From positions 17,795 through 81,794 of the forward strand of contig CAYSSX010000010.1 in the NCBI GenBank assembly GCA_964434115.1: DNA of 64,000 bases, written 5' to 3'. How positions within the stretch are numbered: the stretch's first letter is position 1; the number at the start of each line of letters is the position of its first letter. This document shows, one piece after another, positions 1 to 64,000 of the stretch. This DNA comes from an uncultured bacterium. Lineage in GTDB: Bacteria; Omnitrophota; Omnitrophia; Omnitrophales; Aquincolibacteriaceae. The position numbers were made by a program, and so were the translations under genes. Below the pieces are notes generated by a model. The model searched no databases, was not told the DNA's origin, and worked only from the letters and a program-made list of their open reading frames with translations.

Positions 1-2
1 CC

Positions 3-518
3 TCTTTTCAGGAGCGCGCGACCCGGGTGTCGCACCGCAACATGGGTCTCCTTGCGCACAAATGCGGGGGGAAAAAACTGGGGAAAATATGCGCCCTGAT
101 CGCGGGCGATGAAGCCCGCCATGAGCAGGCCTATCAGAATCTCTTCAAGGTTTGTCTGAAAGTCGATCCCAGTGAAGCGCTGGTCGCCATGGCCGATATG
201 CTGCTGTCAAAAGTGGTGATGCCAGCGAGACTCATGGATGACGGCTCTGGCCGTGATTTGTTTTCGGATTATTCGATTGTGGCCCAGAAGCTGGGAATTT
301 ATACGACCCGGGATTATGCGGAAATGCTGCTTTTTCTTGCGGAGACCTGGGAAATTGAGAAATTCAAAAATCTTTCGCCCGAAGCCGCGCAGGCGCAGGA
401 AAAAGTCATGAAGACCGCGGAGAAATACCTCCGCAAATCCGAGAGCCTTTCTGCAGCCATCCAGTCAATTGAAGTCAAACCCTTCTCCTGGGTCACCCCG
501 CAAAAAACCCACGCTTAA
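3..518 (+). CDS. Soluble diiron acyl-ACP desaturase (stearoyl-ACP desaturase family), C-terminal part. The 5' end lies outside the window.
   Basis: The frame is open from nt 3, and the GTG at 27 is only the ORF-caller start. The translation (SFQERATRVSHRN...ICALIAGDEARHEQAY...AMADMLLSKVVMPARLMDDG...DYSIVAQKLGIYT) aligns with the C-terminal half of plant and mycobacterial DesA-type acyl-ACP desaturases (FQERATFISHGNTARLA...IAADEKRHE...). The TAA at 516-518 overlaps the stop of the convergent giant gene. Confidence 0.8.
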   Translation, partial: SFQERATRVSHRNMGLLAHKCGGKKLGKICALIAGDEARHEQAYQNLFKVCLKVDPSEALVAMADMLLSKVVMPARLMDDGSGRDLFSDYSIVAQKLGIYTTRDYAEMLLFLAETWEIEKFKNLSPEAAQAQEKVMKTAEKYLRKSESLSAAIQSIEVKPFSWVTPQKTHA

Positions 519-3500
519 GCAGCCATCTCAATGACCAGGCTCGCCTGATAACGGGCCAGCTCTGTTTTCAGGAAGCCTTCCACCACAGAATAGAATCCGC
601 TTTCCGGGTCTTGATAAACACCGGGCATTTGACCGCCGGATCTCGCCAAGAGGAGTGCCGCAAATAAATCCCGGGACTCCGCGGCAAGAAAGCGAATCAC
701 TTCATCAGAAGCCTGCTCTTTGAGTCTTTCGGCATGCAGGGCAAAATGAACAAGCCTCGGATTCCTATCGCCTGCGGTGCCCCTTTCAAAACCTTTCCCG
801 TAGAGCTGATACGCGCGCTGCAAATCGCCTTCGATCGTAAGAATACCGGCAGCGTCACGAAGCTGCTGCATGCGCGGCGTCATCAAGGCCTCAGGATCAA
901 CACCATAAATAATGACCTTGGTGTTTTTGTCCGACCGGGTTTGGAATCCAAGCGCAAAGACGCTCTCATACAAGGGACTCTCCTGCGAGCGGATTTCTTC
1001 ATAAGAAATAAAAACGCGCGCGGGCAGCTGCGCTGTTTTCTCCAGACTCTCCCGGATTCCTCCGCCCGCACCCAGAAGCCTGAGTTCAGAACGGGAACGA
1101 ACACCCTCAGAGCTGGCCGCGTCTTTTTCCTGTCCCCGGTTTTCTTCGGCCATCCGTTCCGCGATACGGTCAAGGAGAGTGTTCAATTCCGGAACTTTTA
1201 ACGCATAAAGAAAAGACAGCGCGTAATCATCATGAAACCAGCCGAAATGATCCCGGGACCGCTGATCCATGGACTTCGAAGCGTACCGGAAGGATTCCAG
1301 AAGAAAAACATCCAGAAAACTCATGTATCTTTTCTCGCCGAGTGCAAACTGCGGGTTCCGGTTATGGTAGATTTTCAGCGCTTCATACTTCGCATCAAAG
1401 TTTTCAAGCCAATCCTGGGCTTCGGGCTTGATTTGAGCACTCAGGACCTCCGAGATTCTTTTCACATAATCACGGGTCTCTTCAGAGGCTTGGTCTAATC
1501 GGTGCGTCAGCTCCTCGGCAACGCGCTCGACCAAAAGAATCAAAAGCGCCATTCTTTTGTTGCGGAAAGCCTGCACTTCATTGAATTCCTGACCTTGCGG
1601 CATGGCGGGCGGCCCATACTTTTCAAGAGATTCCCAAGGCCGGCTCAAATGCTCCAGCAGAATTTCAGGCGCGATCATCAAACCCGGATCCCAGTTGTTA
1701 AGCTCCACAACACGCCTGCGGTTCACAAAATCAGCGTCCAGCAGAACCGACATCAGCCAATCCGTGAGATCCCCGCTCTTTAGTTTTTTTGCAACAGCAT
1801 CAATCTCAAGCATTTGGTGTTTTTCTTCCGAAGAACTCCTGTTCCAGCTCGAGACGAGCGGGTTTCCCGCATCGCGCGGGGCTTCCCCAGACGTTAAGCC
1901 CTCTTCTTGAACACGCAATTCAGAGCGGGAGTCAGCGCTTATTCTTGCGGATTCAACACGCTCTTTAACCTTGGCAAAAAGCTCTTCCGTACCTTTCTGC
2001 TCCACGCCCCCCCAATAAGTTCGTCCAAAATCCCGCGCCGGAATTCCTTCGGGCGGCTCAGGAGAAAGAGATACGAGCTGGATCCGGCGGTATTTGTCGC
2101 CGGGGAAAGGATAATCGGCCACAATCATGTCATTGCCTTTGTGGATCTTTTCGGTCATGGTTGAACCGTGCACATTCCCTGTGAGTTCGTCGCCGAAGTA
2201 ATACCCAAAACCAAGATCTATCTCCGGGCGCTCAGAGTTTTTCACAGCCTCTTCGGCGTAATGCATCAGGGCTTTGGCCTTGTTCGCATCTGCGGAAAAA
2301 ATATCGATCGAAGATTCACCGCCCACCGACAAGCTGAGATGATTCACAAAATCTTCTCCCAGCCTTTGCGCAAGGAGTTCCTTTAACCGGTCAATGATCG
2401 CGGGGCGGATTTCCGGGGGAAGTTTGGTGATGGTGATGGAGGTCGTTTCCGTGTCCGTGACCTGGCTCCCGCGAAGCTGAATGTAAGGCCCTTGCACGGT
2501 CATGGCCTTGTTTCCAAGATCATCAAAATGAACGCGTCCGGGCTGATAGGCTTCCGGGTTTTCCGCCCAGGGCAATTCATAAATAAGCCCGGGATTCTTG
2601 GATGCATCCTTGATGTACGCCGCACGCAGGGTTTCAATGCCCTCGGCATCAAGGCCAAACTTCTTCTTCCCAAACTCCACAAGCACATCATGAATGGTTT
2701 GTTCCACAACAGGCCGGGAAATACGAAGCTTGGCTTCGTAATCGGAATGTTCCACAGCGTTCCCTTTTTCATCAAACGTCACAAACACGGTTCCCGAGGC
2801 CGAGTAAACAGAGAATGAAATTCCTGAAAGAAGTTCCAGCTTCCCCTGTGCTGTTAAATAATCCTTGAGAGGATTTAAAACCTGGTCCATCACGTCTTTC
2901 ATCGGGTTTCCGGAGTTGATCACAAGCCGGACTTTCTCTTCCAGCATCCAGGCGAGTAACTGGATCATCCCCTCCGCGGCGGGCTTTCTCCGGGCTGCGA
3001 GTGTCTTCTGCATATCAAACATAAAAAATCCGCGTTCACGGATGGCATCCCAATTCGCTGAAATCTGGCGGACAAGTTCTTCCTGGGTTCCAATTTTTCT
3101 TTCCGGCGCGGCGGCTGTTTCAATCTTTGCAAAAACCAGGGCTCCGGTCGAAGAAGGATAGGGGCGGGCACTTGCCGCTGAAACAGAACTGACGCCGTCC
3201 TTCCATTTTCTCTGCATGGCATCACGGCTGTTGGCTAAAAGAAAAACTTCCCTCAGAGGGTCTTCCTCTGCCGATTTCCCAAGGGCCTTCATTTTTTCAC
3301 TGTAAAGCCTCTGAACTTCGGCCCCGAGTTCCTGAGCAGCGGTTCCCTTGCCCTCAAATTTATCGCCGATGATCACAAAAGCAACGGCCTTGCCCTCCCG
3401 GGTGATGCCAACAAGATCATGCGGATACGGATACCGTTTCAAATGAATGGAAAGTTTCCCGCCTTCAATAAAGTATTCACCTGAGGCAAGCTGTTCAAGG

Positions 3501-6500
3501 GGCCTGGGCGTTACTTTGACATATTTGCGGAACGGGTTTTCCAGGGCGTCCCGCTCAAGCTCTTCCTGGGTGTGGGCCTGAAGGTACGGCGAAAGATCAA
3601 TCGTCATGCGGCCGTCCTGCCGGATCACTTCTTTAAAACTCTCACGGTTCTCGTCACGCAGACGGACAAGCTCCTGCTGGGCCAGAGATTCCTTATAAAC
3701 ATAGGAATCAACCTGTCCCTTATCGTCCCGATGCGTTTCAATAAACTGGGGGAAAAGATAGACCTGAAAAATATCCTCAAATTGATGCGCGATGTTTTCA
3801 AAAGGTTCAGCCTGCCCTTCGTGCAAAACGCGCTGTCCAAAAAAGGCCTGCTGAATTTCAGAAGCAATATCCGTCTTCGTCAAATCCGAAGTTCTATAAA
3901 CCTTCACGGCGCCGTTTTCACCCGCGCCTTCTTCAAAAGAAAGCTCTTCGGAAGACGGCGCACGGCTTTTATCCTTCCAATTCACAAACATGCTGTAATT
4001 TCTTTGGTTAAGAGGCTCGCCTTCCCGGTGGTAGAGCCTTTTCGAAGCCCCGTCATAGAGAACAAACCAGTCCACATAATAAAGATTGTGATAGGAGTAA
4101 ATGTCCGCTTCACGGTAACCCAAAGGCCCAAGCTCAGCTTCAAGTTCTTCCCAAGGCTTATTGACTCTTCTTCCCAAGGGATCATTCTCTTCCCCGCCCA
4201 TCGCGCGCTCAAAAAGTTCACCATCCCAGTAACTTTTCCTGTTCACATGATCAAAACGGAAATGTCCGCTTGCGGTTTCATTAAACAAAATTCTCACATC
4301 ATTCTTTTGAAGATCGTAAACCTCCACAACGTGCGGTGAAGCCGGTTCAGCGGCGCGCAGTTCAGAACGCTCAACGTTCTGAACGCCTTGCTGTGCTAAC
4401 GCATTAGCGGTGGTGCGCAGTTCGGATCTTGCCGTGACCATCTTCACCCGCGGGCGCCCTTCAAGGAGAAGGCGTTTATCTTCCTGCATGCGCTCATACA
4501 TTTTGCGTGAGGGGTAAAGCTGAGTGGGACTGGGAATCCATTTCCGGACATCTCCCTTGAGGAGAAGCGCTGTCACCGCGCGCTGCATCAAGGCCTGCCC
4601 TTGATAGGCAGGAAAAACATCCGTCCGCGTGACAAAATAACTTTGATCCTTGCTCTCGCCCTTCCGGAAGGGGCCATCACCCAGTCCCTCAAGAAACGTT
4701 TCAGCGTCCTGTAAAGTCACAAACCCCATGGCGACTGGATGATCCGGGTCATTGCTCAAAATCACAAGGTGACTGTTCTTATTTCCAGCCGGGGAGGCGG
4801 CCGTGTAAGCATTCAAAAGCACCACCCGGAAAGGACCGGGCGCTGCGAGGGGCGCTTTTTCTTGAAGCAGGCGGAGAGTCTCCCTGTCAATGTCTTCCAT
4901 GTCCGCATACGAATGGTCGGCCAGAATCTCGTAATACCCGTAGCGATGCAAAAAAACCTCGTCATGGAGAAACCGGATCAACTCCCCCGGGACGGAGGCA
5001 TCGGGATTTCCCGCAGTACGAAGCTCGGAACGGTTCCGGATGACCTCACCAAGAGCTTCCCAGAGGGCCCCGAATTCCGGATCCTGATTGTCGACGCGAA
5101 GGCTTTCAAGGGTGGGATACTCCGCCCGGGGGTGAAAGACCTGCCCGTCATCTCTTGTAAAAGTCTGCGGCAGGGTGTCCTCAAGCCTTAAAAGCTTCAC
5201 AAGAAATGCAGTCCCGCGGGCTGAGGCCGTCATCGCAAGAAACCGCTCGGAGCTTTGGTTCAGATCATGAAAGTAACTCTTTAAAAATACTTCCGAGAGA
5301 TTTTCTTTACCGAGATTTGTGAGACGCACAATCACATCCGCAAGATCCAGGAACCTGTAGGCCCTCTCTTCCTCAGGGGTCATTTCCGGTGTTTTCATCT
5401 TTGTGGTATTGAGGTCTCTGAAAATAATTTCAAAGCGGCCTCTCAAAACTTCTATCCCCATGTTCGCCGGATGCGGAAAGCCGTGATAAAACCCTGCCTC
5501 ATGATAATTTCGAAGCGCCCGTCCAATCGCCTGATAAAGAACCTCTTCGGAGCCTTCGTCCATTTCACCTCCGCTTCGGGCCTGAACGGGCGCAACGGCC
5601 AGCGTCACGCCAGAACCTTCGCGCTGGCCAACCGAAGTCACGCGCCAATCGTCTCCGGTGAGACCCGCGATCACAAACCCCGCGGAATTTTCCTGGAAAG
5701 TCATCCCCGGAAAAGTGCCCCAGGCCACGGCATAATCCGTTCGGAACTGCAGCGTTTCACGGGCACGCATCATCACGGAGAATTCGGTCCGCGCATCTTT
5801 CTCCCGCATGCCTCCGGCCAGGGCCGTTTCTGCCGGAACAGCGTTCAGAACACCGCCCCGGTCAGGCACAAGGTAGCGGCGGACGCTCCCCTGTCCGGTA
5901 TAAGGCTGCACACCACCCGCCTCCGTCAGAATAGGCTTAACGCCTTTGAGACGGAGCTGCGTGATTTGAACTTTTTCCTGACTACCGCTTTTCGGGGACA
6001 CTTCCACCGGGGTTTCAAGACGCAGGTAAACACTGCGTCCTTCCTCGCTGAAATCCCCGTCTTCGTTTTTAAAATAAATCCTTCCCGAGCTTTCCCCCGC
6101 CATCCGGCGGACGTCCTCACGGCTTCCCGAAAGCAGTTTCATTAATACTTCCCGGTCATTCCGCCCGAGCTTGGCAAAAAAGCCCTGGTCTTTTTCCACA
6201 GTCACAACACCTGCCGGATCTTCCCATTCTTCACCGTCCCCAGCTGTCCTCAACTCCGAGCGCTGCATAAACTCGCGCTCGCGGCTGTTCATCACACGCA
6301 GGACTCTTCCGTAAACCTGTTCAAGCTGTTTTCTGATCTCCCCGATTTCTTCATAGTGCCGGGCTGTAAATTGCTTCGCGGCCGCGGAATTCACGGCCCC
6401 GGAACCAATCCGGTTTGCGGCATTGTGCCCGTAAATCAAAGGCTTCACACCTTCCCCGACCTCCGAATAATCGTTGAGCGGGCGGTTCGTCAAATCCTCC

Positions 6501-8914
6501 AGCACCTTGGTGCTTACCCACAAGTCATCCGCCACATCCCTTAACATCGAGTAAGTGACGCTGCGCGGAGAAAAGAGCAGAATGGTCAAAAGATTATTCA
6601 GGCCATGCTCTGTGTTTTCCCTGAAATAAAATAATTTTCGAGCCGGAGAGCCTGACGGCTCCTTTTCGGATGTGATCGAACTGAGTTTCGTCCTTTTCAC
6701 CCATTCCGGGTCAAAATCATACTTGGCAATGGAGTCCCGTATGTTCGTAAGCGCCTCCCCGATTTTCAAAATCTCGGAAGTGCGGGCTTCCTCTTCCCCT
6801 GTTTCGGGATTCTCTTTCAAAAGACTCCGCTCAAGCCCTGTCGTAAGCGGGTAAACAAATTGTTCCCCAACCTCCGAAGGGCCATAACTTTCAAACCCCG
6901 CTTTTTCAAGCGCCCGGGAAGCCACCGTAAAAGAGACTTGATGGAAATTGGCAAAATAAGGAAGCCCGACAACTTTCCGCTCACGCGCCAGACGAAGCGC
7001 ATGAATTTCAACAGCTGAAATCGGCGGTTCGGATAATTTCTCAGGGGCGCTGCTGTATTCCGCACGGAGCTCGGAACGGATTTCGACTAGATAGGCCTGA
7101 ATCGAAGCAATGTTCTCACGCGCGGGATCAAAAAGAATGTCGGCCGGAATCTCAGACTCTATGGACTTAAGCGTTCTTGAAAGAGTTCCATAATCCCTGT
7201 CACCTGCCAGCTGCCGGACAAAATCAAGACGTTCCTGTATTGTTTGGAGAATCTGAACGTACCCCATCTTTCGGACCCGCTCGATGCTCAGGCGATTTCC
7301 GGCCAGACTATTCACAAGTTCTGAGAAAAGTTCTGAAAAGCGCCCGTAAATTTCATCCTCTTGTTGCAGCGGGTCAACCTCGGCAAAATCGTCACTGCGC
7401 AGTTCCGGTCTCGATGAAAGAAGTAAATCCATTTCCGCCAGCACTTCGGCAGAATCCCCGGCCTTCACCTGTTTCGCGGCAGTTTCAACCCGCGTAATAA
7501 GCCCGCGAAGATTTGCCGATTGTTCGGGGTGTAAAACAGGAAACTCCATGGCCCGGGGCGCCACAGAGGCTCTTGCTGCGGCTTCGGGAAGAGAGAGGTT
7601 CCGGTACCCCTGCCGCATCAGCTGCTGGTAGTAGTCTTGATGCTTCCGGCTCACCCCTGTCATGCGGGGAGAAATCACATAGCAGGCATCGCCGCTCCGC
7701 TGAAGCATGGCCTTGATGCTGTCTTTATGAAACCCTCCGAAAACAAGCGCGGAGGCCGCGGGAGCGTACTTCAAAACTTTTTCGATTTTCTTGTCACGCG
7801 CCTGGGCAAGCGTGTAGAAACGGACCGCCTTGCGGATGTTCTTTTCCCACTGCCGGGAAAGCACCAGGGATTGTCCGGATTCTCGAACCAGAAATTTCGC
7901 AAGATGGCGTGTATCAAAATCTTTCAGGGTTCCCTGAAGTGCTTCGTACTCCGCTGAGGACACTTTCATTTCACTAAGGCGCCGCAAAAGCTCAATATTT
8001 TGGGTATAACTAAAAATCCTTAAGCTGTCTTCGCCCTTTAAGAATCTTCCGGCCGTGTTTTTTTCAAGCTTCTGAATCTCGGTGTAAACTCCCTTGGCAT
8101 CAATCGTCTCAACGCCCGGGGTTTCCGGCTTTTCCTCCTTCAGGGCAAGAAGCATCTTAAGCATCGGATATTCCCCCGCGTCTTCGGACTTGTCACCGGA
8201 ATGACCCAAGTCAAAAACACGCTTCACGTAATCCAGAAGCTCGATCTCACCTTCATCCAATCTCTTTTTGAGTTTCATCCACTCTTTAAGTTCATTCGGG
8301 AAAGTCCTGTCCGCGAGTTTTCTGACCTCAGAACTTAAAACCGCCAGATCGCGCTGAGTTTCCTCTTTTTGAGAAACCGATTGCTGAAAGGCCCGGATGT
8401 TTTCAAAGTGCAGCGCGATGCTGTCCGCGCCGATGAGATCGAAATTTTTTTTGCGGTTGATGTGCGCGTATTCTGCGCCGCCGAGCCTCAGCTTATCCAT
8501 CAAGTAGTAAGAGACTTTTTCACGCAGCGCAGAGTCTTGAATCCCTCCGAAATAATCATCGCTCGGAACAAGCCCTTCGTAACCTTCTTCAAAAACAGTT
8601 TTGATCCCTTGGGTTTCCATCAAAAAATTGAGGATTTTCGCGATATTTTCCTGGGCTTCCAGGGAGTCGTGGGCGTCCTGAAGGTAAAAAATGATTTTGC
8701 CGGAGCGGCCGGGATGAAACTCTTCAACCGTCCCCAGAGTTTCCGGGAGGTTCAAAGCCGTCTTGCCCTGGGACGCGGCGGGCGGCACAAAAATAGCGGA
8801 GTCGCCGGGACCGGGGTCCGCATAAACCCGGGGATCTGAAAACGGCAGACTAAGGCAAAGAAAAAGCGCCGTAAGCCGTATCAACAAGTGAAGTTCAGGG
8901 GATCTTTTTTGCAA
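515..8914 (-). CDS. Giant exported multidomain protein, 2799 aa, paralog of the 6161-aa ORF. It has a signal peptide, a shared N-terminal domain of about 400 aa, and 6 RSELR punctuation motifs.
   Basis: Single uninterrupted ORF with a TTG start at 8914-8912. The N-terminus MQKRSPELHLLIRLTALFLCLSLPFSDPRVYA-DPG reads as a Sec signal peptide. Residues ~60-420 (IFYLQDAHDSLEAQENIA...KTVFEEGYEG...GGAEYAHINRK...FGGFHK) are ~50% identical to the corresponding region of ORF 28725..47210. Exact RSELR motifs sit at nt 7064-7078, 5018-5032, 4415-4429, 4355-4369, 1913-1927 and 1079-1093. Confidence 0.8.
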   Translation of the reverse strand: MQKRSPELHLLIRLTALFLCLSLPFSDPRVYADPGPGDSAIFVPPAASQGKTALNLPETLGTVEEFHPGRSGKIIFYLQDAHDSLEAQENIAKILNFLMETQGIKTVFEEGYEGLVPSDDYFGGIQDSALREKVSYYLMDKLRLGGAEYAHINRKKNFDLIGADSIALHFENIRAFQQSVSQKEETQRDLAVLSSEVRKLADRTFPNELKEWMKLKKRLDEGEIELLDYVKRVFDLGHSGDKSEDAGEYPMLKMLLALKEEKPETPGVETIDAKGVYTEIQKLEKNTAGRFLKGEDSLRIFSYTQNIELLRRLSEMKVSSAEYEALQGTLKDFDTRHLAKFLVRESGQSLVLSRQWEKNIRKAVRFYTLAQARDKKIEKVLKYAPAASALVFGGFHKDSIKAMLQRSGDACYVISPRMTGVSRKHQDYYQQLMRQGYRNLSLPEAAARASVAPRAMEFPVLHPEQSANLRGLITRVETAAKQVKAGDSAEVLAEMDLLLSSRPELRSDDFAEVDPLQQEDEIYGRFSELFSELVNSLAGNRLSIERVRKMGYVQILQTIQERLDFVRQLAGDRDYGTLSRTLKSIESEIPADILFDPARENIASIQAYLVEIRSELRAEYSSAPEKLSEPPISAVEIHALRLARERKVVGLPYFANFHQVSFTVASRALEKAGFESYGPSEVGEQFVYPLTTGLERSLLKENPETGEEEARTSEILKIGEALTNIRDSIAKYDFDPEWVKRTKLSSITSEKEPSGSPARKLFYFRENTEHGLNNLLTILLFSPRSVTYSMLRDVADDLWVSTKVLEDLTNRPLNDYSEVGEGVKPLIYGHNAANRIGSGAVNSAAAKQFTARHYEEIGEIRKQLEQVYGRVLRVMNSREREFMQRSELRTAGDGEEWEDPAGVVTVEKDQGFFAKLGRNDREVLMKLLSGSREDVRRMAGESSGRIYFKNEDGDFSEEGRSVYLRLETPVEVSPKSGSQEKVQITQLRLKGVKPILTEAGGVQPYTGQGSVRRYLVPDRGGVLNAVPAETALAGGMREKDARTEFSVMMRARETLQFRTDYAVAWGTFPGMTFQENSAGFVIAGLTGDDWRVTSVGQREGSGVTLAVAPVQARSGGEMDEGSEEVLYQAIGRALRNYHEAGFYHGFPHPANMGIEVLRGRFEIIFRDLNTTKMKTPEMTPEEERAYRFLDLADVIVRLTNLGKENLSEVFLKSYFHDLNQSSERFLAMTASARGTAFLVKLLRLEDTLPQTFTRDDGQVFHPRAEYPTLESLRVDNQDPEFGALWEALGEVIRNRSELRTAGNPDASVPGELIRFLHDEVFLHRYGYYEILADHSYADMEDIDRETLRLLQEKAPLAAPGPFRVVLLNAYTAASPAGNKNSHLVILSNDPDHPVAMGFVTLQDAETFLEGLGDGPFRKGESKDQSYFVTRTDVFPAYQGQALMQRAVTALLLKGDVRKWIPSPTQLYPSRKMYERMQEDKRLLLEGRPRVKMVTARSELRTTANALAQQGVQNVERSELRAAEPASPHVVEVYDLQKNDVRILFNETASGHFRFDHVNRKSYWDGELFERAMGGEENDPLGRRVNKPWEELEAELGPLGYREADIYSYHNLYYVDWFVLYDGASKRLYHREGEPLNQRNYSMFVNWKDKSRAPSSEELSFEEGAGENGAVKVYRTSDLTKTDIASEIQQAFFGQRVLHEGQAEPFENIAHQFEDIFQVYLFPQFIETHRDDKGQVDSYVYKESLAQQELVRLRDENRESFKEVIRQDGRMTIDLSPYLQAHTQEELERDALENPFRKYVKVTPRPLEQLASGEYFIEGGKLSIHLKRYPYPHDLVGITREGKAVAFVIIGDKFEGKGTAAQELGAEVQRLYSEKMKALGKSAEEDPLREVFLLANSRDAMQRKWKDGVSSVSAASARPYPSSTGALVFAKIETAAAPERKIGTQEELVRQISANWDAIRERGFFMFDMQKTLAARRKPAAEGMIQLLAWMLEEKVRLVINSGNPMKDVMDQVLNPLKDYLTAQGKLELLSGISFSVYSASGTVFVTFDEKGNAVEHSDYEAKLRISRPVVEQTIHDVLVEFGKKKFGLDAEGIETLRAAYIKDASKNPGLIYELPWAENPEAYQPGRVHFDDLGNKAMTVQGPYIQLRGSQVTDTETTSITITKLPPEIRPAIIDRLKELLAQRLGEDFVNHLSLSVGGESSIDIFSADANKAKALMHYAEEAVKNSERPEIDLGFGYYFGDELTGNVHGSTMTEKIHKGNDMIVADYPFPGDKYRRIQLVSLSPEPPEGIPARDFGRTYWGGVEQKGTEELFAKVKERVESARISADSRSELRVQEEGLTSGEAPRDAGNPLVSSWNRSSSEEKHQMLEIDAVAKKLKSGDLTDWLMSVLLDADFVNRRRVVELNNWDPGLMIAPEILLEHLSRPWESLEKYGPPAMPQGQEFNEVQAFRNKRMALLILLVERVAEELTHRLDQASEETRDYVKRISEVLSAQIKPEAQDWLENFDAKYEALKIYHNRNPQFALGEKRYMSFLDVFLLESFRYASKSMDQRSRDHFGWFHDDYALSFLYALKVPELNTLLDRIAERMAEENRGQEKDAASSEGVRSRSELRLLGAGGGIRESLEKTAQLPARVFISYEEIRSQESPLYESVFALGFQTRSDKNTKVIIYGVDPEALMTPRMQQLRDAAGILTIEGDLQRAYQLYGKGFERGTAGDRNPRLVHFALHAERLKEQASDEVIRFLAAESRDLFAALLLARSGGQMPGVYQDPESGFYSVVEGFLKTELARYQASLVIEMAA

Positions 8915-9101
8915 CTTTTTCCTCGCTTATTTAAAGAAGCTCTGGCCGTGCGTCGGTAAAGATTGCCCGACGAACCGCTTTCCTTCAAATCGGGCGAAAA
9001 CCTGTTTAGCCATTGCTTAAGGATGCTAACAAATGATAGCAGGGAAAACCTCAGGAAAAGCCGTTCAGAGCACAAGCGGACTTATGTTATGATCTCGCCT
9101 T

Positions 9102-9371
9102 ATGACTGATGACCCTTTTGGAAACGAAGAGCTTCAATTTCCGCTCGACTGCCAATTCAGAATCATTGCCGAGAACCGCGAAGGCATGCATTTTGTCATC
9201 GAGACAATCTTAATCGAACAGGGCGTCACGGCACCGCTTGAGCCGCAGAATCTGTCCCACGGGGGTAAATATCAATCCTACCTGGTGATGGTCCGCGTCG
9301 AATCCAGGGATCACATGGGCCGGATTGATGCCGCGCTTCGGAACATCACCGGCGTCAAGATGGTTCTTTGA
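9102..9371 (+). CDS. YbeD/UPF0250 (DUF493) family small protein
   Basis: 89 aa. The sequence ...FPLDCQFRIIAEN...YQSYLVMVRVESRDHMGRIDAALRNITGVKMVL is typical of DUF493. Its stop overlaps the next start (ATGA at 9368-9371). Confidence 0.55.
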   Translation: MTDDPFGNEELQFPLDCQFRIIAENREGMHFVIETILIEQGVTAPLEPQNLSHGGKYQSYLVMVRVESRDHMGRIDAALRNITGVKMVL

Positions 9372-10096
9372 TGGATGTAATACCCGCCTCTTTTTTCCGG
9401 ATCCGCGAGCGCCGCTTGGAACCGGAACTCATGGATGACCTTTCGCTCGACGCGGAACTTCACCGCCAGGCGCTCAGGGGCCTTGAACGCATCAACGCCT
9501 TAAGCTTGACTGCGGAGACTTTTTGGAAACCGATAAAAGAATTTTATTTATCCGAAAAAAAACCCCTGCGGATCCTGGACATAGCCTCCGGCGCCGGCGA
9601 TATTCTGACCCGGCTTGCGTTGAAAACCCGCAAAGAAAACCTTCCCTTTGTTTTTGAAGGCTGTGATTTTAACTCCCAGGCCGTCGATTATGCAAACCAC
9701 CGCGCGAAAATCCGGAACCTCCCTGTTTCATATTTTCTCCACGATGCCTTAAGGGATCCCATGCCGGAAAGATTTGACATCGTAATCAACAGTCTTTTTC
9801 TTCACCACTTGTCCGAAGACGGGCTTGGGCAGTTTTTTAAAACACTTCATGCCTCACGGGCCCGGCTCCTGCTCATCTGTGATTTGAAACGCTCACGCGC
9901 GGGCCTGTCGCTTGCTTATTTAGGCACCCGTCTTTTGTCACGCTCCCGGATCGTTCACTGGGACGGCCCTCAATCCGTGCGTGCCGCCTTTACAACCGCT
10001 GAGATTCTTCAGTTTGTGGACTCCGCCGGACTTCCCAAGCCCCGGCTTCAGACCGTTTGGCCCCAGCGCTACTTACTGGCCTGGCACCGTTCATGA
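9368..10096 (+). CDS. Class I SAM-dependent methyltransferase
   Basis: Motif I ILDIASGAGDILTRLA, post-I acidic residue and motif II/III spacing. Translationally coupled to flanking genes. Confidence 0.75.
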   Translation: MMDVIPASFFRIRERRLEPELMDDLSLDAELHRQALRGLERINALSLTAETFWKPIKEFYLSEKKPLRILDIASGAGDILTRLALKTRKENLPFVFEGCDFNSQAVDYANHRAKIRNLPVSYFLHDALRDPMPERFDIVINSLFLHHLSEDGLGQFFKTLHASRARLLLICDLKRSRAGLSLAYLGTRLLSRSRIVHWDGPQSVRAAFTTAEILQFVDSAGLPKPRLQTVWPQRYLLAWHRS

Positions 10097-11274
10097 GTTT
10101 CTCATCCACCCTGCCAAAACCCGCCGAAAACACCCCGCCCAAAGATCTTGCTCAAAAACTTTGGGATTTTATTATTATTGGCGCGGGTCCCGCGGGTTCC
10201 ATGGCGGCTTATGAACTTTCCAAATTCAACCGCAGCATTCTTATGGTGGATCAAGCGGAATTTCCGAGGCTCAAGGTTTGCGGCGGATGTCTCAGCCGCC
10301 GGGCCCTTCAAATCCTCAAACACGCGGGACTCGGGGATCTTTCGGGAAGGCTTGGCGCAAAAAAACTCCGCGAGGTCCGTCTTTTTTCAGAAGGAAAATC
10401 CGTATCCCTTACAATTCCAGAAGGCGCGGGCCTTTCCCGTGAACGTCTGGATTCGGCCCTCGCAGCGGAAGCCATCAAAAGAGGCGCTGTTTTCTTGGAC
10501 AAAACCAAAGGCCGTTTTGACCGGGTTGAGGAAGGTTCAGCTTATGTGCATCTCACCCGCCCCGAAGGCGGAATCGAAGTCCGTGCTCAAATGGTTTTGC
10601 TCTGCGGCGGGCTTTCCGGAACAGCGTCAGGCCTGAAGGTTTCTGAGCGGGCTTTGCCTGCCAAAGATTCGCTCATCGGAATTTCAGCGGTCCTGCCTTC
10701 TTCCGCCCTGAGCGTGGAAGAAGGCGTTATTACCATGCTCTGCGCGGACGAAGGCTATGCCGGGATTACAAAAAGAGAAGACGATCAGCTGGACATTGCC
10801 GCAGCCATACAGCCTTCGTTTTTAAAGCGTTCGGGAACTCCGGGCCGGTGTCTTGAGCAGGTCTTTTCGCAAAACGGTTTCGCGGTTCCTGAAGGGCTTC
10901 ACACCGCGGCCTGGCACGGGACACAGCCCCTCACGCATTCCCAAAAAAAAGTTTCGGCGCCCCGCTGTTTTATTCTGGGAGATGCTTCGGGTTATGTCGA
11001 ACCTTTCACGGGTGAGGGCATGACCTGGGCGCTTCTTCAAGCCAGGGATTTTGCGGCACTGCTTGAAAGCCGCGGGTTTGAATGGGATGAATCCCTCATC
11101 AAAACATGGCAAAAGCGGCATCAACAGAAAATGGGCCTGAGGATGCGGGCCTGCCGCGTCATAACTTTGCTTCTTCGCTTTGCGTGGGCCAGAACAGCGG
11201 CCCTGAACACCCTGCGTGCGGCGCCCTGGCTCGCGGCCCCGCTAATCCGTTTTATTCATGGAGATTCTGAATGA
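10090..11274 (+). CDS. FAD-dependent oxidoreductase (geranylgeranyl-reductase/UbiH-like flavoprotein)
   Basis: Dinucleotide-binding motif IIIGAGPAGSMAAYEL near the N-terminus. ATG at 10090 overlaps the upstream stop (ATGA). The ORF track gives a longer alternative start at 10057. Confidence 0.7.
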   Translation, partial: FMSFSSTLPKPAENTPPKDLAQKLWDFIIIGAGPAGSMAAYELSKFNRSILMVDQAEFPRLKVCGGCLSRRALQILKHAGLGDLSGRLGAKKLREVRLFSEGKSVSLTIPEGAGLSRERLDSALAAEAIKRGAVFLDKTKGRFDRVEEGSAYVHLTRPEGGIEVRAQMVLLCGGLSGTASGLKVSERALPAKDSLIGISAVLPSSALSVEEGVITMLCADEGYAGITKREDDQLDIAAAIQPSFLKRSGTPGRCLEQVFSQNGFAVPEGLHTAAWHGTQPLTHSQKKVSAPRCFILGDASGYVEPFTGEGMTWALLQARDFAALLESRGFEWDESLIKTWQKRHQQKMGLRMRACRVITLLLRFAWARTAALNTLRAAPWLAAPLIRFIHGDSE

Positions 11275-12389
11275 AAAAAAAATCCCTTCCTAAAAAAAAC
11301 ACCTGCGTCCTTTCCGGCCTTGGGCTTTCCGTCCCGCGCCACGCCATGACGCAGAAAGAAACCGCGCTCACAGCCATCGGCCTGTCTTCCCGGGGCGATA
11401 AAGAAGTAAGCTTTCTCAAAATGCTTTACCATAAAACCAGAATTCAAAAGCGCGGCTCGGTTCTTTTTGAACGGCCCCAAGGATCTTCCAAAGCAGAACA
11501 AAACTTCTTCAAGCCCCGGAAGCATGACCTGGACCTCGGTCCGGGAACCCAAGAGCGCATGGCGGTTTTTGAAAAGAAGGCCTTTGAGCTGGCTTTACCC
11601 GCATGCCGAGCCGCGCTTCGCGCTGCCGGTTTAAAAGGTACGGCCATGACCCACCTTGTACTTGTGTCCTGCACGGGCTTTTCTTCCCCGGGCCTTGACC
11701 TTGCTTTGATCCGGAAGCTCCCGCTGAGCCTGGATATTGAGCGGGCGCAAATCGGCTTCATGGGCTGTCACGGGGCGGTTAACGGAATGCGGGTCGCGCA
11801 CGCTTTGGCCGAACAAAACCCAAAAAACAAAGTTTTGCTGATCGCGGTTGAGATTGCCTCCATTCATTACGCCTACGGACGGGGCACGGACTCTCTCGTG
11901 GCGAATTCCCTTTTTGCGGATGGCGCCGCGGCCTGCGTTCTCGCTTCCCGGAAACCCTCTTCCAAAGATTGGACGTTGAAAGCCACGGGGTCTTTTTTCT
12001 TTCCCGGGTCAGAAGATGCTATGTCCTGGAAAATCGGTAACCATGGTTTTGAAATGCGCTTGTCCGCGCAGGTCCCCGGGTTGATTGAATCAGGTTTGAA
12101 AGACCCCGTGCGCAAGTGGCTGAAAAAGGCGGGGCTGGATTTAAAAGATATCAAAACGTGGGCGATTCATCCGGGCGGCCCCAAAGTCCTGGATGCCGCG
12201 GAAAGAGGGCTGTCTTTACCTGAAAACTCTCTCAGCACGTCCCGGCTCATCCTCAGGGATCATGGGAATATGTCTTCTCCCACACTGCTTTTTATTATTG
12301 ACCGCCTGAAGCGCTCCGGAGCCCCGCTGCCGTGCGCAGCGCTGGCTTTCGGGCCCGGGCTTGTCACGGAAGCGGCCCTGTTTGTTTAG
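11271..12389 (+). CDS. Type III polyketide synthase (chalcone/stilbene synthase family)
   Basis: The Cys-His-Asn triad context is conserved: MGCHGAVNGMRVA (active Cys), WAIHPGGPKVLD (His), DHGNMSSPTLLF (Asn). Length 372 aa. Start overlaps the upstream stop. Confidence 0.8.
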   Translation: MKKKSLPKKNTCVLSGLGLSVPRHAMTQKETALTAIGLSSRGDKEVSFLKMLYHKTRIQKRGSVLFERPQGSSKAEQNFFKPRKHDLDLGPGTQERMAVFEKKAFELALPACRAALRAAGLKGTAMTHLVLVSCTGFSSPGLDLALIRKLPLSLDIERAQIGFMGCHGAVNGMRVAHALAEQNPKNKVLLIAVEIASIHYAYGRGTDSLVANSLFADGAAACVLASRKPSSKDWTLKATGSFFFPGSEDAMSWKIGNHGFEMRLSAQVPGLIESGLKDPVRKWLKKAGLDLKDIKTWAIHPGGPKVLDAAERGLSLPENSLSTSRLILRDHGNMSSPTLLFIIDRLKRSGAPLPCAALAFGPGLVTEAALFV

Positions 12390-12574
12390 TCTTCCGCTTC
12401 AGCGCTGAAATCGACGACTTCATCATCTTCAAAAGCCAGGCGGATGTGAATCGGTTTGCAGCAGACTTCGCAATCGTGGATAAAATCCTGCTTCTGCCCC
12501 GCCGTGGCATCAAGGCGGACCGCGAGTCCCTCCCCGCAGTAAGGGCATTCGAATTCAAAATCATTTTCAAGCAT
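12386..12574 (-). CDS. CPXCG-motif cysteine-rich small protein (zinc-ribbon-like)
   Basis: 62 aa. Contains ECPYCGE...HDCEVCCKP followed by an acidic tail. Overlaps the PKS stop convergently by 4 nt. Confidence 0.5.
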   Translation of the reverse strand: MLENDFEFECPYCGEGLAVRLDATAGQKQDFIHDCEVCCKPIHIRLAFEDDEVVDFSAEAED

Positions 12575-12875
12575 CTTCGGCGCCTTTTGCAGGCCTGCTG
12601 AGCCAGCGGATCAAAATCAGGGTTACTTTTCCGACCAGCCAAATAAAAAAAAGAAGCAGCAGGATCCCGACAAGAATTCTCAGAAAAAAACCAAGAACCA
12701 GAAAAAGCGGCAAAAGTAAAATTCCCAGCACCGACAGAATAGAGATCAGGGCCAGCACCAGCAGCCCCACGAAAAATGCAAGCATGAACACCTCCACACA
12801 AAAAGTTAAAAAATTCGCTCCTTCACAGCATACCTTAAAAAAAACTTTTTTTAGGACGTCTTTTAATTCCGGCAA
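12567..12875 (-). CDS. Small hydrophobic membrane protein (hypothetical)
   Basis: Three predicted TM stretches (LLVLALISILSVLGILLLPLFLVLGFFLRILVGILLLLFFIWLV). No recognisable family. Confidence 0.35.
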   Translation of the reverse strand: MPELKDVLKKVFFKVCCEGANFLTFCVEVFMLAFFVGLLVLALISILSVLGILLLPLFLVLGFFLRILVGILLLLFFIWLVGKVTLILIRWLSRPAKGAEDA

Positions 12876-12889
12876 AAGAATCTAGAAGA

Positions 12890-13204
12890 TTGTGCCCAAG
12901 CATCATTTATGCTAGCGTGATCATGTTCAAAAGGAGGTTTTCCATGAAACCGAATATGGGTTTGACTCAAAGAAAAGTCCGGAAAATTCTGGGGGCTGTC
13001 ATTATGCTGGCAAGTTTGCTTGCTCATAATGGGATTTTAGCGATCATCGGAGGCATTCTGTTTATTTCAGGAGTCATAGGTTACTGCCCCCTTTGCAGCA
13101 TCGGCAAAGGCTCTTGCGGCACCCAGGACGGGGCCTGTCACGACAATACCCCGAAAACAGAAGAACCTAAAAAAGACGGCGGCTGCTGCGGCGGCACGCA
13201 CTAA
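12890..13204 (+). CDS. DUF2892 (YgaP-like) membrane protein with a Cys-rich tail
   Basis: The region AVIMLASLLAHNGILAIIGGILFISGVIGYCPLCS resembles the DUF2892 two-helix hairpin. A C-terminal CCGG motif follows. Confidence 0.45.
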   Translation: MCPSIIYASVIMFKRRFSMKPNMGLTQRKVRKILGAVIMLASLLAHNGILAIIGGILFISGVIGYCPLCSIGKGSCGTQDGACHDNTPKTEEPKKDGGCCGGTH

Positions 13205-13215
13205 CTCCAGCCTTT

Positions 13216-13497
13216 TCAGGACGCTCCCTTTTCCTGAAGCGCTTCTTGTTTTCTTTTCCTCAAGAGCGCTTCGGGAACAGCGTCCTTCTTAATACTCTCC
13301 ACTTCAGTGATTGAAATCCACCGCGGGTTTTCCTGTTCATTTCCGGGAACAAAATAAAGTGTTGTTTCCCCCTGCGCCCCGATATGACCTTTGAGGACAC
13401 TGCCGTCCTTCATATGGATTTCATCCGCGAAAGCTTCCAGCGGCCCCTGGAAACATAGAAACGTGAGCAGCACAGGCACTAAATACAATCTTTTCAT
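13216..13497 (-). CDS. Small secreted protein (hypothetical)
   Basis: Signal peptide MKRLYLVPVLLTFLCFQGPLEAFA. 93 aa. Confidence 0.4.
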   Translation of the reverse strand: MKRLYLVPVLLTFLCFQGPLEAFADEIHMKDGSVLKGHIGAQGETTLYFVPGNEQENPRWISITEVESIKKDAVPEALLRKRKQEALQEKGAS

Positions 13498-14246
13498 GAC
13501 CGCCGCTTTCCTTCCGGTCCTTTTAAAAACGAATCAAAAAATGCAGGCCTCTCGGACACAAACACCATTTCTTTTCCGCTTACGGGGTGGATGAAAGTCA
13601 ATCCTGACCCATGCAGCAAAAGCCTTTCGGACTTCACAACGCGCCGCATGCCTTCACGCCAGCCATGGCGGATATACTGATCAAAAACACGCTCATCAAT
13701 GTAAATTTTATCGCCGAGCACGGGATGTCCGGTAAATGAGAAGTGCGCCCGGATCTGATGCTTGCGCCCGGTTTCAGGTTTCACTTGGACAAGCGCCGCT
13801 TCAGGGCCCTGCTTCAAAACTTCATAATGGGTCACCGCGGTCTCGCCTTCGGGATCAGGCTTTCTCAGGTGGAGTGAACGGCGGTGCACGGTCCCGAGCT
13901 TGATGGAAATCGTTCCCTTCTGCGGTTTGGGAACACCCAGCACCACGGCCAGATACTCTTTTTTCACTTGGCGCTTTTCGAAAAGAACCCCAAGCTTCCC
14001 GGCCATCTCTGAAGACTTGGCCACAATCACAAGGCCGCTGGTCTCAGAGTCCAGACGGTTCACGATTCTGAACCCTCCGGCTTCCGCAGGGCGGTCTTTC
14101 CGGAGAAGGCTGAGCAGGTTTTTCTCTGTAAATCTTCCCACGGGATGAACCGGCAGGGGTGCGGGCTTCTCCACAATGAGAAAACTCTCATCGTCATAAA
14201 GAATTTTGTACCCAGTCTCGACGTGAAGGTCGTCTTCGCTGCGCAT
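13494..14246 (-). CDS. RluA-family pseudouridine synthase
   Basis: Catalytic-Asp motif VNRLDSETSGLVIVAKS. Family-typical length of 250 aa. Confidence 0.8.
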   Translation of the reverse strand: MRSEDDLHVETGYKILYDDESFLIVEKPAPLPVHPVGRFTEKNLLSLLRKDRPAEAGGFRIVNRLDSETSGLVIVAKSSEMAGKLGVLFEKRQVKKEYLAVVLGVPKPQKGTISIKLGTVHRRSLHLRKPDPEGETAVTHYEVLKQGPEAALVQVKPETGRKHQIRAHFSFTGHPVLGDKIYIDERVFDQYIRHGWREGMRRVVKSERLLLHGSGLTFIHPVSGKEMVFVSERPAFFDSFLKGPEGKRRS

Positions 14247-15295
14247 CAGGCCTTCAGGGTTTTGATGTCGATCACAAAACGGTATCGGACATCCGCCTTA
14301 ATCGTGCGCTCGTAGGCTTCATTGACTTTTTGGATTGGAATGATTTCAACTTCGGGGAGAATATTTTTCTGGGCGCAGTAATCAAGCATTTCCTGGGTTT
14401 CCTTGATGCCGCCGATCAAAGAAGCAGCCAGCTTCCGGCGTTTCATAATCAGGGAAAAGGCGTGGACCTCAGCGGGTTTATCCGGAACCCCGACCAGCGC
14501 CAGCGTTCCATCCCTGCGGAGAAGATTAAGGTACGTATTCAAATCATGGGGCGCGGAAACCGCGTCCAGAATAAAATCAAACGTATTGGCCAGTGGTTCA
14601 AAAACTTTCGGGTCTTTCGTCACCACAAAACTTTCGGCACCAAAAGCCTTGGCATCCGCTTCCTTTGCCTTGGAAGTGCTGAACACCGTCACCCTTGCGC
14701 CCATGGCCGCGGCAAACTTAACGCCCATATGTCCCAGCCCGCCCATTCCGACAACGCCGACTTTCTGTCCCGCCGCCACCTTAAAATGCCTCAGGGGCGA
14801 ATAGGTTGTGATGCCCGCGCAAAGAAGCGGAGCCACTTTTTCCAGCGGAAGTTTCGGGGAAACTTTCAGCACGTAATTTTCATCCACCACAATCTGCGTG
14901 GAGTAGCCGCCGAAGGTGGGCGTCTTCTGATCTTTCTCCGTGCTGTTGTAAGTAAAAGAAATGTGTCCGTCGCAGTACTGCTCAAGTCCGTCTTTGCAGT
15001 TTCCGCATTGCCGGCAGGAGTCCACGAAACACCCCACGCCCACAGCGTCTCCGGCTTTAAAGCGCGTGACCTTGGAACCCGCGCGCACCACGCGTCCCGC
15101 GATTTCATGCCCGGGCACCATGGGGTACGTCGCGTTCTGCCACTCATTTCTCGCCTGGTGAATATCCGAGTGGCAAATGCCCGCGTAAAGAATTTCGATA
15201 AGAACATCGTATTCTCCCGGCTCCCTGCGTTCAAAAGCAAACGGTTCGAGTTTGGAAGCGGCAGTCTGGACGGCATAGCCCTGGGTCTTAAGCAT
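14246..15295 (-). CDS. Zinc-type NAD(P)-dependent alcohol dehydrogenase (YahK/cinnamyl-ADH like)
   Basis: Motifs GICHSDIH...GHEIAGRV plus the structural-Zn Cys cluster CRQCGNCKDGLEQYC and Rossmann GVVGMGGLGH. Confidence 0.8.
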   Translation of the reverse strand: MLKTQGYAVQTAASKLEPFAFERREPGEYDVLIEILYAGICHSDIHQARNEWQNATYPMVPGHEIAGRVVRAGSKVTRFKAGDAVGVGCFVDSCRQCGNCKDGLEQYCDGHISFTYNSTEKDQKTPTFGGYSTQIVVDENYVLKVSPKLPLEKVAPLLCAGITTYSPLRHFKVAAGQKVGVVGMGGLGHMGVKFAAAMGARVTVFSTSKAKEADAKAFGAESFVVTKDPKVFEPLANTFDFILDAVSAPHDLNTYLNLLRRDGTLALVGVPDKPAEVHAFSLIMKRRKLAASLIGGIKETQEMLDYCAQKNILPEVEIIPIQKVNEAYERTIKADVRYRFVIDIKTLKA

Positions 15296-15358
15296 AAGGA
15301 CGCTCCTTTAGAATTCAATCGTGTAAAAAAATCCGTTAGATCATCTCTTTTTTGAAAT

Positions 15359-16570
15359 TTATTCCGCGGTCAAAACTTTTCCGAGTTCCGGGTTTTCAAG
15401 CAGGCTGCCATAATGAAACACCGCACATCCGCGGGCCCCTGAGACCGCACAGATTTCCCATTGCTTACGGAAAGTTTCCGGGGCTTCAAGAAGTTTATAA
15501 GCCCCAAGCCCGACATTGACCCTTTGAAAATCCTCGGCACGCGCCTTCGCGCCCATGATGTTTTCTTCAAGATCCAAAGGATCCACCGGGTAGCTCATCA
15601 TCGTAACAAAATCAACAAGACCATTTTCAATCCAGGAGGCCCAGTCCTGAAACGCCTCATGATAGGCCCTGGAATAAGGGGCGCATCCAGTGGTTGAAAA
15701 AATAATTCCGGGGTGCATCCCGCGGGCTTTCTTTGAAAGAAGCTCAACAAGTTCCGTCACCTGACGGCGCCGCCAGTCTTTCCAGCCCGGCGTGTACTCC
15801 TCAACGGTTTGAATGCCGCTGGCTTCACGGAAACGGGCCATGTTTTCTTCCGTATATCCGTAAAAAGGATGACTGTCCGGGTAGCGGATATAATCCATTT
15901 GAACTCCGTCCAGCGCGGGATAGGCCGTGATCAACTCCCCCATAATTTCCGACAGGTAGGAGCGGACCCTCTCATCGCTGGGTTCCAAAAAATACTGATG
16001 ATCAATCAGGTAATCTTCAATTTTGACCTTCTCCCCGGGCTTGCGGGTCAAAACACCGGGGCCGTATTTTTTCAAAATGGGCGCGTCCTGATTCGTGCTT
16101 AAACTCAAGAGGTTCATCCACGCGTGGACTTCTAGGCCGGCGGCGTGCGCTTCCTTGATCAAAAAGGCCAAGGGGTCTTCCCCGGTACTTTCCAGGGCTT
16201 TGCGGTAAGGCGAATCATCCGAGAGGTTTGAGGGAAACCAGGTTTGATCCGACCTGTAGACCTGAACAAAAAGTGTCTTCACACCCGCCTGTTTTGAAAA
16301 AGCCACAAGGTCCTTCATCGCCTGAAGGCTGGTGAGTGTCTGCGGGACCTGAATCACAGAAACAAAAAGCTCACGCTGGGGACGCTCGGAGGGATTCTGA
16401 GCCGCGGCAAGACCGGGCTTTAAAAAGGCAAGGCACGCGAGGAAGGCAAAAAAAAGGTTCTTCATAAAAGGCTTCGGCTCCTCGGGCATTTTAGGATAGT
16501 TAAGCCATGCGGGCAAGCGGCGGATGAGTGACAAAGCGCTGTGCCCTTCACCGGGGGAGGAGCAGTTCAA
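15359..16570 (-). CDS. Glycoside-hydrolase-like family 10 (GHL10/DUF4015) lipoprotein or secreted protein
   Basis: An internal start MKNLFFAFLACLAFLKPGLAAA (about nt 16465) gives a signal peptide. The body resembles family-10-like glycosyl hydrolases. Confidence 0.5.
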   Translation of the reverse strand: MNCSSPGEGHSALSLIRRLPAWLNYPKMPEEPKPFMKNLFFAFLACLAFLKPGLAAAQNPSERPQRELFVSVIQVPQTLTSLQAMKDLVAFSKQAGVKTLFVQVYRSDQTWFPSNLSDDSPYRKALESTGEDPLAFLIKEAHAAGLEVHAWMNLLSLSTNQDAPILKKYGPGVLTRKPGEKVKIEDYLIDHQYFLEPSDERVRSYLSEIMGELITAYPALDGVQMDYIRYPDSHPFYGYTEENMARFREASGIQTVEEYTPGWKDWRRRQVTELVELLSKKARGMHPGIIFSTTGCAPYSRAYHEAFQDWASWIENGLVDFVTMMSYPVDPLDLEENIMGAKARAEDFQRVNVGLGAYKLLEAPETFRKQWEICAVSGARGCAVFHYGSLLENPELGKVLTAE

Positions 16571-16576
16571 ATCCGT

Positions 16577-17644
16577 TTAGAGAACTTTGACCTTTTTCAT
16601 GGCCAGTTCAATGCGGTTAAGACCTTCTTCGATCAGCTTCACGTCCAGTGCGTAACTCAGGCGGATATGATCCGGCGCGCCGAACCATTCACCCAGGTAC
16701 GTAATCACTTTGTAGTCCTGATAAAGCACGGTCAGAAACTCGCGGGCATTTTTGCATTTGGGCAGGATATAAAACGCGCCTTCCGGACGCCACAGGTCAA
16801 AGCCCAGATCACAGAAGCCCTTATAAATGAAGTCACGCCGCTCGCGCCAGATCTGCTGCTGCTGAAGAATGTATTCCTTCGGAGCTTTCATTGCGGAAAG
16901 GGCCATGTCCTGCCCCACCAGGTTGGTGTTCATCGACGTATGGGTTTTCATCTCGCAGACATTTTCGACAATTGCCTTGTCCGCGCTCCACAGATACCCG
17001 ACGCGCACGCCGCACATGGCGTAAGTTTTCGAAAAGGAGTTTACAGTGATCACGTGATCGCCCTGAAGATGGTAATTCTCGCGCTCGTAAATCAGGTCTT
17101 TATAGACTTCATCCGAAACCACGTAAACGCCAAGCTCGGCCGTGATTTTTTCAATTTCTTTCAAGGTCGCGATATCTTCGACCCGGCCCGTGGGATTCGA
17201 CGGTGAATTGATCAGTACCGCGCGGCAGCCCTTCACCTTCTTCTTAAAATCGTTAATGTCGATGCGGCCGTCAATAAGGTCCGTGTAAACAGGCACCATG
17301 CCGGCGAGTTCGATGATCGGCGGGTAGGAATAATAGTAGGGTCTTGGCAAAAGGACTTTCTCGCCCTTGCCCCAGCCGCGGAAAATAAGGTCCAGGGCCT
17401 CGGAAGCGCCGTTGGTGATCACAAAATTTTCAGCCGTAGATCCCGGGTACTCGTGCGTGAGCGCCTCGCGCAGTTTAAGTTCGCCCTGGATCAAACCATA
17501 GCGGAGGTCCTTGCGAAGGTCGAGTCCCTCAAACGCTTCCTTAGGCGGCGGAAGGTCAGGCTGTCCGGATCCAAAACTGATGACACCATTGCCCTGCTTG
17601 CCGATAAAGTCAGCCGGGCTTTTCAAACGAAGAGTCTCTGCCAT
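16577..17644 (-). CDS. Class I/II PLP-dependent aminotransferase
   Basis: PLP-lysine context SFSKTYAMCGVRVGY. 355 aa. Confidence 0.8.
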   Translation of the reverse strand: MAETLRLKSPADFIGKQGNGVISFGSGQPDLPPPKEAFEGLDLRKDLRYGLIQGELKLREALTHEYPGSTAENFVITNGASEALDLIFRGWGKGEKVLLPRPYYYSYPPIIELAGMVPVYTDLIDGRIDINDFKKKVKGCRAVLINSPSNPTGRVEDIATLKEIEKITAELGVYVVSDEVYKDLIYERENYHLQGDHVITVNSFSKTYAMCGVRVGYLWSADKAIVENVCEMKTHTSMNTNLVGQDMALSAMKAPKEYILQQQQIWRERRDFIYKGFCDLGFDLWRPEGAFYILPKCKNAREFLTVLYQDYKVITYLGEWFGAPDHIRLSYALDVKLIEEGLNRIELAMKKVKVL

Positions 17645-17735
17645 AAAGAAGTCCTAGTGTAAGAAATAAAGGTGATGAAAAAGAGGCACTATTGTATCCG
17701 AATTTTACCGCCAGGCAATGGAAGAACTAACGCTT

Positions 17736-18572
17736 TTACCGGACAAGGCGGATCCCATCCTCATCAATGGAAATCAGTTGCTGCCTGAAAAGCCCTCCCA
17801 AGGCCTTTTTGAATGTCTTCTTGCTCATGTGAAACAATCCGTAAATCACTTCCGGCGAGGTCTTGTCCGTCAACGGAAGAAAGCCGCCCTGGGCTTTCAG
17901 CATGGCCATGATTTCATCGGAGATATCTTCCACTTTCATGGAACCCGGGGGGTTGAGCGAAAGGTCGAGCTTTCCGTCATCGCGGATATTTTTGATATAG
18001 CCCGTCCGGCGCGTGCCTCCCTTCAAAATCTCAAAAACTTCATGCTCCAGAATAAGCCCCCAATGCAGATCATTCACAATCGCACGCCACCCAAGATCGG
18101 TCCTGTTGCAGATCAGAAGAGAAACTTCCTGGCCGGCTTCGTAGTTGGCGGGCGTCCGGTCTAGAAACTTGTCCAGCTTCGTGGAAGCCACAATACGATT
18201 CGTGTATTCATCGAGATACGCCCGCACGGTCCGCCAGTCGCCGACCTGGAGGCGCTTTTTCTGCTGGTTGAACGGAAGAATTAAATCCTTGGAAAGTCCC
18301 CAATCCAAAAAAGCGCCGTAAGAATTCACCGCCACCACTTCAAGGTAGGCAAACTCTCCCACCATAACATAGGGCTTTTCGGTCGTGGCAATAATGCGGT
18401 CTTCGGAATCTTTATAAATGAACACATCCAGGGAATCGCCGACCTTCAGTCCTTCGGGGACATAGCGTATCGGCAGCAGGATCTTTTCAAAATCAATACC
18501 GCCTTCCAGATAAAACCCGAAGTCCACTTCCTTGACGACTTCAAGGTGGTTCATTCTTCCAATCTCAATCAT
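17736..18572 (-). CDS. cvfB: CvfB/YitL-family S1-domain RNA-binding protein
   Basis: Tandem S1-like repeats and C-terminal winged-helix layout. 278 aa. Confidence 0.65.
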   Translation of the reverse strand: MIEIGRMNHLEVVKEVDFGFYLEGGIDFEKILLPIRYVPEGLKVGDSLDVFIYKDSEDRIIATTEKPYVMVGEFAYLEVVAVNSYGAFLDWGLSKDLILPFNQQKKRLQVGDWRTVRAYLDEYTNRIVASTKLDKFLDRTPANYEAGQEVSLLICNRTDLGWRAIVNDLHWGLILEHEVFEILKGGTRRTGYIKNIRDDGKLDLSLNPPGSMKVEDISDEIMAMLKAQGGFLPLTDKTSPEVIYGLFHMSKKTFKKALGGLFRQQLISIDEDGIRLVR

Positions 18573-18583
18573 CGCGCGCCTTT

Positions 18584-19051
18584 TTATCTCAGGAACTGCT
18601 GATACGCCGCTACCGCCAGCTCATCACAGCGCTCATTCTCGGGGTGCCCGGTGTGTCCGCGGACATGCGTGAATTTAATTTTGTGCATTGTTACCAGCCG
18701 GTCGAGCTCCTGCCACAGGTCCAGATTTTTGACCGGTTTGTTCCCCGGAAGTTTCCAGCCCCGCATTTTCCATTTCGGCATCCACTCCGTCAGCCCCTGC
18801 CCCACATACTGGCTGTCGGTCACGATTTCAACGGAACTTGGTTTTTTCAGCGCCTTCAAACCTTCGATCACCGCCGTCATTTCCATACGGTTATTGGTGG
18901 TCTCGCGTTCTCCGCCCGAGTTTTCAACTTCTTTTCCAGATTTGGGATGCCGGAGAATATACGCCCATCCGCCCGGCCCGGGGTTGCCGCTGCAGCCGCC
19001 GTCAGTGAAAAGCACCACATCCGCCGACGGGTCCGAAGTTTTCGTTGTCAT
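18584..19051 (-). CDS. rnhA: Ribonuclease HI
   Basis: Active-site motifs DGGCSGNPGPGGWAYIL...TNNRMEMTAVIEGL...HTGHPENERCDELA. Confidence 0.85.
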   Translation of the reverse strand: MTTKTSDPSADVVLFTDGGCSGNPGPGGWAYILRHPKSGKEVENSGGERETTNNRMEMTAVIEGLKALKKPSSVEIVTDSQYVGQGLTEWMPKWKMRGWKLPGNKPVKNLDLWQELDRLVTMHKIKFTHVRGHTGHPENERCDELAVAAYQQFLR

Positions 19052-20955
19052 GACTCCATGCTCTCCAGGTATTCCCAGCGTTCATACATTTTTGAAAGTT
19101 CCACGGCAAGGTCCTGCATCTTCAGCTTTGCCTGCGCGATGTCCAGCGGATCCTTCTGATAGAAAGAAGGTTCGGCCATTTTGCCCAAAAGTTTCGTCTG
19201 TTCCTCTTCGAGCTCTTCGATTTTTTTAGGCAGGGTTTCTTTCTCGCGCTTCTCCTTAAAGGAAAGCTTCTGCTTCTTGACCGCATCCGCTTCGGCCTGG
19301 CCTTTTTGCGCAGACTCTTTTTCCTCCGGAGTGCGCGGCCGCGCTTTAAGGCTCCGCTTCGCGTCCTGCTGTTTCAGGCAGTCATCATAACCGCCGGCAT
19401 ACTCCCCGATTTCACCGCCGCCCTCCAGCACAATGGTCGAGGTCACGACATTGTTCAAAAAAGCGCGGTCATGGCTAACAAGAAGCAGCGTTCCGGCGTA
19501 TTCCACGAGCAGTTCTTCAAGCAGCTCAAGGGTTTCGATATCCAGATCATTCGTCGGTTCATCCATCACCAGAAGATTCGCGGGCCGGGTAAACAGCCGC
19601 GCGAGAAACAACCGGTTGCGCTCTCCGCCCGACAAAACCTTAACCTTGGTCCGCGCGCGTTCGGGCGCAAAAAGAAAATCCTGCAAATAGGCCATGATGT
19701 GTTTTGTTTTTCCGTTGATGGTAACGCTTTCGCTTCCTTCGCTTACATTTTCGGCCACAGTTTTGTTTTCATCGAGCTGTTCCCGGAGCTGATCATAGTA
19801 GGCAATCTGAAGATTTGTTCCCAGGGAAACCGTTCCTTTTTGCGGGGCAAGCTGGCCGAGCAGAATTCTAAGCAAGGTGGTTTTCCCGCAGCCATTAGGC
19901 CCGATCACGCCGATCTTGTCTCCCCGCATAATGCGGGTTGAAAAATCACGGATCAAACACTTGTCGCCGTAAGCATGCCCAAGGTGTTCGGCCTTTGTGA
20001 CCACCTGACCGGACCGGTCGGCTTCCTGCGCTTTCATGCGCACTTTACCCATGATCTGACGCTGCGCGCTCTTTTCCTCACGCATTTTTTCCAGGGCGCG
20101 GACCCGGCCTTCATTGCGGGTGCGCCGGGCCTTAATCCCCTGGCGGATCCAGATTTCTTCCTGCGCCAGCCTTTTTTCAAATCGGGCGCGCTCCGCGGCT
20201 TCATTTTCAAGGGCCGCCTGCTTGCGCTCGAGGAAAGTCGCGTAGTCACAAGCCCAGCTCAGCATCTTTCCGCGGTCAAGTTCCATAATCGTCGTGGCCA
20301 GATGCTGCATGAACATGCGGTCGTGAGTGACAAAGAAAATGGTGCCTGCGTAATTTTTAAGAAAGCCTTCCAGCCAGTCAATGGATTCGATGTCGAGATG
20401 GTTCGTGGGTTCATCCAGCATCAGGACTTCCGGCTTCAGCACGAGCGCGCGGGCCAAAAGCGCGCGGCGTTTCTGTCCGCCCGATAAATTTTCAAAAAGG
20501 CTTTCGGGGTCGAGCTTCATTTCGTGAATGACTTCTTCGACCTGACGGTTTGTTTCCCAGCCGTTGGTCCGGTCCATTTCTTCCTGAAGGTTGCCGAGCT
20601 GGCGCATCAGCTGCTCGGAATACTCGGTCTGAAGGCGGTGGTTCACGTGATGGTAATCGCTGAGAAGTTTGACCCTGTCGCCAAGGCCCGAAAGCACGAC
20701 GTCAAACACCGGGCCCTGAATATTCACGGGCACTTCCTGCGGCAAATGGGTCACCCGGATTCCCTTTTGGTAAACAACCGCCCCCTGGTCCACCTTGACC
20801 TCACTGGCCATAACTTTCATGAGCGTGGTCTTTCCCACGCCATTACGGCCAAGAAGCGCCACGCGCTCGCCGGCTTCCAGCTGAAAACTGAGTTTGTCAA
20901 AAAGAAGCGGGCCGCCGAAGGCCAGAGACACATCCTGTAAACTGATTAAAGCCAT
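19048..20955 (-). CDS. ABC-F family ATPase (Uup/YheS-like, two ABC cassettes, no TMD)
   Basis: Two Walker A motifs (GRNGVGKTT, GPNGCGKTT), two signature LSGG(Q/E) motifs, and an inter-domain linker plus charged C-terminal coiled coil. Confidence 0.85.
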   Translation of the reverse strand: MALISLQDVSLAFGGPLLFDKLSFQLEAGERVALLGRNGVGKTTLMKVMASEVKVDQGAVVYQKGIRVTHLPQEVPVNIQGPVFDVVLSGLGDRVKLLSDYHHVNHRLQTEYSEQLMRQLGNLQEEMDRTNGWETNRQVEEVIHEMKLDPESLFENLSGGQKRRALLARALVLKPEVLMLDEPTNHLDIESIDWLEGFLKNYAGTIFFVTHDRMFMQHLATTIMELDRGKMLSWACDYATFLERKQAALENEAAERARFEKRLAQEEIWIRQGIKARRTRNEGRVRALEKMREEKSAQRQIMGKVRMKAQEADRSGQVVTKAEHLGHAYGDKCLIRDFSTRIMRGDKIGVIGPNGCGKTTLLRILLGQLAPQKGTVSLGTNLQIAYYDQLREQLDENKTVAENVSEGSESVTINGKTKHIMAYLQDFLFAPERARTKVKVLSGGERNRLFLARLFTRPANLLVMDEPTNDLDIETLELLEELLVEYAGTLLLVSHDRAFLNNVVTSTIVLEGGGEIGEYAGGYDDCLKQQDAKRSLKARPRTPEEKESAQKGQAEADAVKKQKLSFKEKREKETLPKKIEELEEEQTKLLGKMAEPSFYQKDPLDIAQAKLKMQDLAVELSKMYERWEYLESMES

Positions 20956-20980
20956 AAACTCCTAAAGACATTCTGTCTTG

Positions 20981-21019
20981 AAATAAAAAAGGCGCTGCCG
21001 CTTACCGCAGCAGCGCCTT
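20981..21019 (-). terminator. Intrinsic terminator downstream of the lipoprotein gene
   Basis: Perfect 10-bp GC-rich inverted repeat AAGGCGCTGC / GCAGCGCCTT (20989-20998 and 21010-21019). On the minus strand it is followed by a run of seven T's. Confidence 0.6.
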
Positions 21020-21041
21020 AAATTACGGGTTTTTTAAACGC

Positions 21042-21260
21042 TTACAGACCCATCTTCTTTTTCATTTCGGCGCCTTTTTTCTCTGCGCATTTGGAAGCGC
21101 GGGCGGCCGTGCGTTCAGCAATAATCTTATCCTTTTCGAGACCTGACTTGCCAATCGTCGCCAGGCTGTTACCAAGCTTATCTTCCTTACAGACATCGCC
21201 GCATCCAACCAAGCTAAAAGTAACTGCCAGCACAGACACAGCCATCAAAAGCTTTTTCAT
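21042..21260 (-). CDS. Small lipoprotein (hypothetical)
   Basis: An internal ATG at 21260 with an AAGGA RBS gives MKKLLMAVSVLAVTFSLVGC (lipobox LVGC). The track's longer start at 21347 is unlikely. Confidence 0.5.
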   Translation of the reverse strand: MKKLLMAVSVLAVTFSLVGCGDVCKEDKLGNSLATIGKSGLEKDKIIAERTAARASKCAEKKGAEMKKKMGL

Positions 21261-21371
21261 ATTTCGTTCCTTCGTTTTAAGGTTTTTAATGCTCCCCCAA
21301 AGGGGGAAAGGCCGGAAACTTTTGGACATTATAAGCGATTTTCTCAAAAAGACAGTTTTTTATTCAAGGAA

Positions 21372-22292
21372 TCAGGCATTCAAAGACGGGATTTTCCCGC
21401 CTTCTTTTATCACCACATTCATAGCGGGTGATCTGCCCAACTTATCCTGTCCCATATAAAGCGTGAGGTGCGGAAAAGGTATTTCTATATTTTTTGAATC
21501 AAAAGCCTTTTTAAGCCGCGCGTTGAATTCCCTCCCTACATTCCACTGCTTAATCGGGAGTGTTTTGATGCGTGCCTTAATCACAACAGAGGAGTCCCCA
21601 AACTTATCGAGCCCCAAAATTTCAATCGGCTCAATAATATCGGCCTTGAACGCCGGGTCACGGCGCATTTCCGCATCAACCTGACGGATCACCTCGATGA
21701 CTTCATCCGTACTTTCACGGTAGGCAACACCGATATCAAAAACGTAATAAGAAAAATCCTTGGTCATATTCGTTACGATGTCTATCTTGCTGTTGCGCAC
21801 AAAATGAACGTTCCCCGACAAGTCCCGCAGAACGATCATTCTCAAATCCACTTTTTCCACCAGCCCCCCGACGCCCGCTATATTTACAACATCCCCCACC
21901 CGAATTTGATCCTCGAGCAGGATAAAAAAACCACTGATGACATCCTCGACCAGTTTCTGCGCTCCAAAACCGACAGCAAGCCCCACAACACCGGCCGCAG
22001 CAAGAACAGGACCGATTTCAATTCCCAGAACGCCTAGAATTGTCATAATTCCGATACCTGCAATGATAACGCGGAGAGTTGCTTTGACGATGCCTGTCAA
22101 TGTATTCGCACGCTTCTCAAGCTCACCGTCATTTCTTCTGAACTTCCTAAATAATGTTTCGAGAATCTTTTCAACAACCAGATCGATGGCTCTCATGCCA
22201 ATCGTCAACAGGACAACAACGACAACGATACGAAACCCGGTGGTCACGGCCCACTGACCGACCATCTCAAGATAGTGTTCAATATTATCCAT
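21372..22292 (-). CDS. MscS-family small-conductance mechanosensitive channel
   Basis: Three N-terminal TM helices and a conserved pore/beta-domain region. Confidence 0.75.
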   Translation of the reverse strand: MDNIEHYLEMVGQWAVTTGFRIVVVVVLLTIGMRAIDLVVEKILETLFRKFRRNDGELEKRANTLTGIVKATLRVIIAGIGIMTILGVLGIEIGPVLAAAGVVGLAVGFGAQKLVEDVISGFFILLEDQIRVGDVVNIAGVGGLVEKVDLRMIVLRDLSGNVHFVRNSKIDIVTNMTKDFSYYVFDIGVAYRESTDEVIEVIRQVDAEMRRDPAFKADIIEPIEILGLDKFGDSSVVIKARIKTLPIKQWNVGREFNARLKKAFDSKNIEIPFPHLTLYMGQDKLGRSPAMNVVIKEGGKIPSLNA

Positions 22293-22421
22293 AAACCACC
22301 TTTTGTATTTTAGCCGCAGTAACTTCGCGGAAATTCTTCGGAAGAGATTGCTGCGCGGGGAATTTTTGTATTATAGACACGCCCTCCGCTCCCAGCAAGC
22401 AGCGGTTGCTTAAAAATCACC

Positions 22422-22991
22422 TTAATCAAAAACGGCGCCCTGTTTGCGGCCGTTTTTAGTCCGGACATCATAGTCAGCATTTTCCTTCTGCCATATTTTA
22501 AGAATCCGTTCAGCCTCCTGATCCGCGGCTTCCCGGACCTGCGGGCATGAGAGCCCGCGCCCCAATTTCCCAAGAGCTTCATCAATTTCACGGGCGGCTT
22601 TCCTGCCGATATCCGCATGTCCGTCTTCATGCGTCTTCAAGGCCGCATAATAATTTTCCCATTTTTCAACAAGGCCGGAGGAAACCCCGGGACCCGGAAC
22701 CCATCGGGGGAGAAAAAAACTTATTTCCAGATCCGTGACCACGGAAAAAATACGGCATCCGTCCGCGGCCGGGGCATACTGGTATTTCCAGCTCACAAGC
22801 CAGTCCGTGTGGGCGTGAAACCGTTTCCCGTTTTCGTGAACCCCCTTTTTCTTCATCTCCTTGATCAGGTCTTTTTTACTGTTCCCTTGTATGTCGTAAT
22901 ACTCGACCACGGTATTTTCTTTCGGCTGCGCCCCTGCGGCCGGAGAAAAAAACAACGCTCCCATAAAAAAAACCGCGAAAATATTTTTCAT
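22422..22991 (-). CDS. DUF922-family secreted putative Zn-metallopeptidase
   Basis: Signal peptide [21 protein letters not shown]. HExxH-like motif HEDGHADIG. Confidence 0.5.
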
Positions 22992-23395
22992 TCGGTGTCT
23001 CCCCCAGAAGGAACTCTCCGCCGCAGCTTCTTTTTTTCTCCGGTTCTCTTTTTTTCCTTCAGCATCCGTTCACGCGCGCTTTTGGATTTCTTCCGCTTTT
23101 GCCGCCGTATCTTGGAGTCCAGCATGGCCTTTTCCTGCCGGCGCCGGAGTTCCATCGCCTGCAGTTTTTTGAGGAGAATGCTCCGGGCAGCGATTCTGTT
23201 GGCAGCCTGTGAACGCCCCTGCTGGCACTTGACGGTAAGTCCGCTCGGAAGGTGCTTTAACACCACGCACGTGGAGACCTTATTCACATTTTGTCCTCCG
23301 GGGCCCCCGGAACGGACAAAACTCTCTTCCAGCTCTTCTTCTTTTAGTAAATAGGGGGTTCCGGAAAAAACCGGTTTTTGCTTTTTATCCATCAT
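22988..23395 (-). CDS. arfB: Alternative ribosome-rescue factor ArfB (peptidyl-tRNA hydrolase, GGQ motif)
   Basis: [19 protein letters not shown] and a Lys/Arg-rich C-terminal tail. The likely start is MMDKKQKP at about 23395. The track's 23434 start would overlap slyX. Confidence 0.7.
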
Positions 23396-23405
23396 CGCGT
23401 GCGAA

Positions 23406-23603
23406 TCAATAGTGCGGGGGTGGAACTTCTTCATCGGGGCGCTTGATAAACGCGCCTGTCTGCACCTGGCTGTGGAGGGACTTTACGAGCTTCTCAAGCG
23501 CATCCATTCTTTTTTGCTGCTCAATCAGGGCCTGGCTCAGCTGTTCAATCGTTTCTTCCTGAAAAGCGGATTTTTTTTCAAGCTCAATAATCCTGTTTTC
23601 CAT
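23406..23603 (-). CDS. slyX: SlyX-family coiled-coil protein
   Basis: [50 protein letters not shown] at 23603. Confidence 0.65.
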
Positions 23604-23668
23604 GGTTTTCCCACCCCTCCCGCTGGATCTCGGGAACAAGCCCTGGCATGTCCCCGGTATTTTTTCTC

Positions 23669-24409
23669 TTACGCGTTCCAGCCCCCATCAACATCAAGCC
23701 GGGCGCCCGTCACATAAGCGGAATCAGGCCCTGCCAAAAACGCCACTGCCCCGGCTATTTCTTCAGGCTGCCCATAACGGCCCAGCGCTGTTTGAGATTT
23801 CATAAAATCGGAAAACTCTCCGACTTCAGGATTCATCTCGGTATTGATGGGACCCGGCTGAATCGCATTGACCAGAATCCCCTTTTGCCCAAGGTCCTTG
23901 GCCCATGCGCGGCTAAACCCTGTCACAGCGAATTTCGATGCACAGTAAATACTCATCCCTGGACCTGTTGCGCGCTCCCCCAGTCCGCTGCTGATGTTGA
24001 TAATCCGGCTGCCTGGCTTCATCACTTTTGCCGCCGCATTTGAAAGCACAAAAACAGATTCCACATTCACCTTCATGATCCGTTCATAATCCTGATGACT
24101 CACTTCGCCGATCATTCCGGTTTCAAACACGCCTGCGTTGTTCACCAGAATATCCAGACCGCCAAAATCTTTCACAACCTGGCTGATCAACCCTTCGAGG
24201 GACTCCGGTTTTGCTGCATCAGCAAGATAAGCCCTGGCTTTAACACCGAGCCCCAAGAGCTCTTTCACAACAGCTTCCGCAGCGGCTGCTGATTTTCCAT
24301 ACGTGACTGCAACATTCGCACCTTCTCGCGCCAAACGCCGTGCAGAGGCCGCACCAATCCCGCGCGAACCGCCGGTCACGAGCGCCGTTTTTCCTTTTAG
24401 AGGCTGCAT
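23669..24409 (-). CDS. SDR-family oxidoreductase (FabG-like)
   Basis: TGGSRGIGAASARRLAREGANVAVTY and catalytic YxxxK (IYCASKFAV). Confidence 0.8.
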   Translation of the reverse strand: MQPLKGKTALVTGGSRGIGAASARRLAREGANVAVTYGKSAAAAEAVVKELLGLGVKARAYLADAAKPESLEGLISQVVKDFGGLDILVNNAGVFETGMIGEVSHQDYERIMKVNVESVFVLSNAAAKVMKPGSRIINISSGLGERATGPGMSIYCASKFAVTGFSRAWAKDLGQKGILVNAIQPGPINTEMNPEVGEFSDFMKSQTALGRYGQPEEIAGAVAFLAGPDSAYVTGARLDVDGGWNA

Positions 24410-24423
24410 CCTTTTCTCCCGCG

Positions 24424-25497
24424 TTACGCCACCGTGACTTCTTTGCAAAGGTAAACGTCCTGAATAAGATTAAGAAGTTTGACGCCGTCCTGCATGGAGC
24501 GCTGGAAGGCCTTGCGTCCGCTGATGAGCCCCATGCCGCCTGCGCGTTTGTTGATCACGGCCGTGGCCGCGGCTTCGGCAAAATCATTTTCGCCGGAAGC
24601 GCCGCCGGAATTAATCAGTCCGATGCGGCCCATGTAATTATTGATGACCTGATAACGGCAGAGATCAATCGGGTGATCGCTCGCGAGATCCGAATACATC
24701 CGCTTGTCATATTTTCCGTAACCCTTCTTCTCTTTATTAATCGCGTCATAGCCGCCGTTCAAGGTCGGAAGTTTTTGTTTGATGATGTCCGCTTCGATCG
24801 TCACGCCCAGGTGATTGGCCTGGCCCGTAAGGTCTGCGCTGGTGTGGTAATCCTTATCGCCCACTTTAAAACCGCTGTTGCGCAGGTAACACCACAGAAT
24901 CGTTGCCATGCCGAGCTCATGCGCGCGCGCGAAAGCGGCGCTGACTTCCTGAATCTGGCGCGTGCTGTGGTCAGACCCAAAATAAATCGTGGCACCCACC
25001 GCGACAGCGCCCATCTCAAAAGCCTGCTCCACCTGCCCGAACATAATCTGGTCATACTGATTGGGAAGTGTCAGCAGTTCATTGTGATTAATCTTTACGA
25101 TAAAAGGAATTTTGTGCGCGTATTTGCGGGCCACGGCACCGAGAACCCCAAACGTCGAGGCCACCGCGTTACAGCCGCCTTCGATCGCGAGCTTCACAAT
25201 ATTTTCGGGATCAAAATATTCCGGGTTCGGGGCGAACGACGCGCCCGCCGAATGTTCAATGCCCTGGTCCACGGGGAGGATCGAAACATAACCCGTTCCG
25301 CCAAGCCGGCCGTTACGGCTGATAGCCTCAAGGCTTCTCAGCACCGTGGTCGGCCGGTCCGTTGGAGAGATAAGGCGGTCCACCCAGTCCGCGCCGGGAA
25401 GATGCAGTTTATCTTTGGGGAATTTACATTTGTGTTTCAGAAGACTGTCGGAATCCTTGCCAAGATACTCGGTGATTTTATCGATATTTGCGGCCAT
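24424..25497 (-). CDS. fbaB: Class I fructose-bisphosphate aldolase (FbaB/DhnA type)
   Basis: Near-colinear with E. coli FbaB ([17 protein letters not shown]...[35 protein letters not shown]...[11 protein letters not shown]...LTGQANHL...[18 protein letters not shown]). Confidence 0.85.
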
Positions 25498-25747
25498 AAC
25501 TTCTCCTTCTGAATTTTGAGTGACTCGCGAAGAAAGAAAAAACCTGCGAACTTCACAGGGTGAATGAGTTTGAAAAGATACCGGGGATTGGCGATAGGTT
25601 AAATCGGGAAACCGGCGCGGTCAACGAGACTTTTTCCCCTCTCCATGGTTTTGAAGAACCATTGGACAAACTTCCGTGGAGAAGTAATAATTCACCTTTC
25701 AAATAATTTTATCCCCCGGTACCCCAATATTTCCCACGAGGTTTCAA

Positions 25748-26827
25748 ATGCCGTCTCTTTTTGACCCTATGACCGTAGGCGATCTCACACTTCCAAGCCG
25801 CATCATTATGGCTCCGCTCACACGCAGCCGGGGTACGGGCACGGATGGCCGCGTCCCTAACGATCTCATGGTGGAGTATTATTCCCAGCGCGCCTCTGCG
25901 GCCCTGATCTTGAGCGAAGCCACGGCCGTCACCCCGATGGGGGTCGGGTATGCGAACACTCCGGGAATCTGGTCGGAGGAACAGGTCGAGGGCTGGAAAA
26001 AAATCACCGCGGCTGTTCACGCCAAAGGCGGGCGGATGTTTCTTCAGCTCTGGCATGTGGGCCGCATTTCAGACCCCATGTTTCTGGGCGGCGAACTTCC
26101 GGTGGCCCCAAGCGCCGTAACGCCTTCAGGCTATGTCAGCCTTGTCCGCCCTCAAAAACCTTACGTCACACCGCGCGCGTTAAGAACCGATGAAATTCCG
26201 GGCGTTGTTGAGGCCTACCGGAAAGGCGCTGAGAACGCGAAGCGTGCTGGTTTTGACGGTGTCGAAATTCACGGAGCCAACGGTTATCTTCTCGACCAGT
26301 TTCTTCAGGACGGTTCTAACAAGCGGACGGATCAGTACGGCGGCTCCATTGAAAACCGGGCGCGCTTGATGCTTGAAGTCACAGATGCAGCGATTTCGGT
26401 TTGGGGCCCCGGCCGCGTGGGGATGCACCTGGCTCCCCGTGGAGATGCCCAGAGCATGTCTGACTCAAACCCCGCCGCGACATTCGGCTACGTAGCCCAG
26501 GAACTCGGAAAAAGAAAAATCGCGTTTATCTGCACGCGCGAACGCTTGGGGGACGGCCGACTTGGCCCGGCTCTGAAAAAAGCCTTTGGCGGAGTGCTTA
26601 TTGCCAATGAAGGTTTTACAAAAGAAACTGCGGAACAAGTACTTGCGGCCGGAGAAGCCGATGCTGTGGCGTTTGGCCGGCTTTTTATTGCTAATCCCGA
26701 CCTTCCTGAACGCTTGGCAAAAAACGCCCCGCTTAACACGCCGGATTCTCAGACCTTTTATGTGCCCGGCCCCAAGGGTTATACGGATTATCCCTTTCTT
26801 GCTGAAAGCGAAGCAGCTCTCTCTTAA
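25748..26827 (+). CDS. Old Yellow Enzyme family NAD(P)H:flavin oxidoreductase / alkene reductase (NemA-like)
   Basis: IIMAPLTRSRG...HGANGYLLDQFLQDGSNKRTDQYGGSIENRARL... Confidence 0.85.
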   Translation: MPSLFDPMTVGDLTLPSRIIMAPLTRSRGTGTDGRVPNDLMVEYYSQRASAALILSEATAVTPMGVGYANTPGIWSEEQVEGWKKITAAVHAKGGRMFLQLWHVGRISDPMFLGGELPVAPSAVTPSGYVSLVRPQKPYVTPRALRTDEIPGVVEAYRKGAENAKRAGFDGVEIHGANGYLLDQFLQDGSNKRTDQYGGSIENRARLMLEVTDAAISVWGPGRVGMHLAPRGDAQSMSDSNPAATFGYVAQELGKRKIAFICTRERLGDGRLGPALKKAFGGVLIANEGFTKETAEQVLAAGEADAVAFGRLFIANPDLPERLAKNAPLNTPDSQTFYVPGPKGYTDYPFLAESEAALS

Positions 26828-27444
26828 GAACCGCGGAGACACTTCTCCTCTTTGCCCTCTTTAAAAAAGCGTATGTTTCCGGGCGGAACTGAAAGCCGGT
26901 ATTGTTTGATGCCGTTGGCTTCCAGAAAATCCCGGGGATTTTTTTCAAGAAGATACCCGGCCGCCACACCCCGGAGCCGGCTGAAAATTTGATACCCATC
27001 CGAAGGAATCACGCGGGCCGCGCGCAAATCCTGAATCGAAACCCAGCCCGGTTTATTTATTTTCATTTCCCGGGCAAGATAATGAAGCAGCCGGAAAAGA
27101 GAGTCGCTCATGCGCAGAGGCTCGCCATTTAACTGGAGGTTGGGTTTCCCGGCTTCCGCCTCAGGGAAAAAATCAATTTCATCACGGCACCGGTAAAGGG
27201 CCGGGTTTCCGGCGGCATATTCCGCCTGAGGTTCCGCGGTTCCCAGAACCTGTTTTTCCTGATGCGCGTTCAAGGTGATGATCTGGGTTTTGAATCCGGC
27301 ATCCTGGCGGCTGCGCAGAATCAGTCTCAGCCCGGAAGCTCCCTGCTCAATTTCAACTTCTTCAAACTGTCCGCCCCAGCTCTTTTCAAGCGCCTGTAAA
27401 ATCCTCTCATCGACGCCCAAATGCTTCAGCAACGCCGTATCCAT
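26824..27444 (-). CDS. Hypothetical protein co-oriented downstream of lexA
   Basis: 206 aa with no recognisable motifs. It starts about 100 bp downstream of the lexA stop on the same strand. Confidence 0.4.
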   Translation of the reverse strand: MDTALLKHLGVDERILQALEKSWGGQFEEVEIEQGASGLRLILRSRQDAGFKTQIITLNAHQEKQVLGTAEPQAEYAAGNPALYRCRDEIDFFPEAEAGKPNLQLNGEPLRMSDSLFRLLHYLAREMKINKPGWVSIQDLRAARVIPSDGYQIFSRLRGVAAGYLLEKNPRDFLEANGIKQYRLSVPPGNIRFFKEGKEEKCLRGS

Positions 27445-27547
27445 ACCGCTCCCCTTTTTATTGATAGACCCGCTTCGGGGTAGCGTCTCTGATCCTCGGC
27501 AAAAAAACGGGAGAAAGAGGGGCTGTTTCCGCTGAGTCCTGCTTTTC

Positions 27548-28174
27548 TTACAAATGCATTCTTATCACACCGCAAACTTTTCCGACCAGACGGAAGGCCT
27601 GATCCGCCTTCACAACAATCGGTTTGTACACCGGATTCTCGGCCTTGAGTTCAATATGCGCGGCTCGTTTGTAATATCTTTTGACCGTGGCTTCGCCGTC
27701 GACGAGGCACACCGCAATCTGGCCGTTTTCGCAGTCTTTCTGGGGCCTCACGATCACCAAATCGCGGTCCAGAATGTGCGCATTCACCATGCTGTCCCCT
27801 TTGACGCGCAGCAAAAAACTATCCCTCACCGCACCCGACTCCCGGCTCACCACAAAATGCCCCTCGATATTTTCTTCCGCCAGGATCGGAGTTCCGGCCG
27901 CGACCTGTCCGACAATCGGCAGCTTGACCAAACCGTCGGGCTGAACGTCGAACCCATCATCATCGAGAATCTCAATATCCCGGGCTTTGGGAGAGCGGCG
28001 GATGTACCCCTTCTTTTGAAGGACATTCAAATAATCCTGCACGGTTCCTACGGCCCGGAATCCGAAATGGGTCTGAATCTCCTGCAGCGAAGGAAAATTC
28101 CGGCTTCGCGCGCGGGTTTTCAGGAGGTATTCCAGGATTTTCCTTTGATTGTCTGTTAAGGGTTTCTTTTCCAT
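27548..28174 (-). CDS. lexA: LexA repressor (S24 peptidase)
   Basis: N-terminal winged-helix LTDNQRKILEYL plus the S24 Ser/Lys dyad region VKGDSMVNAHILDRDLVIVRP...ATVKRY. The likely start is MEKKPL at 28174 with a GGGAGG RBS. The track gives an alternative start at 28192. Confidence 0.85.
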   Translation of the reverse strand: MEKKPLTDNQRKILEYLLKTRARSRNFPSLQEIQTHFGFRAVGTVQDYLNVLQKKGYIRRSPKARDIEILDDDGFDVQPDGLVKLPIVGQVAAGTPILAEENIEGHFVVSRESGAVRDSFLLRVKGDSMVNAHILDRDLVIVRPQKDCENGQIAVCLVDGEATVKRYYKRAAHIELKAENPVYKPIVVKADQAFRLVGKVCGVIRMHL

Positions 28175-28188
28175 ACGCCTCCCATATA

Positions 28189-28204
28189 CCATAAATATTT
28201 ATGG
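28189..28204. promoter_or_regulatory. Perfect 16-bp palindrome CCATAAATATTTATGG, candidate LexA operator (SOS box)
   Basis: An exact inverted repeat immediately 5' of the lexA RBS and start codon. It is AT-rich in a ~55% GC genome. Confidence 0.45.
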
Positions 28205-28724
28205 CATTCAAGCGCATAAAAAAAATCCTTGGTTCTTAGCCTAGAAAGACTGCCCAAAAGCTGTACTCCTGCCACAAGAAAACCCCCAAGAAATAGGAAC
28301 CAAAAAACCCAGCCCATGCCGAGAAGGAGTTTCAGCGCTGCCTTTTTAAAATGATGCCTGCCTTTGGTTTTCTCTTCCGGAATGCGCCTGATCTGAATCC
28401 ATTGCACTCCTTGAAGCTGGCTGTTCACAATCATTTCGCTTCTCCTGCTCAAAACACGGGGACGGCGTTTCACTTCAAGCTGTTTCATAAAGACTCTCCT
28501 TCGGTTGCTGGTTTTTGTCATACCGGAAGCCTAGCGGACAGTGTACCGGCGAGACAATCACGGAGGCCTCACGGAGGTTTGAGACGCTTAAACCCCCTTT
28601 TTGAACACTCAGGAACGATCATTTTTTAGTATTGTTTTCACTTTTTCTCATGAAATTTGTCATAGGGAAGGATGGCGGGTAATCTTACGCAGCAGGAAAA
28701 ACCCCCTGCCTACATTAATAGATA

Positions 28725-31700
28725 ATGAAAAAAAATCTGCCTCTTAAAATCATGGCCGCTTTCACGGCGATTTCCCTGATGACAGATCCGGGAAACGTCT
28801 ATGCCGCCACCGGTCTGCCCAAAGCAGCTTCTTCCCCAGCAAAAGCTCCCGAAATTTCAGAAACTGCCGGCCAAATGGAAGATTTTTTTCAGGGAACTTC
28901 CGCAAAAACTATTCTCTACATTCAGGACGCCCATGACTCGCTTGAGGCGCAGAAAAACATCGCGTCCCTGATTTCTCAATTCACCGAAAAGGACGGGGTC
29001 AAAACTGTTTTTGAAGAAGGGTATGAAGGCCCGGTTCCGACAGACCGCTTTTTCGGGTTCATACCCGCCTCTGAAATCCGGGAAAAGGTTTCCGGTTTTC
29101 TTTTGGACAAGCTCCGGATCGGGGGCGCGGAATATGCCCATATCAATCGGAAGACAGACTTCAAGCTCATCGGCGCGGACAATCTGGACAAATACAAAAA
29201 AAACATTGAGGCCTTCCGCGCGGCAGCCAAAGAAAATCAAGTCATTGCCCGCGATCTTGACGCCATCCTTACGGAAATCGAGTCCCTGGCGAGTCAGCGC
29301 TTTCCCAAGTCCTTCCGCGAATGGGTGAAACTACGCGACAAATACGACTGCGCGGCGGTTGATCTTCTAGACTACTTAAAGCGCACAAGAAAAATCCTTG
29401 AGACTTCTCCCTCCGGCCTTGCCGGCGTTCCGGAAAAAATTCCGGCCATCGAACTTTTACTTAGGGCTTCGGCTTCGGATCAGAATGAAACCCTGACCAC
29501 TCAAGCCAAAACCATTACCCCTCAAGCCCTGTTTCAGGATCTCGCAGCTTTGGATACCCTGACCGCAGAACGGTTCCTGACCGCGGAAGGAGACCGCCGG
29601 ATTTTTCACTACCGCGAAGCTTTGCATCTTCTGAAGCGCCTTAATCAAATGGAGGTCACGCCGGCCGAGTACGCGGCCTCTCAAAAAATGATTACCGGGC
29701 TCAACACCCGGGAACTGGCCGACTTTATCGCACGCGAATCCAAAAAGTCCCTGGTTCTTTCCAAGGCATGGGAAAACAGCATTCAAAAAGCCTCAGCGTT
29801 TTATGAATTGGCAAAGCAGCGTGACGAAGCCATTGAGAAAACACTTTCGGACTTCCTTCAGCAGCCGGATGAAACCACCGCCGTCCTCGTCTACGGCGGA
29901 TTTCACAAGGCCAACATTCTGTCGATTTTTCAAAAACTGGGCGTTTCCTACGGCATCATCACCCCGAAAATTTCAGGCCCGGACCCCGTTCATGAACGGT
30001 ATTACAAGGAACTCATGGCCGTGGGCCTGCATGACTATGAAAAAACCGTTCTCCCCGCCGCGGGAACTGCCGCACGGGCCACACGACCGCCATCTCTGTT
30101 TGTGGAAACTTTTGGCGAGGCCTCAATCCAGTCGCTTTACCGGACGGTTGAACAAAACCCGGATACGCCGCTTGAACTTCTTGAACGCGAAGTCCCAAGG
30201 TCAGAACTTCGCTCGGAAGCCAGCCCATCGGCAAATCTGATTGCCGCGGATTCAGCGCTTGCGGCCTTCGGCCGAGGTTTAGGCGTCAACTTTAATGTTC
30301 CCGAATCAGCGCTGCGAAACGGTTACTGGCAATACGAAATCAATCCGCTGCCAGCGGAAAGAAAAGTCATTCACAAGCGCATGATTCCGGCCTATAAAAA
30401 CGGCAGTGAACAGCTGCCCACCCATTTGCGTTTAATTTTCAAAGACCGCCAGCCGCTTCTTATTGTCTCTGACGGTATTGCCTGGGGCCAAATCCCTGAA
30501 GACATTCGATCGGCCAATGAAAAGGCCTTCATTGCCCGGTTCGCAGGCGTTTACAAACACCTTTCTCCGGGCAAGGCTCAGAAAAAAGGACGCGAAGAAT
30601 TCTTAAGATCCATTTCAAAAAAACAAATTGCTCTTGGGTTTTCCCTTGTACCCGAAGAAGCCCAGCATCCTTTCTTACTGGCCCAGAGATGGTTCGAAGC
30701 ACAAACCCAATCAGTCGGTACGTACTCTACACAGTTCTTTGATGTGACCAAACCCGAAGACCTGCAGTCCCCCATCCTCACCTTTGAGGGTGTCTACAAA
30801 CCCTACACGGTGAGCAGTCATCTCTTCAGGTCAGGGATCCGTCCTGGGAAAAATTCCCTGGTTTATGTTTTAGGATCAGGGTCGGGCGCGGATGCTCTCC
30901 GCGCCGCGGAAAAGGCCAAAGGCCAGATCCGGATTGTGGCCTCCGACATTGATTCTTTGGCCGCTGAAAACACCCGCTACAACGCTGCACGAAGCCCTTA
31001 CAGTGCAGTCATTGAAGTCCACCGGGCAGATCTTTTTAATATCCCCGGACGGCCGGAAGGTGAACGGGCTGATCATATTTACTTCAACCCTCCCTTGAGC
31101 ATGAATGCAGCGGACGGAAACCTTGCCACGGCAGATGAAGGCATGCGTGTCCTCACCCGCTTCCTGACCGAAGCACCGGATCATCTGAAAGAGACGGGCA
31201 CACTTGAACTCACTTATACCGAGACGCCTGAATTTCTTCATAAAGTTTATTCCCTCGGCTGGGAGCCAGCACTGATTGAGGGGCTTCATCTTTCACGTAA
31301 ACATTTTCCGAACAACCGTTCAGACTATGTCCGCTTCACACTTCGCCGCATGTCCACCAGCCGGACAGCGGAGCTGCAAGAGGTTGTGTCGGATTGGGCA
31401 AAACTGATTCCCCTGCAGAAAAAAACCCGGGGAGGGCCCAATCCCTTTACCGCGTCAGACCTGGCACTGCTGAAAGCCTTGAAAGGAAAGTATTCGGCAT
31501 CCCAGGATTTCACGGGCAGGCTTATTTCAAAAACGCTCTATGCGCTTGAAAAAATTTCACAGGGTCTTACACCGCTTCGTCCCGAAGACGACAAACGCTT
31601 CAACCTGAATTATCCGCAGACGCTTCCCGTCCCCGGCCAGGTTTACCAGCATTCCCAGCGCCAGGAGCTCACGGTCCAAGTCACGCGCCTTGAAAGCAAC

Positions 31701-34700
31701 GGCTCTTTTAATATTCAGTCTTTTCAAGACGGACGGTCTCAAGGCCCTGAACAAATAGTTCCCGAAGAACAAACAGAGGCTTTCCTTCGGGAATTTGCTC
31801 CGGTCCGCAGCGAACTGCGCATGGTGTCTTCTTTTGAAATGGAGCTGGCCTTCGGAGATCTTGCCAAGACTCCTACTTTAAGCGGCGGAAGAAACGATGA
31901 CTTCCTTTACGAGAACGGGAAGAAAGTTGCTGTCATTATGCCTTGGTCGAAATTTATTTACCGGGCGCTGGATTCGGACGGGCGCGAAATTCCCGACCGT
32001 ATTTACAAAATCACTCATTACGCGTCCGAAAACGAAACGCTTTTTGAGGAAGCCAAAAAGATTTTCGCTCTACAGACTCCTGGCGTTTCCAAATTGCAGC
32101 GCATCGGGACGCTGAAAAGCGGCGGCATGTGGGTGGAACTCAAAGGCATTGCTTCAGCACGTTCCATGGACCGCGAAATTTTCGGCAGAACGCCCCGGCT
32201 TTTCAATGTCCTGATCCGGGCCGGAGAGCTGTTAAAAGGTATTCATGAACGCGGGATCGTTCACGGCGATATCAAGCCGGAAAACCTTTTGATCAATAAC
32301 GCCCAGGAACTCGAATGGATTGATTTCGGCGGCAATTTCACACGCGGTTATGTGGCTCTGGATGAGGAAAAGAACCCGATCGAAGACAAAACTTCCCCGG
32401 ACGTGGATGTTTACAGTTTCATCATGATCATTGCGCACCTTTTGGATCATCAGATTCAGGCACAGTCTCCGGAAATCGGCAAAACTCTGCGCCGCATGCG
32501 GGACGAATACCTTCACCTCATTCTCAAGGACTGGACCTTTCAGCGTTTTGAAGAACTGCTTCAGATCGGGGTATGGACAGAGAAGCTGACCCCGCTTCCC
32601 CGTAAAAAATGGCCGAAAGACATGTCGGAAATCACTGAAAAATTAAAACACGATCTTCAGGAACTGTCGGAAAACCATCCTGAATTGTTCACAACCGCGG
32701 TTGAAGAAGAAAAGAAGCTGATTCACGCAAGCGTTCATTCGTCCGAAACCAGGGACACCGCACAGAAACTCAAGCAGCTTCTCGACACTCTTCAGCGTGA
32801 CGGCGCGCTTCACCCCGGGAAAATTGCGGTCACGGATTTGAGCCGGGGCGCGGTCGCTCCCGCGTTCAAAGAACAGGTCGAGGCCTTTTCTCATCAAAAA
32901 GAAATCAGCATTGTCATGGAAGGGGCTTATCTTGACGATTGCTGCCGGCAGGCCTCCTGGACGCTTCTCGAGTATGCCCGGAACAATCCCGAAAAAAATC
33001 TGAACCTCCACTTCCCCGTCGACTTGATCGCGTACCCTCATGACTTTCTCGCTGAATCCGATTCAAAAGAAAAAATCAGCGCGCTGCTCTTTAACCTTGA
33101 GGCAGACGCGGCGGGCCTTTCTTACGAAGTCTTCGTGGACGGTGTAAAAACTGAAAGCACTGATGCGCCAGCCGGCCCCCAGGAGCCGGTTCGCGTGAAA
33201 CTTTACCTGTGGTCTGATTCACTGCTCATGGCCCAGACCGTGACTGAATCCCTCAGGCCCGGTTCCGGGGACCAGAACACAGATTCCCGGTCAGAGTTGA
33301 GGCAGCCCGGGGAAACAAATCCCCTTATCCAAAATCTTTTTTTTGAAAAAGAAATCACGCCTGAAACGATTGCCGCGGCGGAAGCCCTGATTCCAAAACC
33401 CATTCTCGACAGACTGATCCGGGAAGGCTATGAGCTTCCTAAGGGATTCAAGACCCAAGGGGCTCCGGGAGCCGCCCGAAAATTGATTTTGGATATCCAA
33501 AAAGGCGCCGGATCTCTGCAAATTATTTTAAAGGACAGGAAAAACCCCAGTTATGAATTTTTGAAAATTCCGCTCAGCGTCAAAGGGAAACAGCTCGGCC
33601 TCGGCTTCGGCCATTTGAATCAATTCAGTGAGGCAAAAACCGCTTATCCTGGGTACGACGACCCTGTCTTTGCCTGGTGGTTCCTGAAAAACCTCGTTCC
33701 TTTTGCAAAGCAAACAGGCTTTGACGATTTCGACCTTATTCAAGGCCCGCTTTCTGATGATGATTTAACAAAAGCCGGTTTTAAACTTCGCGACGAAGAG
33801 TCTGGCGTTCCTTTATGGATTTATGACCTAAAGCTGCGGGAATCCCGGTCTGAACTAAGGAACGACGGCGAGCGGTTGGAAATCCCGCTGGGAGAAACCC
33901 GGAAAGTGACCGTCGCGGCAGGCGAAAAAATTCTTGTGTCGGGTTTTGATCCGAAACGAAGAACCTCGGCACTGATTGAAATAAGATCCGTTGAAAAATC
34001 CCCGGGAAGAGAAATTGGGGGCCGTTTCAAAGCCCCGCGCCGTGAAGCGGAAATCCGCATCTCTGCACCGCCCGAAATTGTCATTTTGAGGGACACGGAA
34101 TGGCTGGAGTTTCTTTCGGACCACGAAAACCCGGACGCGTCCGTCAACATTTTTGGGCATTGGAACCGTCCGGCACTTTGGGCACTCCGGGACAAACTGA
34201 TCGCGAGGAGCTTTGGCAGGCGCTTTATGAGCTGGCGCGCGTATCTTCCGGAAGAGAGAAAAGTCTACCTCATGGACCTCAATACCCGGGCCCGGGTCGA
34301 GATTGAAATAACGAATACGGATATCGAAAAAAATGAGGCGGACCTGATCCTTCGTCCCGTCGTGAGCGCAGAATTTGGAACAGGGTATTTCGTGCAGGCC
34401 TTTTCAAATTCGCAGCAGCCTGTCTCTGCTATCCGTTCTGAATTGAGCCGAGCTAAAATCAATGAGACAGAGCTCAGTGAAGTCAAAACGCACGCGCAGC
34501 GGGTGGCTGCTGATTTCGGTTTTCCATCCGAGTTCACTAGCTTTGCTGTCCTGGATAAAGTCCACGCGCCAGAAATCGATCCGGATTTGACGGCCTACCT
34601 TGTAAAACTCACAGTCCTTCTTCCCTCTTCCACGGAAACAGAAAAAGAATTTTTAATCGGTCTTGATCAAAACCGCCGGCTTGCGGCGGGTGCCTGGCTG

Positions 34701-37700
34701 ATACCACTCAATGCACAAGAAAAGACTTTTCAGATGGGGCAAACCCGGGCCTTCATCTCCCAAAAGGGCTTGATGCAAAGAACCCTCACCCTTGCCTTAA
34801 AAAGCGGTGTCATCAACACATGGTTTTCAGATACCGAGTACAACCGGTCAGATGATGCGGAAGACATGTATGACCGCCTGATGAAAGACCCGGAACTTAG
34901 CATCGAAGAAATTCAGGACCAGTTCAAGGTGAAGCTCCGTACCCGCTCAGAACTTCGTGCTTTGGCGTCTAACAATGCCGACGCCCCCGCCCTTCTTGAG
35001 GCCTATCCCAAGCTGAAGCAAATCTCGGATGCATGGGAAGAATTTCTTAGAAACTCGGAAGTCGACCGCAATAAATTCCTGAATGCTTATGAAGGCGGCG
35101 CTTTTGTTCGCTCCCCTTTCCAGTGGATGAACTTCATGAAAGAGAACTGGAACCTGAATGCCCAAAGCCGCATTCTGGATGTGGGCAGCGGCAACGGGCT
35201 TGCGGCCATGGCTTTTAATATTCTCACCGGCGCCCAGGTCACATCCATTGAGATCGATCCCATGCGCTGGGTGGTGCTCCAGAATTTTCTCACTTTCCTG
35301 AAGGATCAAAAAGGGCTCGAATTTCCAGGGGTCCGCTTTGAGCAGGGCGATTTTCTAAAATACCCGCTTGAAGGCGTGGATTTCATTTATTTTTATTACA
35401 CGCATCCGGTCGTGCATCAAGCCCGCCAGGGTGACGCCATTGTCGATCGCCTCGAAAATGATCTTCCTCAGGGTGCTGTTTTTGTAAGTCCGGGATTTTA
35501 TCTTGAAGCCGAATACAGCCGCATGCTTCTGAGAAGAATTAACCGTGAAGCCTACTTTGCAGAAACTTCTCTCCATTACCGTGAGGCCAGGCTTCCCCCA
35601 GGAAATCCTCTTCAGCACACACGCACAGCCGTGGTGCTGACAAAACGTATGGATGGGGCGATTCCTGAAAATCCTCCGCGCTCCGAATTGAGAGCTGCTG
35701 AAATTCCCGCGGAGCTCGCAGGCTTCAATTCGAACGCACCTCTTTGGGATTTTCTGAAATCCTTCGGCATTGATCCGTCAAAAGCAAAAATCGAAAAACT
35801 CGAAGGCCCTTGGGGACGCGTGCGCGCAGCCCAGCATGAGGTTTTTGGTGTCCTCCCGGGCTCTGAACTTGACGCGGCTGTCATGGAAAGTGCATTTGCA
35901 GTTTTTGACGCACAGGAAATTCGCGAGCGCCTCCGTCAAAATGGACACCCGGAAGATTCCGCCCTTCAATACCTTTATCTGCTGACTCATGAAAACAAAC
36001 CTGCAGCGTTTGTCTGGGCCATTCCCGGAGCTGCCTTTGAGCCCATATATTATTATCCGCTCAGAGGCAGAGAACAGCAGGCCCTTTGGCCTTCTGCAGA
36101 AGACAGGGGCTCAGACGGAGCCGCGTTAACACTTCCTCCGGAGACCGAGCTTTTTATCCGGCATTTTCACAAGAAAGATTATGGGAAAAACCCGGTCATG
36201 CAGGGCGGCTTGCCGTTGAGCACTCTCGGGCAGGGACTACCCGGAGCACAATTAAGAACCTTTGAAGAAGGCCTCGCTTTTCCTACGGTGTTTAGTTTAA
36301 ATCACGCCAGTTCAAAGGGGCTTGTCGCTGCCGCGGACCTGCTTATTAATAACGGTGTTCTCAGCGTCCGGGATAAAACCATTTCCGAAATCGGCTCTGG
36401 AGCCGGATGGATTGGAACCCAGATGACACTTCGAGGAGCCAGGGAAGCTCATCTGTACGACCTAACCTTGATCAAAGCCGCGAACGCGATGAGCACAGCG
36501 AAGCTCTTCGGAGCGGGTGAACGGGTTCACACTTACCGCTCCAAATCCGCCGATATTCTGCCTTCAAGCGACGTTTACTTCTGGAACATTCCAGATTTTT
36601 CGAGCAGCGCAAGAGATCTGTCAGGCAGCATGCCTCTTGATCAGAAAGCCAGCATCGACGTCAACAATAGAATCCGGATTGAGAGTGTTCAAAAAGTGTT
36701 TCATGAACTCTTGAACGCCTCTCCCGCCAGCGCGTCGTTTCTCGTTAGAATCAACCCGCTTGATGAATCAGCCTTCCGCGGCATGCTTAAAGAATCGGGA
36801 TGGGAGATTCATCCGAAAGCCGCCGGACTTATCCAAAACCCAGGAAGAGGCGGATCTTATTTTCTTTTGAGACCGGAACTTCAGGGAGCCGAAGCCAAAA
36901 CCCGTCAGGCCGAGGACAAACTTTCGCCAGGCCTGCAGAATAATCCGGAGCTGCTTGAAGCTTTCAGGGAAATCGGCCGGGATCTTCTCCCCCTCGGCAA
37001 TCAAATGCCAGTGCTGCTGGTTGAAGGCATGCCGGGGTCGGGGAAATCTTCACGCGCCAAGGATCTCAAAGCGGTCCTCGAAAGCGAAGGCCGAAGAGCG
37101 GTCATCATTCACAGTGAAAGTTATCTTCGAAACGGCCGCTACGACAAGCCTCTTAAAGGTTTCTTCGGCCTGCTCTTCCGGTGGCTCACCCGCCGCCCGG
37201 CCCGTGAACTCCTGGCTTACGCGGTGAGCATGTTTGTCAACGAAGGCACTGTTGCAAACTGGATCCAGCAGATTCAGGAAATCCAAAAGGAACCGGAAGG
37301 TTCGGGATTTTTAAAGATTAATGGAAACCCAAGAGATGACGTCTATATTGGTCCTGAGACGATCTTGATTATAGAAGGCACGCTATCCTCCGTCTTATTT
37401 GCCTCAGTTCCGAACGTCAAAAAACTATTCCTTGATCTTTCAGGTTCAAAAATACGAAGTCAGTTTATCCGCAGAGCCCTTCGGGAAACAAACCTGGGCC
37501 CGGTCTATGCTTTCTTCAAAGCATGGCTTATGGTTCCTGAAATCGCGGTCCGCTTTTTCAGAATTCTTTCACGGAATTTTGATTTTATCTTGAACCTTAC
37601 GGATGAAAAGAGTCCGGTGCTAACCCGGCCGCACAAACTTTCAGGTCAGCCCCATGCCGCAAGTCCGCGGTCTGAGCTCCGGGCTGAAAAATCTGGCCAG

Positions 37701-40700
37701 GGAAAAGACCGCCTCTTTGACCCTGCACAGTCTCCAGGGGAGCTAACGGCCGAAGAAAAAGAAATGATCCGTCAAACGCAGCGGACAGGTTTATTCCGCG
37801 CCGGCCCTCTTGATGAAACAAAACCTCTCTGGCTTTTCGGTGAGCAGGATGTCATGGGACCTTTTATTGCGGGACATCTTGGGGACGCGGCGGCTCCCCT
37901 GATCAAGCCCGAGCTTTATGCGGGTAAAAAAGTCTTAGTCGTGCCCGGGTATGGGAATCTTCCTTTTTTACTGCGTGCTTTTGGTGCACGTGAAGTGACA
38001 GCCATGGACCTCGATCCAGCAACCATTGCCTGGCAGAAACTAAAATGGAAATCGGGTACCGAGGAGCTGCAAAACTGGCTTTTTGTAACCGAAACCTCTC
38101 GCCCCATGATCCGCAGTCATCACCGGAGCGGCTGGGTCTCGAATCTCGATCAACCTCCCGCGGGTGACGTCATGGACCATATGACTTTTCAAACGGGCAA
38201 TATTCTCAACCCCATTCCACTTTCCGGTGAAAAGTATGACCTTGTGGTCATTCCTTATTTATTCGGCTTTGCACACGGGCTGGTGACAGAAGATCAGTGG
38301 GACAAGGTGCTTGAGAATCTTGCCAAAGTCCTCACCCCGGAAGGGCGGGTTATTTTAGTCCCCGGTAAAATGGACCTTTCTAAGTTCAGGGAAAGCGATG
38401 AAAAAAGCCAGACTGAAAACTACCAGATCTGGTTGAATGATCTTGAACGTAAAGGGTGGAAAGTCAGCCACAGCAAGCGTTATGGATTTCATAATATCCT
38501 CGGCTACGAACCCGTCTCGGCAGGGTTCTCAATCCTGACTCCGCGAAGTGAACTGCGTCCGGAAGAACTGGGTTCTTTTTTTCAAAAGGTCCGGGACGTC
38601 TTTGACCACCTGCCGGCGGACTTCAAGCACCGCAATGTGCTGGGTTATGAATTTAAGACTCCGCAGGAAGTTTCAGAACACCTCGGGGGCCTCGGCGATG
38701 AGGTCAGCGCTGCTGTTGCAGGAATTTATCATACCCGGGGATTTATGATGGGCTCCGAAAGCATTGATCCCCAGGATACCGGCAAGCCTGTCCACTCCCG
38801 GACTTTCTGGATAGATCCCTCAAACCCCAACTTTCGATTTGCCGCGCTCCTTGAGGTCATCAAACGAGGCACAGAAGCAGTCGAGGGGGTTTACGATCAG
38901 CGCGACACCGAAGCCGCTGTTAACTTACTCCGGCAGCACCTCGGAGAAAAACCTGAAAAACAGGCCCTTACGGCAGGACTTGCTTCTTTTTCCTCCTGGC
39001 GCACACTTCTGGATGAAGTTATGGTCATGGATCAGCGGAGGATCAGCCGTTCTGAACTCCGGACAAAGACTCAAGTGGAAATGAACTTTGATGTCCCTGT
39101 AGAAATCTCCGGGCTTGCGGAACTGATTGCAAAGGCCCCCACAATAGAAGCATTGGCTCAAGACCCGGCGCAAAAAATCAGGCGCTTTCCGGATGGCACT
39201 TATGGAAATCTTTACGATGCCCCTTTTGGCCATTATCCCAGCTATAAAATTCTCTGGCAAAACGGCGATTTAACCGTGTCTCACCAGCTCTTCAAGGATC
39301 ATCCCCTTGAGATCATTTATTTTTCAGCTGCAAAACAAGGGTCGCTCTTTTCGCTTCAAATTGAATCCGGAAAAATCAAAAAGCTTTACGCTTATGATCC
39401 GTCCCGGATCGAACCTTTTATCTTCTCTCCTCAATCGGAAGGCATGCCGTTCAAAGAAGAAGTCATACGGTGGCTGAAACTAAAAAAACCGGATGATGCG
39501 GCCATCAAGGCCGCTTATGCGCGCGTGGAGAAAGATAAAGCCGATGTTTGGGAAAACCTGGGTGTCATGATGATGATGGACCAGTTTGACACGAGCGTTA
39601 CTGGAAAGGCCCCTGAGATGCTCGCCTCGGACGAGGCTGCACTCACAGCCCGAATCAAGGACATGCATCACGGTATTTTCTGGGAACAAGACTTGTTTCA
39701 ATTCACAGACGGATCCTGGGCTTTTCTAGACGGCAAAAGCGGCTTGGTCCCTAACCTCGAAGATAGTTTCAGAAGCCGTGCCCACATCTCCATTCACAAT
39801 CATCCCATGATGGCACCCGAAGAAGAAAGCGGCATCAGCCGCGGCGACCAGGGCGTTTTCTTGAAAGAAACCAGTCTTAAAGCCGAGTACGTGATCGCGG
39901 ATTATGGAGGCGCTTACAAAATGACCCTGTCGGCAGAAGCTCCTGATCCCGGGGCCGGAGAAAAAATCCTCGAAGGCCTCCAAAAGCACGTCACGCTTAC
40001 AGGGGTTTCACGGGCTTGGGTTCATGACACGGAAAGCGGACGCTGGATCAAAATCGAATATTTACCGGAAGATGCTTTCCAGAAACTCTTCCTTGAACAC
40101 GGTCTCAAAATTTTCACGGATGTGAACCTTGACTGGAAATCTTTCGGTGAAAGTAAACGTTCCGAACTCCGCGCCCCGGAGCAGCCTGAGAAGAGCAAAG
40201 AGAAAGCGGTGAAAGCGCCGGATGAGCTTCAGGTCATGCGTAACAGCCTCCGGCATTTTCTGCGCCGGCAGCTCGCGGGCCGCCCGATTGATCCTTCGAA
40301 ATATGTTTTCATCTCAGACTTTCTTCCCTACCGGATTCTGGCCGCCCGCAATGCGGAAGGAAAAATCCTCGGCTTTGCGTTTGGTAAAAAAGGTAATCGC
40401 CGCATGCACTCGCTGATCACGGAAGAAGGTCATGAGCCTTCTGGTTTTCTCCATGAGAAAGATGAACATGGCGTCCGGATCATCACGTACGTCACAGAGG
40501 GTGACAAAAATTATAAGGAAGATGAATTCGTGCTGGGCCGTTATGGGGATGTGTACCGCCTCAAGATTGAGGAATCCGGAGGCACCCCGACCCAGCAGGC
40601 CATTGAGTACGCCAGCTGGATGCCGAGCTACATGCTCACAAAAGCGCAGGAAGTGGAAGCACTTTCAAAAATCCTTGGGCCTCAGCTTTACGCGGGACTC

Positions 40701-43700
40701 CGGCAGTTCCTTCCCCCTGAAGCAAAACTCGTACTCGCGCCGGGCATGGAACCGGAAGCACGCATGACTTACTGGCCCAGCGTTCAGGGTTCGATCCGCT
40801 CCCGCGAAGAAGTCTTCGGAGGTCTGGATCATGAAGGGTTTGATGTGGCGCATATCCAGACCCCTGACGCTGCTCAGCGGCAGCTGAAGGAAGGAACGCC
40901 CATTCAATCCCTGGTGAATGAAAGGGGCCGGGTCCAATGGGTCTTTGAGGATAATGTTCAATCCACGGCCATTGTGTTAAGTGATCTGGTCATGCCCATC
41001 GGATCCACAAGAATGCTGATCCCGAAAAATCCGGACGATGTGGCCCAGCTTCAAAGACGGACTGACGGCACCATCGGTTTTCCGGAATCCGTGGAAGTCG
41101 AAACGGTAGAAACCCCGGGAGAAAGGTACCGCATCGCATTCGTTTACACGCACCTGAAACTCGAGGATTGGGTCCGGCCCGGCGCTGAAATCAAAGCCAG
41201 CGATCCGAGAACCCTCGGCACGATTGAGCGCCACCGCAAATACCCTTTTTCGCCGGTGGTCCCCCATCTGCACTTTGCGGTCATGCTTTTCAAAGAAAGT
41301 GAAATCGGAAAATACCCTTCGTTGAATTATGATTTGCTCAACAGCAAACTCGGCCCTAATAAAACAGTGCTCTATGTCAACCCGCTCAGTCTTTTGGATG
41401 CGGCCCAGCGCACGGACCTTTTTGTGGAGGGCGATGCTGCCCGTCCGGGTTTTCGCTCCGCGGCGATCCAAGCCCTTGATCCCAATGCTTTAAAATCCGT
41501 GCGTGCCCGGCTGGCGCACACCCTGCTCGGTATTCCAGTCTGGACAGCCGCGTCACCCGCTCAGCTCTCTGAAGAAATGCAGCAAAGCGACCTCGTGATT
41601 CATCAAACACCGGCAGGCTGGGAAATTTTGTTGAGCGGCCTGATGAAAGACAAACTTCTTCATTTGAAAACAACTGCCGCGGACGAAGACGAACTCATCC
41701 AGCTCATCGAGGCTATGGATCTTCAGCTCAGGCGCCCCAAACATGACGCCCTCGGTTTGTCGATGAAAGAAACCAAAACCATGACGCCTTCCGAAACCGT
41801 GGAAGCGATCCGGAGCATGGCCTCGCGGGAAGAAATCAAGGATCATCATGACAGTGCTTTCATTGATGTGGTTCATCCGGATTTCGCACTGGTCAACATC
41901 GGTTACGGCGTGCACGCCGGCCTTCTGACGCCTTCGGATTCAAAAGGCTTCAACACGGATACGAGAATCTTCTTTTTCAGGATTCATTACCGTCCGGACC
42001 GGGAAATTCACGGACAGAAAATCCCTGAATACCTCGTCATCAAACCTCCTTATCTGGTGGAAGATCCTTCTGTACAGAAAGCCGGGGCCGGCGATCTTTC
42101 AAAAATGGAACCCGGTCTTTATACGGATTTAATTTCGCTCGCCCGTTTTCTTTTGGCGGGAGGATTCCCGGAAAACACAAAGATCCGTGTGGATGAATTC
42201 GACAATTTTCCGAATATTCTCGGGACTCTGGCCCTGCATGAAGAGGATGGAGCCCTGCCTCTCGCAAGACTTTCGGCCCTTCCCACAGAGCTTGCGCGTT
42301 CTGAATTAAGAGCTGCGGGGGAAACCTCGGAAGCCGCGGATCAAAAAGAAAGCCTGCTTCCCTCGCTCTGGGCAGGCGCTCGATCCGCTTTTGGGAAGCG
42401 TGTTTTCAGTTATGAGGAGTTCACCGCCAAGGCTTTCCCTGTATCAAAAGCCGTTTTCCGCAGCCAGTTCGAACTTTTGGAAACCCTTGGACTTGCCAGG
42501 GTTGAGCGTGCAGAAGGCATCTCCGGAAGACCACTCCGGGTAAGACTCACACGCGCTGCGGAAAAGTGGACAGCAGACAAACGGCGCATCCATGAAGAGG
42601 AACTCGATTTTCTGCTGCACCAATACAGCCGTCCGGGAGACGAGGAAATTATACGTCCCCAAGTGGCACGCGTGCTTTCGGGAGAACAGCTTTTTAAACT
42701 GCCGGTTCAAGCAGACTCTTATGAAAAACAGGAAATTGACATGTCCAGGGATGACTATTTCTTCCCTGGCCTTGTGATTACTTTCAGAACCCTCAGGAAT
42801 TATTTCGGCAAAGAATATGTCAAGGCCTCCGCTCTTGCAGAACTTCTCAATAAAAACGACGACAAGGGCCGGGCTCTTCGAAAATGGGTGGAAGATCTTG
42901 AAAAACTCGGCCTTCTCGAAACCTCCCGCAAAGGCGCAACGGGAAGCGTTTGGGTACGCCTGCGGCAAGACCTTGACAGTATCAAGGCCGCCAAAATCGA
43001 GCAGGTTCTTCTTGAGTCCTCAAAAACCAAAGCGGATCCTTCTCTTTCCTTCAAAATCCGGAACATTCTGGAAGACCGCGCAGCTCCCGTTGATCAGCAT
43101 AAATCAGCCGTAACAACTCCGCCGGCAAAGGTTCTGGGGCAGTGGAAGCTGACACTGCCGACACTCGTCCGGGCGATTGAGGAAGAAGAACTAGCTCAGC
43201 AGAGCCAGGGGATTCAGGAGCCTTCTGTCCGCTTGAATCAGGTCGCAAAACGACTCAATGTTAACATCACGGCTTTTCATCAAAGTATTCTACAAAACTA
43301 TGTCGATTTGAGGCGGCTTGGTATCCAAGGCCTGGCCCTGGGGCTACCCGTAGACAGCTCAACAACTCCCGAACCCCGAAAAAGGAATCCTCTGGATCTG
43401 GAAAAAGCCCGTCCCGTTTTTGAGCAGTTGATCCGCTCCGCTGTACAGCGCCTGCGCGGCACAGACCCGGAGTTTGCTGAAATTCCCATCAGAACTTCCC
43501 TTCTGGCTTATGAGCTCGGACTCAGTGACACAGGGCTTCGGGATCCGCTGAAGGAGCTCAGCCTTCTTCCGCTCTTGGAAGAGCTGGGGGTCTTTTCATT
43601 CAAGCCTTCAACACCCGCGCTGGAAAATCAGACCCGGGAATTCCTGAAATCCTTAAATCTGCAAGACACCCAGGAGCTGGTCGATTTCACAATCGGGAAA

Positions 43701-46700
43701 TCAGGCACTCGAAGAAAAGCGCCTTCAAAAGATCCTTCCTTTGATACAGTGCAGCGGGTCTTGGACAAATGGATCAACGAGCAGGATATCCGCCGAAAGC
43801 AGCGCCGCAGAGACTATGTGGAGGCTCTTCAGCGCCAGGCCGTGGAGGATTACGAGGAAGCTCTTCCGGCTTCAGCCGGGCTGGACGAAAAGAAAAAAGC
43901 GCTGCGAGCTCTTTTCCCCGGCCACCCAGCACTCCTGGAAGAAGCGGGACTGGATCCCGCCGCTCAAAAACCCCTGGATGAATATCTGATACCCGCAGGC
44001 GTCCGGACAAATTTTGAAGGCTATCTCCGTGACTTCAGAAGCGGGTTCCTTAACGAGCTGGGTGTATTGAAACTGCATACCAAAATTAACTTTCAGATTC
44101 TTATGGCCGCAGTTGAAGCGCGTGACAGAACAGCTGCCGCTGATGAAATTAAAGCCGAAAGATTCACGGGTTTTGGTGTTTCAAGTTTTGAAGGTGTCAT
44201 GCAGAAGGCTAAGAAAATGAAGACACTCCAGTCCTTTTGGAGTGCGTGGGATTTGGCTGACCAGTACCCTCCTCTTGGCGGCGAAATCATCAACGAGCTT
44301 AAAACCCTCGACCGTTTTTATGGAAACCGTTCCGAGCTCCGCAGCATGAATGAAGCCGCTCTGAAAGAGACTCTCAAAAAGAGCACTGATCTTATGACCT
44401 GGTTCCAGGCCCTTGGAAATTTCGAACCCGAAGACCTGAATCAAAAAATACAAATCACGCTTCAGATCTCAAGGGGCATTCAATTGAAAATGCCGATGCT
44501 TCGCTCCCTGCTGACAGATCCTGAATTTAAAGCATCCGCGCACCGCTTCATCGCAGCCTGGATTTATAACCTCTCCGTTGTTTACGGTACCGGTTTTGCT
44601 GCCGCCGGCGTGGAAGGCGAACCCGATCTTGTCGACATCAAGCTCCTTGAAGACCTCCTGACCTCGGGGGATTTGTCCAGCATCCGCGAATCCCTGGGTA
44701 AAGGGCCGGAGAATCCTCTCGGTATCCGTAATTACGCTAACGCGGGGCGCGAAGTGGTCATCAAGCGGCTTAATGAGCTCACGGATCAGGAAAAAGAAAT
44801 CACGCCCACGGCTATGGACATCAGACTTCAGACCGAAGTCGCTGGAGCTTATCTTGGTGTTGACGTGGGCGGAGGCTCCGCCAAGTGGGCGGTCATCAAA
44901 GACGGACAAATTCTTTCCCTGCCCGCGGAATTAAAGAGCACGACCACTCTTTTACTGAACACGGCCGGAGATCCTGTCAAAGAAACCGCGGCGGAATACG
45001 TAACGCGTCTCACAGCTCATGCTCAGAAAATTCTCGCTTATGTCGGCCAAACCTACGGCATTGAAAAATTTGACGGCGTGGGGATCGACATCCCCGGTGC
45101 TGCGGACTTTGAAAGCAACCGCATGGTGACGCTGGGCCAGATTCCGGTGAAGAAAGAATGGAATCAGGGGGATGTGGAATGGGCGGGGCGGGAAATTCCC
45201 CTTCAAATGGCGGCGGCACTCGATCTTGATTCAGGGCATGTCAAAATCCGCAACGACATGGATGGTGTTCTTCCCGGGGTCGCATCGGTGCTGGCTCAGG
45301 CCAAACCGGATTTCTGGACAGAAACTCAGGGGAACTTCGGCTTTGATTGGATGGGCACCGGCCACGGTAACCAGTATGCTGTGGGCGGCGTTCCGATGAA
45401 CGCTCCGACAGAGTCCGGACACATGATGTTTGAATTCGGAAAACCCGGCAAAGGAATCTTCGACACCGAGGCCTACACAAGTATTCCGAGCATGCTGGCC
45501 TATGCCCGCGCACTCGTTCAACAAAAAGGCATTACCTGGCATGAAATCTCAAGCGATCAGCTGAAGCCCTTGGCAGATCAAGCATTCTATGAGGGTGCCA
45601 ACTCCGTAGAATTATCCAAAAAAGAAATCGCTCTTCGAGTTTTCGACCGCTTTGCTGAAAAATACGCGGCCAACCTTGCGCAGCGTTACACCCTTGCCCG
45701 GGGAAGCGTCTACGGCAATGCGGCCGACGTTCTTTTGGGCGGCGGCATTGCCCGCGGACAAACCGGCGCACTTTTAAAAGACCTCACAATGGAAAAGCTA
45801 AAAGCCTATGGTCTGGAAAGCGCCATTCGCATTACCGTGATTCAGGACGATGACATCCGCGCGGCCGGTCTTGATCCTGATGATGTCGGGCCTGTCGGGT
45901 CAGCTTATTTTATTCAAAGTATTCTGGCCAATCAACCGCCGGCTCCAAACGGCCGGGACTTTGAACTCGGGGGCATTTCTCAGGGCACAAATGACACTGA
46001 AATCAATACCGCTTCAAAACGTCTTCTCGAACTCATGTCCGGCAAAGCGGTTTCCTGGATCCAGCCCGGAATACCCGGTGGTGAGAGTGAACGTCGTACG
46101 GTCATCCTTTCGGATGAGAGCGAATACTTTCAGTGGCGCACAACCCCGGATCAAAAACCTCTCCGGGCGGATCTCCACTTCCACAGCCGTCCCGCGGAGG
46201 AAGAAGTCCGGGCCTTCCCGAATCTTGAAAAGCTTCAGGCTGGCGACCCCGAACTGGCCGCTCTCACCTCCGACTTCGGAAAAATTTCCGGAAATTTTTT
46301 CAAAGCTCCCGATGGAGAGATCGTGTTTATCGTGAGCGTTGTACAGACCGGTGAAAACTGGAGACTTCTCGAAAGAACCACCAAGAACCGATATGACCCT
46401 CACCGGGGCTCAAGTGAGCGCCCTGAAGGAAACCGTTACAGCTGGTATGGAGCGCTTATCGCGTCCTTGGAAGACGCGCTTCGTGAAATGGGCATTCACA
46501 AAATCGCGGTCCTTTCCTCGGACGGCGTCAAAGAAATCCGTGACATCAGCGGCATCAAAATTCAAGACCCGATCACACAAAAAATGTACGGTAAGCCCGG
46601 CCCAGGCTACAGCGCAGACAGGATCACGCTGACCGCACCCGGGGAAACGCATGAGCTTCAAGTCTGGGTCAAGCCGCTTGGCAGCGAAACGCGTTCTGAA

Positions 46701-47210
46701 CTCAGGCAAAGTGAACGCACGGATACTTCCCTTCAAAAAGGAACACTGCTCATCAATGCGGACATGCTTGCCGGTTTATCCCCAGCCCAGGCTGATGAAC
46801 TTTTCTCAAGGCTCTACCTCAATAAAACAGATCTCCGTCTTGTGGTGTTCAATGAAAACGGACAGGTTCCTTTGACCCCGGCTTTCAACGCCATTCTCAA
46901 ACTTCCCAATGTTTTCAAGACTTCCGGAAGCGATTACAATGCGGCGGGAGAAAAATATGGTTTTCCGAACAGCGTGAGTGTTCTCTTTCTGAACCCGGGT
47001 GAAATTTTTCAACCCAAGAGTAACCTTTTAAAAGCCGTGCTGCTGAAAAAACGGGCGGGAGAAATTGAGTTCGCGAGACTGCTGGCTTTTAACGGCGGGA
47101 AACTACCTGAGGCTTCGGAAGAGAACGGGGTTTTTGATCCCCCTGCCAGCTTCCTTTCAGATCTTGACCAAAGAATCCTGAGCACGCTGGTGATCGCATA
47201 CTCCGCTTAA
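28725..47210 (+). CDS. Giant exported multi-enzyme protein, 6161 aa. It has a signal peptide, a shared N-terminal domain, four Rossmann/SAM-MTase-like cores, a Ser/Thr kinase-like core, a P-loop, an M23-like motif and an ASKHA sugar-kinase-like motif. There are 12 exact RSELR punctuation motifs plus one RSELSR variant.
   Basis: An 18.5 kb uninterrupted ORF. The N-terminus MKKNLPLKIMAAFTAISLMTDPGNVYA-ATG reads as a Sec signal. Domain motifs are listed as separate features. The gene ends 10 bp from the convergent CHASE2 kinase gene. Confidence 0.85.
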   Translation: MKKNLPLKIMAAFTAISLMTDPGNVYAATGLPKAASSPAKAPEISETAGQMEDFFQGTSAKTILYIQDAHDSLEAQKNIASLISQFTEKDGVKTVFEEGYEGPVPTDRFFGFIPASEIREKVSGFLLDKLRIGGAEYAHINRKTDFKLIGADNLDKYKKNIEAFRAAAKENQVIARDLDAILTEIESLASQRFPKSFREWVKLRDKYDCAAVDLLDYLKRTRKILETSPSGLAGVPEKIPAIELLLRASASDQNETLTTQAKTITPQALFQDLAALDTLTAERFLTAEGDRRIFHYREALHLLKRLNQMEVTPAEYAASQKMITGLNTRELADFIARESKKSLVLSKAWENSIQKASAFYELAKQRDEAIEKTLSDFLQQPDETTAVLVYGGFHKANILSIFQKLGVSYGIITPKISGPDPVHERYYKELMAVGLHDYEKTVLPAAGTAARATRPPSLFVETFGEASIQSLYRTVEQNPDTPLELLEREVPRSELRSEASPSANLIAADSALAAFGRGLGVNFNVPESALRNGYWQYEINPLPAERKVIHKRMIPAYKNGSEQLPTHLRLIFKDRQPLLIVSDGIAWGQIPEDIRSANEKAFIARFAGVYKHLSPGKAQKKGREEFLRSISKKQIALGFSLVPEEAQHPFLLAQRWFEAQTQSVGTYSTQFFDVTKPEDLQSPILTFEGVYKPYTVSSHLFRSGIRPGKNSLVYVLGSGSGADALRAAEKAKGQIRIVASDIDSLAAENTRYNAARSPYSAVIEVHRADLFNIPGRPEGERADHIYFNPPLSMNAADGNLATADEGMRVLTRFLTEAPDHLKETGTLELTYTETPEFLHKVYSLGWEPALIEGLHLSRKHFPNNRSDYVRFTLRRMSTSRTAELQEVVSDWAKLIPLQKKTRGGPNPFTASDLALLKALKGKYSASQDFTGRLISKTLYALEKISQGLTPLRPEDDKRFNLNYPQTLPVPGQVYQHSQRQELTVQVTRLESNGSFNIQSFQDGRSQGPEQIVPEEQTEAFLREFAPVRSELRMVSSFEMELAFGDLAKTPTLSGGRNDDFLYENGKKVAVIMPWSKFIYRALDSDGREIPDRIYKITHYASENETLFEEAKKIFALQTPGVSKLQRIGTLKSGGMWVELKGIASARSMDREIFGRTPRLFNVLIRAGELLKGIHERGIVHGDIKPENLLINNAQELEWIDFGGNFTRGYVALDEEKNPIEDKTSPDVDVYSFIMIIAHLLDHQIQAQSPEIGKTLRRMRDEYLHLILKDWTFQRFEELLQIGVWTEKLTPLPRKKWPKDMSEITEKLKHDLQELSENHPELFTTAVEEEKKLIHASVHSSETRDTAQKLKQLLDTLQRDGALHPGKIAVTDLSRGAVAPAFKEQVEAFSHQKEISIVMEGAYLDDCCRQASWTLLEYARNNPEKNLNLHFPVDLIAYPHDFLAESDSKEKISALLFNLEADAAGLSYEVFVDGVKTESTDAPAGPQEPVRVKLYLWSDSLLMAQTVTESLRPGSGDQNTDSRSELRQPGETNPLIQNLFFEKEITPETIAAAEALIPKPILDRLIREGYELPKGFKTQGAPGAARKLILDIQKGAGSLQIILKDRKNPSYEFLKIPLSVKGKQLGLGFGHLNQFSEAKTAYPGYDDPVFAWWFLKNLVPFAKQTGFDDFDLIQGPLSDDDLTKAGFKLRDEESGVPLWIYDLKLRESRSELRNDGERLEIPLGETRKVTVAAGEKILVSGFDPKRRTSALIEIRSVEKSPGREIGGRFKAPRREAEIRISAPPEIVILRDTEWLEFLSDHENPDASVNIFGHWNRPALWALRDKLIARSFGRRFMSWRAYLPEERKVYLMDLNTRARVEIEITNTDIEKNEADLILRPVVSAEFGTGYFVQAFSNSQQPVSAIRSELSRAKINETELSEVKTHAQRVAADFGFPSEFTSFAVLDKVHAPEIDPDLTAYLVKLTVLLPSSTETEKEFLIGLDQNRRLAAGAWLIPLNAQEKTFQMGQTRAFISQKGLMQRTLTLALKSGVINTWFSDTEYNRSDDAEDMYDRLMKDPELSIEEIQDQFKVKLRTRSELRALASNNADAPALLEAYPKLKQISDAWEEFLRNSEVDRNKFLNAYEGGAFVRSPFQWMNFMKENWNLNAQSRILDVGSGNGLAAMAFNILTGAQVTSIEIDPMRWVVLQNFLTFLKDQKGLEFPGVRFEQGDFLKYPLEGVDFIYFYYTHPVVHQARQGDAIVDRLENDLPQGAVFVSPGFYLEAEYSRMLLRRINREAYFAETSLHYREARLPPGNPLQHTRTAVVLTKRMDGAIPENPPRSELRAAEIPAELAGFNSNAPLWDFLKSFGIDPSKAKIEKLEGPWGRVRAAQHEVFGVLPGSELDAAVMESAFAVFDAQEIRERLRQNGHPEDSALQYLYLLTHENKPAAFVWAIPGAAFEPIYYYPLRGREQQALWPSAEDRGSDGAALTLPPETELFIRHFHKKDYGKNPVMQGGLPLSTLGQGLPGAQLRTFEEGLAFPTVFSLNHASSKGLVAAADLLINNGVLSVRDKTISEIGSGAGWIGTQMTLRGAREAHLYDLTLIKAANAMSTAKLFGAGERVHTYRSKSADILPSSDVYFWNIPDFSSSARDLSGSMPLDQKASIDVNNRIRIESVQKVFHELLNASPASASFLVRINPLDESAFRGMLKESGWEIHPKAAGLIQNPGRGGSYFLLRPELQGAEAKTRQAEDKLSPGLQNNPELLEAFREIGRDLLPLGNQMPVLLVEGMPGSGKSSRAKDLKAVLESEGRRAVIIHSESYLRNGRYDKPLKGFFGLLFRWLTRRPARELLAYAVSMFVNEGTVANWIQQIQEIQKEPEGSGFLKINGNPRDDVYIGPETILIIEGTLSSVLFASVPNVKKLFLDLSGSKIRSQFIRRALRETNLGPVYAFFKAWLMVPEIAVRFFRILSRNFDFILNLTDEKSPVLTRPHKLSGQPHAASPRSELRAEKSGQGKDRLFDPAQSPGELTAEEKEMIRQTQRTGLFRAGPLDETKPLWLFGEQDVMGPFIAGHLGDAAAPLIKPELYAGKKVLVVPGYGNLPFLLRAFGAREVTAMDLDPATIAWQKLKWKSGTEELQNWLFVTETSRPMIRSHHRSGWVSNLDQPPAGDVMDHMTFQTGNILNPIPLSGEKYDLVVIPYLFGFAHGLVTEDQWDKVLENLAKVLTPEGRVILVPGKMDLSKFRESDEKSQTENYQIWLNDLERKGWKVSHSKRYGFHNILGYEPVSAGFSILTPRSELRPEELGSFFQKVRDVFDHLPADFKHRNVLGYEFKTPQEVSEHLGGLGDEVSAAVAGIYHTRGFMMGSESIDPQDTGKPVHSRTFWIDPSNPNFRFAALLEVIKRGTEAVEGVYDQRDTEAAVNLLRQHLGEKPEKQALTAGLASFSSWRTLLDEVMVMDQRRISRSELRTKTQVEMNFDVPVEISGLAELIAKAPTIEALAQDPAQKIRRFPDGTYGNLYDAPFGHYPSYKILWQNGDLTVSHQLFKDHPLEIIYFSAAKQGSLFSLQIESGKIKKLYAYDPSRIEPFIFSPQSEGMPFKEEVIRWLKLKKPDDAAIKAAYARVEKDKADVWENLGVMMMMDQFDTSVTGKAPEMLASDEAALTARIKDMHHGIFWEQDLFQFTDGSWAFLDGKSGLVPNLEDSFRSRAHISIHNHPMMAPEEESGISRGDQGVFLKETSLKAEYVIADYGGAYKMTLSAEAPDPGAGEKILEGLQKHVTLTGVSRAWVHDTESGRWIKIEYLPEDAFQKLFLEHGLKIFTDVNLDWKSFGESKRSELRAPEQPEKSKEKAVKAPDELQVMRNSLRHFLRRQLAGRPIDPSKYVFISDFLPYRILAARNAEGKILGFAFGKKGNRRMHSLITEEGHEPSGFLHEKDEHGVRIITYVTEGDKNYKEDEFVLGRYGDVYRLKIEESGGTPTQQAIEYASWMPSYMLTKAQEVEALSKILGPQLYAGLRQFLPPEAKLVLAPGMEPEARMTYWPSVQGSIRSREEVFGGLDHEGFDVAHIQTPDAAQRQLKEGTPIQSLVNERGRVQWVFEDNVQSTAIVLSDLVMPIGSTRMLIPKNPDDVAQLQRRTDGTIGFPESVEVETVETPGERYRIAFVYTHLKLEDWVRPGAEIKASDPRTLGTIERHRKYPFSPVVPHLHFAVMLFKESEIGKYPSLNYDLLNSKLGPNKTVLYVNPLSLLDAAQRTDLFVEGDAARPGFRSAAIQALDPNALKSVRARLAHTLLGIPVWTAASPAQLSEEMQQSDLVIHQTPAGWEILLSGLMKDKLLHLKTTAADEDELIQLIEAMDLQLRRPKHDALGLSMKETKTMTPSETVEAIRSMASREEIKDHHDSAFIDVVHPDFALVNIGYGVHAGLLTPSDSKGFNTDTRIFFFRIHYRPDREIHGQKIPEYLVIKPPYLVEDPSVQKAGAGDLSKMEPGLYTDLISLARFLLAGGFPENTKIRVDEFDNFPNILGTLALHEEDGALPLARLSALPTELARSELRAAGETSEAADQKESLLPSLWAGARSAFGKRVFSYEEFTAKAFPVSKAVFRSQFELLETLGLARVERAEGISGRPLRVRLTRAAEKWTADKRRIHEEELDFLLHQYSRPGDEEIIRPQVARVLSGEQLFKLPVQADSYEKQEIDMSRDDYFFPGLVITFRTLRNYFGKEYVKASALAELLNKNDDKGRALRKWVEDLEKLGLLETSRKGATGSVWVRLRQDLDSIKAAKIEQVLLESSKTKADPSLSFKIRNILEDRAAPVDQHKSAVTTPPAKVLGQWKLTLPTLVRAIEEEELAQQSQGIQEPSVRLNQVAKRLNVNITAFHQSILQNYVDLRRLGIQGLALGLPVDSSTTPEPRKRNPLDLEKARPVFEQLIRSAVQRLRGTDPEFAEIPIRTSLLAYELGLSDTGLRDPLKELSLLPLLEELGVFSFKPSTPALENQTREFLKSLNLQDTQELVDFTIGKSGTRRKAPSKDPSFDTVQRVLDKWINEQDIRRKQRRRDYVEALQRQAVEDYEEALPASAGLDEKKKALRALFPGHPALLEEAGLDPAAQKPLDEYLIPAGVRTNFEGYLRDFRSGFLNELGVLKLHTKINFQILMAAVEARDRTAAADEIKAERFTGFGVSSFEGVMQKAKKMKTLQSFWSAWDLADQYPPLGGEIINELKTLDRFYGNRSELRSMNEAALKETLKKSTDLMTWFQALGNFEPEDLNQKIQITLQISRGIQLKMPMLRSLLTDPEFKASAHRFIAAWIYNLSVVYGTGFAAAGVEGEPDLVDIKLLEDLLTSGDLSSIRESLGKGPENPLGIRNYANAGREVVIKRLNELTDQEKEITPTAMDIRLQTEVAGAYLGVDVGGGSAKWAVIKDGQILSLPAELKSTTTLLLNTAGDPVKETAAEYVTRLTAHAQKILAYVGQTYGIEKFDGVGIDIPGAADFESNRMVTLGQIPVKKEWNQGDVEWAGREIPLQMAAALDLDSGHVKIRNDMDGVLPGVASVLAQAKPDFWTETQGNFGFDWMGTGHGNQYAVGGVPMNAPTESGHMMFEFGKPGKGIFDTEAYTSIPSMLAYARALVQQKGITWHEISSDQLKPLADQAFYEGANSVELSKKEIALRVFDRFAEKYAANLAQRYTLARGSVYGNAADVLLGGGIARGQTGALLKDLTMEKLKAYGLESAIRITVIQDDDIRAAGLDPDDVGPVGSAYFIQSILANQPPAPNGRDFELGGISQGTNDTEINTASKRLLELMSGKAVSWIQPGIPGGESERRTVILSDESEYFQWRTTPDQKPLRADLHFHSRPAEEEVRAFPNLEKLQAGDPELAALTSDFGKISGNFFKAPDGEIVFIVSVVQTGENWRLLERTTKNRYDPHRGSSERPEGNRYSWYGALIASLEDALREMGIHKIAVLSSDGVKEIRDISGIKIQDPITQKMYGKPGPGYSADRITLTAPGETHELQVWVKPLGSETRSELRQSERTDTSLQKGTLLINADMLAGLSPAQADELFSRLYLNKTDLRLVVFNENGQVPLTPAFNAILKLPNVFKTSGSDYNAAGEKYGFPNSVSVLFLNPGEIFQPKSNLLKAVLLKKRAGEIEFARLLAFNGGKLPEASEENGVFDPPASFLSDLDQRILSTLVIAYSA
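28890..29990 (+). other. Shared N-terminal domain of the two giant proteins (unknown function, possibly TIKI/TraB/ChaN-like)
   Basis: ILYIQDAHDSLEAQKNIASLI...VKTVFEEGYEGPVP...REKVSGFLLDKLRIGGAEYAHINRK...VLVYGGFHKANI aligns residue-by-residue with the 515..8914 product. The DAH / EEGYEG / GGFH(K) triplet loosely recalls the GTxH...E...GxxH motifs of the TIKI/TraB/GumN superfamily. This is inference only. Confidence 0.3.
30867..31094 (+). other. SAM-methyltransferase-like module 1 (HemK/N6-MTase-like with NPP motif)
   Basis: Motif I VLGSGSGADAL at 30867-30899 and motif IV FNPPL at 31083-31097. Confidence 0.5.
31880..32620 (+). other. Eukaryotic-like Ser/Thr protein kinase catalytic core
   Basis: Catalytic loop IVHGDIKPENLL (HGD at 32262-32270). 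DFG-like IDFGG (32322-32330). Upstream Lys-region candidate KKVAVIMPW. Downstream DVYSFIMIIAHLL fits the kinase subdomain IX position. Confidence 0.6.
35171..35500 (+). other. SAM-methyltransferase-like module 2
   Basis: Motif I RILDVGSGNGLAAMAFNILTGAQVTSIEIDP. It lies between RSELR sites 5 and 6 and is 248 aa, roughly one MTase fold. Confidence 0.5.
36383..36700 (+). other. Rossmann/MTase-like module 3
   Basis: ISEIGSGAGWIGTQMTLRGAREAHLYDL. Confidence 0.4.
37026..37400 (+). other. P-loop NTPase/kinase-like module
   Basis: Walker A VEGMPGSGKSSRAK (37026-37052). Downstream IIHSE and LIIEGT resemble nucleoside/nucleotide kinase Walker B. Confidence 0.5.
37900..38350 (+). other. Rossmann/MTase-like module 4
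   Basis: KVLVVPGYGNLPFLLRAFGAREVTAMDLDP...DLVVIPYL. It lies between RSELR sites 7 and 8 and is 293 aa. Confidence 0.4.
41150..41330 (+). other. Degenerate M23-peptidase (LytM)-like motif
   Basis: VRPGAEIKASDP...GTIERHRKYPFSPVVPHLHFAV (PHLHF at 41262-41276) resembles the M23 HxxxD ... HLHFE zinc-ligand signature. Confidence 0.35.
44856..45800 (+). other. ASKHA-fold (ROK/BadF/glucokinase-like) sugar-kinase-like module
   Basis: Phosphate-1 loop LGVDVGGGSAKWAVIKDGQ (44856-44888). Later GVGIDIPGA and LGGGIARG resemble phosphate-2 and adenosine motifs. Confidence 0.45.
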
Positions 47211-47219
47211 GGCAGGCCC

Positions 47220-49190
47220 TTACAGCGGCAGAAGAATTTTCCACGTGGTTCCCTGGCCCTGAACCGAAAGAGCCGTAATCTCCCCGCCGTGGCTGTGAAT
47301 AATCCCGTGGCAAACAGAAAGCCCCAGCCCTGTGCCCTGGCCTTCGGGCTTGGTGGTCACAAACGGCTGAAACAAATGCTTCCGCACCTTCTCAGGGATA
47401 CCCGGCCCATTATCCTGAACCTCAATCCGCACGCTCTTTGTTTCGGCTTTCAGCCTCAAAGTAATACTCCTTTTTTCCTGGGTAAGGAGCGCGTCACGGG
47501 CATTACGGATCAAGTTCATCAGAACCTGGGAAATCTGCCCCGAATCATAAGCAAAAACCGGGACCTCTTCCAGTTCCCGGATCACTTCAATGCTGTTCAT
47601 CTCCAGATCTTTTTCCAGAAACATCAGCGTGCTTTCAATCGTCCTTTTTAAATTTCCGGGCACAGAATTCGGCTCGCTTTTCCGGGCAAAGGTCAGAAGG
47701 CTGTTCAAAATGGTTTTCGCGCTCTTCATAACTTCCTGCACATGGTCCAGGCTCTGCTTCACGCGTTCAGGAGAGGAGCTTGCAATGGCCGCGTAATCCA
47801 CATTCATACTGATGGCCGCGAGAATATTCCGGAACTCGTGCGCCATGCCCGCGGACAACTCGCCAAGAGCCGCCATCTTCGTGGATTGAATCAGCTGGTG
47901 CTGCGTGCGCTTGAGTTCCTCAAGCGCGGTAAAATAATGAGAGCTGGTCACGCCGATAAACACCACCAAAATGACCATCAGCGGGCCGGCAAGCGGCAGC
48001 CACAACCCCAGCATAAAAGCGCCCTGAGCTCCGGCGAAGCATCCCGCCGCCAGAACAAAAACGGCTGGAAGCGCGCGCCGGAAGTGCAGAAAAAGGGTGA
48101 CCCCAAGGGCCAATGCGCCCGCCAAAAGCCATAACAGAAAAGCGATCCAGGCCGGCGGGCGCGCCAGAAAATTGCCTTCGAGAATATTCGCGATGGCTTG
48201 AGCGTGAAGACTGACACCGGTTTCATAACGCGCCATGGGTGTCACGCGCCGGTCCCCCAGCCCCAAAGCGGTCACTCCGACCACCACAATTTTATCTTTC
48301 AGCGCCAGCAGGATATCGGGGCTGTCTTCCCCCGCCATCCACAATTTTCCCGCGTTTAGAATTTGCACAAAGGAATACGCGTGAATGCTCTGCGAACTCG
48401 CGTAGTAATTGATCAGCATCTCTCCGTTTTTGTTGACCGGAATTTCAATTCTCCCCATGCGGCTCTTTTGAATGACCACCTTGCGCGGATGGACCCTCAC
48501 GTCTTCAAGTTTGGCTTCCAGGGCGCGCAGAGCAATCAGCAAATCCATGGAGGGGTAAATCTTGCCGCGGTAACGCATGAGGAGCTGGGCATGACGCGTC
48601 TTACCGTCGGAATCCAGCGGCGTGTTCACAAACGCAAGATCCGTGGCACCGGCAAGATCGTCATAAGGAAGCGAAACCCGGTTGGCTTCTTCCAGACCTT
48701 CGGGCAAAGCCCGGCTTCCGGGCACCGCAAAAGTCTGGAGGCGTTTTTCATTGGGATGTTCCTCGGCCTGCTTCGCGGAACTTTTCTCAAAAAAGTACGC
48801 CGTAACCAGCGGGTTGGGAAAAGACTTGATCTGATAGGCCAGCGATAAATCCCCGGTCGGGTTCGCCAGGCTTCGGCTTTCAAAAAGAAGGTCATAGCCG
48901 ACCACACGGGGACGGAAAGGCTCATAGCGCAAAAGGCCGATCAGCGCGGCATGATGATCCCGGGGCCAGGGCCATTGCCCCAGAGAATCCAAACTCACTT
49001 CATCAACACCGATCACCGCAATTTTGTCCGGAAAAGGGCGGGCAGGGCGTAATTTAAAATGAAGATCCAGGAAAAGGTACTCCAAAGGGTCGATCCAGCC
49101 GGTAAGGCCGGCCAGCGAGGTGACAAGCAAAAGGGCTCCCCCCACCACGAGTTCGATCTTTTTACGCTTGTCCAGCCGGATCTTTTTCAT
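47220..49190 (-). CDS. CHASE2-domain sensor histidine kinase
   Basis: N-terminal periplasmic CHASE2 region flanked by TM segments. HisKA H-box AAGMAHEFRN. HATPase G-boxes DNGPGIP...GTGLGLS. Confidence 0.8.
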   Translation of the reverse strand: MKKIRLDKRKKIELVVGGALLLVTSLAGLTGWIDPLEYLFLDLHFKLRPARPFPDKIAVIGVDEVSLDSLGQWPWPRDHHAALIGLLRYEPFRPRVVGYDLLFESRSLANPTGDLSLAYQIKSFPNPLVTAYFFEKSSAKQAEEHPNEKRLQTFAVPGSRALPEGLEEANRVSLPYDDLAGATDLAFVNTPLDSDGKTRHAQLLMRYRGKIYPSMDLLIALRALEAKLEDVRVHPRKVVIQKSRMGRIEIPVNKNGEMLINYYASSQSIHAYSFVQILNAGKLWMAGEDSPDILLALKDKIVVVGVTALGLGDRRVTPMARYETGVSLHAQAIANILEGNFLARPPAWIAFLLWLLAGALALGVTLFLHFRRALPAVFVLAAGCFAGAQGAFMLGLWLPLAGPLMVILVVFIGVTSSHYFTALEELKRTQHQLIQSTKMAALGELSAGMAHEFRNILAAISMNVDYAAIASSSPERVKQSLDHVQEVMKSAKTILNSLLTFARKSEPNSVPGNLKRTIESTLMFLEKDLEMNSIEVIRELEEVPVFAYDSGQISQVLMNLIRNARDALLTQEKRSITLRLKAETKSVRIEVQDNGPGIPEKVRKHLFQPFVTTKPEGQGTGLGLSVCHGIIHSHGGEITALSVQGQGTTWKILLPL

Positions 49191-49309
49191 GCCCCTCCTG
49201 TTCCTATAACCTTAGCATATCGGCACAGTTACGGCATTACCGCAGGCCGTTTATCAGCCTTTTAAGCCCCCTTCCGGTTTGACGGGGCCGTCCTCAACCA
49301 CGTACACTA

Positions 49310-50506
49310 ATGAAAAGGCCAGACCTTATCTGGCGTACGACGTTCTTCAAGGGGGATTCCGTGAAAAGCAAAATACCATTACTTCTCGTCCTGGTCGCAG
49401 CCTCCGCTGCCGCCGTCATCATTCTTAATACCCGTAAACCGGCTCCGGAACCCATGCCGGTCGAAACCGCGGCGGCCCCCGTCCCGGCACCCGAGGCACC
49501 CGCTGTGCCCAAAGCCGGTCCCAAAGAAGGAAGCCTTGTGGATCAAAAAGCTACTGTCTTTAACCTCCAGGGCACTGCCCGCATCCTCAAGAAAGGCAAC
49601 GGCAAATGGGAGCCCGTAGAAGTGGGCACCGTCATTGCCGCGGGAGATCAGATCAAAACCGAGACGGACTCGATTGTTGAAATTCATTATGATGCTTACT
49701 TCTTGAACGTGGCCAAAATCACGCCCAACAGCGTGGCGGAATTCATGTCCATTGAGCCGACTAAAATATTTGTTTCAAGCGGATCGATTTACAATTCGCT
49801 CGAAGGACTTCCGGAAGGAACCACTTATGATGTCATTACCCCGACCGCGGTCGGAGGCGTGAGATCCACGGTTTTTGAACGCTCCTTTGATCCCGTGACC
49901 CAGTCCGACCAAACCGTTGTGCTCGAAGGAACGGTCTATCTCGCGGCCGGCGTTCGTGATGCTTCCAAACTTTCTGAAGATGAAATCTGGCTGGTCCACC
50001 AGGATGAACAATTCGGTTTCTCCGGTGAAGAACTCAGCTCAGGCGCGGTGAAGAACCTTAAACCTGAACCTCTTTCCGCGGATGAAAGCGCCGCGGCACG
50101 CAAGATCATCGCCGAGACCAAAGAGCATGTGAAAATTTTCGCGGGCGGCGAGGAAGCTATTCAGCAGGCCGTGGAATCATGGCAGGCGGTTAAAAGCGAT
50201 CCGAAAAAACTGGCCGCGGTCAAAGCCAAGATGGACATCAACCGTTTTTACGAACGCATTGAAAACAAGAAAGACAGCTCCAAACCGGATTCGTCTGTAA
50301 GCCCGGCAGCCATTGCGGCAGGCACAGCACCGGCAGCAGCGGCAGCAGCGGCTGAAGCAGCCCCCGCGGTCAATACAACTCCCGTAACGCTTGAGAAAAA
50401 AGCCGATGAGGTGGTGGATCCTTCCCGCAATAAAGGCACCATGGCGGTGCATGCGGATGTTTATGAACAGGACGGCACACCGGTCAAAGAAGCAAAGGCC
50501 GGGTAA
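49310..50506 (+). CDS. FecR-domain protein with Ala/Pro-rich linkers, secreted or membrane-anchored
   Basis: TM/signal segment KIPLLLVLVAASAAAVIIL. FecR-like beta region GTVIAAGDQIKTETDSIVEIHYDA...TAVGGVRSTVFER. Transcribed divergently from the CHASE2 kinase. Confidence 0.55.
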   Translation: MKRPDLIWRTTFFKGDSVKSKIPLLLVLVAASAAAVIILNTRKPAPEPMPVETAAAPVPAPEAPAVPKAGPKEGSLVDQKATVFNLQGTARILKKGNGKWEPVEVGTVIAAGDQIKTETDSIVEIHYDAYFLNVAKITPNSVAEFMSIEPTKIFVSSGSIYNSLEGLPEGTTYDVITPTAVGGVRSTVFERSFDPVTQSDQTVVLEGTVYLAAGVRDASKLSEDEIWLVHQDEQFGFSGEELSSGAVKNLKPEPLSADESAAARKIIAETKEHVKIFAGGEEAIQQAVESWQAVKSDPKKLAAVKAKMDINRFYERIENKKDSSKPDSSVSPAAIAAGTAPAAAAAAAEAAPAVNTTPVTLEKKADEVVDPSRNKGTMAVHADVYEQDGTPVKEAKAG

Positions 50507-50539
50507 GCTTTCTCTTTCAGAGCTTCTGTTCTGCCGTTT

Positions 50540-50968
50540 TTACAATTTGCGGTATTCCTTCAACATGCATTTATTCATGACCACCTGAAGACCCGCGGCA
50601 CGGGCACGGTCTGCGGCCGCGTTATTCACAATTCCTTCCTGCATCCAAACGACTTTCGCTTTTTTCAGAATGGCCTGTTCCACCACTTCCGGCACATCTT
50701 CGGGCTTGCGGAAAACATCCACAATCTCCACCTCCCACGGAATCGAAGCAAGATCCGGATAAGCCTTCTCCCCAAGGACTTCTTCCAGCCTTGGGTTGAC
50801 CGGAATAATCCGGTACCCATGGCTTTTGAGAAAATCCGCGACATGATGGCTGGGCCGGTCTTCCTTATCTGAAATACCCACCACAGCCACGGTCTTATAA
50901 CCCGTCAGGATTTTCCTGATTTCTTCTGTTGTGGCATTCTGCTTTGGAAACTCACATTCATTTGGCAT
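50540..50968 (-). CDS. CoA-binding domain protein (YccU-like)
   Basis: KTVAVVGISDKEDRPSHHVADFLKSHGYRIIPVNP. Confidence 0.75.
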   Translation of the reverse strand: MPNECEFPKQNATTEEIRKILTGYKTVAVVGISDKEDRPSHHVADFLKSHGYRIIPVNPRLEEVLGEKAYPDLASIPWEVEIVDVFRKPEDVPEVVEQAILKKAKVVWMQEGIVNNAAADRARAAGLQVVMNKCMLKEYRKL

Positions 50969-50993
50969 AAAATCCCCTCCGGATCTTTAAAGC

Positions 50994-51416
50994 TTAACCG
51001 CCGCTCCCTTTTTCCGCCAGCTCTTTAAACTTAATCTGAATCATATCCCTGACTTTCCGGAATTCATTCACCACGCTTTCCGTGATGACTTGATCATGCG
51101 GCGGGTCAGGAAATCCCCAATGCAGTTTTTGAACGGCCTTTAGATACAAGGGACAGGATTCCTGCGCGTGATCGCATACGGTAATCACAAGATCAAAGGT
51201 TTTGTCTTTAAACTCATCGAGATGTTTCGAGCGATGTCCCGAAATATCGATCCCGATTTCCTTCATCACGCGGATTGCGGTTTCATTCACCGTGGAAGGC
51301 TTTGACCCCGCGCTCTCCACGTCAAACCGCCCGGCCCCGTAATGCCGGAGCACGCCTTCGGCCATTTGCGAGCGGCAGGAATTTCCTGTACAAAGAATCA
51401 AAACACTGGTTTTCAT
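50994..51416 (-). CDS. arsC: Arsenate reductase, LMW-PTP / thioredoxin-coupled type
   Basis: P-loop VLILCTGNSCRSQMAEG and distal Cys pair. Start MKTSV at 51416. Confidence 0.8.
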   Translation of the reverse strand: MKTSVLILCTGNSCRSQMAEGVLRHYGAGRFDVESAGSKPSTVNETAIRVMKEIGIDISGHRSKHLDEFKDKTFDLVITVCDHAQESCPLYLKAVQKLHWGFPDPPHDQVITESVVNEFRKVRDMIQIKFKELAEKGSGG

Positions 51417-51730
51417 AGCTTCCTCAGAAAATTTAAAATCACACCAGCCGCAGCCCCTCCCGCGCATTGACTCAGGCAGTAAAGAGGCACTATCCCGGCG
51501 GGAATTCTTTTTGTCAAAGCAAACGCCAGCGTTACGGCCGGGTTAAAGTGGGCGCCCGACACAGCCCCCACCGCTAAAATCATGACAGACACCATCACTC
51601 CAAAAGTAACGGCCACACCAAAGCCCGGCAGAAAGTCCGGCATCCTCTCGGAAACAAGAAGGGAACCGCCGCCGATCAGAATGACCGCAAAAGTGCCGGA
51701 CATTTCCGCCAAGGCTATTAAATACAGGTT
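51413..51730 (-). pseudogene. Half-length aquaporin/aquaglyceroporin (MIP family first repeat only), probably truncated
   Basis: MNLYLIALAEMSGTFAVILIGGG...GAVSGAHFNPAVTLAFAL... carries one NPA box and ends after about 105 aa directly at the arsC start. The second MIP repeat is absent. Confidence 0.5.
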
Positions 51731-51823
51731 CATTGACAACATCCTCCCCCGCAGCCATCCATGGGGCCTGCCTCCTTTCCTTTTCCATATCTGCATAAGC
51801 AGATGTATTGATGCAAAAAAAAG

Positions 51824-52171
51824 CTACTTACAGCACGCAACAAGACCGCTCTTGATTTTATGAAATTCATTCACATCCCGCTTCAACTCCTCAAACTCTG
51901 AGCGGGCTGAAGTCAGGGATTCAAGCACCGCGCGAACCAGCCTAAGGCTGGGCGTGGCCAAAGAGTAATACATCCAAAGCCCCTGCTTGCGAGCCTCCAC
52001 AAGCCCGGCTTCACGAAGGTACGCCAAATGCCGGGAAATCTTGGACTGCGGCTCTTTCAAAACACTCATCACATCACACACGCACAATTCACCTTCCATC
52101 AAAAGATTCAAAATCCTCAGACGGGTCGGATCGGCCAACGCTGTAAAAATAGGGGTTTCACTGAGTTTCAT
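51824..52171 (-). CDS. arsR: ArsR/SmtB-family metalloregulator
   Basis: As(III)-binding motif ELCVCDV within an HTH (VMSVLKEPQSKISRHLAYLREAGLV). Likely start MKLSETPIF. Confidence 0.8.
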   Translation of the reverse strand: MKLSETPIFTALADPTRLRILNLLMEGELCVCDVMSVLKEPQSKISRHLAYLREAGLVEARKQGLWMYYSLATPSLRLVRAVLESLTSARSEFEELKRDVNEFHKIKSGLVACCK

Positions 52172-52349
52172 GAGGAAACTATATACGCCTAGGCAGATAT
52201 ATGTCAAGGGGCTTGTCAAGTTTCCCGGACACCTCTGCGTTTTCCTGTAGGATTGTGCGTCACTTCCCGGTCTTTCCCGCGGATTCTCCCAGGAACCCCC
52301 ATGGCATGGATCTTGATTTTAATCCGTTAAAAATCTCCAGGAGGGCTTT

Positions 52350-52550
52350 ATGGCTGAAAAACGCTGTCCTGAATGCGGTATGCCCGAAACAAAGTGGCCT
52401 CAAAAAGAAGGCTTTGCAAAAGGAAAGGAGCTTTATTGCTGCGCGGGATGCGCGGAAAAAACCGGATGCGTTTGCCCCGAAGATAAAAATTGGGCCAAAA
52501 ATAATCCAAGTCTTGAAGGCATCCGGGAATCCGCACGAGCCGATGTTTAA
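52350..52550 (+). CDS. Cys-rich small protein, candidate metallothionein-like metal binder
   Basis: 66 aa with 7 Cys (CPECG ... YCCAGCAEKTGCVCPED). Strong AGGAGGG RBS 8 nt upstream. Divergent from arsR in an smtB/smtA-like arrangement. Confidence 0.45.
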   Translation: MAEKRCPECGMPETKWPQKEGFAKGKELYCCAGCAEKTGCVCPEDKNWAKNNPSLEGIRESARADV

Positions 52551-52854
52551 ACGCCCGGTAAAAACAGCGCCGATAAAGCCACCCGGGATGCCCGCTTTGC
52601 TGTATAGTGAGCGAGGCGGCAATGTTTTTTCCGCTTTGGAAATCGATGTCCCAACGAAGGAGTTCTTATGGCCAAATCACAGGAACGTGTCGGAAATAAA
52701 AATTCGCAGAAGAAAAAGCCGCTCAAGACTCTGCAGGAGAAACGCGCGGAAAAAAGAGAAAAGAAAAACCCTTCTTCAAAAAGCATTTTTTAGAACTTCC
52801 AAAACGGTCCTCACGCGCCCGGGGTCTCCCCGGCGCTGCGGGACCGGAAGGCCC

Positions 52855-53886
52855 CTAGACCCGCCAAGCCCCGTTTTGAAAAACCACCTCGTCGTCCAGT
52901 AAAACCGATTCCGTGGCCGCAAAAATATCCACATGGTACTGTCCCGCCTTGGCTTTAAAGTTGGGCTTTTTATAAAGCGCGTGCTTCGCGCCCAGTGAAA
53001 AATGAATGCCCCGCATCCGCTCAAAAGTTCCAATATCGCTGACTAACCGCTCCGGCGAAAACGCGGGGTTGAGCCCAAAGCCCAGCTCGCGCAGCCAAAT
53101 CTCACCTTCGTCCGCGCGAATCGCGGCAAGCACCTGGTCGAACTCCGGCGTGGAATCAATCGCTTCCGTCACACGGCCTTTACTCACCACAAGGGTGATT
53201 GGCTTTCCGGGTTTGTTGGCTGTAAACGTCATGTCTCCAAAAACCGAAACCCGCACGCGCCCGTTCACGGCTTCCAAATCCCGAGCCTCGGTAAAAACCT
53301 CCCCGATGGGAAACTGTCCTCCCACATTTTTCATTTCCCGGTAATCCCCGATGTTCATCTTTGCAATTTCAAAAGGTGAATCAAAAATCAGTTTCTCTCC
53401 CCCGCTGTCCACGATGCACCGCTTTGCCCGGTCAATCTTCTCTTTCAAAGCCGGACCTACCCGGCGGTAATAAGCAGGGTCATACGCAAGGGAATCCAGG
53501 TAGATAAGGGATTCCACGCCTGGCATGCGCCCCAGATGCGGGTGCTCAATGACTTTCAGAGAACGCTTGAACAGTTCCACGCGGATCCGGAAATCATCCA
53601 GACGGAAATTCGTGGTTTGAATCAGCACCACAAGATCGGAGGGTTTCAACGTATCAAAAGCTGAAAAGATGTCTTTCGGAGTCACTGCATCGAAATCCAT
53701 GAACTCTGCCTTTGGAAGGGCTCCGCGGTAAGCCCTGGTCAGCGCCTTCGCGAGATCACAGCGCAAATCAAAAACCACCACTGCGGCATGAGCATGAGAA
53801 TGTTCAAATGCGGTCAGCAGAATGTCCCGCACATGTTTTTCAGCGACTCGCACGTTGTCTTCGGGGATAGTCAAAATCGTCGGCAT
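52855..53886 (-). CDS. Hypothetical protein, possibly an M29 (aminopeptidase T/AmpS)-like peptidase
   Basis: Weak resemblance to the M29 core (GGQFPIGEVFTEA ... WLRELGFGLNP). 343 aa. Confidence 0.35.
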   Translation of the reverse strand: MPTILTIPEDNVRVAEKHVRDILLTAFEHSHAHAAVVVFDLRCDLAKALTRAYRGALPKAEFMDFDAVTPKDIFSAFDTLKPSDLVVLIQTTNFRLDDFRIRVELFKRSLKVIEHPHLGRMPGVESLIYLDSLAYDPAYYRRVGPALKEKIDRAKRCIVDSGGEKLIFDSPFEIAKMNIGDYREMKNVGGQFPIGEVFTEARDLEAVNGRVRVSVFGDMTFTANKPGKPITLVVSKGRVTEAIDSTPEFDQVLAAIRADEGEIWLRELGFGLNPAFSPERLVSDIGTFERMRGIHFSLGAKHALYKKPNFKAKAGQYHVDIFAATESVLLDDEVVFQNGAWRV

Positions 53887-53899
53887 GCTTAAACTCTTC

Positions 53900-55075
53900 T
53901 TAGGGGGCAGACTTGCCGGAAGTCAGGCCGGGCACATCGACACCGTATTTTTCAGCGATCATTTTTAATTTTTCAAGATGCGGCAAGGCTTTGTTCTTTT
54001 CCGGCATTTTTAAACACAGGCCCAGATACAGCATGTAATAGTCCGTACGGTATTTAAAAACCTTTTCCGCCATCGGCATATGCCGCACGGAGTCCAAAGC
54101 ACCAAGCGCCGAATCATAGTCACGCTTGAGGATATAACACTCTGCGGCCTTGTAGTAAACCTCGAGATAATTCGGCGCCGCATCCATGGCCTTCCAGCAA
54201 AATCCCAAGGCGGCGTCCCAATCCTTACGCCCCATGCTTGTCTCAGCCGCGTGCAGCCAATCCAGCGCCCCATCAACATCGTTCAAATACGGCAGCGGAT
54301 CATAATAGCGGTTACTCAGGGAAAGTTTCAGCCCGCGGATTGCGTTACGGAACTCACGGTAGCACTCTGCCGGCTGGGCCGTAAAAGCCGCCACGCGGGC
54401 CATCATGTCCCGCAGAATCCATAATCCATCCTCCTTGTGTCTCAAGGGGTCCTGAACCGGAACACTCAGCAAAAAATCCACGACCTTCCGGTGGTCGGGG
54501 TGCTGCGGGTCAACATAAGCTTCCAAGGCTTCAAGCACAGGTTCTTTTGCATGATTAGGATCTAAGGTGTATTTCGTTTTTTCGCCGTAGAATTTTTGCA
54601 CGAGCTGCTGGAATTGTTCCCATTTTTGAAGCGGCACACGCCGAATCGTGTAATGCGCAAGAGCAACGGAAAGCTCTTCGTGTTCAGCGACGTCCTTTTC
54701 ATGCGTGGTTCTTCTCTGTCCCGAAAGATAAAGGTTGTCGAGATGAACAGAAGCTTCTTCAAGGGTCTTCGAGGTTTCCAAAATGCGAAGCACGTCATCA
54801 TAAAGCCGGATGTCTTTTGTTGCGACTGTCCGGATCTCGGCTTCCAGAAACCCTATCTCGATGAGGAACATTTCCCGCCCTTCGGTACGGATGGAAACCG
54901 TCTTTCCCCCTTCGAATTCCACCTCAACGGCCCGGCCTTCTTTTCGTTTCGTAATCTTACCCATCCATTGTCCCCGCATCAGTTTCTTGATGCTAAAGCC
55001 CGACAAAAACTTCCCGGAGATATTCGTTTTCCGGAACAGAAGAAAAGAACCTTGAAAGAAAGTCTGCAAAATCAT
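53900..55075 (-). CDS. PilZ-like N-terminal domain plus TPR-repeat protein (hypothetical)
   Basis: N-terminal beta-rich segment RKEGRAVEVEFEGGKTVSIRTEGREMFLIEIGF. C-terminal TPR-like helices (LEVYYKAAECYILKRDYDSALGALD...). Confidence 0.4.
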   Translation of the reverse strand: MILQTFFQGSFLLFRKTNISGKFLSGFSIKKLMRGQWMGKITKRKEGRAVEVEFEGGKTVSIRTEGREMFLIEIGFLEAEIRTVATKDIRLYDDVLRILETSKTLEEASVHLDNLYLSGQRRTTHEKDVAEHEELSVALAHYTIRRVPLQKWEQFQQLVQKFYGEKTKYTLDPNHAKEPVLEALEAYVDPQHPDHRKVVDFLLSVPVQDPLRHKEDGLWILRDMMARVAAFTAQPAECYREFRNAIRGLKLSLSNRYYDPLPYLNDVDGALDWLHAAETSMGRKDWDAALGFCWKAMDAAPNYLEVYYKAAECYILKRDYDSALGALDSVRHMPMAEKVFKYRTDYYMLYLGLCLKMPEKNKALPHLEKLKMIAEKYGVDVPGLTSGKSAP

Positions 55076-55135
55076 GTTAACATATAAATTAAGAGTGAAC
55101 GAACCGATTTATACGTACCGTTCAGACAGGCCACG

Positions 55136-55372
55136 ATGAAAGAAAAACAGTTCTTCACGGCTTTGCTGGTCAGCGTAGGGCTTATCATCTTTGGCGGTGT
55201 CGGCTACCTGCTGGCGCTGGAGGGAGTGCCTTTTTTCCTGGCCCTCAAAAGCTTTTTTATCGCGGTATTGAGTTTCGGCGGGTTTTTGCTTCTGTTCTTT
55301 ATCGCAACGGCGGTTCTGCTTGGAATCTTCGACTTCATTGCTTCATTCTTCAAGAGCTCTAAGAAAAAATAG
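55136..55372 (+). CDS. Small two-TM membrane protein (hypothetical)
   Basis: 78 aa. Two hydrophobic helices. Confidence 0.35.
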   Translation: MKEKQFFTALLVSVGLIIFGGVGYLLALEGVPFFLALKSFFIAVLSFGGFLLLFFIATAVLLGIFDFIASFFKSSKKK

Positions 55373-55385
55373 AAAAAGTTCTGCG

Positions 55386-55808
55386 TTAATCTGTCTTATG
55401 CCTGCCAAGACTGATTGCCCGTTCCATCCGGGAAATGATTTTACAAGTACATGCAGCCTTTGCAACAAGCTGCTTTTGTCCGTTTACAACCTCGCATTCA
55501 AGATAATATAAGGTTCTGCCCCTCGACAGGGTTTTCGCCGAAGCCTGCAGAAGCTCCCCCCTGCGCACGGGTTTCAAAAAATTGATTTTAAACTCCACCG
55601 TCACCCCCGTCTCGTCCGGCATCAACCAGGTCAAAAAGGAATACCCCATGGCCGCGTCTGCCAAATCGCATAAAATGCCGCCGTGGAGAGTGCCGTTCGT
55701 ATTCTCATGTTTTTTCTGCGCCTGCATCGAACAAGTCACAGCGCCCTTTTTTATTTGGGCGATTTTAAATCCGATCAATTTTGCAACGGGCGGCAAGGCA
55801 AGCTTCAC
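55386..55808 (-). CDS. PaaI/hotdog-fold thioesterase
   Basis: GTLHGGILCDLADAAMGYSF ... VEFKINFLKPV. Confidence 0.7.
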   Translation of the reverse strand: MKLALPPVAKLIGFKIAQIKKGAVTCSMQAQKKHENTNGTLHGGILCDLADAAMGYSFLTWLMPDETGVTVEFKINFLKPVRRGELLQASAKTLSRGRTLYYLECEVVNGQKQLVAKAACTCKIISRMERAISLGRHKTD

Positions 55809-55822
55809 GGGCGACTCCTGTT

Positions 55823-57853
55823 TTACGATGTTGTTGTACTGCGGCTCACAAAGGCCCGTAAAAAACGGGCAAGGAACACACTTTCCCGAAAAGCATTCAG
55901 GCCGACTTTAAGGAAATTAATCTTCCAGATCCTTCCCTGCTTCAAATTCTGCTTCACGTTCGACCAAAAATGAACCATGGGACGCCGCGTCGAGGTCAAT
56001 CGATCAGAGATAAAACCCCATTTCTGAAACCAGAGCTGCAAAAAGGAAGGAATCCTGACCGGCTCCGGCAGCTGAAGCGTCTCGGCCGCCCGGTGATAGA
56101 GAGCCCTGACTTTTGACAGACGAAGGGACCGCAAACTGGATAATCTTTGCTGGTAATGCTCCATTTCCAGGATAACCCGGGACTCCAAAGGACCCCGGTG
56201 CCGCGTGGCCAGCCAGACCTCTTCCATCTCAAACGCCAGCTTGAGCCATCCCTTCAGGGTTCGCGCAATGTCTTTCACTCGCCGCTTCAAAAAAACCATC
56301 CGGCTTTCCAAGGGGAAAATAGTCCGCCGCTCCGAGCGGGTTTTCCGCCTCACAAAACCATGCACCATCGGGTGTCCGCCTTCTACCTGAATCGCGTTTT
56401 TGTACCAAAGAAAATTAAGAAACACCTCCCAATACTTCTTAGGCTGCGTATTGCGCAGAATTCTTTTCATATTCTCCAGCCCGTAAAATCCTTTCCAGGC
56501 CTCTTCATAAACCCGGGTCCAGGCTCCATTTCTCATTTTCGGATGACAGACCGTTTCATGAAAAGAATCAAACCGGTTTAAATCCGCGTCCATTGGCAGG
56601 CCATCCTTGATCCTGTTCCGGTAATCCATGGATCCCGGCAGCGGCGTCAGCATAAAAAAGGATGCCTGCTCCGCGCCCAGACCCCGGAGCCTTTCCATAT
56701 CCTCTTTGACCGACACCTCCGTATCAAACGGAAACCCGATGATATAGGCTAAATGGGTCGCGATTCCGGACTCGTGATAAGCCTGAATCAATTCTTTAAA
56801 TTCATCCACCTTATTCTGGTTCTTTCCCGCGGCTTTCAGATTTTCCGCATTTAAACTCTCCATTCCGATGAACACCTGGCTGCAGCCCGCATACGCCGCC
56901 TTCTCAACAAACCCCGCAACGCGGTGCGACTGCGTATCCACCTGAATCATAAACGTGATGGGCATATTTTCTTCTTCACGCAGACGAATCAGAAGATCCA
57001 GAATCTCCGGCCATTTCTTATTCCGGCAAAAATTGTCATCCGTAAAAAAATAATGCCGGATTTTATGTTCCCGCCAATTCAGCTTTATAATTTCCTCAAT
57101 AGCCTTCACCCCGCGGCAGCGCATCTTTCGCCCTTGCACGTTGATCACGGTGCAGAAACTGCAGTTAAAGGGGCAGCCCCGTCCGCAATCGAGGGTAGAA
57201 AATCGAGTCACCGCGTAACGGTTCAGCAAATTGACTGGAATTTTTGGAACTCCCGAGGAGGTCAGCTCCGGCGGCTCTTTGAGGTAATTATAGAAAGGCT
57301 TCAGCGAATCTTTCATCGCGTCGCGCAATAGACCGGCCCACCGCCCTTCAATTTCACCGGCCACAACCGTCACGCCCGCCTTTTGAAGCTCAGTCACTTC
57401 CGGTGGAAGTTCTTCCAGGGTCGCGGCCACGCCGCTCACATGAAAACCGCCGATTAAAACTTCCGCCCCATGTTTTCTGAATTCAAGCGCCAGGTCTGCG
57501 GCACGCGGGAATTGATTGCTCTGCACCCCCGCCAGGCACACAACCGTTTTCGTCCCGGGCTGCTTTCCGGCCCGCGTAATCTTTGCCGGGTCAATGCCCT
57601 GCACCGTGTCATCCAGCGCTTCAATGGTCCATTGAAGATCCTTTCCCAAGGCCCCGCTCAAACGGACCTCCTCGCTAAGCCCGTACAGGCAGGCCAGCGT
57701 ATTGCTCGGAAGCACACCTTTCCAATAACGGATCACATACCCGTCGTCATCGTATTTTGACGGTTTAATCAGATAAAGGCGCAGATTTTTATAGGCGGGG
57801 GTTTGAGCGGAGGAAACTTCAACAGGCCTTTCGGCCGCGGCATTCGTTCTCAT
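55823..57853 (-). CDS. B12-binding-domain radical SAM protein (class B rSAM, DUF4070-type C-terminus)
   Basis: N-terminal cobalamin-binding Rossmann region. Radical SAM cluster CGRGCPFNCSFCTV. Likely ATG at 57853 (track alternative 57895). Confidence 0.75.
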   Translation of the reverse strand: MRTNAAAERPVEVSSAQTPAYKNLRLYLIKPSKYDDDGYVIRYWKGVLPSNTLACLYGLSEEVRLSGALGKDLQWTIEALDDTVQGIDPAKITRAGKQPGTKTVVCLAGVQSNQFPRAADLALEFRKHGAEVLIGGFHVSGVAATLEELPPEVTELQKAGVTVVAGEIEGRWAGLLRDAMKDSLKPFYNYLKEPPELTSSGVPKIPVNLLNRYAVTRFSTLDCGRGCPFNCSFCTVINVQGRKMRCRGVKAIEEIIKLNWREHKIRHYFFTDDNFCRNKKWPEILDLLIRLREEENMPITFMIQVDTQSHRVAGFVEKAAYAGCSQVFIGMESLNAENLKAAGKNQNKVDEFKELIQAYHESGIATHLAYIIGFPFDTEVSVKEDMERLRGLGAEQASFFMLTPLPGSMDYRNRIKDGLPMDADLNRFDSFHETVCHPKMRNGAWTRVYEEAWKGFYGLENMKRILRNTQPKKYWEVFLNFLWYKNAIQVEGGHPMVHGFVRRKTRSERRTIFPLESRMVFLKRRVKDIARTLKGWLKLAFEMEEVWLATRHRGPLESRVILEMEHYQQRLSSLRSLRLSKVRALYHRAAETLQLPEPVRIPSFLQLWFQKWGFISDRLTSTRRPMVHFWSNVKQNLKQGRIWKINFLKVGLNAFRESVFLARFLRAFVSRSTTTS

Positions 57854-57934
57854 AGATTTAAATTCGGCGGAGAAAAATAAAGACAGGCGTATCAAAAATT
57901 TTCGGCATCCTACAAGAACTGAAACCGGATGGCT

Positions 57935-57948
57935 GTGACCGCGGTCAC
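57935..57948. promoter_or_regulatory. Perfect 14-bp palindrome GTGACCGCGGTCAC in the divergent intergenic region
   Basis: Exact inverted repeat between the rSAM gene (minus) and the DUF3108-like gene (plus). Confidence 0.3.
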
Positions 57949-58041
57949 GGGCCGGGGCAAAGCGCCGCCGGCAGGTTATCCCTTGCGAGTCTTGTATTGC
58001 CGGTGCTTAAGATTTCTTTATAATGCGGCGGGGAAATAAAC

Positions 58042-58833
58042 ATGATGAGAAAATACTTTCTTTTAACTTTGGGGTTCTTGCTTTTGACTCTTGGGGGCTT
58101 ACCCTCTGTCTTTGCGGAACCGTCTGTCCAGGAAACGCTCCCCCTCGGGGAGCGGCTTGTCTACAAAATCACCTGGCTTCGAATCCCTGTAGGCGTGGGC
58201 GAAATCTGGGTCAAAGAAAAAACCACGCTGAACGGCCGCGAGGTTTATCACGTGGTGGGAAAAATCGAAACCAACAAGGTTCTTTCCAAAATCTTTCCCA
58301 TGCACGATGAAGCGCATAGCTGGATTGATGTCGAGACCCTTGAATCCCTGAAGTTCGAAAAAGTCATCGACGAACTTTTCCTGGATGTACACGAAGTCAT
58401 GACTTTTGACAGCGCCCGCAAAAAGGGCTTTTTCGAGTCCTTCACGTCCGGTAAGAAAAACGAGTTTTCCGTGACAACGCCTGTGCAGGATGTTTTCAGC
58501 GTTTTTTACTGGATACGGCGGCAGAATCTTGTCCCGGGAACGCCCCTTAAAACCGTGCTCTGTGCCGACCAAAAAGATTGGACTTTGACCATAAACACGC
58601 GGGGTGAAGAAACCGTTAAGCTCAATGATAAGAAAATCAAAACTCTGCGCGTGGACCCGGATTCCGTTGTAGAGGGTGTGGAAAAACGCGGCCGCTCAAA
58701 AATCAATCTTACAAACGATGCCTCGCGAAAACCCCTGCGCATCACTTTCAAGGCCGCGTTCGGCTCTGTTACCGGCACACTGATTGGCTCGGGCGGGGAA
58801 ACCCAGCTTACCGCATCAACCGGAGAAGCTTAA
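58042..58833 (+). CDS. Secreted protein, possibly DUF3108 family
   Basis: Signal peptide MMRKYFLLTLGFLLLTLGGLPSVFA. 263 aa. Family assignment is tentative. Confidence 0.45.
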   Translation: MMRKYFLLTLGFLLLTLGGLPSVFAEPSVQETLPLGERLVYKITWLRIPVGVGEIWVKEKTTLNGREVYHVVGKIETNKVLSKIFPMHDEAHSWIDVETLESLKFEKVIDELFLDVHEVMTFDSARKKGFFESFTSGKKNEFSVTTPVQDVFSVFYWIRRQNLVPGTPLKTVLCADQKDWTLTINTRGEETVKLNDKKIKTLRVDPDSVVEGVEKRGRSKINLTNDASRKPLRITFKAAFGSVTGTLIGSGGETQLTASTGEA

Positions 58834-58863
58834 CTCTCTGAACTTTCTAAGGACTGTCCGCGT

Positions 58864-59013
58864 TTAGAGCGGCGCTTCCGCGGATGGGTTTTGCGGCGCC
58901 TCGGCAGGCTCGCCGCCTTTGGATTTATTCAAACGCCGGGCGCGTTTTTCTTCCTGCTTCTTCTTGCGGTCTTCTTCTTTTCTGCGTTTATTGCCGGAAT
59001 AGTTAACTCGCAT
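58864..59013 (-). CDS. 49-aa highly basic/charged small protein (not in the ORF track)
   Basis: ATG at 59013 preceded by AGGAG. Translation MRVNYSGNKRRKEEDRKKKQEEKRARRLNKSKGGEPAEAPQNPSAEAPL. Confidence 0.35.
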   Translation of the reverse strand: MRVNYSGNKRRKEEDRKKKQEEKRARRLNKSKGGEPAEAPQNPSAEAPL

Positions 59014-59254
59014 TATGGCTCCTGACTCAATGGCCGTTTCCGGCTCCTGCGTGAAAAATCAAAAGGACTGCCTGGTTCTTCGTACTTCGTTATACAGTGT
59101 TTACTTGATCCCCACAACCCTAGAGTCGGGGCCGGCGAGATGAACAACACTTGTCGCACGGAAGCAGGGCTGTGTCCGTTTCACTCGAAGTTTTAAAAGG
59201 GTGTTCGAATTATAGGGAAATCCAGCCTGGGGAGCAACCGCTTAAAGAAACGGT

Positions 59255-60718
59255 TTAGGAAGGTGTTTGTTTACCGTCAGCAAGGGAAAGGCTGAACTGC
59301 CAGCCTCCGCCGAGTGCCTTGTAAATAGCGACAAGCTGAACCGCGGTCGAAGTCTCGCTCACCGCAAGGGCATCTTCGGTTTCAAGCTGGGTGCGCTCGG
59401 TGTCGAGCAGATCCAGAAAATTGTCCAGCCCTGCCTCAAACCGGGAATGCGCCAGTTCCGTGGCTTCCACGCTGGAACGCGCGGCGTCCCGCAAATTAAG
59501 GCGGCGCTGTTCTTCCTTGGAAAAATCGGTCAGTGCATTTTCAATTTCTTCCAGCGCTTCCAGCACGGTCTTCTGGTAATTTTTCACGCTGGCCCGGGAA
59601 TCCTGATCCGTTTGCTTCATCCGCGAAAGAATGCGTTCAAGGTCCAGAATCCTCCAGCTCAGCGAAGGTCCAGTGGACGCGCGCAAAGCGCCGGCGGAAA
59701 ACCACTGCCCAAAAGTCGTGGCCGTGAACCCAAATGCGCCTTTAAAAGAAATTTCCGGAAAGAGTTCATTCAGGGCCAGGTTATAAGCGGCCATCGCCGC
59801 GGCCGCGCCTTGTTCAGCCCTTTGAATATCGGGGCGCCGGCGGATCAGCATTTCGGGATTTCCAATGTTCAGCGTCATGGGTACGGTCGGCAACGGCTTC
59901 ATGGTCTTCAAATCTTTTTCCAGGGTCTGAGGCAGCTGGCCCGTCAAAACGCTGAGACGGCGGATGGAACGCGCAACCGAAGCTTCGAGCGCGGGAATAC
60001 GCGCGCGCGTGGATTCGAGCTGTGTTTTCGCGCGGGCCACGTCCAGGTTGGTGCTTTGGCCGCCCGCGGATTTCTGCTGGGTGATCTCAAGCGTCTTCTG
60101 CTGATTGGCCGCATTACGCTGGGCAATATCAAGACGGTATTGCGCGCCGCGAAGTTCCATATAAACGCGCGCGGCCTCCGCCGTCACGGTCACCTGCACG
60201 CCCCGTAAATCGGCAAGCGCCTGACGGTTGAATGCGCGGGCCTGTTCAATCCGGTGGGAAACACGCCCGAATAAATCCAGTTCCCAAAAGGCATCAAATC
60301 CGCCGTCGTATAAGTTGACAGTCCTCTCAAGCGCGCGGCCGCCGATGCCTTCATTGCTAAGCCTTGCCCGGGCATAGGAGGCATTGGTTCCCACCGTGGG
60401 AAAACGGTCGGCTCCGGTTTCACGCAGGGCCGCGCGTGATTTCTCAAGCTGGGTCACGGCAATTTGAAGATCCAGATTGTTGCGGATCGTGTCCTCCACG
60501 ATTTGACTCAGGGTTGAATCATGCAGCTCACGCCACCACGCCGCCACAGGTTCTCCCGATTGATACATCGCGGCATCTTCCTGATGAAAGTCCTTTTCAT
60601 TCTCCGCCGGATTGGGCAAAGGCTGGGCCTTGCGGCCAACAGCGCAGCCGCTGAAAGCCAACACGCCGAGCAGCCCCAAAGCTGTCCAGGAAATCCTGTT
60701 ACCGGTCGCCGGCTTCAT
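59255..60718 (-). CDS. RND efflux outer-membrane factor lipoprotein (NodT/OprM family)
   Basis: ATG at 60718 with AAGGAG RBS. Lipobox LAFSGC. Two coiled-coil/beta-barrel repeats typical of OMF proteins. Confidence 0.85.
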   Translation of the reverse strand: MKPATGNRISWTALGLLGVLAFSGCAVGRKAQPLPNPAENEKDFHQEDAAMYQSGEPVAAWWRELHDSTLSQIVEDTIRNNLDLQIAVTQLEKSRAALRETGADRFPTVGTNASYARARLSNEGIGGRALERTVNLYDGGFDAFWELDLFGRVSHRIEQARAFNRQALADLRGVQVTVTAEAARVYMELRGAQYRLDIAQRNAANQQKTLEITQQKSAGGQSTNLDVARAKTQLESTRARIPALEASVARSIRRLSVLTGQLPQTLEKDLKTMKPLPTVPMTLNIGNPEMLIRRRPDIQRAEQGAAAAMAAYNLALNELFPEISFKGAFGFTATTFGQWFSAGALRASTGPSLSWRILDLERILSRMKQTDQDSRASVKNYQKTVLEALEEIENALTDFSKEEQRRLNLRDAARSSVEATELAHSRFEAGLDNFLDLLDTERTQLETEDALAVSETSTAVQLVAIYKALGGGWQFSLSLADGKQTPS

Positions 60719-63700
60719 GCCATTCTCCTTTTTCAATCCGGACCTTCCCGGCTTGTTTACGTTTGGAGAACCAGCCCGAGGCCGCGGAACCAAGCTTGCG
60801 GCAGAGCACGTAAAAAACCGGCGTCAAAAAAAGTCCGAACAAAGTCACGCCCAGCATTCCGCTGAAAACGGTCGTCCCCAGAGCGCGGCGCATCTCCGAA
60901 CCCGCGCCGCTTGCGAACATCAGCGGCACCACGCCCAGAATAAATGAAAAAGCCGTCATCAGGATCGGACGCAGGCGGAGACGGGCCGCCTCCACCGCGG
61001 CTTCATAAACGCCCATGCCCCGGTCTTCCAGCTGTTTGGCAAATTCCACGATCAAAATCGCGTTTTTACTGGCCAGCCCGACCAGCACAATCAAACCAAT
61101 CTGCACCAGGATACTGTTTTCCATTCCGGCCATGGAGATACCGGTAATAGCCGGCAAAAGACACATCGGCACAATCAAAACAATCGCGAGCGGCAGGGTC
61201 CAGCTTTCAAACTGCGCGGCCAGCAGTAAAAAAACAAAAACCATGGCGAGAATAAAGGCGATGCTTGCCGTGTCTCCGGATTTTTTCTGCTGATACGCCA
61301 CGTCCGTCCACTCATAAGAAATACCGTCGGGTAGAACCTTTTCCGCGAGGCGTTCCATGGCACGCAGGCCTTCACCGGAACTATGCCCGGGCTTCACGTC
61401 ACCAATCAGGGCGGCCGCCGGATAAAGGTTGTAGTGCGACACAAGCGCGGGGCCCGCGACGTCCCTTGATGTTCCGAGCGAACCGAGCGGAACCATTTCA
61501 CCGTGGGTATTCCTGACACGCAGCCTCGCGATATCATCCGTTGTCAGCCGGTAAGGCGCGTCCGCCTGCGCGGTCACACGGAACGAGCGGCCGAGATAAC
61601 TAAAATCATTCACAAAAGACGAGCCCAGATAAACTTCCAGGGCCTTAAAAACTTCCGAAATCGGCACGCCCAGTTTTTCCGCGCGTTCACGGTCAATATC
61701 AAAATAAATCTGCGGAGTGTCGGTGTTAAAAAAAGTGAATACGTTTCTTAAAACAGGGTCTTGATTGGCGGCCCCCATAAGTTCGTAGGTGGAATTTTTC
61801 AAAAGCTCAAGGCCCCTTCCCCTGCGGTCCTGCACCATCATGCGGAAACCGCCCGCGCTGCCCATGCCGCGCACCGGCGGCGGCGTGATCACAACGGCAA
61901 AGGCATCCGGGTCCGACCCCATCGCCTGATTCAGACCCGTAAGAATTTCGGAATACTGAACGCCTTCCTTTTTCCGTTCCTCAAACGATTTCAAAGTCAC
62001 AAAGATGGCCGCGGAGTTGGACGCATTCGTAAACGTGGCCGCGTCAAACCCGGCAAAGGCGACCGCATTTTCAACGCCTTTGACCTGGAGCAGCTTGGCG
62101 ATCGACCTTTGAATCACCGTGTCCGTACGCCCAAGGGCAGAACCCGGAGGCAGTTGAATGACCGTAATAAAATAGCCCTGGTCCTGCGCCGGAATATAAC
62201 CGGTCGGGACTTTCCCGAATTGATGTTTTGTGACCACCAGCAGCCCCGCGTAAACCACCAGCGCCAAAAGGCTCACGCGCAGGACTTTTTTCAGCAGACC
62301 TGAATATCCGCCCGTAAATTTCGCCAGCCCATAATTGAAAGAGCGGTTGAACCAAAGCAAGGGGCGCTGCCACAGAGGCTTCTCCGAAAGAGGCGCCTTG
62401 TCCTCATGCCCTTTGGGTTTCAGCAAAAGACCTGCCAGCGCAGGACTCAGCGTCAGGGACACAATCACCGAGATCATGGTCGCGACCGCAATCGTGACAC
62501 CGAACTGCTTGTAAAACTGTCCCGATACGCCCTGAATAAAAATCGTCGGCAGAAAAACCGCGACCAGCACAAGCCCCATGGCCACGAGAGCCGAGCCGAC
62601 TTCATCCATGGTTTTCCGCGCGGCTTCCTTGGGCGTCATCCCCTGTTCCATATTTAATTCCATATTTTCCACGACCACGATCGCGTCATCGACCACGATA
62701 CCGATCGCAAGCACAAGTCCGAACAGCGTCAGGTTATTGAGCGAATACCCCAAGGCATGCATCACGGCAAAAGTTCCGATCAATGAAACCGGAATGGCCA
62801 AAACAGGAATCAGCGATGCCCGCCACGACTGAAGAAAAACCATGATCACGATCACCACCAGAAAAATGGCCTCGAAAATCGTGTGCCCCACTTCATGAAT
62901 GGACTCTTCCACAAACTTCGTGGGGTTGTAGGCGATTTTATACTCGAGCCCGGGCGGAAAACTCTTGGCGAGTTCTTTCATTTTCGCGGAAACATCTTCC
63001 GCGGTTTTAATGGCGTTCGTTCCCGGACGCTGAAAAATCGGGAGCGCCACGGCAGGCTTGGTTCCCAGGTAGCCGCGCGTCGTGTAACTCTCCGCGCCCA
63101 TTTCAACGCGCGCAACGTCCTTCAAACGCACCAGTCTTCCGTTTTCGCCGGACTTCACGATAATATTGCCGAATTCTTCAGGCGTTTCGAGCCGGCCCTT
63201 GGTCCTCACGTTCAATTCAAAGGCGAGCGGGTCCGGCACAGGCTGCTGATTTAACGTTCCGCTGGCGATCTGCACATTCTGTTCACGCATGGCCTGAAGC
63301 ACTTCCCCGGCCGTCATGTCCATGGCTGCCACGCGGTCCGGATCAAGCCAGATACGCATGGAATATTCACTGGCACCGAAAAGGCGTAAATCCCCCACCC
63401 CTTCGATGCGCGCCAGCTCATTTTTAATTTGAAGCGTCGCGTAATTGGCTATGTAGGTTTGGTCAAAGGTGTTGTCCGGAGAAACCATGTTGACCACAAG
63501 CAGAAGGTCCGGAGAGTTTTTGCGCGTGGTCACGCCAAGACGCCGCACTTCTTCCGGCAGGCGCGGTTCAGCGATCGCCACGCGGTTCTGCACAAGCACC
63601 TGCGCGTCATCAAGGTTGGTTCCCAGGGCAAAGGTGATCGTCAAGCTGACGCGGCCGTCAGCGGTCGATTGCGCGAGCATATAAAGCATGTTCTCAACGC

Positions 63701-63917
63701 CGTTGATTTCCTGCTGAAGCGGCACGGCCACCGTGCTGGCGACCGTCTCCGCGCTCGCGCCCGGGTAAGCGGCCGAAACCTGGATTGTCGGCGGCGCGAC
63801 TTCCGGATACTGCGCGATCGGCAGCGCGAAAAACGAAAGCGTTCCGATCAGCACCGTAAAAATCGAAAGGACCGTCGCGAAAATCGGCCGGTCAATGAAG
63901 AAACGGCTCAGGGTCAC
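60699..63917 (-). CDS. RND multidrug efflux permease (AcrB/HAE1 family)
   Basis: 1072 aa. N-terminus MTLSRFFIDRPIFATVLSIFTVLIG. 12-TM plus two large periplasmic loops. GTG start overlaps the MFP stop (GTGA). Confidence 0.9.
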   Translation of the reverse strand: MTLSRFFIDRPIFATVLSIFTVLIGTLSFFALPIAQYPEVAPPTIQVSAAYPGASAETVASTVAVPLQQEINGVENMLYMLAQSTADGRVSLTITFALGTNLDDAQVLVQNRVAIAEPRLPEEVRRLGVTTRKNSPDLLLVVNMVSPDNTFDQTYIANYATLQIKNELARIEGVGDLRLFGASEYSMRIWLDPDRVAAMDMTAGEVLQAMREQNVQIASGTLNQQPVPDPLAFELNVRTKGRLETPEEFGNIIVKSGENGRLVRLKDVARVEMGAESYTTRGYLGTKPAVALPIFQRPGTNAIKTAEDVSAKMKELAKSFPPGLEYKIAYNPTKFVEESIHEVGHTIFEAIFLVVIVIMVFLQSWRASLIPVLAIPVSLIGTFAVMHALGYSLNNLTLFGLVLAIGIVVDDAIVVVENMELNMEQGMTPKEAARKTMDEVGSALVAMGLVLVAVFLPTIFIQGVSGQFYKQFGVTIAVATMISVIVSLTLSPALAGLLLKPKGHEDKAPLSEKPLWQRPLLWFNRSFNYGLAKFTGGYSGLLKKVLRVSLLALVVYAGLLVVTKHQFGKVPTGYIPAQDQGYFITVIQLPPGSALGRTDTVIQRSIAKLLQVKGVENAVAFAGFDAATFTNASNSAAIFVTLKSFEERKKEGVQYSEILTGLNQAMGSDPDAFAVVITPPPVRGMGSAGGFRMMVQDRRGRGLELLKNSTYELMGAANQDPVLRNVFTFFNTDTPQIYFDIDRERAEKLGVPISEVFKALEVYLGSSFVNDFSYLGRSFRVTAQADAPYRLTTDDIARLRVRNTHGEMVPLGSLGTSRDVAGPALVSHYNLYPAAALIGDVKPGHSSGEGLRAMERLAEKVLPDGISYEWTDVAYQQKKSGDTASIAFILAMVFVFLLLAAQFESWTLPLAIVLIVPMCLLPAITGISMAGMENSILVQIGLIVLVGLASKNAILIVEFAKQLEDRGMGVYEAAVEAARLRLRPILMTAFSFILGVVPLMFASGAGSEMRRALGTTVFSGMLGVTLFGLFLTPVFYVLCRKLGSAASGWFSKRKQAGKVRIEKGEWHEAGDR

Positions 63918-64000
63918 TTGTAAGTCCTTTCGTCCGTTTCCGGGGCTGAGAGGTCGGTCATTTGCGGCTCTACTTCTACGCCATTTCTGACTTTCTGAAT
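63914..64000 (-). CDS. RND membrane-fusion protein (periplasmic adaptor), 3' end only
   Basis: The translated C-terminus ...IQKVRNGVEVEPQMTDLSAPETDERTYK* resembles the AcrA-type LQKVRPGVQV terminus. The stop overlaps the permease start. Confidence 0.5.
   Translation of the reverse strand: MQKVRNGVEVEPQMTDLSAPETDERTYK

Follow-up and report, generated by a model that had tools for sequence, protein, structure and literature searches.

Several described systems place unrelated proteins in one chain and mark the joints between them. In the MARTX toxins of Vibrio and relatives, unrelated effector enzymes form a variable cassette within a long secreted protein; its modules are swapped between strains, and its linkers hold a short cleavage signal. 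In viral polyproteins, unrelated mature proteins are made as one chain that is split at a short, reiterated, lineage-specific sequence, as by flavivirus NS2B-NS3 (sites (K/R)R↓(G/S/A)), potyvirus NIa and picornavirus 3C. The gingipain and HagA proteins of Porphyromonas gingivalis have a Sec signal peptide, a conserved N-region, adhesin domains as cargo and cuts after Arg or Lys, and they end in a C-terminal domain for later export, a T9SS beta-sandwich signal with its own NCBIfam and Pfam models. In the phylum Omnitrophota, giant multi-enzyme proteins of at least 10,000 aa have been studied (10.1101/2023.11.21.568195; 10.64898/2026.06.07.730766), most of them with a signal peptide or TM segments. 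Their post-translational cleavage has been suggested as a hypothesis, with no cleavage points known, and one study states that this lack stood in the way of its own analysis (10.1101/2023.11.21.568195).

Here we describe two large genes in a 64,000-nucleotide stretch of an Omnitrophota contig; we refer to this whole stretch as the window. ORF A (2,799 aa; 515..8914 including the stop, TTG start) lies with all its features on the minus strand, and ORF B (6,161 aa; 28725..47210) with all of its own on the plus strand. Each consists of a signal peptide, an N-terminal domain (N-domain), a series of cargo segments (7 in A, 12 in B) and a C-terminal domain (C-domain). As read from the sequence, both begin with a signal-peptide-like stretch (A, aa 1-32, 8819..8914, ...LTALFLCLSLPFSDPRVYA; B, aa 1-27, 28725..28805, MKKNLPLKIMAAFTAISLMTDPGNVYA) that runs from basic through hydrophobic to VYA, bearing out the common signal-peptide type proposed in a preliminary description of this DNA. 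The N-domains (A, aa ~53-500, 7415..8758; B, aa 41-491, 28845..30197), which that description held to be homologous, are about 42-43% identical over 449 aa. The C-domains span aa 2613-2799 of A (518..1078, ending LVIEMAA) and 46707..47207 of B (ending LVIAYSA). The cargo of A and that of B have nothing in common.

Both chains are punctuated by the pentapeptide RSELR, with 7 copies in A and 13 in B. Six copies had been listed for A, and we found all of them in frame, at aa 613 (7064..7078), 1295 (5018..5032), 1496 (4415..4429), 1516 (4355..4369), 2330 (1913..1927) and 2608 (1079..1093, immediately before the C-domain); the total is nevertheless seven, as a copy at aa 885 (6248..6262, RSELRTAGDGEE), the second along the chain, was missing from the list. 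The preliminary description was right that RSELRTAG occurs twice in A, which implies this unlisted copy, and the two copies that it placed 20 aa from each other do have that spacing (RSELRTTANALAQQGVQNVERSELRAAE, aa 1496 and 1516, the fourth and fifth copies). At the first boundary position after the N-domain of A stands a degenerate RPELR (aa 502, 7397..7411), at the same distance from that domain as the first RSELR of B. The copies in B begin at aa 492 (30198..30212), 1028 (31806..31820), 1522 (33288..33302), 1708 (33846..33860), 2074 (34944..34958), 2319 (35679..35693), 2982 (37668..37682), 3274 (38544..38558), 3442 (39048..39062), 3812 (40158..40172), 4525 (42297..42311), 5202 (44328..44342) and 5990 (46692..46706), the last immediately before the C-domain. 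A degenerate RPELQ (aa 2716, 36870..36884) closes a module that forms a whole segment in the family member L064.

The N-domain of A and B defines a very large Omnitrophota family, with 9,455 clusters at 50% identity. Its genes are cellular and chromosomal, with several paralogs per genome, and encode proteins mostly of 1,000-7,000 aa with a constant layout: a Sec signal peptide, whose n/h/AXA-like pattern recurs across the family, the N-domain, up to about 20 modules that each follow R-S-E-x-R, and a C-domain ending in [AS]A. RSExR occurs 356 times in 215,014 aa of family ORFs in our set of loci and 23 times in 159,572 aa of other ORFs of the same loci, mostly within likely family fragments; a second set of 138 proteins holds 688 copies in 420,553 aa. 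It is the top over-represented gapped 5-mer in ~137 of 220 proteins. In P0090, L078 and P0069, over-represented 5-mers that we considered as further punctuation dialects proved to be ordinary internal domain repeats.

The preliminary description had named a compositional quirk as the alternative that would undo its reading of RSELR. Residue shuffles predict a mean of 0.011 copies for A and 0.016 for B. Family ORFs carry 1.65 motifs per 1,000 aa, and neighbouring ORFs no more than 0.14. Both the shuffles and the rate at which other ORFs carry the motif exclude chance and composition as the origin of RSELR. No other real ORF of the window contains RSELR; a stray copy (37402-37416) falls in a frame that is not coding. 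A 690-aa radical-SAM ORF in the window has one RSExR of another kind.

RSELR is this genome's form of an R-S-E-x-R boundary signal between modules. Information content is confined to the five motif positions and position +1, and bulky hydrophobic residues are scarce nearby (0.18-0.23, against 0.33 overall). Between aligned paralogs the motif columns are 55-61% identical and the flanks about 22%. Of the BLAST HSPs, 28% start no more than 10 aa from a motif, where random placement gives 5%. An orthologue of B in a related genome (L001), 74% identical in the N-domain and 87% in the next module, is missing one segment of 536 aa, precisely the one that the first two RSELR copies of B enclose. Internal segments have a median length of 284 aa. 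The cargo is hypervariable: 1,336 segments fall into 628 clusters, the N- and C-domains are the only recurrent parts, and no third module is universal, the commonest cargo appearing in 18 of 220 proteins. Cargo types include methyltransferases, kinases, a HAD-like hydrolase, NUDIX, HD and epimerase modules. The family shows one mark of a processed polyprotein, a reiterated short recognition sequence at the borders of independently folding units.

The fourth residue, x, is fixed by genome and not by paralog. It is Leu at 21 of 21 sites in the two paralogs of the window and at 31 of 31 in six paralogs of a second genome (JAUYMS), whose N-domains are 40-50% identical; in a third (CAYGIT), it is Ala at 16 of 21. 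This genome-wide uniformity fits the prediction of one reader shared by all paralogs. A further family member (L024) has no RSExR at all, and carries instead 11 copies of x-G-F-G-[AV] at the equivalent sites, namely behind the N-domain, in doublets and ahead of the C-domain; these align to the RSExR column, and the N-domain that heads the protein is ordinary. Together, these data support the suggestion of the preliminary description that A and B share one processing or assembly pathway: the two belong to one family with one architecture, the motif is specific to that family, and x is constant among the diverged paralogs within a genome.

The N-domain is predicted to have a TIKI/TraB/erythromycin-esterase fold. 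In the AF2 model of the B domain (a TIKI/EreA/ChaN-type fold), a parallel beta-sheet core with flanking helices corresponds to the TIKI fold; the A domain is classed as TIKI/TraB/EreA-like by family alignments and by its match to that of B. The TIKI family has a 2His/2Glu catalytic set at the ends of core strands (PMC6254334). Across 82 N-domain sequences, D68-x-H70, E98 and H394 are invariant (numbering of B), as are E74, E136, H139, R142 and R366. D68-x-H70 follows strand 2, E98 strand 3 and H394 a late strand, and by order and secondary structure these residues may be paired with the 2His/2Glu set, the first acid being Asp and not Glu. The domain differs from the TIKI/TraB/PrgY/erythromycin esterase/ChaN superfamily in a helical insertion of about 225 residues and in being missed by the curated models, as TraB_PrgY_gumN, Erythro_esteras and Cofac_haem_bdg (Pfam, NCBIfam) matched neither N-domain at E <= 0.01. 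More broadly, Pfam and NCBIfam searches gave no match to the N- or C-domains and weak or no matches to most cargo, and PDB sequence searches with three large segments returned no match.

The C-domain is predicted, at low confidence, to be alpha/beta; the AF2 model of the A domain is poor. Its last helix often includes an RSExR-like string, at 17-22 aa from the C-terminus (as in P0009, P0049, L012, L041, L069, L006 and L050). Four family members (L035, L038, L062 and P0187) have no recognisable punctuation, and because such motif-free members exist, the N- and C-domains must have a role that is independent of the motif.

What does the motif do? A cutting site is its most likely function, and cleavage by some enzyme is, in our judgement, reasonably probable. 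In our reading, each gene gives rise to a single chain, in which the signal peptide and the TIKI/TraB/erythromycin-esterase-type N-domain are followed by a string of unrelated whole enzymes, each preceded by R-S-E-x-R in an exposed linker, and by the C-domain ending in [AS]A. We propose that one factor, common to all paralogs of a genome, reads the motif in an extended conformation. This reader would most likely be an endopeptidase encoded elsewhere, cutting on the C-terminal side of the last Arg (R-S-E-x-R↓small residue) and freeing the modules as separate proteins. The cleavage itself, the scissile bond and a reader other than the N-domain are our inference. Pro is depleted at position +1 (1.6%, against 6.2% in linker context; p = 9e-13) and S, A, T or G are enriched (51% against 30%; p = 9e-43), as expected of P1' after Arg. 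Doublets are common, with 88 inter-motif intervals of at most 30 aa among 1,385 motifs in 220 proteins, and these would be harmless if the motifs are cleavage sites and odd if they form a structural element.

Some observations run counter to cleavage, the family members without punctuation among them. One site in B, the eighth copy (aa 3274), is followed by Pro (RSELRPEEL), the sole B copy of which this is true, and the conserved C-domain at the far end suggests that an uncut chain is important at some point. ATP or SAM is required by many cargo enzymes, a requirement that fits poorly with an exported site unless they are delivered into another cell.

That a separate, trans-acting peptidase does the cutting is a tentative proposal, plausible if somewhat short of an even chance. 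The preliminary description had suggested looking for a conserved neighbouring protease or chaperone; among the neighbour ORFs of 81 loci we found none, nor any other conserved neighbour gene. The most frequent neighbour, when these ORFs were clustered, is an ABC ATPase, present in 8 loci at a distance of about 4.5 kb. In the window, A and B are surrounded by housekeeping genes, and LexA is the only candidate peptidase. RND/OEP genes lie 12 kb away (59255-63917), and no such pair is conserved beside family genes. Inspection of the regions upstream of A and B revealed no notable operator-like palindrome before B.

An alternative reader is the N-domain itself, acting as an endopeptidase on its own chain and on those of its paralogs at RSExR, in the manner of the MARTX cysteine protease domain. 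It is the sole enzyme-like part found in all 220 proteins, its putative TIKI-type catalytic positions are invariant in the 82 sequences, and its superfamily includes the sequence-specific endopeptidases TIKI and RRSP. Standalone exported N-domain genes exist (P0010), so the domain may act as a free enzyme; a large ORF adjoining P0010 is unrelated and lacks the motif. The same superfamily, however, also includes esterases and non-enzymes, and the N-domain is fully conserved in the family members without punctuation. An N-domain that reads the motif is also hard to square with x, which is fixed per genome although the N-domains of those paralogs are only 40-50% identical. When we looked for covariation, no clean N-domain column followed the Leu-only genomes, and the N-domain of L024 was unremarkable despite a chemically unrelated GFGA motif. 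We regard autoprocessing as unlikely.

Equally improbable, in our estimate, is that the motif is bound and never cut, a chaperone, export or assembly factor docking at each boundary of a chain that stays intact. Such binding would keep a long chain translocation-competent or arrange its modules, and R, E and R would line one side of an extended strand, the small and hydrophobic residues the opposite side. Family specificity, the linker position, the genome-level x and the swappable motif fit docking as well as they fit cleavage. The conserved C-domain at the far end and the RSExR-like string in its last helix suggest a role for the intact chain and recognition of the motif in a folded context. 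Against docking, the exclusion of Pro and the small residues at +1 are typical of a scissile bond and unneeded for binding, the modules are functionally unrelated and shuffled, with no reason for tethering, and doublets 7-30 aa apart are frequent.

The pentapeptide might instead be a by-product of something else: a scar or substrate of DNA joining, a signal acting on the RNA (in transcript processing or as a translational pause) or an inert favoured linker. Module indels and exchanges fall exactly at the motif, and its codon use departs from that elsewhere in the ORFs, even with counts taken ORF by ORF: at the first Arg, 153 CGY codons are expected and 295 occur, and the corresponding figures are 255 and 356 for TCN at Ser, 96 and 155 for a final G at x, and 93 and 135 for CGG at the last Arg. 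Invariant N-domain residues are biased likewise, with Ser 100% TCN and Arg 59% CGY, so the bias is mostly the usual mark of strongly constrained residues; it is not fully explained in this way, as the first motif Arg is 79% CGY, compared with 59% at the invariant N-domain Arg, and the last Arg is CGG-enriched. In the window, codon tests for a DNA repeat or nucleotide signal were weak (p 0.03-0.9). As the preliminary description had noted, the codons vary there, with the first Arg in all six (CGT, CGC, CGG, CGA, AGA and AGG), Ser as TCN or AGY and Leu in all six. A by-product is very improbable, since the peptide is identical in 20 of 20 copies in the window despite this mixture of Arg, Ser and Leu codons, with third codon positions and flanks nearly information-free, and since a scar would neither hold 55-61% identity against 22% in the flanks nor carry a genome-specific x.

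Cleavage by a shared reader would make these genes part of a larger scheme, which we hold to be an even proposition: a polyprotein strategy on a large scale in Omnitrophota, in which Sec-exported chains would be cut by a genome-specific endopeptidase at RSExR or, in one lineage, at x-G-F-G-A. Thousands of chromosomal genes would take part, each encoding up to about 20 unrelated enzymes, and the N- and C-domains would have a part in export, in quality control or in delivery, the last perhaps to the inside of host or prey cells. If true, this strategy would rank as the first cellular polyprotein system to be widespread in bacteria, and the giant proteins of Omnitrophota would gain the cleavage rules that they lack.

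As a probable cutting site, the boundary motif would offer a first concrete way into the question of cleavage in these giant proteins and of its positions. Being sharply defined and phylum-wide in its conservation, it makes the question of a single or a cut chain directly testable, and it allows rational splitting for structure prediction and annotation. The family itself is very large and unannotated, and is headed by what appears to be a new branch of the TIKI/TraB hydrolase fold. Should the modules be set free outside the cell or in a host, the family would amount to an inventory of effector enzymes from a phylum with suspected parasites and predators. The motif with its reader could also become a new orthogonal cleavage system for synthetic polyproteins.

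How does the family compare with the systems described before? In our literature searches, RSELR appeared only in software names, and we found no paper tying Omnitrophota to polyproteins. The giant proteins studied earlier come from the same phylum and share cargo types with the family (methyltransferase, HAD, ROK kinase, NUDIX and HD), and the studies of them report no punctuation motif, shared N- or C-terminal domain or cleavage points. The gingipains differ in that our C-domains fall outside the T9SS models and are predicted to be alpha/beta, and in that our cargo is made up of diverse enzymes; no Por secretion-tail domain was detected, as neither C-domain had an NCBIfam match and the final segment containing it had no Pfam match. 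Like the sites of viral polyproteins, R-S-E-x-R has a basic residue ahead of the presumed scissile bond and a small one behind it. Unlike viral polyproteins, the family is chromosomal and Sec-exported, its presumed protease is probably outside the chain, and its cargo is metabolic and regulatory rather than made up of replication proteins. MARTX toxins resemble the family in being long secreted proteins with variable cassettes of unrelated enzymes, in swapping modules between strains and in the short signal in their linkers, a cleavage signal that in our family is presumed; the MARTX effector RRSP also belongs to the same fold class as our N-domain. MARTX proteins, in contrast, use type I export with no Sec signal peptide, have RTX/glycine-rich repeats and are cut after Leu by a C80 cysteine protease activated by host inositol hexakisphosphate. 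Pfam scans of all 21 A and B segments above 20 aa detected neither RTX/glycine-rich repeats nor the C80 protease, and we see no type I secretion features: A and B start with a Sec-type signal peptide and have no conserved neighbouring transporter. The family is set apart from MARTX by its constant TIKI-like N-domain and predicted alpha/beta C-domain, by its R-S-E-x-R signal and by chains of up to ~20 modules.

A six-frame scan found RSELR seven times in the 2799-aa ORF A (515-8914, minus strand) and 13 times in the 6161-aa ORF B (28725-47210, plus strand), and in no other real ORF of the window. The preliminary description had listed six copies in A; all six are present, but the count was low, as a seventh lies at 6248-6262. 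One stray match (37402-37416) is in a non-coding frame with a stop before it. When the residues of each protein were shuffled, RSELR occurred on average 0.011 times in A and 0.016 times in B. We also observed degenerate copies: RPELR at aa 502 of A, whose spacing from the N-terminal domain equals that of B's first RSELR (aa 492), and RSELS and RPELQ at aa 1904 and 2716 of B. The single R-S-E-x-R, not RSELR, in a 690-aa radical-SAM ORF (55823-57895, minus strand) fits the background rate and was treated as chance. Codon variation among the copies, noticed earlier, extends to every synonymous position: all six Arg codons, all six Leu codons and both Ser classes are used, and third positions and flanking nucleotides are nearly without information. 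Thus, what is conserved in the window is a peptide rather than a DNA repeat.

By BLAST, A and B are alike over their first ~450 residues only (42% identity), in agreement with the homologous N-terminal domain proposed for them; their last 170-190 residues are related at profile level only, and no cargo, as we call the modules in between, is common to both. The two also have the same type of signal peptide, as had been suggested: each N-terminus runs from basic to hydrophobic residues and then VYA, typical of a Sec signal peptide, and a simple hydropathy scan found no later membrane-spanning segment in either protein. Each inter-motif stretch was then scanned on its own. B contains four distinct class-I methyltransferase modules, a protein-kinase-like module and a P-loop kinase-like stretch, and A a weak HAD (Cof-type) match; most segments of the two had no match in Pfam, NCBIfam or PDB. 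By eye, a JAMM/RadC-like signature (HISIHNHP...S..D) is visible at aa 3442-3811 of B (39048-40157) and an M23-peptidase-like PHLHFAV at aa 3812-4524 (40158-42296), neither with a Pfam match at E <= 0.01.

The N-terminal domain (N-domain), of TIKI/TraB/erythromycin-esterase type, matched Omnitrophota or unnamed metagenome proteins only. With one genome per species, we found 149 relatives, the named records being nearly all Omnitrophota MAGs, with several paralogs per genome and at least six in one MAG. A profile search of 1.84 billion representative proteins returned 9455 clusters at E <= 0.001, with 6112 left at the stricter E <= 1e-30; the domain was N-terminal without exception in the 150 best, in proteins of up to 6726 aa. 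Family ORFs from 80 loci carry 356 R-S-E-x-R in 215,014 aa (1.66 per 1000), compared to 23 in the 159,572 aa of all other ORFs at the same loci, most of them in four ORFs that resemble fragments of further family members. RSELR is therefore not a compositional quirk. An independent set of 138 proteins gave 688 sites in 420,553 aa (1.64 per 1000) and, with no prior assumption, R-S-E-x-R was the top over-represented gapped 5-mer in ~137 of 220 whole proteins. The fourth residue of the 356 locus sites was mostly V (102), L (80), M (71) or A (51), followed by I (23), T (15) and S (8); some lineages use RAExR or RPExR. Complete family proteins end in a diverged alpha/beta domain (C-domain) whose final residue is invariably Ala, and the ending [AS]A was found in 106 of the 138 proteins and in 22 of 25 complete ORFs from the loci. 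The architecture is constant: signal peptide, N-domain, motif plus module repeated n times, motif, C-domain. The 1336 segments of the 220 proteins fell into 628 clusters, 419 of them singletons; an APH-type phosphotransferase, the commonest module besides the terminal domains, is found in just 18 proteins, and other modules are epimerase, NUDIX and HD enzymes and a polytopic membrane module.

The motif lies in exposed linkers and marks module boundaries. In a logo of 370 sites, information is confined to the five motif positions and the next one, and bulky hydrophobic residues are depleted beside the motif (0.18-0.23 vs 0.33), a dip that spans ~15-20 residues. In alignments of paralogs at most 80% identical, identity reaches 55-61% in the R, E and R columns, compared to ~22% in the flanks. 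With the N-domain left out, 28% of BLAST alignments between family members start within 10 aa of a motif (5% for random placement) and 56% end within 30 aa of the next (14% for random placement). In L001, the orthologous gene of B in a related genome (N-domain 74% identical), the first RSELR runs straight into a module 87% identical to the one that B has behind its second RSELR. The 536-aa methyltransferase module of B is thus skipped, an indel that coincides exactly with the stretch between two motif copies. A site can also decay: a module that makes up a whole segment in the family locus L064 stops, in B, at the degenerate RPELQ. The median length of internal segments is 284 aa (quartiles 127 and 487), and among 1385 motifs in the 220 proteins there are 88 intervals of at most 30 aa, comparable to the 20-aa doublet of A.

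Which residue stands fourth depends on the genome rather than on the gene. It is Leu at 21 of 21 sites in the window, where the N-domains of the two paralogs are 43% identical, and at 31 of 31 sites in the genome JAUYMS, which has six paralogs 40-50% identical; in the three paralogs of CAYGIT it is Ala at 16 of 21, and other genomes are mixed. In one Omnitrophota lineage, represented by locus L024 (JACQQS010000037.1), RSExR is absent and the family ORF has 11 copies of x-G-F-G-[AV] between aa 570 and 3288. The first (aa 570) lies just past the N-domain, and doublets are spaced by 17-41 aa. The last is 183 aa from the C-terminus and aligns with the RSExR column found ahead of other C-domains. 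That positions are kept while the sequence changes favours a recognition signal co-evolving with its reader over a structural requirement for particular residues. Four members (L035, L038, L062 and P0187) have no recognisable motif and keep both terminal domains. The reading best supported by these comparisons is that R-S-E-x-R acts as a boundary signal, recognised by a single factor that serves every paralog of a genome. The shared pathway proposed for A and B is likewise supported, as the motif is family-specific, its fourth residue is set at genome level and the architecture is one.

The reader would most likely be an endopeptidase that cuts after the last Arg, making the genes true polyproteins. 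Pro follows the last Arg at 1.6% of sites vs 6.2% in the surrounding linker (p = 9e-13), and S, A, T or G at 51% vs 30% (p = 9e-43), a pattern that would be expected of P1' for a cut after Arg; there is no Pro depletion before the first Arg. A motif in which R, E and R are interleaved with one small and one hydrophobic residue would suit binding as an extended strand. We consider cleavage by some enzyme reasonably probable. That this enzyme is a separate, trans-acting peptidase is a narrower proposal, which we hold tentatively: the conserved neighbouring protease or chaperone that the preliminary description suggested looking for did not emerge, as no gene was found to be conserved beside family genes, and the neighbours of A and B are ordinary chromosomal genes.

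The N-domain is the obvious candidate processing enzyme. Its AlphaFold2 model (27 sequences, pLDDT 88.8) has an alpha/beta core split by a ~225-residue helical insertion, and no curated model in Pfam or NCBIfam detects it. Q67-D68-A69-H70, E98 and G391-G392-F393-H394 are invariant in 82 N-domains, as are E74, E136, H139, R142, E315, E350 and R366. The domain is very probably an active hydrolase of the TIKI/TraB/EreA/ChaN superfamily, a prediction made because the positions that would correspond, by order and secondary structure, to the 2His/2Glu catalytic set of the TIKI family are invariant in these sequences, with Asp instead of Glu as the first acid. Nevertheless, three results argue against the N-domain as reader of the motif: no N-domain column tracks the Leu-only genomes, the N-domain of the GFGA lineage (L024) is ordinary, with 5 deviations at conserved columns vs a family median of 6, and motif-free members keep the domain. 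Autoprocessing by the N-domain thus seems unlikely. The domain also occurs as a standalone exported gene (P0010, L081 10001-11296; 431 aa, on a 461-kb contig) and, judged from protein length (~430-450 aa), P0007 and P0011 are signal peptide plus N-domain without cargo. In several lineages (P0150, P0158, P0141, P0081, P0110, L041, L051 and L053), the N-domain tail (~aa 455-520) has a double element that is conserved, R-[AP]-E-[ST]-R-x-x-x-W...A-R-A-E-[LIV]-R, and could serve as an initial processing site or as a pseudo-substrate; the matching stretch of B (aa 443-462, ...ARATRPP...) is the low-confidence segment of the AlphaFold2 model.

A docking signal that is not cleaved is a similarly doubtful reading. 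The P1'-like preferences point to a cut. Least probable is a nucleic-acid-level signal or an inert scar, given the codon variation in the window. Across the family ORFs of L001-L080 and the window, each compared to its own usage, the first Arg is CGY 295 times (153 expected), Ser is TCN 356 times (255 expected), with TCC among the favoured codons, the x codon ends in G 155 times (96 expected) and the last Arg is CGG 135 times (93 expected). Among invariant N-domain residues, Ser is 100% TCN and Arg 59% CGY. As TCN and AGY cannot interconvert without loss of Ser, most of the motif bias is the usual mark of strongly constrained residues. The G-ending x codons would be consistent with Met, Val, Leu, Thr and Ala often replacing one another in single steps. 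AGY Ser is nearly absent, which suggests that the motif is inherited, or copied, along with its linker and does not arise de novo. The N-domain bias does not account for the difference between the two Arg positions, where CGY is in excess at the first and CGG at the last.

The AlphaFold2 model of the C-domain is poor (pLDDT 57.5) and matches generic Rossmann-like folds only. Its last helix often has an RSExR-like string of its own, 17-22 aa before the C-terminal [AS]A (RSELR in P0009 and P0049, RSEVR in L012 and L069, others in L041, L006 and L050); the same spot reads KTELA in A (518-590) and LSDLD in B (46692-47207). Elsewhere in the window, adjacent genes for a SAM methyltransferase, an FAD-dependent monooxygenase and a chalcone-synthase-like type III polyketide synthase lie at 9368-12389 (plus strand), a trio that we take to resemble alkylresorcinol/alkylquinone (Srs-type) clusters. 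A LexA gene (27548-28192, minus strand), with S24 peptidase and LexA DNA-binding domains, is divergent from B across a 532-nt spacer in which no palindrome of at least 10 nt was found. A small conserved minus-strand ORF (~28240-28490) has a counterpart upstream of the L001 orthologue of B.

The Sec signal peptide and the ATP/SAM-dependent cargo together suggest delivery to another cell, which, we speculate, would agree with proposals of a parasitic or predatory way of life in this phylum. Studies of giant proteins in Omnitrophota describe multi-enzyme architectures and suggest cleavage, and neither reports a punctuation motif or shared terminal domains (10.1101/2023.11.21.568195; 10.64898/2026.06.07.730766); the cleavage points are stated as not known (10.1101/2023.11.21.568195). 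A boundary motif turns this open question into an experiment. In the literature searched, we found nothing on the motif or on polyproteins in Omnitrophota. In contrast to MARTX toxins, the family is without RTX repeats and a C80 domain and uses Sec rather than type I export; unlike T9SS cargo, it is without a Por tail. The RSELR system is a very large new family whose organisation resembles that of polyproteins; among known systems, MARTX toxins, viral polyproteins and the gingipain/HagA polyproteins come closest.

Follow-up and report, generated by a model that had tools for sequence, protein, structure and literature searches.

Autoprocessing toxins and viral polyproteins are made as one product, in which constant ends enclose a variable cargo of unrelated enzyme modules and a built-in protease acts at short linker motifs. 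RRSP, the DUF5 effector of the MARTX toxins, and vertebrate TIKI1 and TIKI2 are proteases of the Tiki superfamily, and RRSP and TIKI set the precedent for sequence-specific endopeptidases in the Tiki fold; the superfamily also includes esterases and a non-enzymatic haem binder (RRSP paper). In RRSP, E3900, H3902 and E3930 follow one another at spacings of 2 and 28 residues and R4001 and H4030 are 29 residues apart, and H85 and E113 of the erythromycin esterase Bcr135 are separated by 28 residues; RRSP and the erythromycin esterases (Ere) are metal-independent (RRSP paper). For the giant proteins of Omnitrophota, a 2023 preprint (West-Roberts et al.) states that information on cleavage points is lacking and leaves as an open question whether these proteins are cut. 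A word search of this preprint and of a 2026 complete-genome preprint on the same phylum found no mention of Tiki or TraB.

The window, which is the whole stretch of 64,000 nucleotides of Omnitrophota DNA analysed here, encodes two giant proteins, polyprotein A and polyprotein B, and both open with an exported domain of about 440 residues, the head (Table 1). BLASTP of the first 520 residues of each protein gives 188 identities over 449 residues (42%) and 62% positives with an E-value of 1e-114, much more than chance would give, in agreement with the paralogy of the two N-termini claimed in a preliminary description of this DNA. The peptide strings quoted there are all present in the translations of A and B, and its coordinates are approximately right, the segment 28890..29990 assigned to the second gene lying inside the B unit. 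In A, the similarity to B spans from the start codon at 8914 to about residue 445, and the head with its C-terminal extension ends at a degenerate junction, RPELR. The equivalent head unit of B, 28725..30197, stops exactly at the first RSELR.

Table 1. Features of polyproteins A and B in the window.
Feature	Coordinates	Strand	Remarks
Polyprotein A, 2799 aa	515..8914	-	signal peptide, head, 7 RSELR junctions, tail
A signal-peptide-like segment, aa 1-33	8816..8914	-	hydrophobic segment, ends ...LFLCLSLPFSDPRVYA
A head with C-terminal extension, aa 34-501	7412..8815	-	Tiki-superfamily-like hydrolase fold (predicted); 42% identity to B head; member of family alignments A1 and A3
A QDAHDS	8663..8680	-	candidate catalytic Asp/His after strand 1
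A FEEGYEG	8573..8593	-	candidate catalytic Glu pair, end of strand 2
A GGAEYAHINR	8453..8482	-	family-specific invariant motif (E, H, R)
A RDKKIEK	7778..7798	-	invariant Arg in helix preceding last core strand
A GGFHK	7724..7738	-	second GxxH motif
A RPELR, aa 502-506	7397..7411	-	degenerate first junction; B and most homologues have their first RSExR at this position
A first canonical RSELR junction	7064..7078	-	
A conserved C-terminal tail module	518..1078	-	ends ...LVIEMAA
Polyprotein B, 6161 aa	28725..47210	+	signal peptide, head, 13 RSELR junctions, tail
B signal-peptide-like segment, aa 1-27	28725..28805	+	ends ...LMTDPGNVYA
B head with C-terminal extension, aa 28-491	28806..30197	+	modelled part 28857-30197
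B QDAHDS	28923..28940	+	D68, H70
B FEEGYEG	29010..29030	+	E97, E98
B GGAEYAHINR	29121..29150	+	E136, H139, R142
B RDEAIEK	29820..29840	+	R366
B GGFHK	29895..29909	+	H394
B first RSELR junction	30198..30212	+	adjoins head
B conserved C-terminal tail module	46707..47207	+	ends ...LVIAYSA

The AF2 model of the head (pLDDT 89.2, pTM 0.85) has an alpha/beta core of the kind that characterises the Tiki superfamily, in which helices surround a central parallel beta-sheet. About 200 residues of helical insertion divide this core, an arrangement shared with the erythromycin esterases. The Foldseek comparison proposed in the preliminary description places erythromycin esterases (EreC, Bcr135), and not an unrelated fold, in the top four positions, with a probability of up to 0.92, E-values of only 0.015-0.04 and low TM-scores, and several of the matched structures are counted among the known Tiki-superfamily structures (RRSP paper). 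The Pfam profile Cofac_haem_bdg, which represents ChaN of the Tiki superfamily, is the sole recurrent match (10 of 82 heads, best E-value 1.6e-5, sub-threshold) and is confined to the C-terminal motif region of the head; DUF5694 matches 2 of 82. The B head, for which alone among the matching heads the bit score is given, scores 13.1 bits against a gathering threshold of 27.7 and covers profile positions 143-211 of 213, and assignment to the ChaN family proper (PF04187) was rejected on this score and this partial coverage. None of the heads reaches a curated threshold in the Pfam and NCBIfam scans, TraB and Erythro_esteras being unmatched and NCBIfam giving no match. Sequence searches of the PDB, run with a single head as well as with an 18-head and an 82-head profile, returned nothing relevant, and their matches were discarded as BAG-domain coiled-coil noise from the helical insert. 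The C-terminal half of the head aligns by hhalign with a nine-sequence TraB/GumN alignment (P 0.0043), placing R366 on R-N and GGFH on GALH; the N-terminal half gives no alignment with the same nine sequences, and the whole head profile against the single YbaP sequence gives nothing informative. The predicted structure supports the view that the head is, at the fold level, a new family of the Tiki/TraB/GumN/ChaN/erythromycin-esterase hydrolase superfamily. The TIKI/TraB relationship guessed in the preliminary description holds at the level of the fold, through Foldseek, the sub-threshold ChaN matches and the TraB/GumN alignment, and does not extend to a curated family threshold.

Judging from its sequence, the head carries an intact candidate active-site set, D-x-H ... 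EE ... R ... GxxH. Among 265 heads with pairwise identities of about 40-45%, the Asp and the His of the first motif are each conserved in 264 of 264, the two Glu residues in 261 and 264 of 265, the Arg in 244 of 244 and the His of GGFH in 239 of 240, and so the His and acidic positions singled out in the preliminary description are nearly invariant. In the AF2 model, QDAH adjoins the end of model strand 18-24, and E97/E98 (B numbering) are located at the end of the next strand, 50-53, 27-28 residues past H70. The Arg lies in a helix before a strand and is followed by GxxH, with 28 residues from R366 to H394, and both are in register with TraB/GumN. These spacings (2, 27-28 and 28) agree with those of RRSP (2, 28 and 29) and Bcr135 (28). 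The first-half His occurs as D-x-H, like E3900-x-H3902 of RRSP, with Gln in place of the Gly of GxxH. The catalytic motif proposed earlier is retained in its Glu and its second GxxH, but its first element, GTxH, is replaced by QDAH; the set including the Arg has RRSP-like spacing. The accompanying label of metalloprotease-like does not follow, since neither RRSP nor the Ere enzymes depend on a metal. GGAEYAHINR and Y360 are additional invariant motifs of the head.

The head family comprises 8,967 representative proteins, is seen in Omnitrophota MAGs and has no entry in Pfam or NCBIfam, and no description of it emerged from literature searches on Omnitrophota together with Tiki, TraB or polyprotein. 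Whatever becomes of the protease role, it is a large uncatalogued family that now has a fold assignment. The head is N-terminal in every case, behind a signal peptide, and 162 of 172 members have a hydrophobic segment at the N-terminus. The family layout is a signal peptide, the head, cargo modules bounded by R[S/A/T]ExR and a conserved tail, which closes most complete head proteins with Ala as the last residue. No modules other than the head and the tail are universal, and as a partner of the RSExR motifs the tail equals the head in universality. The tail contains no conserved catalytic-type residues and matches nothing in Pfam or NCBIfam; database searches with it returned a single homologue, and AF2 on a four-sequence tail alignment gave a pLDDT of 48.7. 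No other protease-like module universal in head proteins was found. Within 10 kb on either side of the head genes there is no conserved neighbouring gene, and a conserved partner was rejected after the sole widespread neighbour cluster proved to be an antisense ORF of the head itself. One protein, P0009 (431 aa), consists of the head only, and RSExR is absent within 10 kb on either side of it.

Apart from the copies in A and B, translation of the window in all six frames yields a single RSELR, which is read antisense to B. Since every synonymous codon is in use among the 20 RSELR sites of A and B, selection on the motif acts at the peptide level, and a DNA-level repeat or recombination site was rejected on the same grounds. 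A literature search for RSELR returned papers on the varSelRF software only. In 80 genome loci, RSExR is found 344 times in 217,547 aa of head ORFs, a density of 1.58 per 1000 aa that compares with 0.108 for the remaining segments. A set of 141 independent representative head proteins contains 666 motifs, where shuffled sequences give 13 (an excess of about 50-fold), and 132 of the 141 contain at least one; this sample was picked by the head, and therefore the converse, that the motif predicts the head, is weakly tested by these counts. Among the nine head proteins without RSExR, three clearly use RAExR or RTExR in its place (3-11 copies), another two contain one or two stray matches to a variant, and the other four contain none. 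Wherever a motif-rich segment has no head, either it continues an ORF across a frameshift or its N-terminus is truncated. The first motif is located at a median of 117 aa past GGFH in the 141 proteins. The motifs fall at module or domain boundaries, where they separate unrelated modules that are shuffled from protein to protein, and orthologues differ by the gain or loss of junctions. Their flanks are poor in bulky hydrophobic residues (0.20-0.24 versus 0.33). Within a protein and within a genome, the x residue tends to be uniform (0.44 versus 0.21 expected), being Leu at 20 of 20 sites in the window, and co-evolution with a reader encoded in the genome would produce such a pattern. Variable columns and phylogeny dominate the mutual information between the columns of the head alignment and the x that a protein prefers.

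The head leads thousands of Omnitrophota proteins with RSExR-separated modules, and it therefore ranks first among the candidates for a protease that may cut these polyproteins. The hypothesis that the head is both a new family of Tiki-superfamily hydrolases and the cis-encoded endopeptidase for the RSExR junctions has, in our estimate, an even chance of being correct. The head would be exported directly behind the Sec-type signal peptide of a modular polyprotein, recognise exposed R-S-E-x-R junctions as a cis-encoded endopeptidase, and cut the polyprotein into the head, the cargo enzymes and the tail during or after export, using the chemistry of a Tiki-fold His/Glu hydrolase such as RRSP or TIKI. 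The evidence that the head processes RSELR sites is circumstantial and consists of motif co-occurrence and the position of the motifs at domain boundaries; we infer that the head is a hydrolase specific for peptide bonds and that RSExR is its substrate.

It is rather unlikely that the head is an active Tiki-fold hydrolase on another substrate, such as an ester or lactone, a component of the prey or host envelope, or a signalling peptide as proposed for PrgY, and hence merely the constant first enzyme of a polyprotein whose RSExR sites are cut by a protease encoded elsewhere or coming from the periplasm or host. The best Foldseek matches, the erythromycin esterases, have the helical-lid architecture in common with the head, the Tiki superfamily has esterases besides proteases (RRSP paper), and the head-only protein P0009 lacks nearby RSExR, all of which would suit such an enzyme; x is homogeneous per genome rather than per protein, and a single trans-acting reader fits this equally well. 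However, neither a universal protease-like module other than the head nor a conserved neighbouring gene was found for that role, and the head and the motif occur together in more than 90% of members, with the first motif at the C-terminal edge of the head. RSExR might also be, instead of a cleavage site, a conserved inter-domain linker, docking or export-pausing motif in an intact multi-enzyme assembly, with the head as a conserved enzyme or anchor domain. This would be consistent with the loss of some junctions between orthologues without apparent harm and with the papers on giant Omnitrophota proteins, which leave cleavage open. Such a role is improbable, because five residues, four of them fixed, between unconserved flanks poor in hydrophobic residues are what one typically sees at a protease recognition site and not in a structural linker, because the motif lies at the borders of unrelated modules that are exchanged among proteins, and because a predicted hydrolase whose active-site set is invariant accompanies it in cis in every case.

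A non-catalytic Tiki-fold module, that is, a ChaN-like binder of haem or another cofactor or a secretion or chaperone domain serving export or anchoring, is very improbable. The haem-binding ChaN family is the sole Pfam family matched repeatedly, PMT is a Tiki-fold domain without catalytic residues and activity (RRSP paper), and the head always stands behind a signal peptide. Against these points, the set of two His, acidic and Arg residues of active members is nearly invariant in 265 heads that share about 40-45% identity, and the ChaN matches are sub-threshold and restricted to the C-terminal motif region.

If the head is indeed the cis-encoded endopeptidase, the ORFs could be divided computationally into the units that actually function, a third kind of sequence-specific protease would be added to the Tiki superfamily, and a short portable pair of protease and site would become available for polyprotein engineering. 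The concrete pair supplied here is a five-residue junction motif and a cis-encoded candidate hydrolase domain in about 9,000 representative proteins. More tentatively, and with somewhat more doubt than confidence, we suggest that Omnitrophota may possess a very large undescribed class of Sec-exported 'cargo-train' polyproteins, in which a Tiki-fold protease head and a conserved Ala-terminated tail bracket freely shuffled enzyme modules (methyltransferases, kinases and peptidases, among others), cutting takes place at R[S/A/T]ExR with a specificity that co-evolves with the motif in each lineage, and the products are possibly effector sets for prey or host cells. If true, bacteria would have their own counterpart to the polyprotein processing of viruses.

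The head differs from RRSP and TIKI in that sequence similarity is undetectable and in that it adds the helical insertion of about 200 residues together with GGAEYAHINR and Y360. RRSP and TIKI cut a foreign target once (Ras/Rap1 and Wnt, respectively; RRSP paper); the head, as proposed here, would act at many repeated sites within the polyprotein to which it belongs. The erythromycin esterases (EreA/B/C, Bcr135/136) resemble it in their Foldseek ranking, a size of about 400 aa, the split alpha/beta core with a helical lid and a His-Glu catalytic pair; there is, however, no HMM match, and the Ere enzymes work in the cytoplasm as free-standing esterases of macrolide lactones and not as signal-peptide-bearing N-terminal domains of polyproteins. 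Compared with TraB/PrgY/GumN (E. coli YbaP; Tetrahymena TraB in 8bqs), the head has QDAH in place of the N-terminal GxxH, an N-terminal half that is unalignable by sequence, a much larger insertion and no PF01963 match. ChaN (PF04187) is a binding protein, whereas the head retains the full candidate catalytic set. The giant Omnitrophota proteins of the 2023 and 2026 preprints come from the same phylum and likewise have very long multi-enzyme ORFs with suspected post-translational cleavage, but they exceed about 30,000 aa, contain many TM helices and have C39 or S8 peptidase domains proposed for them. The likeness of the head proteins to MARTX, large clostridial toxins and viral polyproteins is functional only. 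A Pfam scan of the whole proteins A and B found none of the MARTX hallmarks, namely the C80 cysteine protease domain, RTX/glycine-rich repeats and the T1SS signal; instead, the candidate protease is of another fold and is placed at the extreme N-terminus, the signal peptide is of the Sec type, and the RSExR motif is new. The head would be analogous to the protease of a viral polyprotein or the cysteine protease domain of MARTX toxins, and the proposed scheme, if right, would be a novel variant of autoprocessing multi-module proteins.

The N-terminal paralogy of the two giant polyproteins of the window, A and B, is real, since in BLASTP of their first 520 residues an alignment of 449 residues has 42% identity and 62% positives (E 1e-114), and the peptide strings quoted in the preliminary description are all found in the two translations. 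Each protein opens with a short hydrophobic stretch that resembles a signal peptide and ends in VYA, after which the similarity extends to about residue 445, and a search for transmembrane-like segments beyond the N-terminal one found none in A or B. When 1.84 billion representative proteins were searched with a profile of this N-terminal domain, the head, 8,967 members were found, 4,886 of them with E <= 1e-30, and among the 150 members listed the head stands at the N-terminus of proteins of up to 6,726 residues. Genomes scanned at one per species gave 161 loci with a head, often with several copies per genome; the 80 loci kept come mostly from Omnitrophota metagenome-assembled genomes (MAGs), the others being 'uncultured bacterium' MAGs and one labelled Planctomycetales. 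A hydrophobic signal-like segment precedes the head in 162 of the 172 members with enough N-terminal sequence. No Pfam or NCBIfam entry for the family was found, literature searches gave no other description of it, and by keyword search neither Tiki nor TraB is mentioned in the two Omnitrophota giant-protein preprints. The head is a huge, uncatalogued, Omnitrophota-associated family, for which the N-terminal position behind a signal peptide is obligatory. A long open reading frame antisense to the head, found at the same positions in 45 loci, was considered as a conserved gene and rejected as an artefact, recurring because the head coding sequence is strongly conserved.

The likeness to TIKI/TraB proteins proposed in the preliminary description is borne out at the level of the predicted fold. 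The Pfam scan of the B head gave nothing above threshold and left only a weak match to Cofac_haem_bdg ('Haem-binding uptake, Tiki superfamily, ChaN'; E 0.1). All 42 close homologues of the head are proteins without names, originating from metagenomes or Candidatus Omnitrophota. Their alignment was the basis for an AlphaFold2 model of B residues 45-491, which is confident (mean pLDDT 89.2, pTM 0.85) and shows an alpha/beta core (positions 1-110 and 300-390 of the segment modelled) divided by an insertion of about 200 residues that is helical throughout. Just ahead of the first RSELR come a short disordered loop and two helices placed with confidence. In structure comparison the best match is the unrelated uroporphyrin-III C-methyltransferase (1v9a, 9.2), and further matches include a TraB family protein (8bqs_DQ, 9.1), RRSP (5w6l, 8.6), Bcr135 (2rad, 8.5), HopBA1 (5t09, 8.1), ChaN (2g5g, 8.0), EreC (6xcq, 7.9), 2qgm (7.4) and PMT (2ebf, 6.4); TraB, RRSP, Bcr135, HopBA1, ChaN and EreC all fall within the top ten. 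Foldseek ranks 1-4 are EreC and Bcr135 (E 0.015-0.04, probability up to 0.92), and the erythromycin esterases resemble the head in overall size (about 400 residues) and in their 'core plus helical lid' layout. When 82 heads were scanned singly, Cofac_haem_bdg was the commonest Pfam family (10 members, best E 1.6e-5), and DUF5694 was matched by two. Profile-profile comparison with a small TraB/GumN alignment, comprising YbaP of E. coli and homologues from plasmids, aligned the C-terminal core of the head (P 0.0043), placing its invariant Arg on the R-N and its GGFH on the G-A-L-H of TraB/GumN; the N-terminal half was not aligned. The model and these comparisons show a predicted Tiki-superfamily fold carrying an invariant hydrolase-type set of residues.

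These residues are nearly invariant among 265 family members, of which 183 are database proteins and the rest come from the window and 80 genome loci, despite an overall identity of only about 40-45%. In the model, His-70 follows the first core strand, Glu-97 and Glu-98 lie at the end of the next strand, Arg-366 is in a long helix ahead of the penultimate strand, and His-394 follows that strand. The spacings are 2 residues from Asp to His, 27-28 from His to Glu and 28 from Arg to His, compared with 2, 28 and 29 for the experimentally essential residues E3900, H3902, E3930, R4001 and H4030 of RRSP, and with 28 between H85 and E113 of Bcr135 (RRSP paper). Since the spacings agree in this way, the earlier 'GTxH...E...GxxH' pattern is essentially right, except that its first motif reads Q-D-A-H. 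The 'metalloprotease' label attached to it does not follow from the fold, because RRSP is metal-independent and the metal ions of Ere serve structure formation and not catalysis (RRSP paper).

The head is closed in B by the first RSELR, and most homologues likewise have their first junction at this position, where A has a degenerate RPELR. Because of this substitution, the head of A may remain fused to the next 106 residues, as far as its first canonical RSELR. A has seven RSELR and B thirteen, and six-frame translation of the window gives only one other, in a frame antisense to B. Across the 80 loci, head-bearing open reading frames contain 344 RSExR in 217,547 residues (1.58 per 1000), compared with 0.108 per 1000 in all other translated segments; segments rich in the motif but lacking a head are few, and each either continues a head frame after a frameshift or is truncated at the end of the locus. 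In low-coverage MAG contigs (L004, L061) the polyprotein frame is split into overlapping frames, each with RSExR, which are probably assembly frameshifts and not true gene boundaries. Among 141 independent representative proteins there are 666 RSExR, compared with 13 after shuffling, and 132 of the proteins have at least one. Of the remaining nine, three clearly use RAExR or RTExR (3-11 copies), two contain stray matches to a variant (one or two), and four have none of the R[S/A/T]ExR variants sought; one 6,726-residue protein has RAExR eleven times. RAExR or RTExR takes the place of RSExR in the database proteins P0171, P0099 and P0167. The motif is better written R-[S/A/T]-E-x-R. It is sharply defined, with R, S, E and R fixed and x being L, V, M, A or I, and no conservation was seen in its flanks. 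Every synonymous codon is used at the 20 window sites, which argues that selection acts on the peptide and not on the DNA.

When modules are split at the motif, their BLAST alignments to modules of other polyproteins begin and end within a few residues of it, and so the domain boundaries that the motif marks are true ones; a median of 117 residues separates GGFH from the first motif, which stands at the edge of the head. The head is associated near-universally with this peptide-level junction motif at domain boundaries. Orthologous polyproteins have gained or lost junctions relative to one another (A and B compared with P0177, P0124, L012 and L005): modules 1 and 2 of A are a single module of P0177, one 809-residue module of A is two separate modules elsewhere, and modules 7 and 8 of B are fused in L005. 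The same modules occur at different positions in unrelated polyproteins, indicating that modules are shuffled between them. By Pfam, the cargo of B has three or more SAM-methyltransferase domains, a segment resembling protein kinases and a KTI12-like P-loop domain; that of A has no Pfam match. Such enzyme types normally need cytoplasmic cofactors, yet B bears a signal peptide.

Nearly all complete head-bearing proteins finish in a tail module of about 160 residues that is conserved though divergent, and its HMM matches 129 of 172 C-termini, including those of L006, L008, L012, L015, L016, L019 and others. Its last residue is Ala in 95%, the endings being AA or SA after a hydrophobic stretch. 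The tail has no Pfam or NCBIfam match, and its structure prediction gave no usable model (pLDDT 48.7). One minimal form is P0018, a database protein of 696 residues with head and tail only.

Positions of the features discussed (window coordinates unless a locus is named) and conservation of candidate active-site residues
Feature	Nucleotides	Strand	Residues	Remarks
ORF A	515..8914	-		2799 aa
ORF B	28725..47210	+		6161 aa
First RSELR of B	30198..30212	+	492-496
Degenerate RPELR of A	7397..7411	-	502-506	Ser to Pro
First canonical RSELR of A			613
Peptide with RSELR-type junction				EVPRSELRSEAS; candidate substrate
Junction gain/loss, A			618-1294
Junction gain/loss, A			1521-2329
Junction gain/loss, B			2987-3441
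Cargo domains of B	28725..38549	+	713-829, 1170-1202, 2132-2224, 2761-2801, 3148-3211
Tail of A	518..1078	-		ends LVIEMAA
Tail of B	46707..47207	+		ends LVIAYSA
Antisense frame	8369..8839	+		artefact
Gene row beside A	9368..12389	+
LexA-like repressor gene	27548..28192	-
Head-only protein P0009	L001 10001..11296
Overlapping frames, L004	11254.., 13232..
Overlapping frame, L061	8128..
Head of B			D68	264/264
Head of B			H70	264/264
Head of B			E97	261/265
Head of B			E98	264/265
Head of B			E136	264/264
Head of B			H139	260/264
Head of B			R142	261/264
Head of B			Y360	246/246
Head of B			R366	244/244
Head of B			H394	239/240

The head would be an endopeptidase that cuts the polyprotein at its RSExR junctions, a reading to which we give an even chance. 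The Tiki fold includes sequence-specific endopeptidases, RRSP and TIKI (RRSP paper), and among the universal modules catalytic-type conservation is seen in the head alone; a conserved His, Cys, Ser or Asp suggestive of catalysis was looked for in the tail and none was found. Given the invariant residues of the head, a non-catalytic role for it is very improbable. It is rather unlikely that the head hydrolyses some other substrate and that the junctions are cut by a different protease. Speaking for this last reading is P0009, another minimal form, a head-only protein of 431 residues ending LLVSEA on a 461-kb contig, where RSExR was sought within 10 kb on either side and none found; speaking against it is the finding of no conserved gene beside head loci.

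Improbable, too, is a motif that is not cleaved at all. According to a 2023 preprint, the cleavage points of Omnitrophota giant proteins are unknown. Bulky hydrophobic residues are depleted in the motif flanks (0.20-0.24 compared with 0.33), and two sites of one protein share x with a probability of 0.44, compared with 0.21 expected and a permutation maximum of 0.233. The x residue is Leu at 20/20 sites in the window and at 30/30 in one MAG, and mostly Ala in another (homogeneous loci being L017/L030/L033/L046/L048/L057 and L006/L032/L035). This homogeneity within proteins and genomes suggests co-evolution with a lineage-encoded reader of lineage-specific specificity, which under the endopeptidase reading would be the head.

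Other genes lie near those of the giant proteins. A methyltransferase, an FAD-dependent oxidoreductase and a type III polyketide synthase stand in a row, adjoining A and divergent from it, and may form a small biosynthetic cluster. A LexA-like repressor (LexA DNA-binding domain and Peptidase_S24) is encoded about 530 bp upstream of B, in divergent orientation.

Autoprocessing multi-module proteins are represented by the MARTX toxins and viral polyproteins. Both the fold and this type of protein are already known; what is new is the family of heads, the combination of the head with a repeated R[S/A/T]ExR junction, and a head-cargo-tail architecture at such a scale.

Follow-up and report, generated by a model that had tools for sequence, protein, structure and literature searches.

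A probable hidABC-type phenolic-lipid operon behind a resident DUF493 gene in an Omnitrophota genome

We found that an uncultured Omnitrophota genome probably carries a phenolic-lipid operon of the hidABC type, equivalent to the planctomycete mtr-fdo-t3pks type, at positions 9371–12389 of the 64,000-nucleotide stretch of DNA that was analysed (hereafter the window), and that the DUF493 gene at its front is a resident gene and not a dedicated component. Judged from its sequence, the cassette is a typical example of an already described phenolic-lipid operon of three genes.

Organization of the gene run

Four co-directional open reading frames on the + strand occupy positions 9102–12389 and encode a DUF493 protein, a SAM-dependent methyltransferase (MT), an FAD-dependent oxidoreductase (FAD) and a type III polyketide synthase (PKS). 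The original prediction had named these four families, and every ORF was recovered in its predicted place and matched the model of its family. The features of the run are as follows; junctions and the Shine-Dalgarno-like element were read directly from the sequence.

9064..9093, + strand: candidate sigma-70-like promoter (TTCAGA, 18-nt spacer, TG-extended TATGAT; consensus scan only)
9102..9371, + strand: DUF493/HP0495-family (YbeD-like) protein, 89 aa (PF04359, HP0495_fam)
9369..9373, + strand: DUF493 stop/MT start junction TGATG, 1-nt overlap
9371..10096, + strand: HidA-like class I SAM-dependent methyltransferase, 241 aa (Methyltransf_25, PRK06202)
10093..10096, + strand: MT/FAD stop/start overlap ATGA
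10093..11274, + strand: HidB-like FAD-dependent oxidoreductase, 393 aa (FAD_binding_3, TIGR02032)
11260..11264, + strand: Shine-Dalgarno-like GGAGA within the end of the flavoprotein gene, 6 nt before the PKS ATG
11271..11274, + strand: FAD/PKS stop/start overlap ATGA
11271..12389, + strand: HidC-like type III polyketide synthase, 372 aa (Chal_sti_synt_N, Chal_sti_synt_C)

The two ATGA overlaps (10093–10096 and 11271–11274) are consistent with one transcription unit, in which the three cassette genes would be translationally coupled via their stop/start overlaps. Overlaps of 4 nt had been expected at all junctions, which was correct for FAD/PKS, while the MT/FAD overlap had been placed at 10090–10096 instead of 10093–10096. 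At the DUF493/MT junction (cTTTGATGg) the in-frame ATG at 9371 gives an overlap of 1 nt, and the expected 4-nt overlap at 9368–9371 is obtained only with the alternative TTG start at 9368. The TTTGATG is kept between the window and its closest relative, locus L084, at 65–85% protein divergence (MT 73% and FAD 65% identical). Tight junctions are a family trait and no peculiarity of the window locus: among 115 related loci, with heuristic start calls, 101 have overlapping MT and FAD genes, and in 105 FAD and PKS overlap or lie ≤30 nt apart. Upstream, the match at 9064..9093 ends 8 nt before the DUF493 ATG and is a candidate promoter of the four-gene unit; the stretch from the −10-like block through the ATG is kept in L084 (CTTATGyTATkATCTCGCCTTATGAC), which in itself is not evidence of function. 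The cassette, lying directly behind DUF493 in this lineage, probably uses the DUF493 promoter.

The three cassette enzymes

Domains and catalytic residues identify the ketosynthase as a type III PKS, in line with the original prediction, and not as FabH. Both Chal_sti_synt_N (83.6 bits, E 2e-23) and Chal_sti_synt_C (79.8 bits, E 3e-22) pass the Pfam gathering cutoff, which is 27 bits for each. The Cys-His-Asn triad is intact, with C166 (GFMGCHG), H300 (WAIHPGGP) and N333 (HGNMSS) invariant in homologue alignments of 24 and 14 sequences and aligned with the matching motifs of Mycobacterium tuberculosis PKS18 (1TED). The protein is 43–49% identical to the PKSs of MT>FAD>PKS triads from many phyla, and in a rough NJ tree it grouped with other uncultured relatives in a clade separate from that of the cyanobacteria. 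We give a negligible probability to the reading that the ketosynthase is a FabH-type enzyme of primary metabolism in a gene run juxtaposed by chance. Its weak secondary matches to ACP_syn_III (32.8 bits) and to fabH TIGR00747 (41 bits) are expected for any thiolase-fold ketosynthase; the latter is far under the 292-bit cutoff, ACP_syn_III_C is below gathering, and the best 60 of 109 PDB matches are all type III PKS-family enzymes, none named FabH. Together with the Pfam domains and a triad order conserved in 117 examined sequences, these results refute a FabH-type identity, which the original prediction had named as an outcome that would count against it.

The MT matches Methyltransf_25 (E 6e-10) and NCBIfam PRK06202 (E 1e-58; 198.6 bits, under the 243-bit cutoff), carries ILDIASGAGD as SAM motif I and is 42–43% identical to the first triad gene in Cyanobium gracile and Gimesia. 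The flavoprotein, 34–37% identical to the middle triad gene of the same two, matches FAD_binding_3 (E 2e-12) and the geranylgeranyl-reductase superfamily TIGR02032 (E 4e-32), and it has a GxGxxG motif (IIGAGPAG), an invariant KVCGGC and a GD motif (LGDASGYVEPFTGEG). Its AF2 model (pLDDT 91) has the p-hydroxybenzoate-hydroxylase fold. Foldseek returned flavin monooxygenases, halogenases and geranylgeranyl reductase all at about E 1e-22, and a fold search on the model cannot separate hydroxylase, halogenase and reductase. A flavin-dependent halogenase is unlikely, as the WxWxIP motif is absent from the 393-aa sequence and the Pfam Trp_halogenase match is limited to the N-terminal FAD-binding residues 26–63. 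Membership in the geranylgeranyl reductase family was rejected (TIGR02032 112 bits versus a cutoff of 158.8), and the protein, which keeps a K-x-C-G-G motif like that of geranylgeranyl reductases with an invariant C63, is by these scores a relative of that family and not a member. The flavoprotein is a presumed ring hydroxylase. Milke et al. reported no product attributable to Fdo (PMC10896814), and one review terms the flavoprotein step a reduction. A natural 635-aa MT+FAD fusion (P0183) suggests that the MT and FAD enzymes are functionally linked. In sequence, all three cassette enzymes retain complete domains and their catalytic residues.

The ordered triad in other phyla and in known operons

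The ordered triad MT>FAD>PKS, co-directional and adjacent, was found in 117 of the 176 sequences examined (the window and 175 fetched loci), distributed over Planctomycetota, Cyanobacteria, Hydrogenedentota, Gemmatimonadota, Acidobacteriota, Elusimicrobia and some Proteobacteria. The best 160 PKS relatives fetched included no actinobacterial locus. Over nearly their full length, MT, FAD and PKS of the window are 42, 37 and 44% identical to the triad of Cyanobium gracile UHCC 0139 and 43, 34 and 45% identical to that of a Gimesia sp., both comparators being congeners of characterised strains and not those strains themselves. The original prediction had noted that the gene order differs from that of srsABC-type clusters. 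It does, but it is the standard hidABC/mtr-fdo-t3pks order, and the predicted phenolic-lipid cassette of PKS, MT and flavoprotein is borne out by families and order that match the hidABC and planctomycete alkylresorcinol operons.

The closest characterised counterparts share families, order and orientation with the window. hidABC of Cyanobium sp. LEGE 06113 and the hierridin-like clusters of picocyanobacteria (PMC6836626, PMC8086630; Costa et al. 2019) form a short, tightly packed operon like the window cassette; hidABC is responsible for hierridin B production, and HidA in recombinant form accepts 5-pentadecylresorcinol as a methylation substrate (PMC6836626). The window differs in its host phylum, Omnitrophota, and in the DUF493 gene at the front of its transcription unit. 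The planctomycete mtr-fdo-t3pks operon (Gimesia maris, Rhodopirellula baltica; Milke et al. 2024, PMC10896814) has the same families and order with the PKS last. Of 96 type III PKS genes in planctomycetes, 58 occupy this last position in the tricistronic operon, and in C. glutamicum the PKSs form pentadecyl- and heptadecylresorcinols (PMC10896814). By analogy, the expected product class for the window would be C15/C17 alkylresorcinols with one further methylation. The characterised MTs differ, with O-methylation by Cyanobium HidA and probable C-methylation in Gimesia maris. DUF493 has 0 occurrences in the planctomycete operon paper, and the genes flanking the operon are not conserved among planctomycetes (PMC10896814), as would be expected of a cassette placed in varying backbones. 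The srsABC genes of Streptomyces griseus and the pkqABC genes of Mycobacterium smegmatis comprise the same enzyme classes (type III PKS, methyltransferase, flavoprotein oxidoreductase/hydroxylase) with the same expected chemistry, an alkylresorcinol that is then methylated and hydroxylated to a quinone, but their order is PKS > methyltransferase > oxidoreductase (PMC9927152), whereas the PKS is last in the window.

In the proposed pathway, the PKS would load a long fatty acyl thioester that probably comes from the general pool as C16/C18 acyl-CoA or acyl-ACP, and add three malonyl-CoA, with decarboxylative aldol condensation of the tetraketide giving a 5-alkylresorcinol; it is accordingly annotated as a presumed long-chain alkylresorcinol synthase. 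The SAM methyltransferase would then methylate the alkylresorcinol ring, and the FAD enzyme most likely would hydroxylate the ring with O2 and NAD(P)H to yield a lipid of the methoxy-alkyl-hydroquinone type. The chain length, mode of cyclisation and site of methylation proposed here are extrapolations from homologues with only 43–49% identity.

The same chemistry could instead lead to a polyketide quinone acting as an electron carrier in the membrane, as with pkqABC in Mycobacterium smegmatis and Streptomyces sp. MNU77, and not to a structural or allelopathic phenolic lipid. pkqABC and srsABC, with the same PKS, methyltransferase and oxidoreductase content, give alkylbenzoquinones (PMC9927152), and a hydroxylated, methylated alkylresorcinol has a head group of the hydroquinone/quinone type. 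We nevertheless regard this outcome as rather unlikely, given that the window has the hidABC order and not the PKS-first order of pkq/srs, that its PKS is far closer to the PKSs of Hid-type triads (about 350–450 bits) than to PKS18 1TED (157.5 bits) and 7cb3 (147.3 bits), which are among its best-scoring structures, and that a planctomycete deletion mutant was without clear phenotype of the classical kinds. Cyclisation by lactonisation to alkylpyrones, later methylated, appears more improbable still. Single residues switch cyclisation among closely related bacterial type III PKSs (ArsB W281 versus ArsC G284; PMC6274091), a Trp at the ArsB W281 site is no guarantee of resorcinols, as in DquA (PMC9827899), and two pyrone synthases, PKS18 and PKS11, are among the best-scoring structures. 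Against this, alkylresorcinols were the product of every tested PKS from MT>FAD>PKS operons, namely HidC and those of Gimesia maris and Rhodopirellula baltica, and the invariant Trp W253 of the window PKS aligns with a Leu of PKS18. We take the W253 site to correspond to CHS Gly256, by its offset from the catalytic His, and presume it to be equivalent to ArsB W281.

DUF493 as a resident gene

The DUF493 protein matches PF04359 over residues 9–89 (50.6 bits, cutoff 24; E 3e-13), and with 46.9 bits it also passes the 45-bit cutoff of NCBIfam HP0495_fam. This full-length PF04359 match puts the 89-aa protein in the same family as E. coli YbeD and Helicobacter HP0495, from which it differs in being encoded by a backbone gene that is conserved in Omnitrophota while its neighbours vary. 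We know of no function for the DUF493 family, and no association of it with a PKS was found in the literature searched. Candidatus Omnitrophica MAGs carry orthologues of 68–85% identity. The window protein retains the conserved C-terminus GVKMVL, and every orthologue-invariant position is unchanged. The gene is probably an orthologue of a conserved single-copy backbone gene in this Omnitrophota clade.

With the Pfam model, DUF493 was detected in 2 of 111 small co-directional ORFs upstream of MT in 105 loci, such that it precedes the triad in only 2 of the 105 testable triad loci, the window and L084, which represent one lineage; a subfamily HMM at E≤1 gave the same result. The other 103, including the nearest other relatives L082 and L086, have the triad without DUF493. 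DUF493 orthologues (68–75% identical) were also found in four other Omnitrophota neighbourhoods, with no PKS genes there:

L091–93: VTT-desaturase-DUF493 facing PseudoU-ADH-GHL10-aminotransferase-CvfB-RNaseH
L088, L089, L178: VTT-desaturase-DUF493 facing a giant gene
L094, L095: DUF493-GIY-YIG-GST
L176: BrkB beside DUF493, facing FKBP

The window has the same backbone, with PseudoU at 13494–14246 followed by ADH, GHL10, aminotransferase, CvfB and RNaseH, and is syntenic with GCA_018883425.1. The four PKS-free neighbourhoods and the co-localisation in 2 of 105 loci indicate that DUF493 is, on this comparative evidence, a resident gene beside the cassette and not a dedicated biosynthetic component, and the idea of DUF493 as a PKS partner found no support on the same counts.

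An acyl-ACP desaturase lies about 8.6 kb upstream of the cassette, with only its C-terminal half in the window (3–518; PF03405, E 2e-46), and an opposite-strand ORF of 2799 aa stands between the two. Giant ORFs are typical of Omnitrophota (bioRxiv 10.1101/2023.11.21.568195) and, with the source names of the DUF493 orthologues and the synteny with GCA_018883425.1, support placing the genome in this phylum. The predicted distance of about 9 kb was close, but the suggested link to the PKS found no support, as in several relatives DUF493 directly follows the acyl-ACP desaturase in a locus without PKS genes. The desaturase is likely near the cassette because of an old adjacency to DUF493, a matter of synteny, and not because of the PKS.

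The four genes might still form a functional module in which an ACT-like, ligand-binding DUF493 was recruited in this lineage as a regulator or acyl-substrate-handling factor. The TTTGATG junction conserved in L084 despite the divergence of the cassette would fit a real coupling of DUF493, there is no space for a separate MT promoter, and related genomes have DUF493 directly after an acyl-ACP desaturase. E. coli ybeD presumably adjoins lipB, another acyl-ACP-using enzyme, which would give a recurring acyl-ACP theme. We consider such a module unlikely, with DUF493 before the triad in a single lineage, cassette-bearing relatives L082 and L086 without an upstream DUF493, and orthologues persisting in the four PKS-free neighbourhoods. 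The unchanged orthologue-invariant positions give no sign of neofunctionalisation, and overlapping gene ends also occur elsewhere in these genomes, for example where DUF493 convergently overlaps PseudoU in L091. The more specific proposal that DUF493 was captured into the phenolic-lipid operon for a role in acyl-thioester metabolism, such as sensing or delivering acyl-ACP or acyl-CoA starters, seems very unlikely. It would tie together three neighbours, namely the acyl-ACP desaturase of related genomes, the long-chain-acyl-primed PKS cassette of the window and lipB in E. coli, and if true it would give a first point of entry to the function of an uncharacterised protein family that many bacteria possess. 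With DUF493 read as a resident gene, the locus carries a caution, in that an apparently translationally coupled leader may be a resident gene with a cassette now situated behind it.

Implications for Omnitrophota

Our findings leave current understanding unchallenged and extend the hidABC-type operon, until now a subject of work on cyanobacteria and planctomycetes, to a genome of the Omnitrophota, for which no description of a type III PKS cassette was found in the literature searched. The ordered triad spans many more phyla than the surveyed literature describes, and this spread supports the triad as a mobile, self-contained phenolic-lipid module. Omnitrophota have very small cells and are possibly host-dependent or predatory, and a membrane-active phenolic lipid would be a candidate envelope or interaction factor for these bacteria.

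Four overlapping genes including a type III polyketide synthase

The four + strand open reading frames of the original prediction are present in the window, each in the family it had named, and four small genes lie between them and a pseudouridine (PseudoU) synthase gene:

9102-9371, + strand: DUF493 gene (PF04359, E 3e-13; NCBIfam HP0495_fam slightly over cutoff)
9368/9371-10096, + strand: class I SAM methyltransferase (MT) gene (Methyltransf_25; NCBIfam PRK06202, E 1e-58)
10057/10093-11274, + strand: FAD protein (FAD) gene (FAD_binding_3; geranylgeranyl-reductase superfamily, E 4e-32, under the family cutoff)
11271-12389, + strand: type III polyketide synthase (PKS) gene (Chal_sti_synt_N and Chal_sti_synt_C, both far over gathering)
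12386-12574, - strand: CPXCG zinc ribbon gene (PF14255)
12567-12875, - strand: 102-aa membrane protein gene (homologues elsewhere in the cassette-bearing relatives L082 and L086)
12890-13204, + strand: YgaP-like TM protein with Cys-rich tail
13216-13497, - strand: 93-aa ORF

The ketosynthase is a type III PKS. A grouping with FabH, set beforehand as the outcome that would speak against this assignment, was not borne out by profile scores, PDB matches or catalytic residues. Its score against the fabH model TIGR00747 was 41 bits (cutoff 292), and the best 60 of its 109 PDB matches were type III PKS-family enzymes, none of them named FabH, with 4b0n (named 'Polyketide synthase III'), Mycobacterium tuberculosis PKS18 and Dictyostelium Steely1 at the top; together the low fabH score and these matches rule out a FabH identity. 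The residues C166, H300 and N333 are invariant among the homologues, and the motifs that hold them align with the corresponding motifs of PKS18. Sequencing run SRR16481186 also contains this PKS sequence.

Overlaps of 4 nt had been predicted at each junction. Those at FAD/PKS (11271-11274) and MT/FAD (10093-10096, a refinement of the imprecise range 10090-10096) are ATGA overlaps read from the sequence, whereas at DUF493/MT (TTTGATG) a 4-nt overlap arises solely from the TTG at 9368 and a start at the in-frame ATG (9371) overlaps by 1 nt. These overlaps suggest that MT, FAD and PKS may be translationally coupled, and co-transcription of DUF493 with the cassette (the MT, FAD and PKS triad) is likely. 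A sigma-70-like promoter match, at the level of consensus, ends 8 nt 5' of the DUF493 ATG in a stretch that is conserved in locus L084, the nearest relative, and the cassette probably uses the promoter of DUF493. GGAGA lies 6 nt upstream of the PKS ATG. An Rfam search of 8800-13300 at E<=1 returned no riboswitch or other known RNA element, and an intrinsic terminator scan found 7 candidates against 9.0 expected from shuffles, none convincing within or after the operon. The stop of PKS and that of the convergent CPXCG gene share 4 nt, which leaves no space for a terminator after PKS.

A widespread gene order shared with hierridin-type operons

To place the cassette, we took the loci surrounding PKS relatives, 80 from genomes and 80 from metagenomes, together with the contigs of the closest homologues, and used the four window proteins as queries against their six-frame ORFs; most of these comparators are contigs of metagenome-assembled genomes (MAGs). 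The order MT, FAD, PKS on one strand was found in 117 of 176 sequences (the window and 175 fetched loci), and in a further 33 the PKS was too near a contig end for the order to be judged. Hosts of the triad include Planctomycetota, Cyanobacteria, Hydrogenedentota, Gemmatimonadota, Acidobacteriota, Elusimicrobia, a Halomonas and an Alcaligenaceae MAG, with identities to the window proteins of 34-45% for MT, 33-37% for FAD and 43-49% for PKS. Triad junctions overlap or almost abut at most loci, as far as heuristic start calls can tell. In a rough neighbour-joining tree, indicative and without an outgroup, the window PKS clusters with uncultured relatives (loci L084, L082, L086 and L085, and database proteins P0005-P0011), close to an Omnitrophota PKS (L054) and separate from the groups of Cyanobacteria and planctomycetes. 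We considered and rejected a recent arrival of the cassette by horizontal transfer: no GC or GC3 anomaly was detected (cassette GC 0.53-0.55, window 0.52) and no tRNA genes were found within the window.

The same families in the same order make up the cyanobacterial hierridin operon hidABC and its planctomycete counterpart, and the predicted phenolic-lipid type III PKS cassette is thereby borne out. In planctomycetes, the PKS is last in a tricistronic operon of methyltransferase, FAD oxidoreductase and PKS for 58 of 96 type III PKS genes, and planctomycete PKSs expressed in C. glutamicum yielded pentadecyl- and heptadecylresorcinols; when the methyltransferase and flavoprotein of G. maris were co-expressed, the product gained one extra methyl, probably C-linked, and the role of the flavoprotein was left unsettled (Milke et al. 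2024, PMC10896814). For hidABC, the proposed route comprises alkylresorcinol formation by HidC, O-methylation by HidA, demonstrated on alkylresorcinol with the recombinant enzyme, and a proposed ring hydroxylation by HidB (PMC6836626, PMC8086630). The PKS comes first in srsABC and pkqABC (PMC9927152) and last in the window. The order therefore does differ from that of srsABC, as originally noted, but it is not unusual, being standard in the closer hidABC/planctomycete family.

DUF493 and the desaturase as probable parts of the surrounding backbone

A partnership of the leading DUF493 gene with the cassette was not supported. A phmmer search of the first 80 genome loci found no DUF493 beside the triad; a subfamily HMM (E<=1) applied to all 176 sequences placed it there in the window and L084 only; and among 111 small ORFs lying directly before the methyltransferase on its strand at 105 loci, the Pfam DUF493 model matched two, again the window and L084, with no other recurrent family among those ORFs. 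All three tests were thus negative outside the window's own lineage, which dismisses DUF493 as a general cassette partner, and literature searches for DUF493 or YbeD with PKS found nothing relevant. Homologues of the window DUF493 at 68-75% identity are named Candidatus Omnitrophica proteins, the window protein retains every position invariant across its orthologues, and these orthologues occur in four other neighbourhoods:

L091-L093: VTT-domain protein, acyl-ACP desaturase and DUF493, facing PseudoU synthase, ADH, GHL10, aminotransferase, CvfB and RNase H
L088, L089 and L178: VTT, desaturase and DUF493, facing a giant gene
L094 and L095: DUF493, GIY-YIG and GST
L176: BrkB then DUF493, facing FKBP

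In L084, whose PKS is 81% identical, the genes are arranged as in the window and the TTTGATG junction is kept. Next among the relatives with a cassette come L082 and L086 (PKS 53-55%), in which MT, FAD and PKS face PseudoU; upstream they have a DUF1223 gene and lack DUF493. DUF493 and the cassette occur independently of each other at other loci. On the simplest reading of these neighbourhoods, DUF493 is a resident gene, conserved in its own right, and the cassette sits directly behind it in one lineage. The contigs fit either an insertion of the cassette here or its deletion in the sister lineages.

The soluble acyl-ACP desaturase (PF03405), whose C-terminus lies at 3-518 on the + strand and which is truncated by the window edge, had been speculatively linked to the PKS. 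It is separated from the cassette by an 8.4-kb opposite-strand gene and adjoins DUF493 in relatives without the cassette at that locus (absence here refers to the locus), so synteny accounts for its proximity without a PKS link, and its membership in the cluster is unsupported. Monounsaturated acyl chains from the pool could feed the PKS, for which gene position is no evidence. An ORF first suspected to be a desaturase ~9 kb downstream (21372-22292, - strand) encodes an MscS-type channel; the counterpart position in L084 holds a 67-aa ORF only.

The window shares the L091 backbone in the same order (PseudoU at 13494-14246, ADH, GHL10, aminotransferase, CvfB, RNase H), and its aminotransferase is 95% identical to that of L091. 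Unlike L091, it has the 8.4-kb giant gene between desaturase and DUF493 and, between DUF493 and PseudoU, the cassette with four small genes. All four small genes (12386-13497) are present in L084 and none in the L091 backbone. VTT-domain protein, desaturase and DUF493 form a conserved run in Omnitrophota relatives (L088, L091, L178), which in L088 adjoins opposite-strand START, LMF1, HGLS and M48 peptidase genes and looks lipid-related.

The giant ORF (2799 aa, 515-8914, - strand; no Pfam match at E<=0.001) has homologues in L084 (71% identical, equivalent position) and L088 (54-59% identical). In L088 the gene is found downstream of DUF493 instead of between it and the desaturase; where it stands relative to DUF493 thus varies by lineage. 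A second giant ORF (6161 aa) occupies 28725-47210 on the + strand; giant genes are a reported Omnitrophota trait (bioRxiv 10.1101/2023.11.21.568195). Such genes, together with synteny and the source names given to orthologues, are the basis on which the window is assigned to Omnitrophota.

Divergence between the window and L084 is uneven, being low for aminotransferase (99% identity), ABC-F (94%), CvfB (94%) and ADH (92%) and high for PKS (81%), MT (73%), FAD (65%), the giant protein (71%) and DUF922 (60%). Either the cassette genes evolve far faster than the housekeeping backbone or some parts of the region have undergone recombination. All that is left of the PseudoU synthase in L084 is a 120-aa remnant, at which no gene is called.

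Tailoring enzymes and proposed pathway

PDB sequence searches with the methyltransferase and DUF493 gave marginal matches only. The AlphaFold model of the FAD protein (47 homologues, pLDDT 91) is confident; it has a p-hydroxybenzoate-hydroxylase fold and matches aromatic hydroxylases/monooxygenases, phenolic halogenases, PqsL, squalene epoxidase and geranylgeranyl reductase at ~E 1e-22 and 16-19% identity; since such varied enzymes match equally, the fold leaves the reaction unfixed. The protein carries GxGxxG, an invariant K-V-C-G-G-C motif and a GD motif, and the WxWxIP halogenase motif is absent from its sequence. Ring hydroxylation is its most likely reaction by analogy, favoured because hierridin-type products require it. 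HidB-type flavoproteins share an invariant K-x-C-G-G (window residues 61-66, alignment A3; C63 invariant, C66 nearly so) resembling that of geranylgeranyl reductases, and TIGR02032 matched under cutoff; the literature treats these proteins as hydroxylases. In one JGI metagenome protein (P0183, 635 aa), a HidA-like methyltransferase is naturally fused to a HidB-like FAD oxidoreductase, which is Rosetta-stone evidence that the two tailoring enzymes act jointly.

By analogy with characterised homologues 43-49% identical, a long-chain acyl thioester would prime the PKS, whose catalytic residues are present, and three malonyl-CoA extensions with decarboxylative aldol cyclisation would give a 5-alkylresorcinol. 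SAM-dependent methylation, by an enzyme class that is shown here, would come next, followed by a putative FAD/O2-dependent ring hydroxylation.

The original observation is thus largely correct, and its reading as a type III PKS cassette for phenolic lipids holds. What had seemed peculiar about it is accounted for in ordinary ways: this gene order is standard for the family, the leading DUF493 is resident at the locus, and synteny explains the desaturase close by. Literature searches for Omnitrophota with type III PKS returned no relevant description, and the window thus places a known phenolic-lipid cassette type in a phylum without such a description among the papers searched, where an envelope lipid, an allelochemical and a redox-active quinone are candidate roles for the product.
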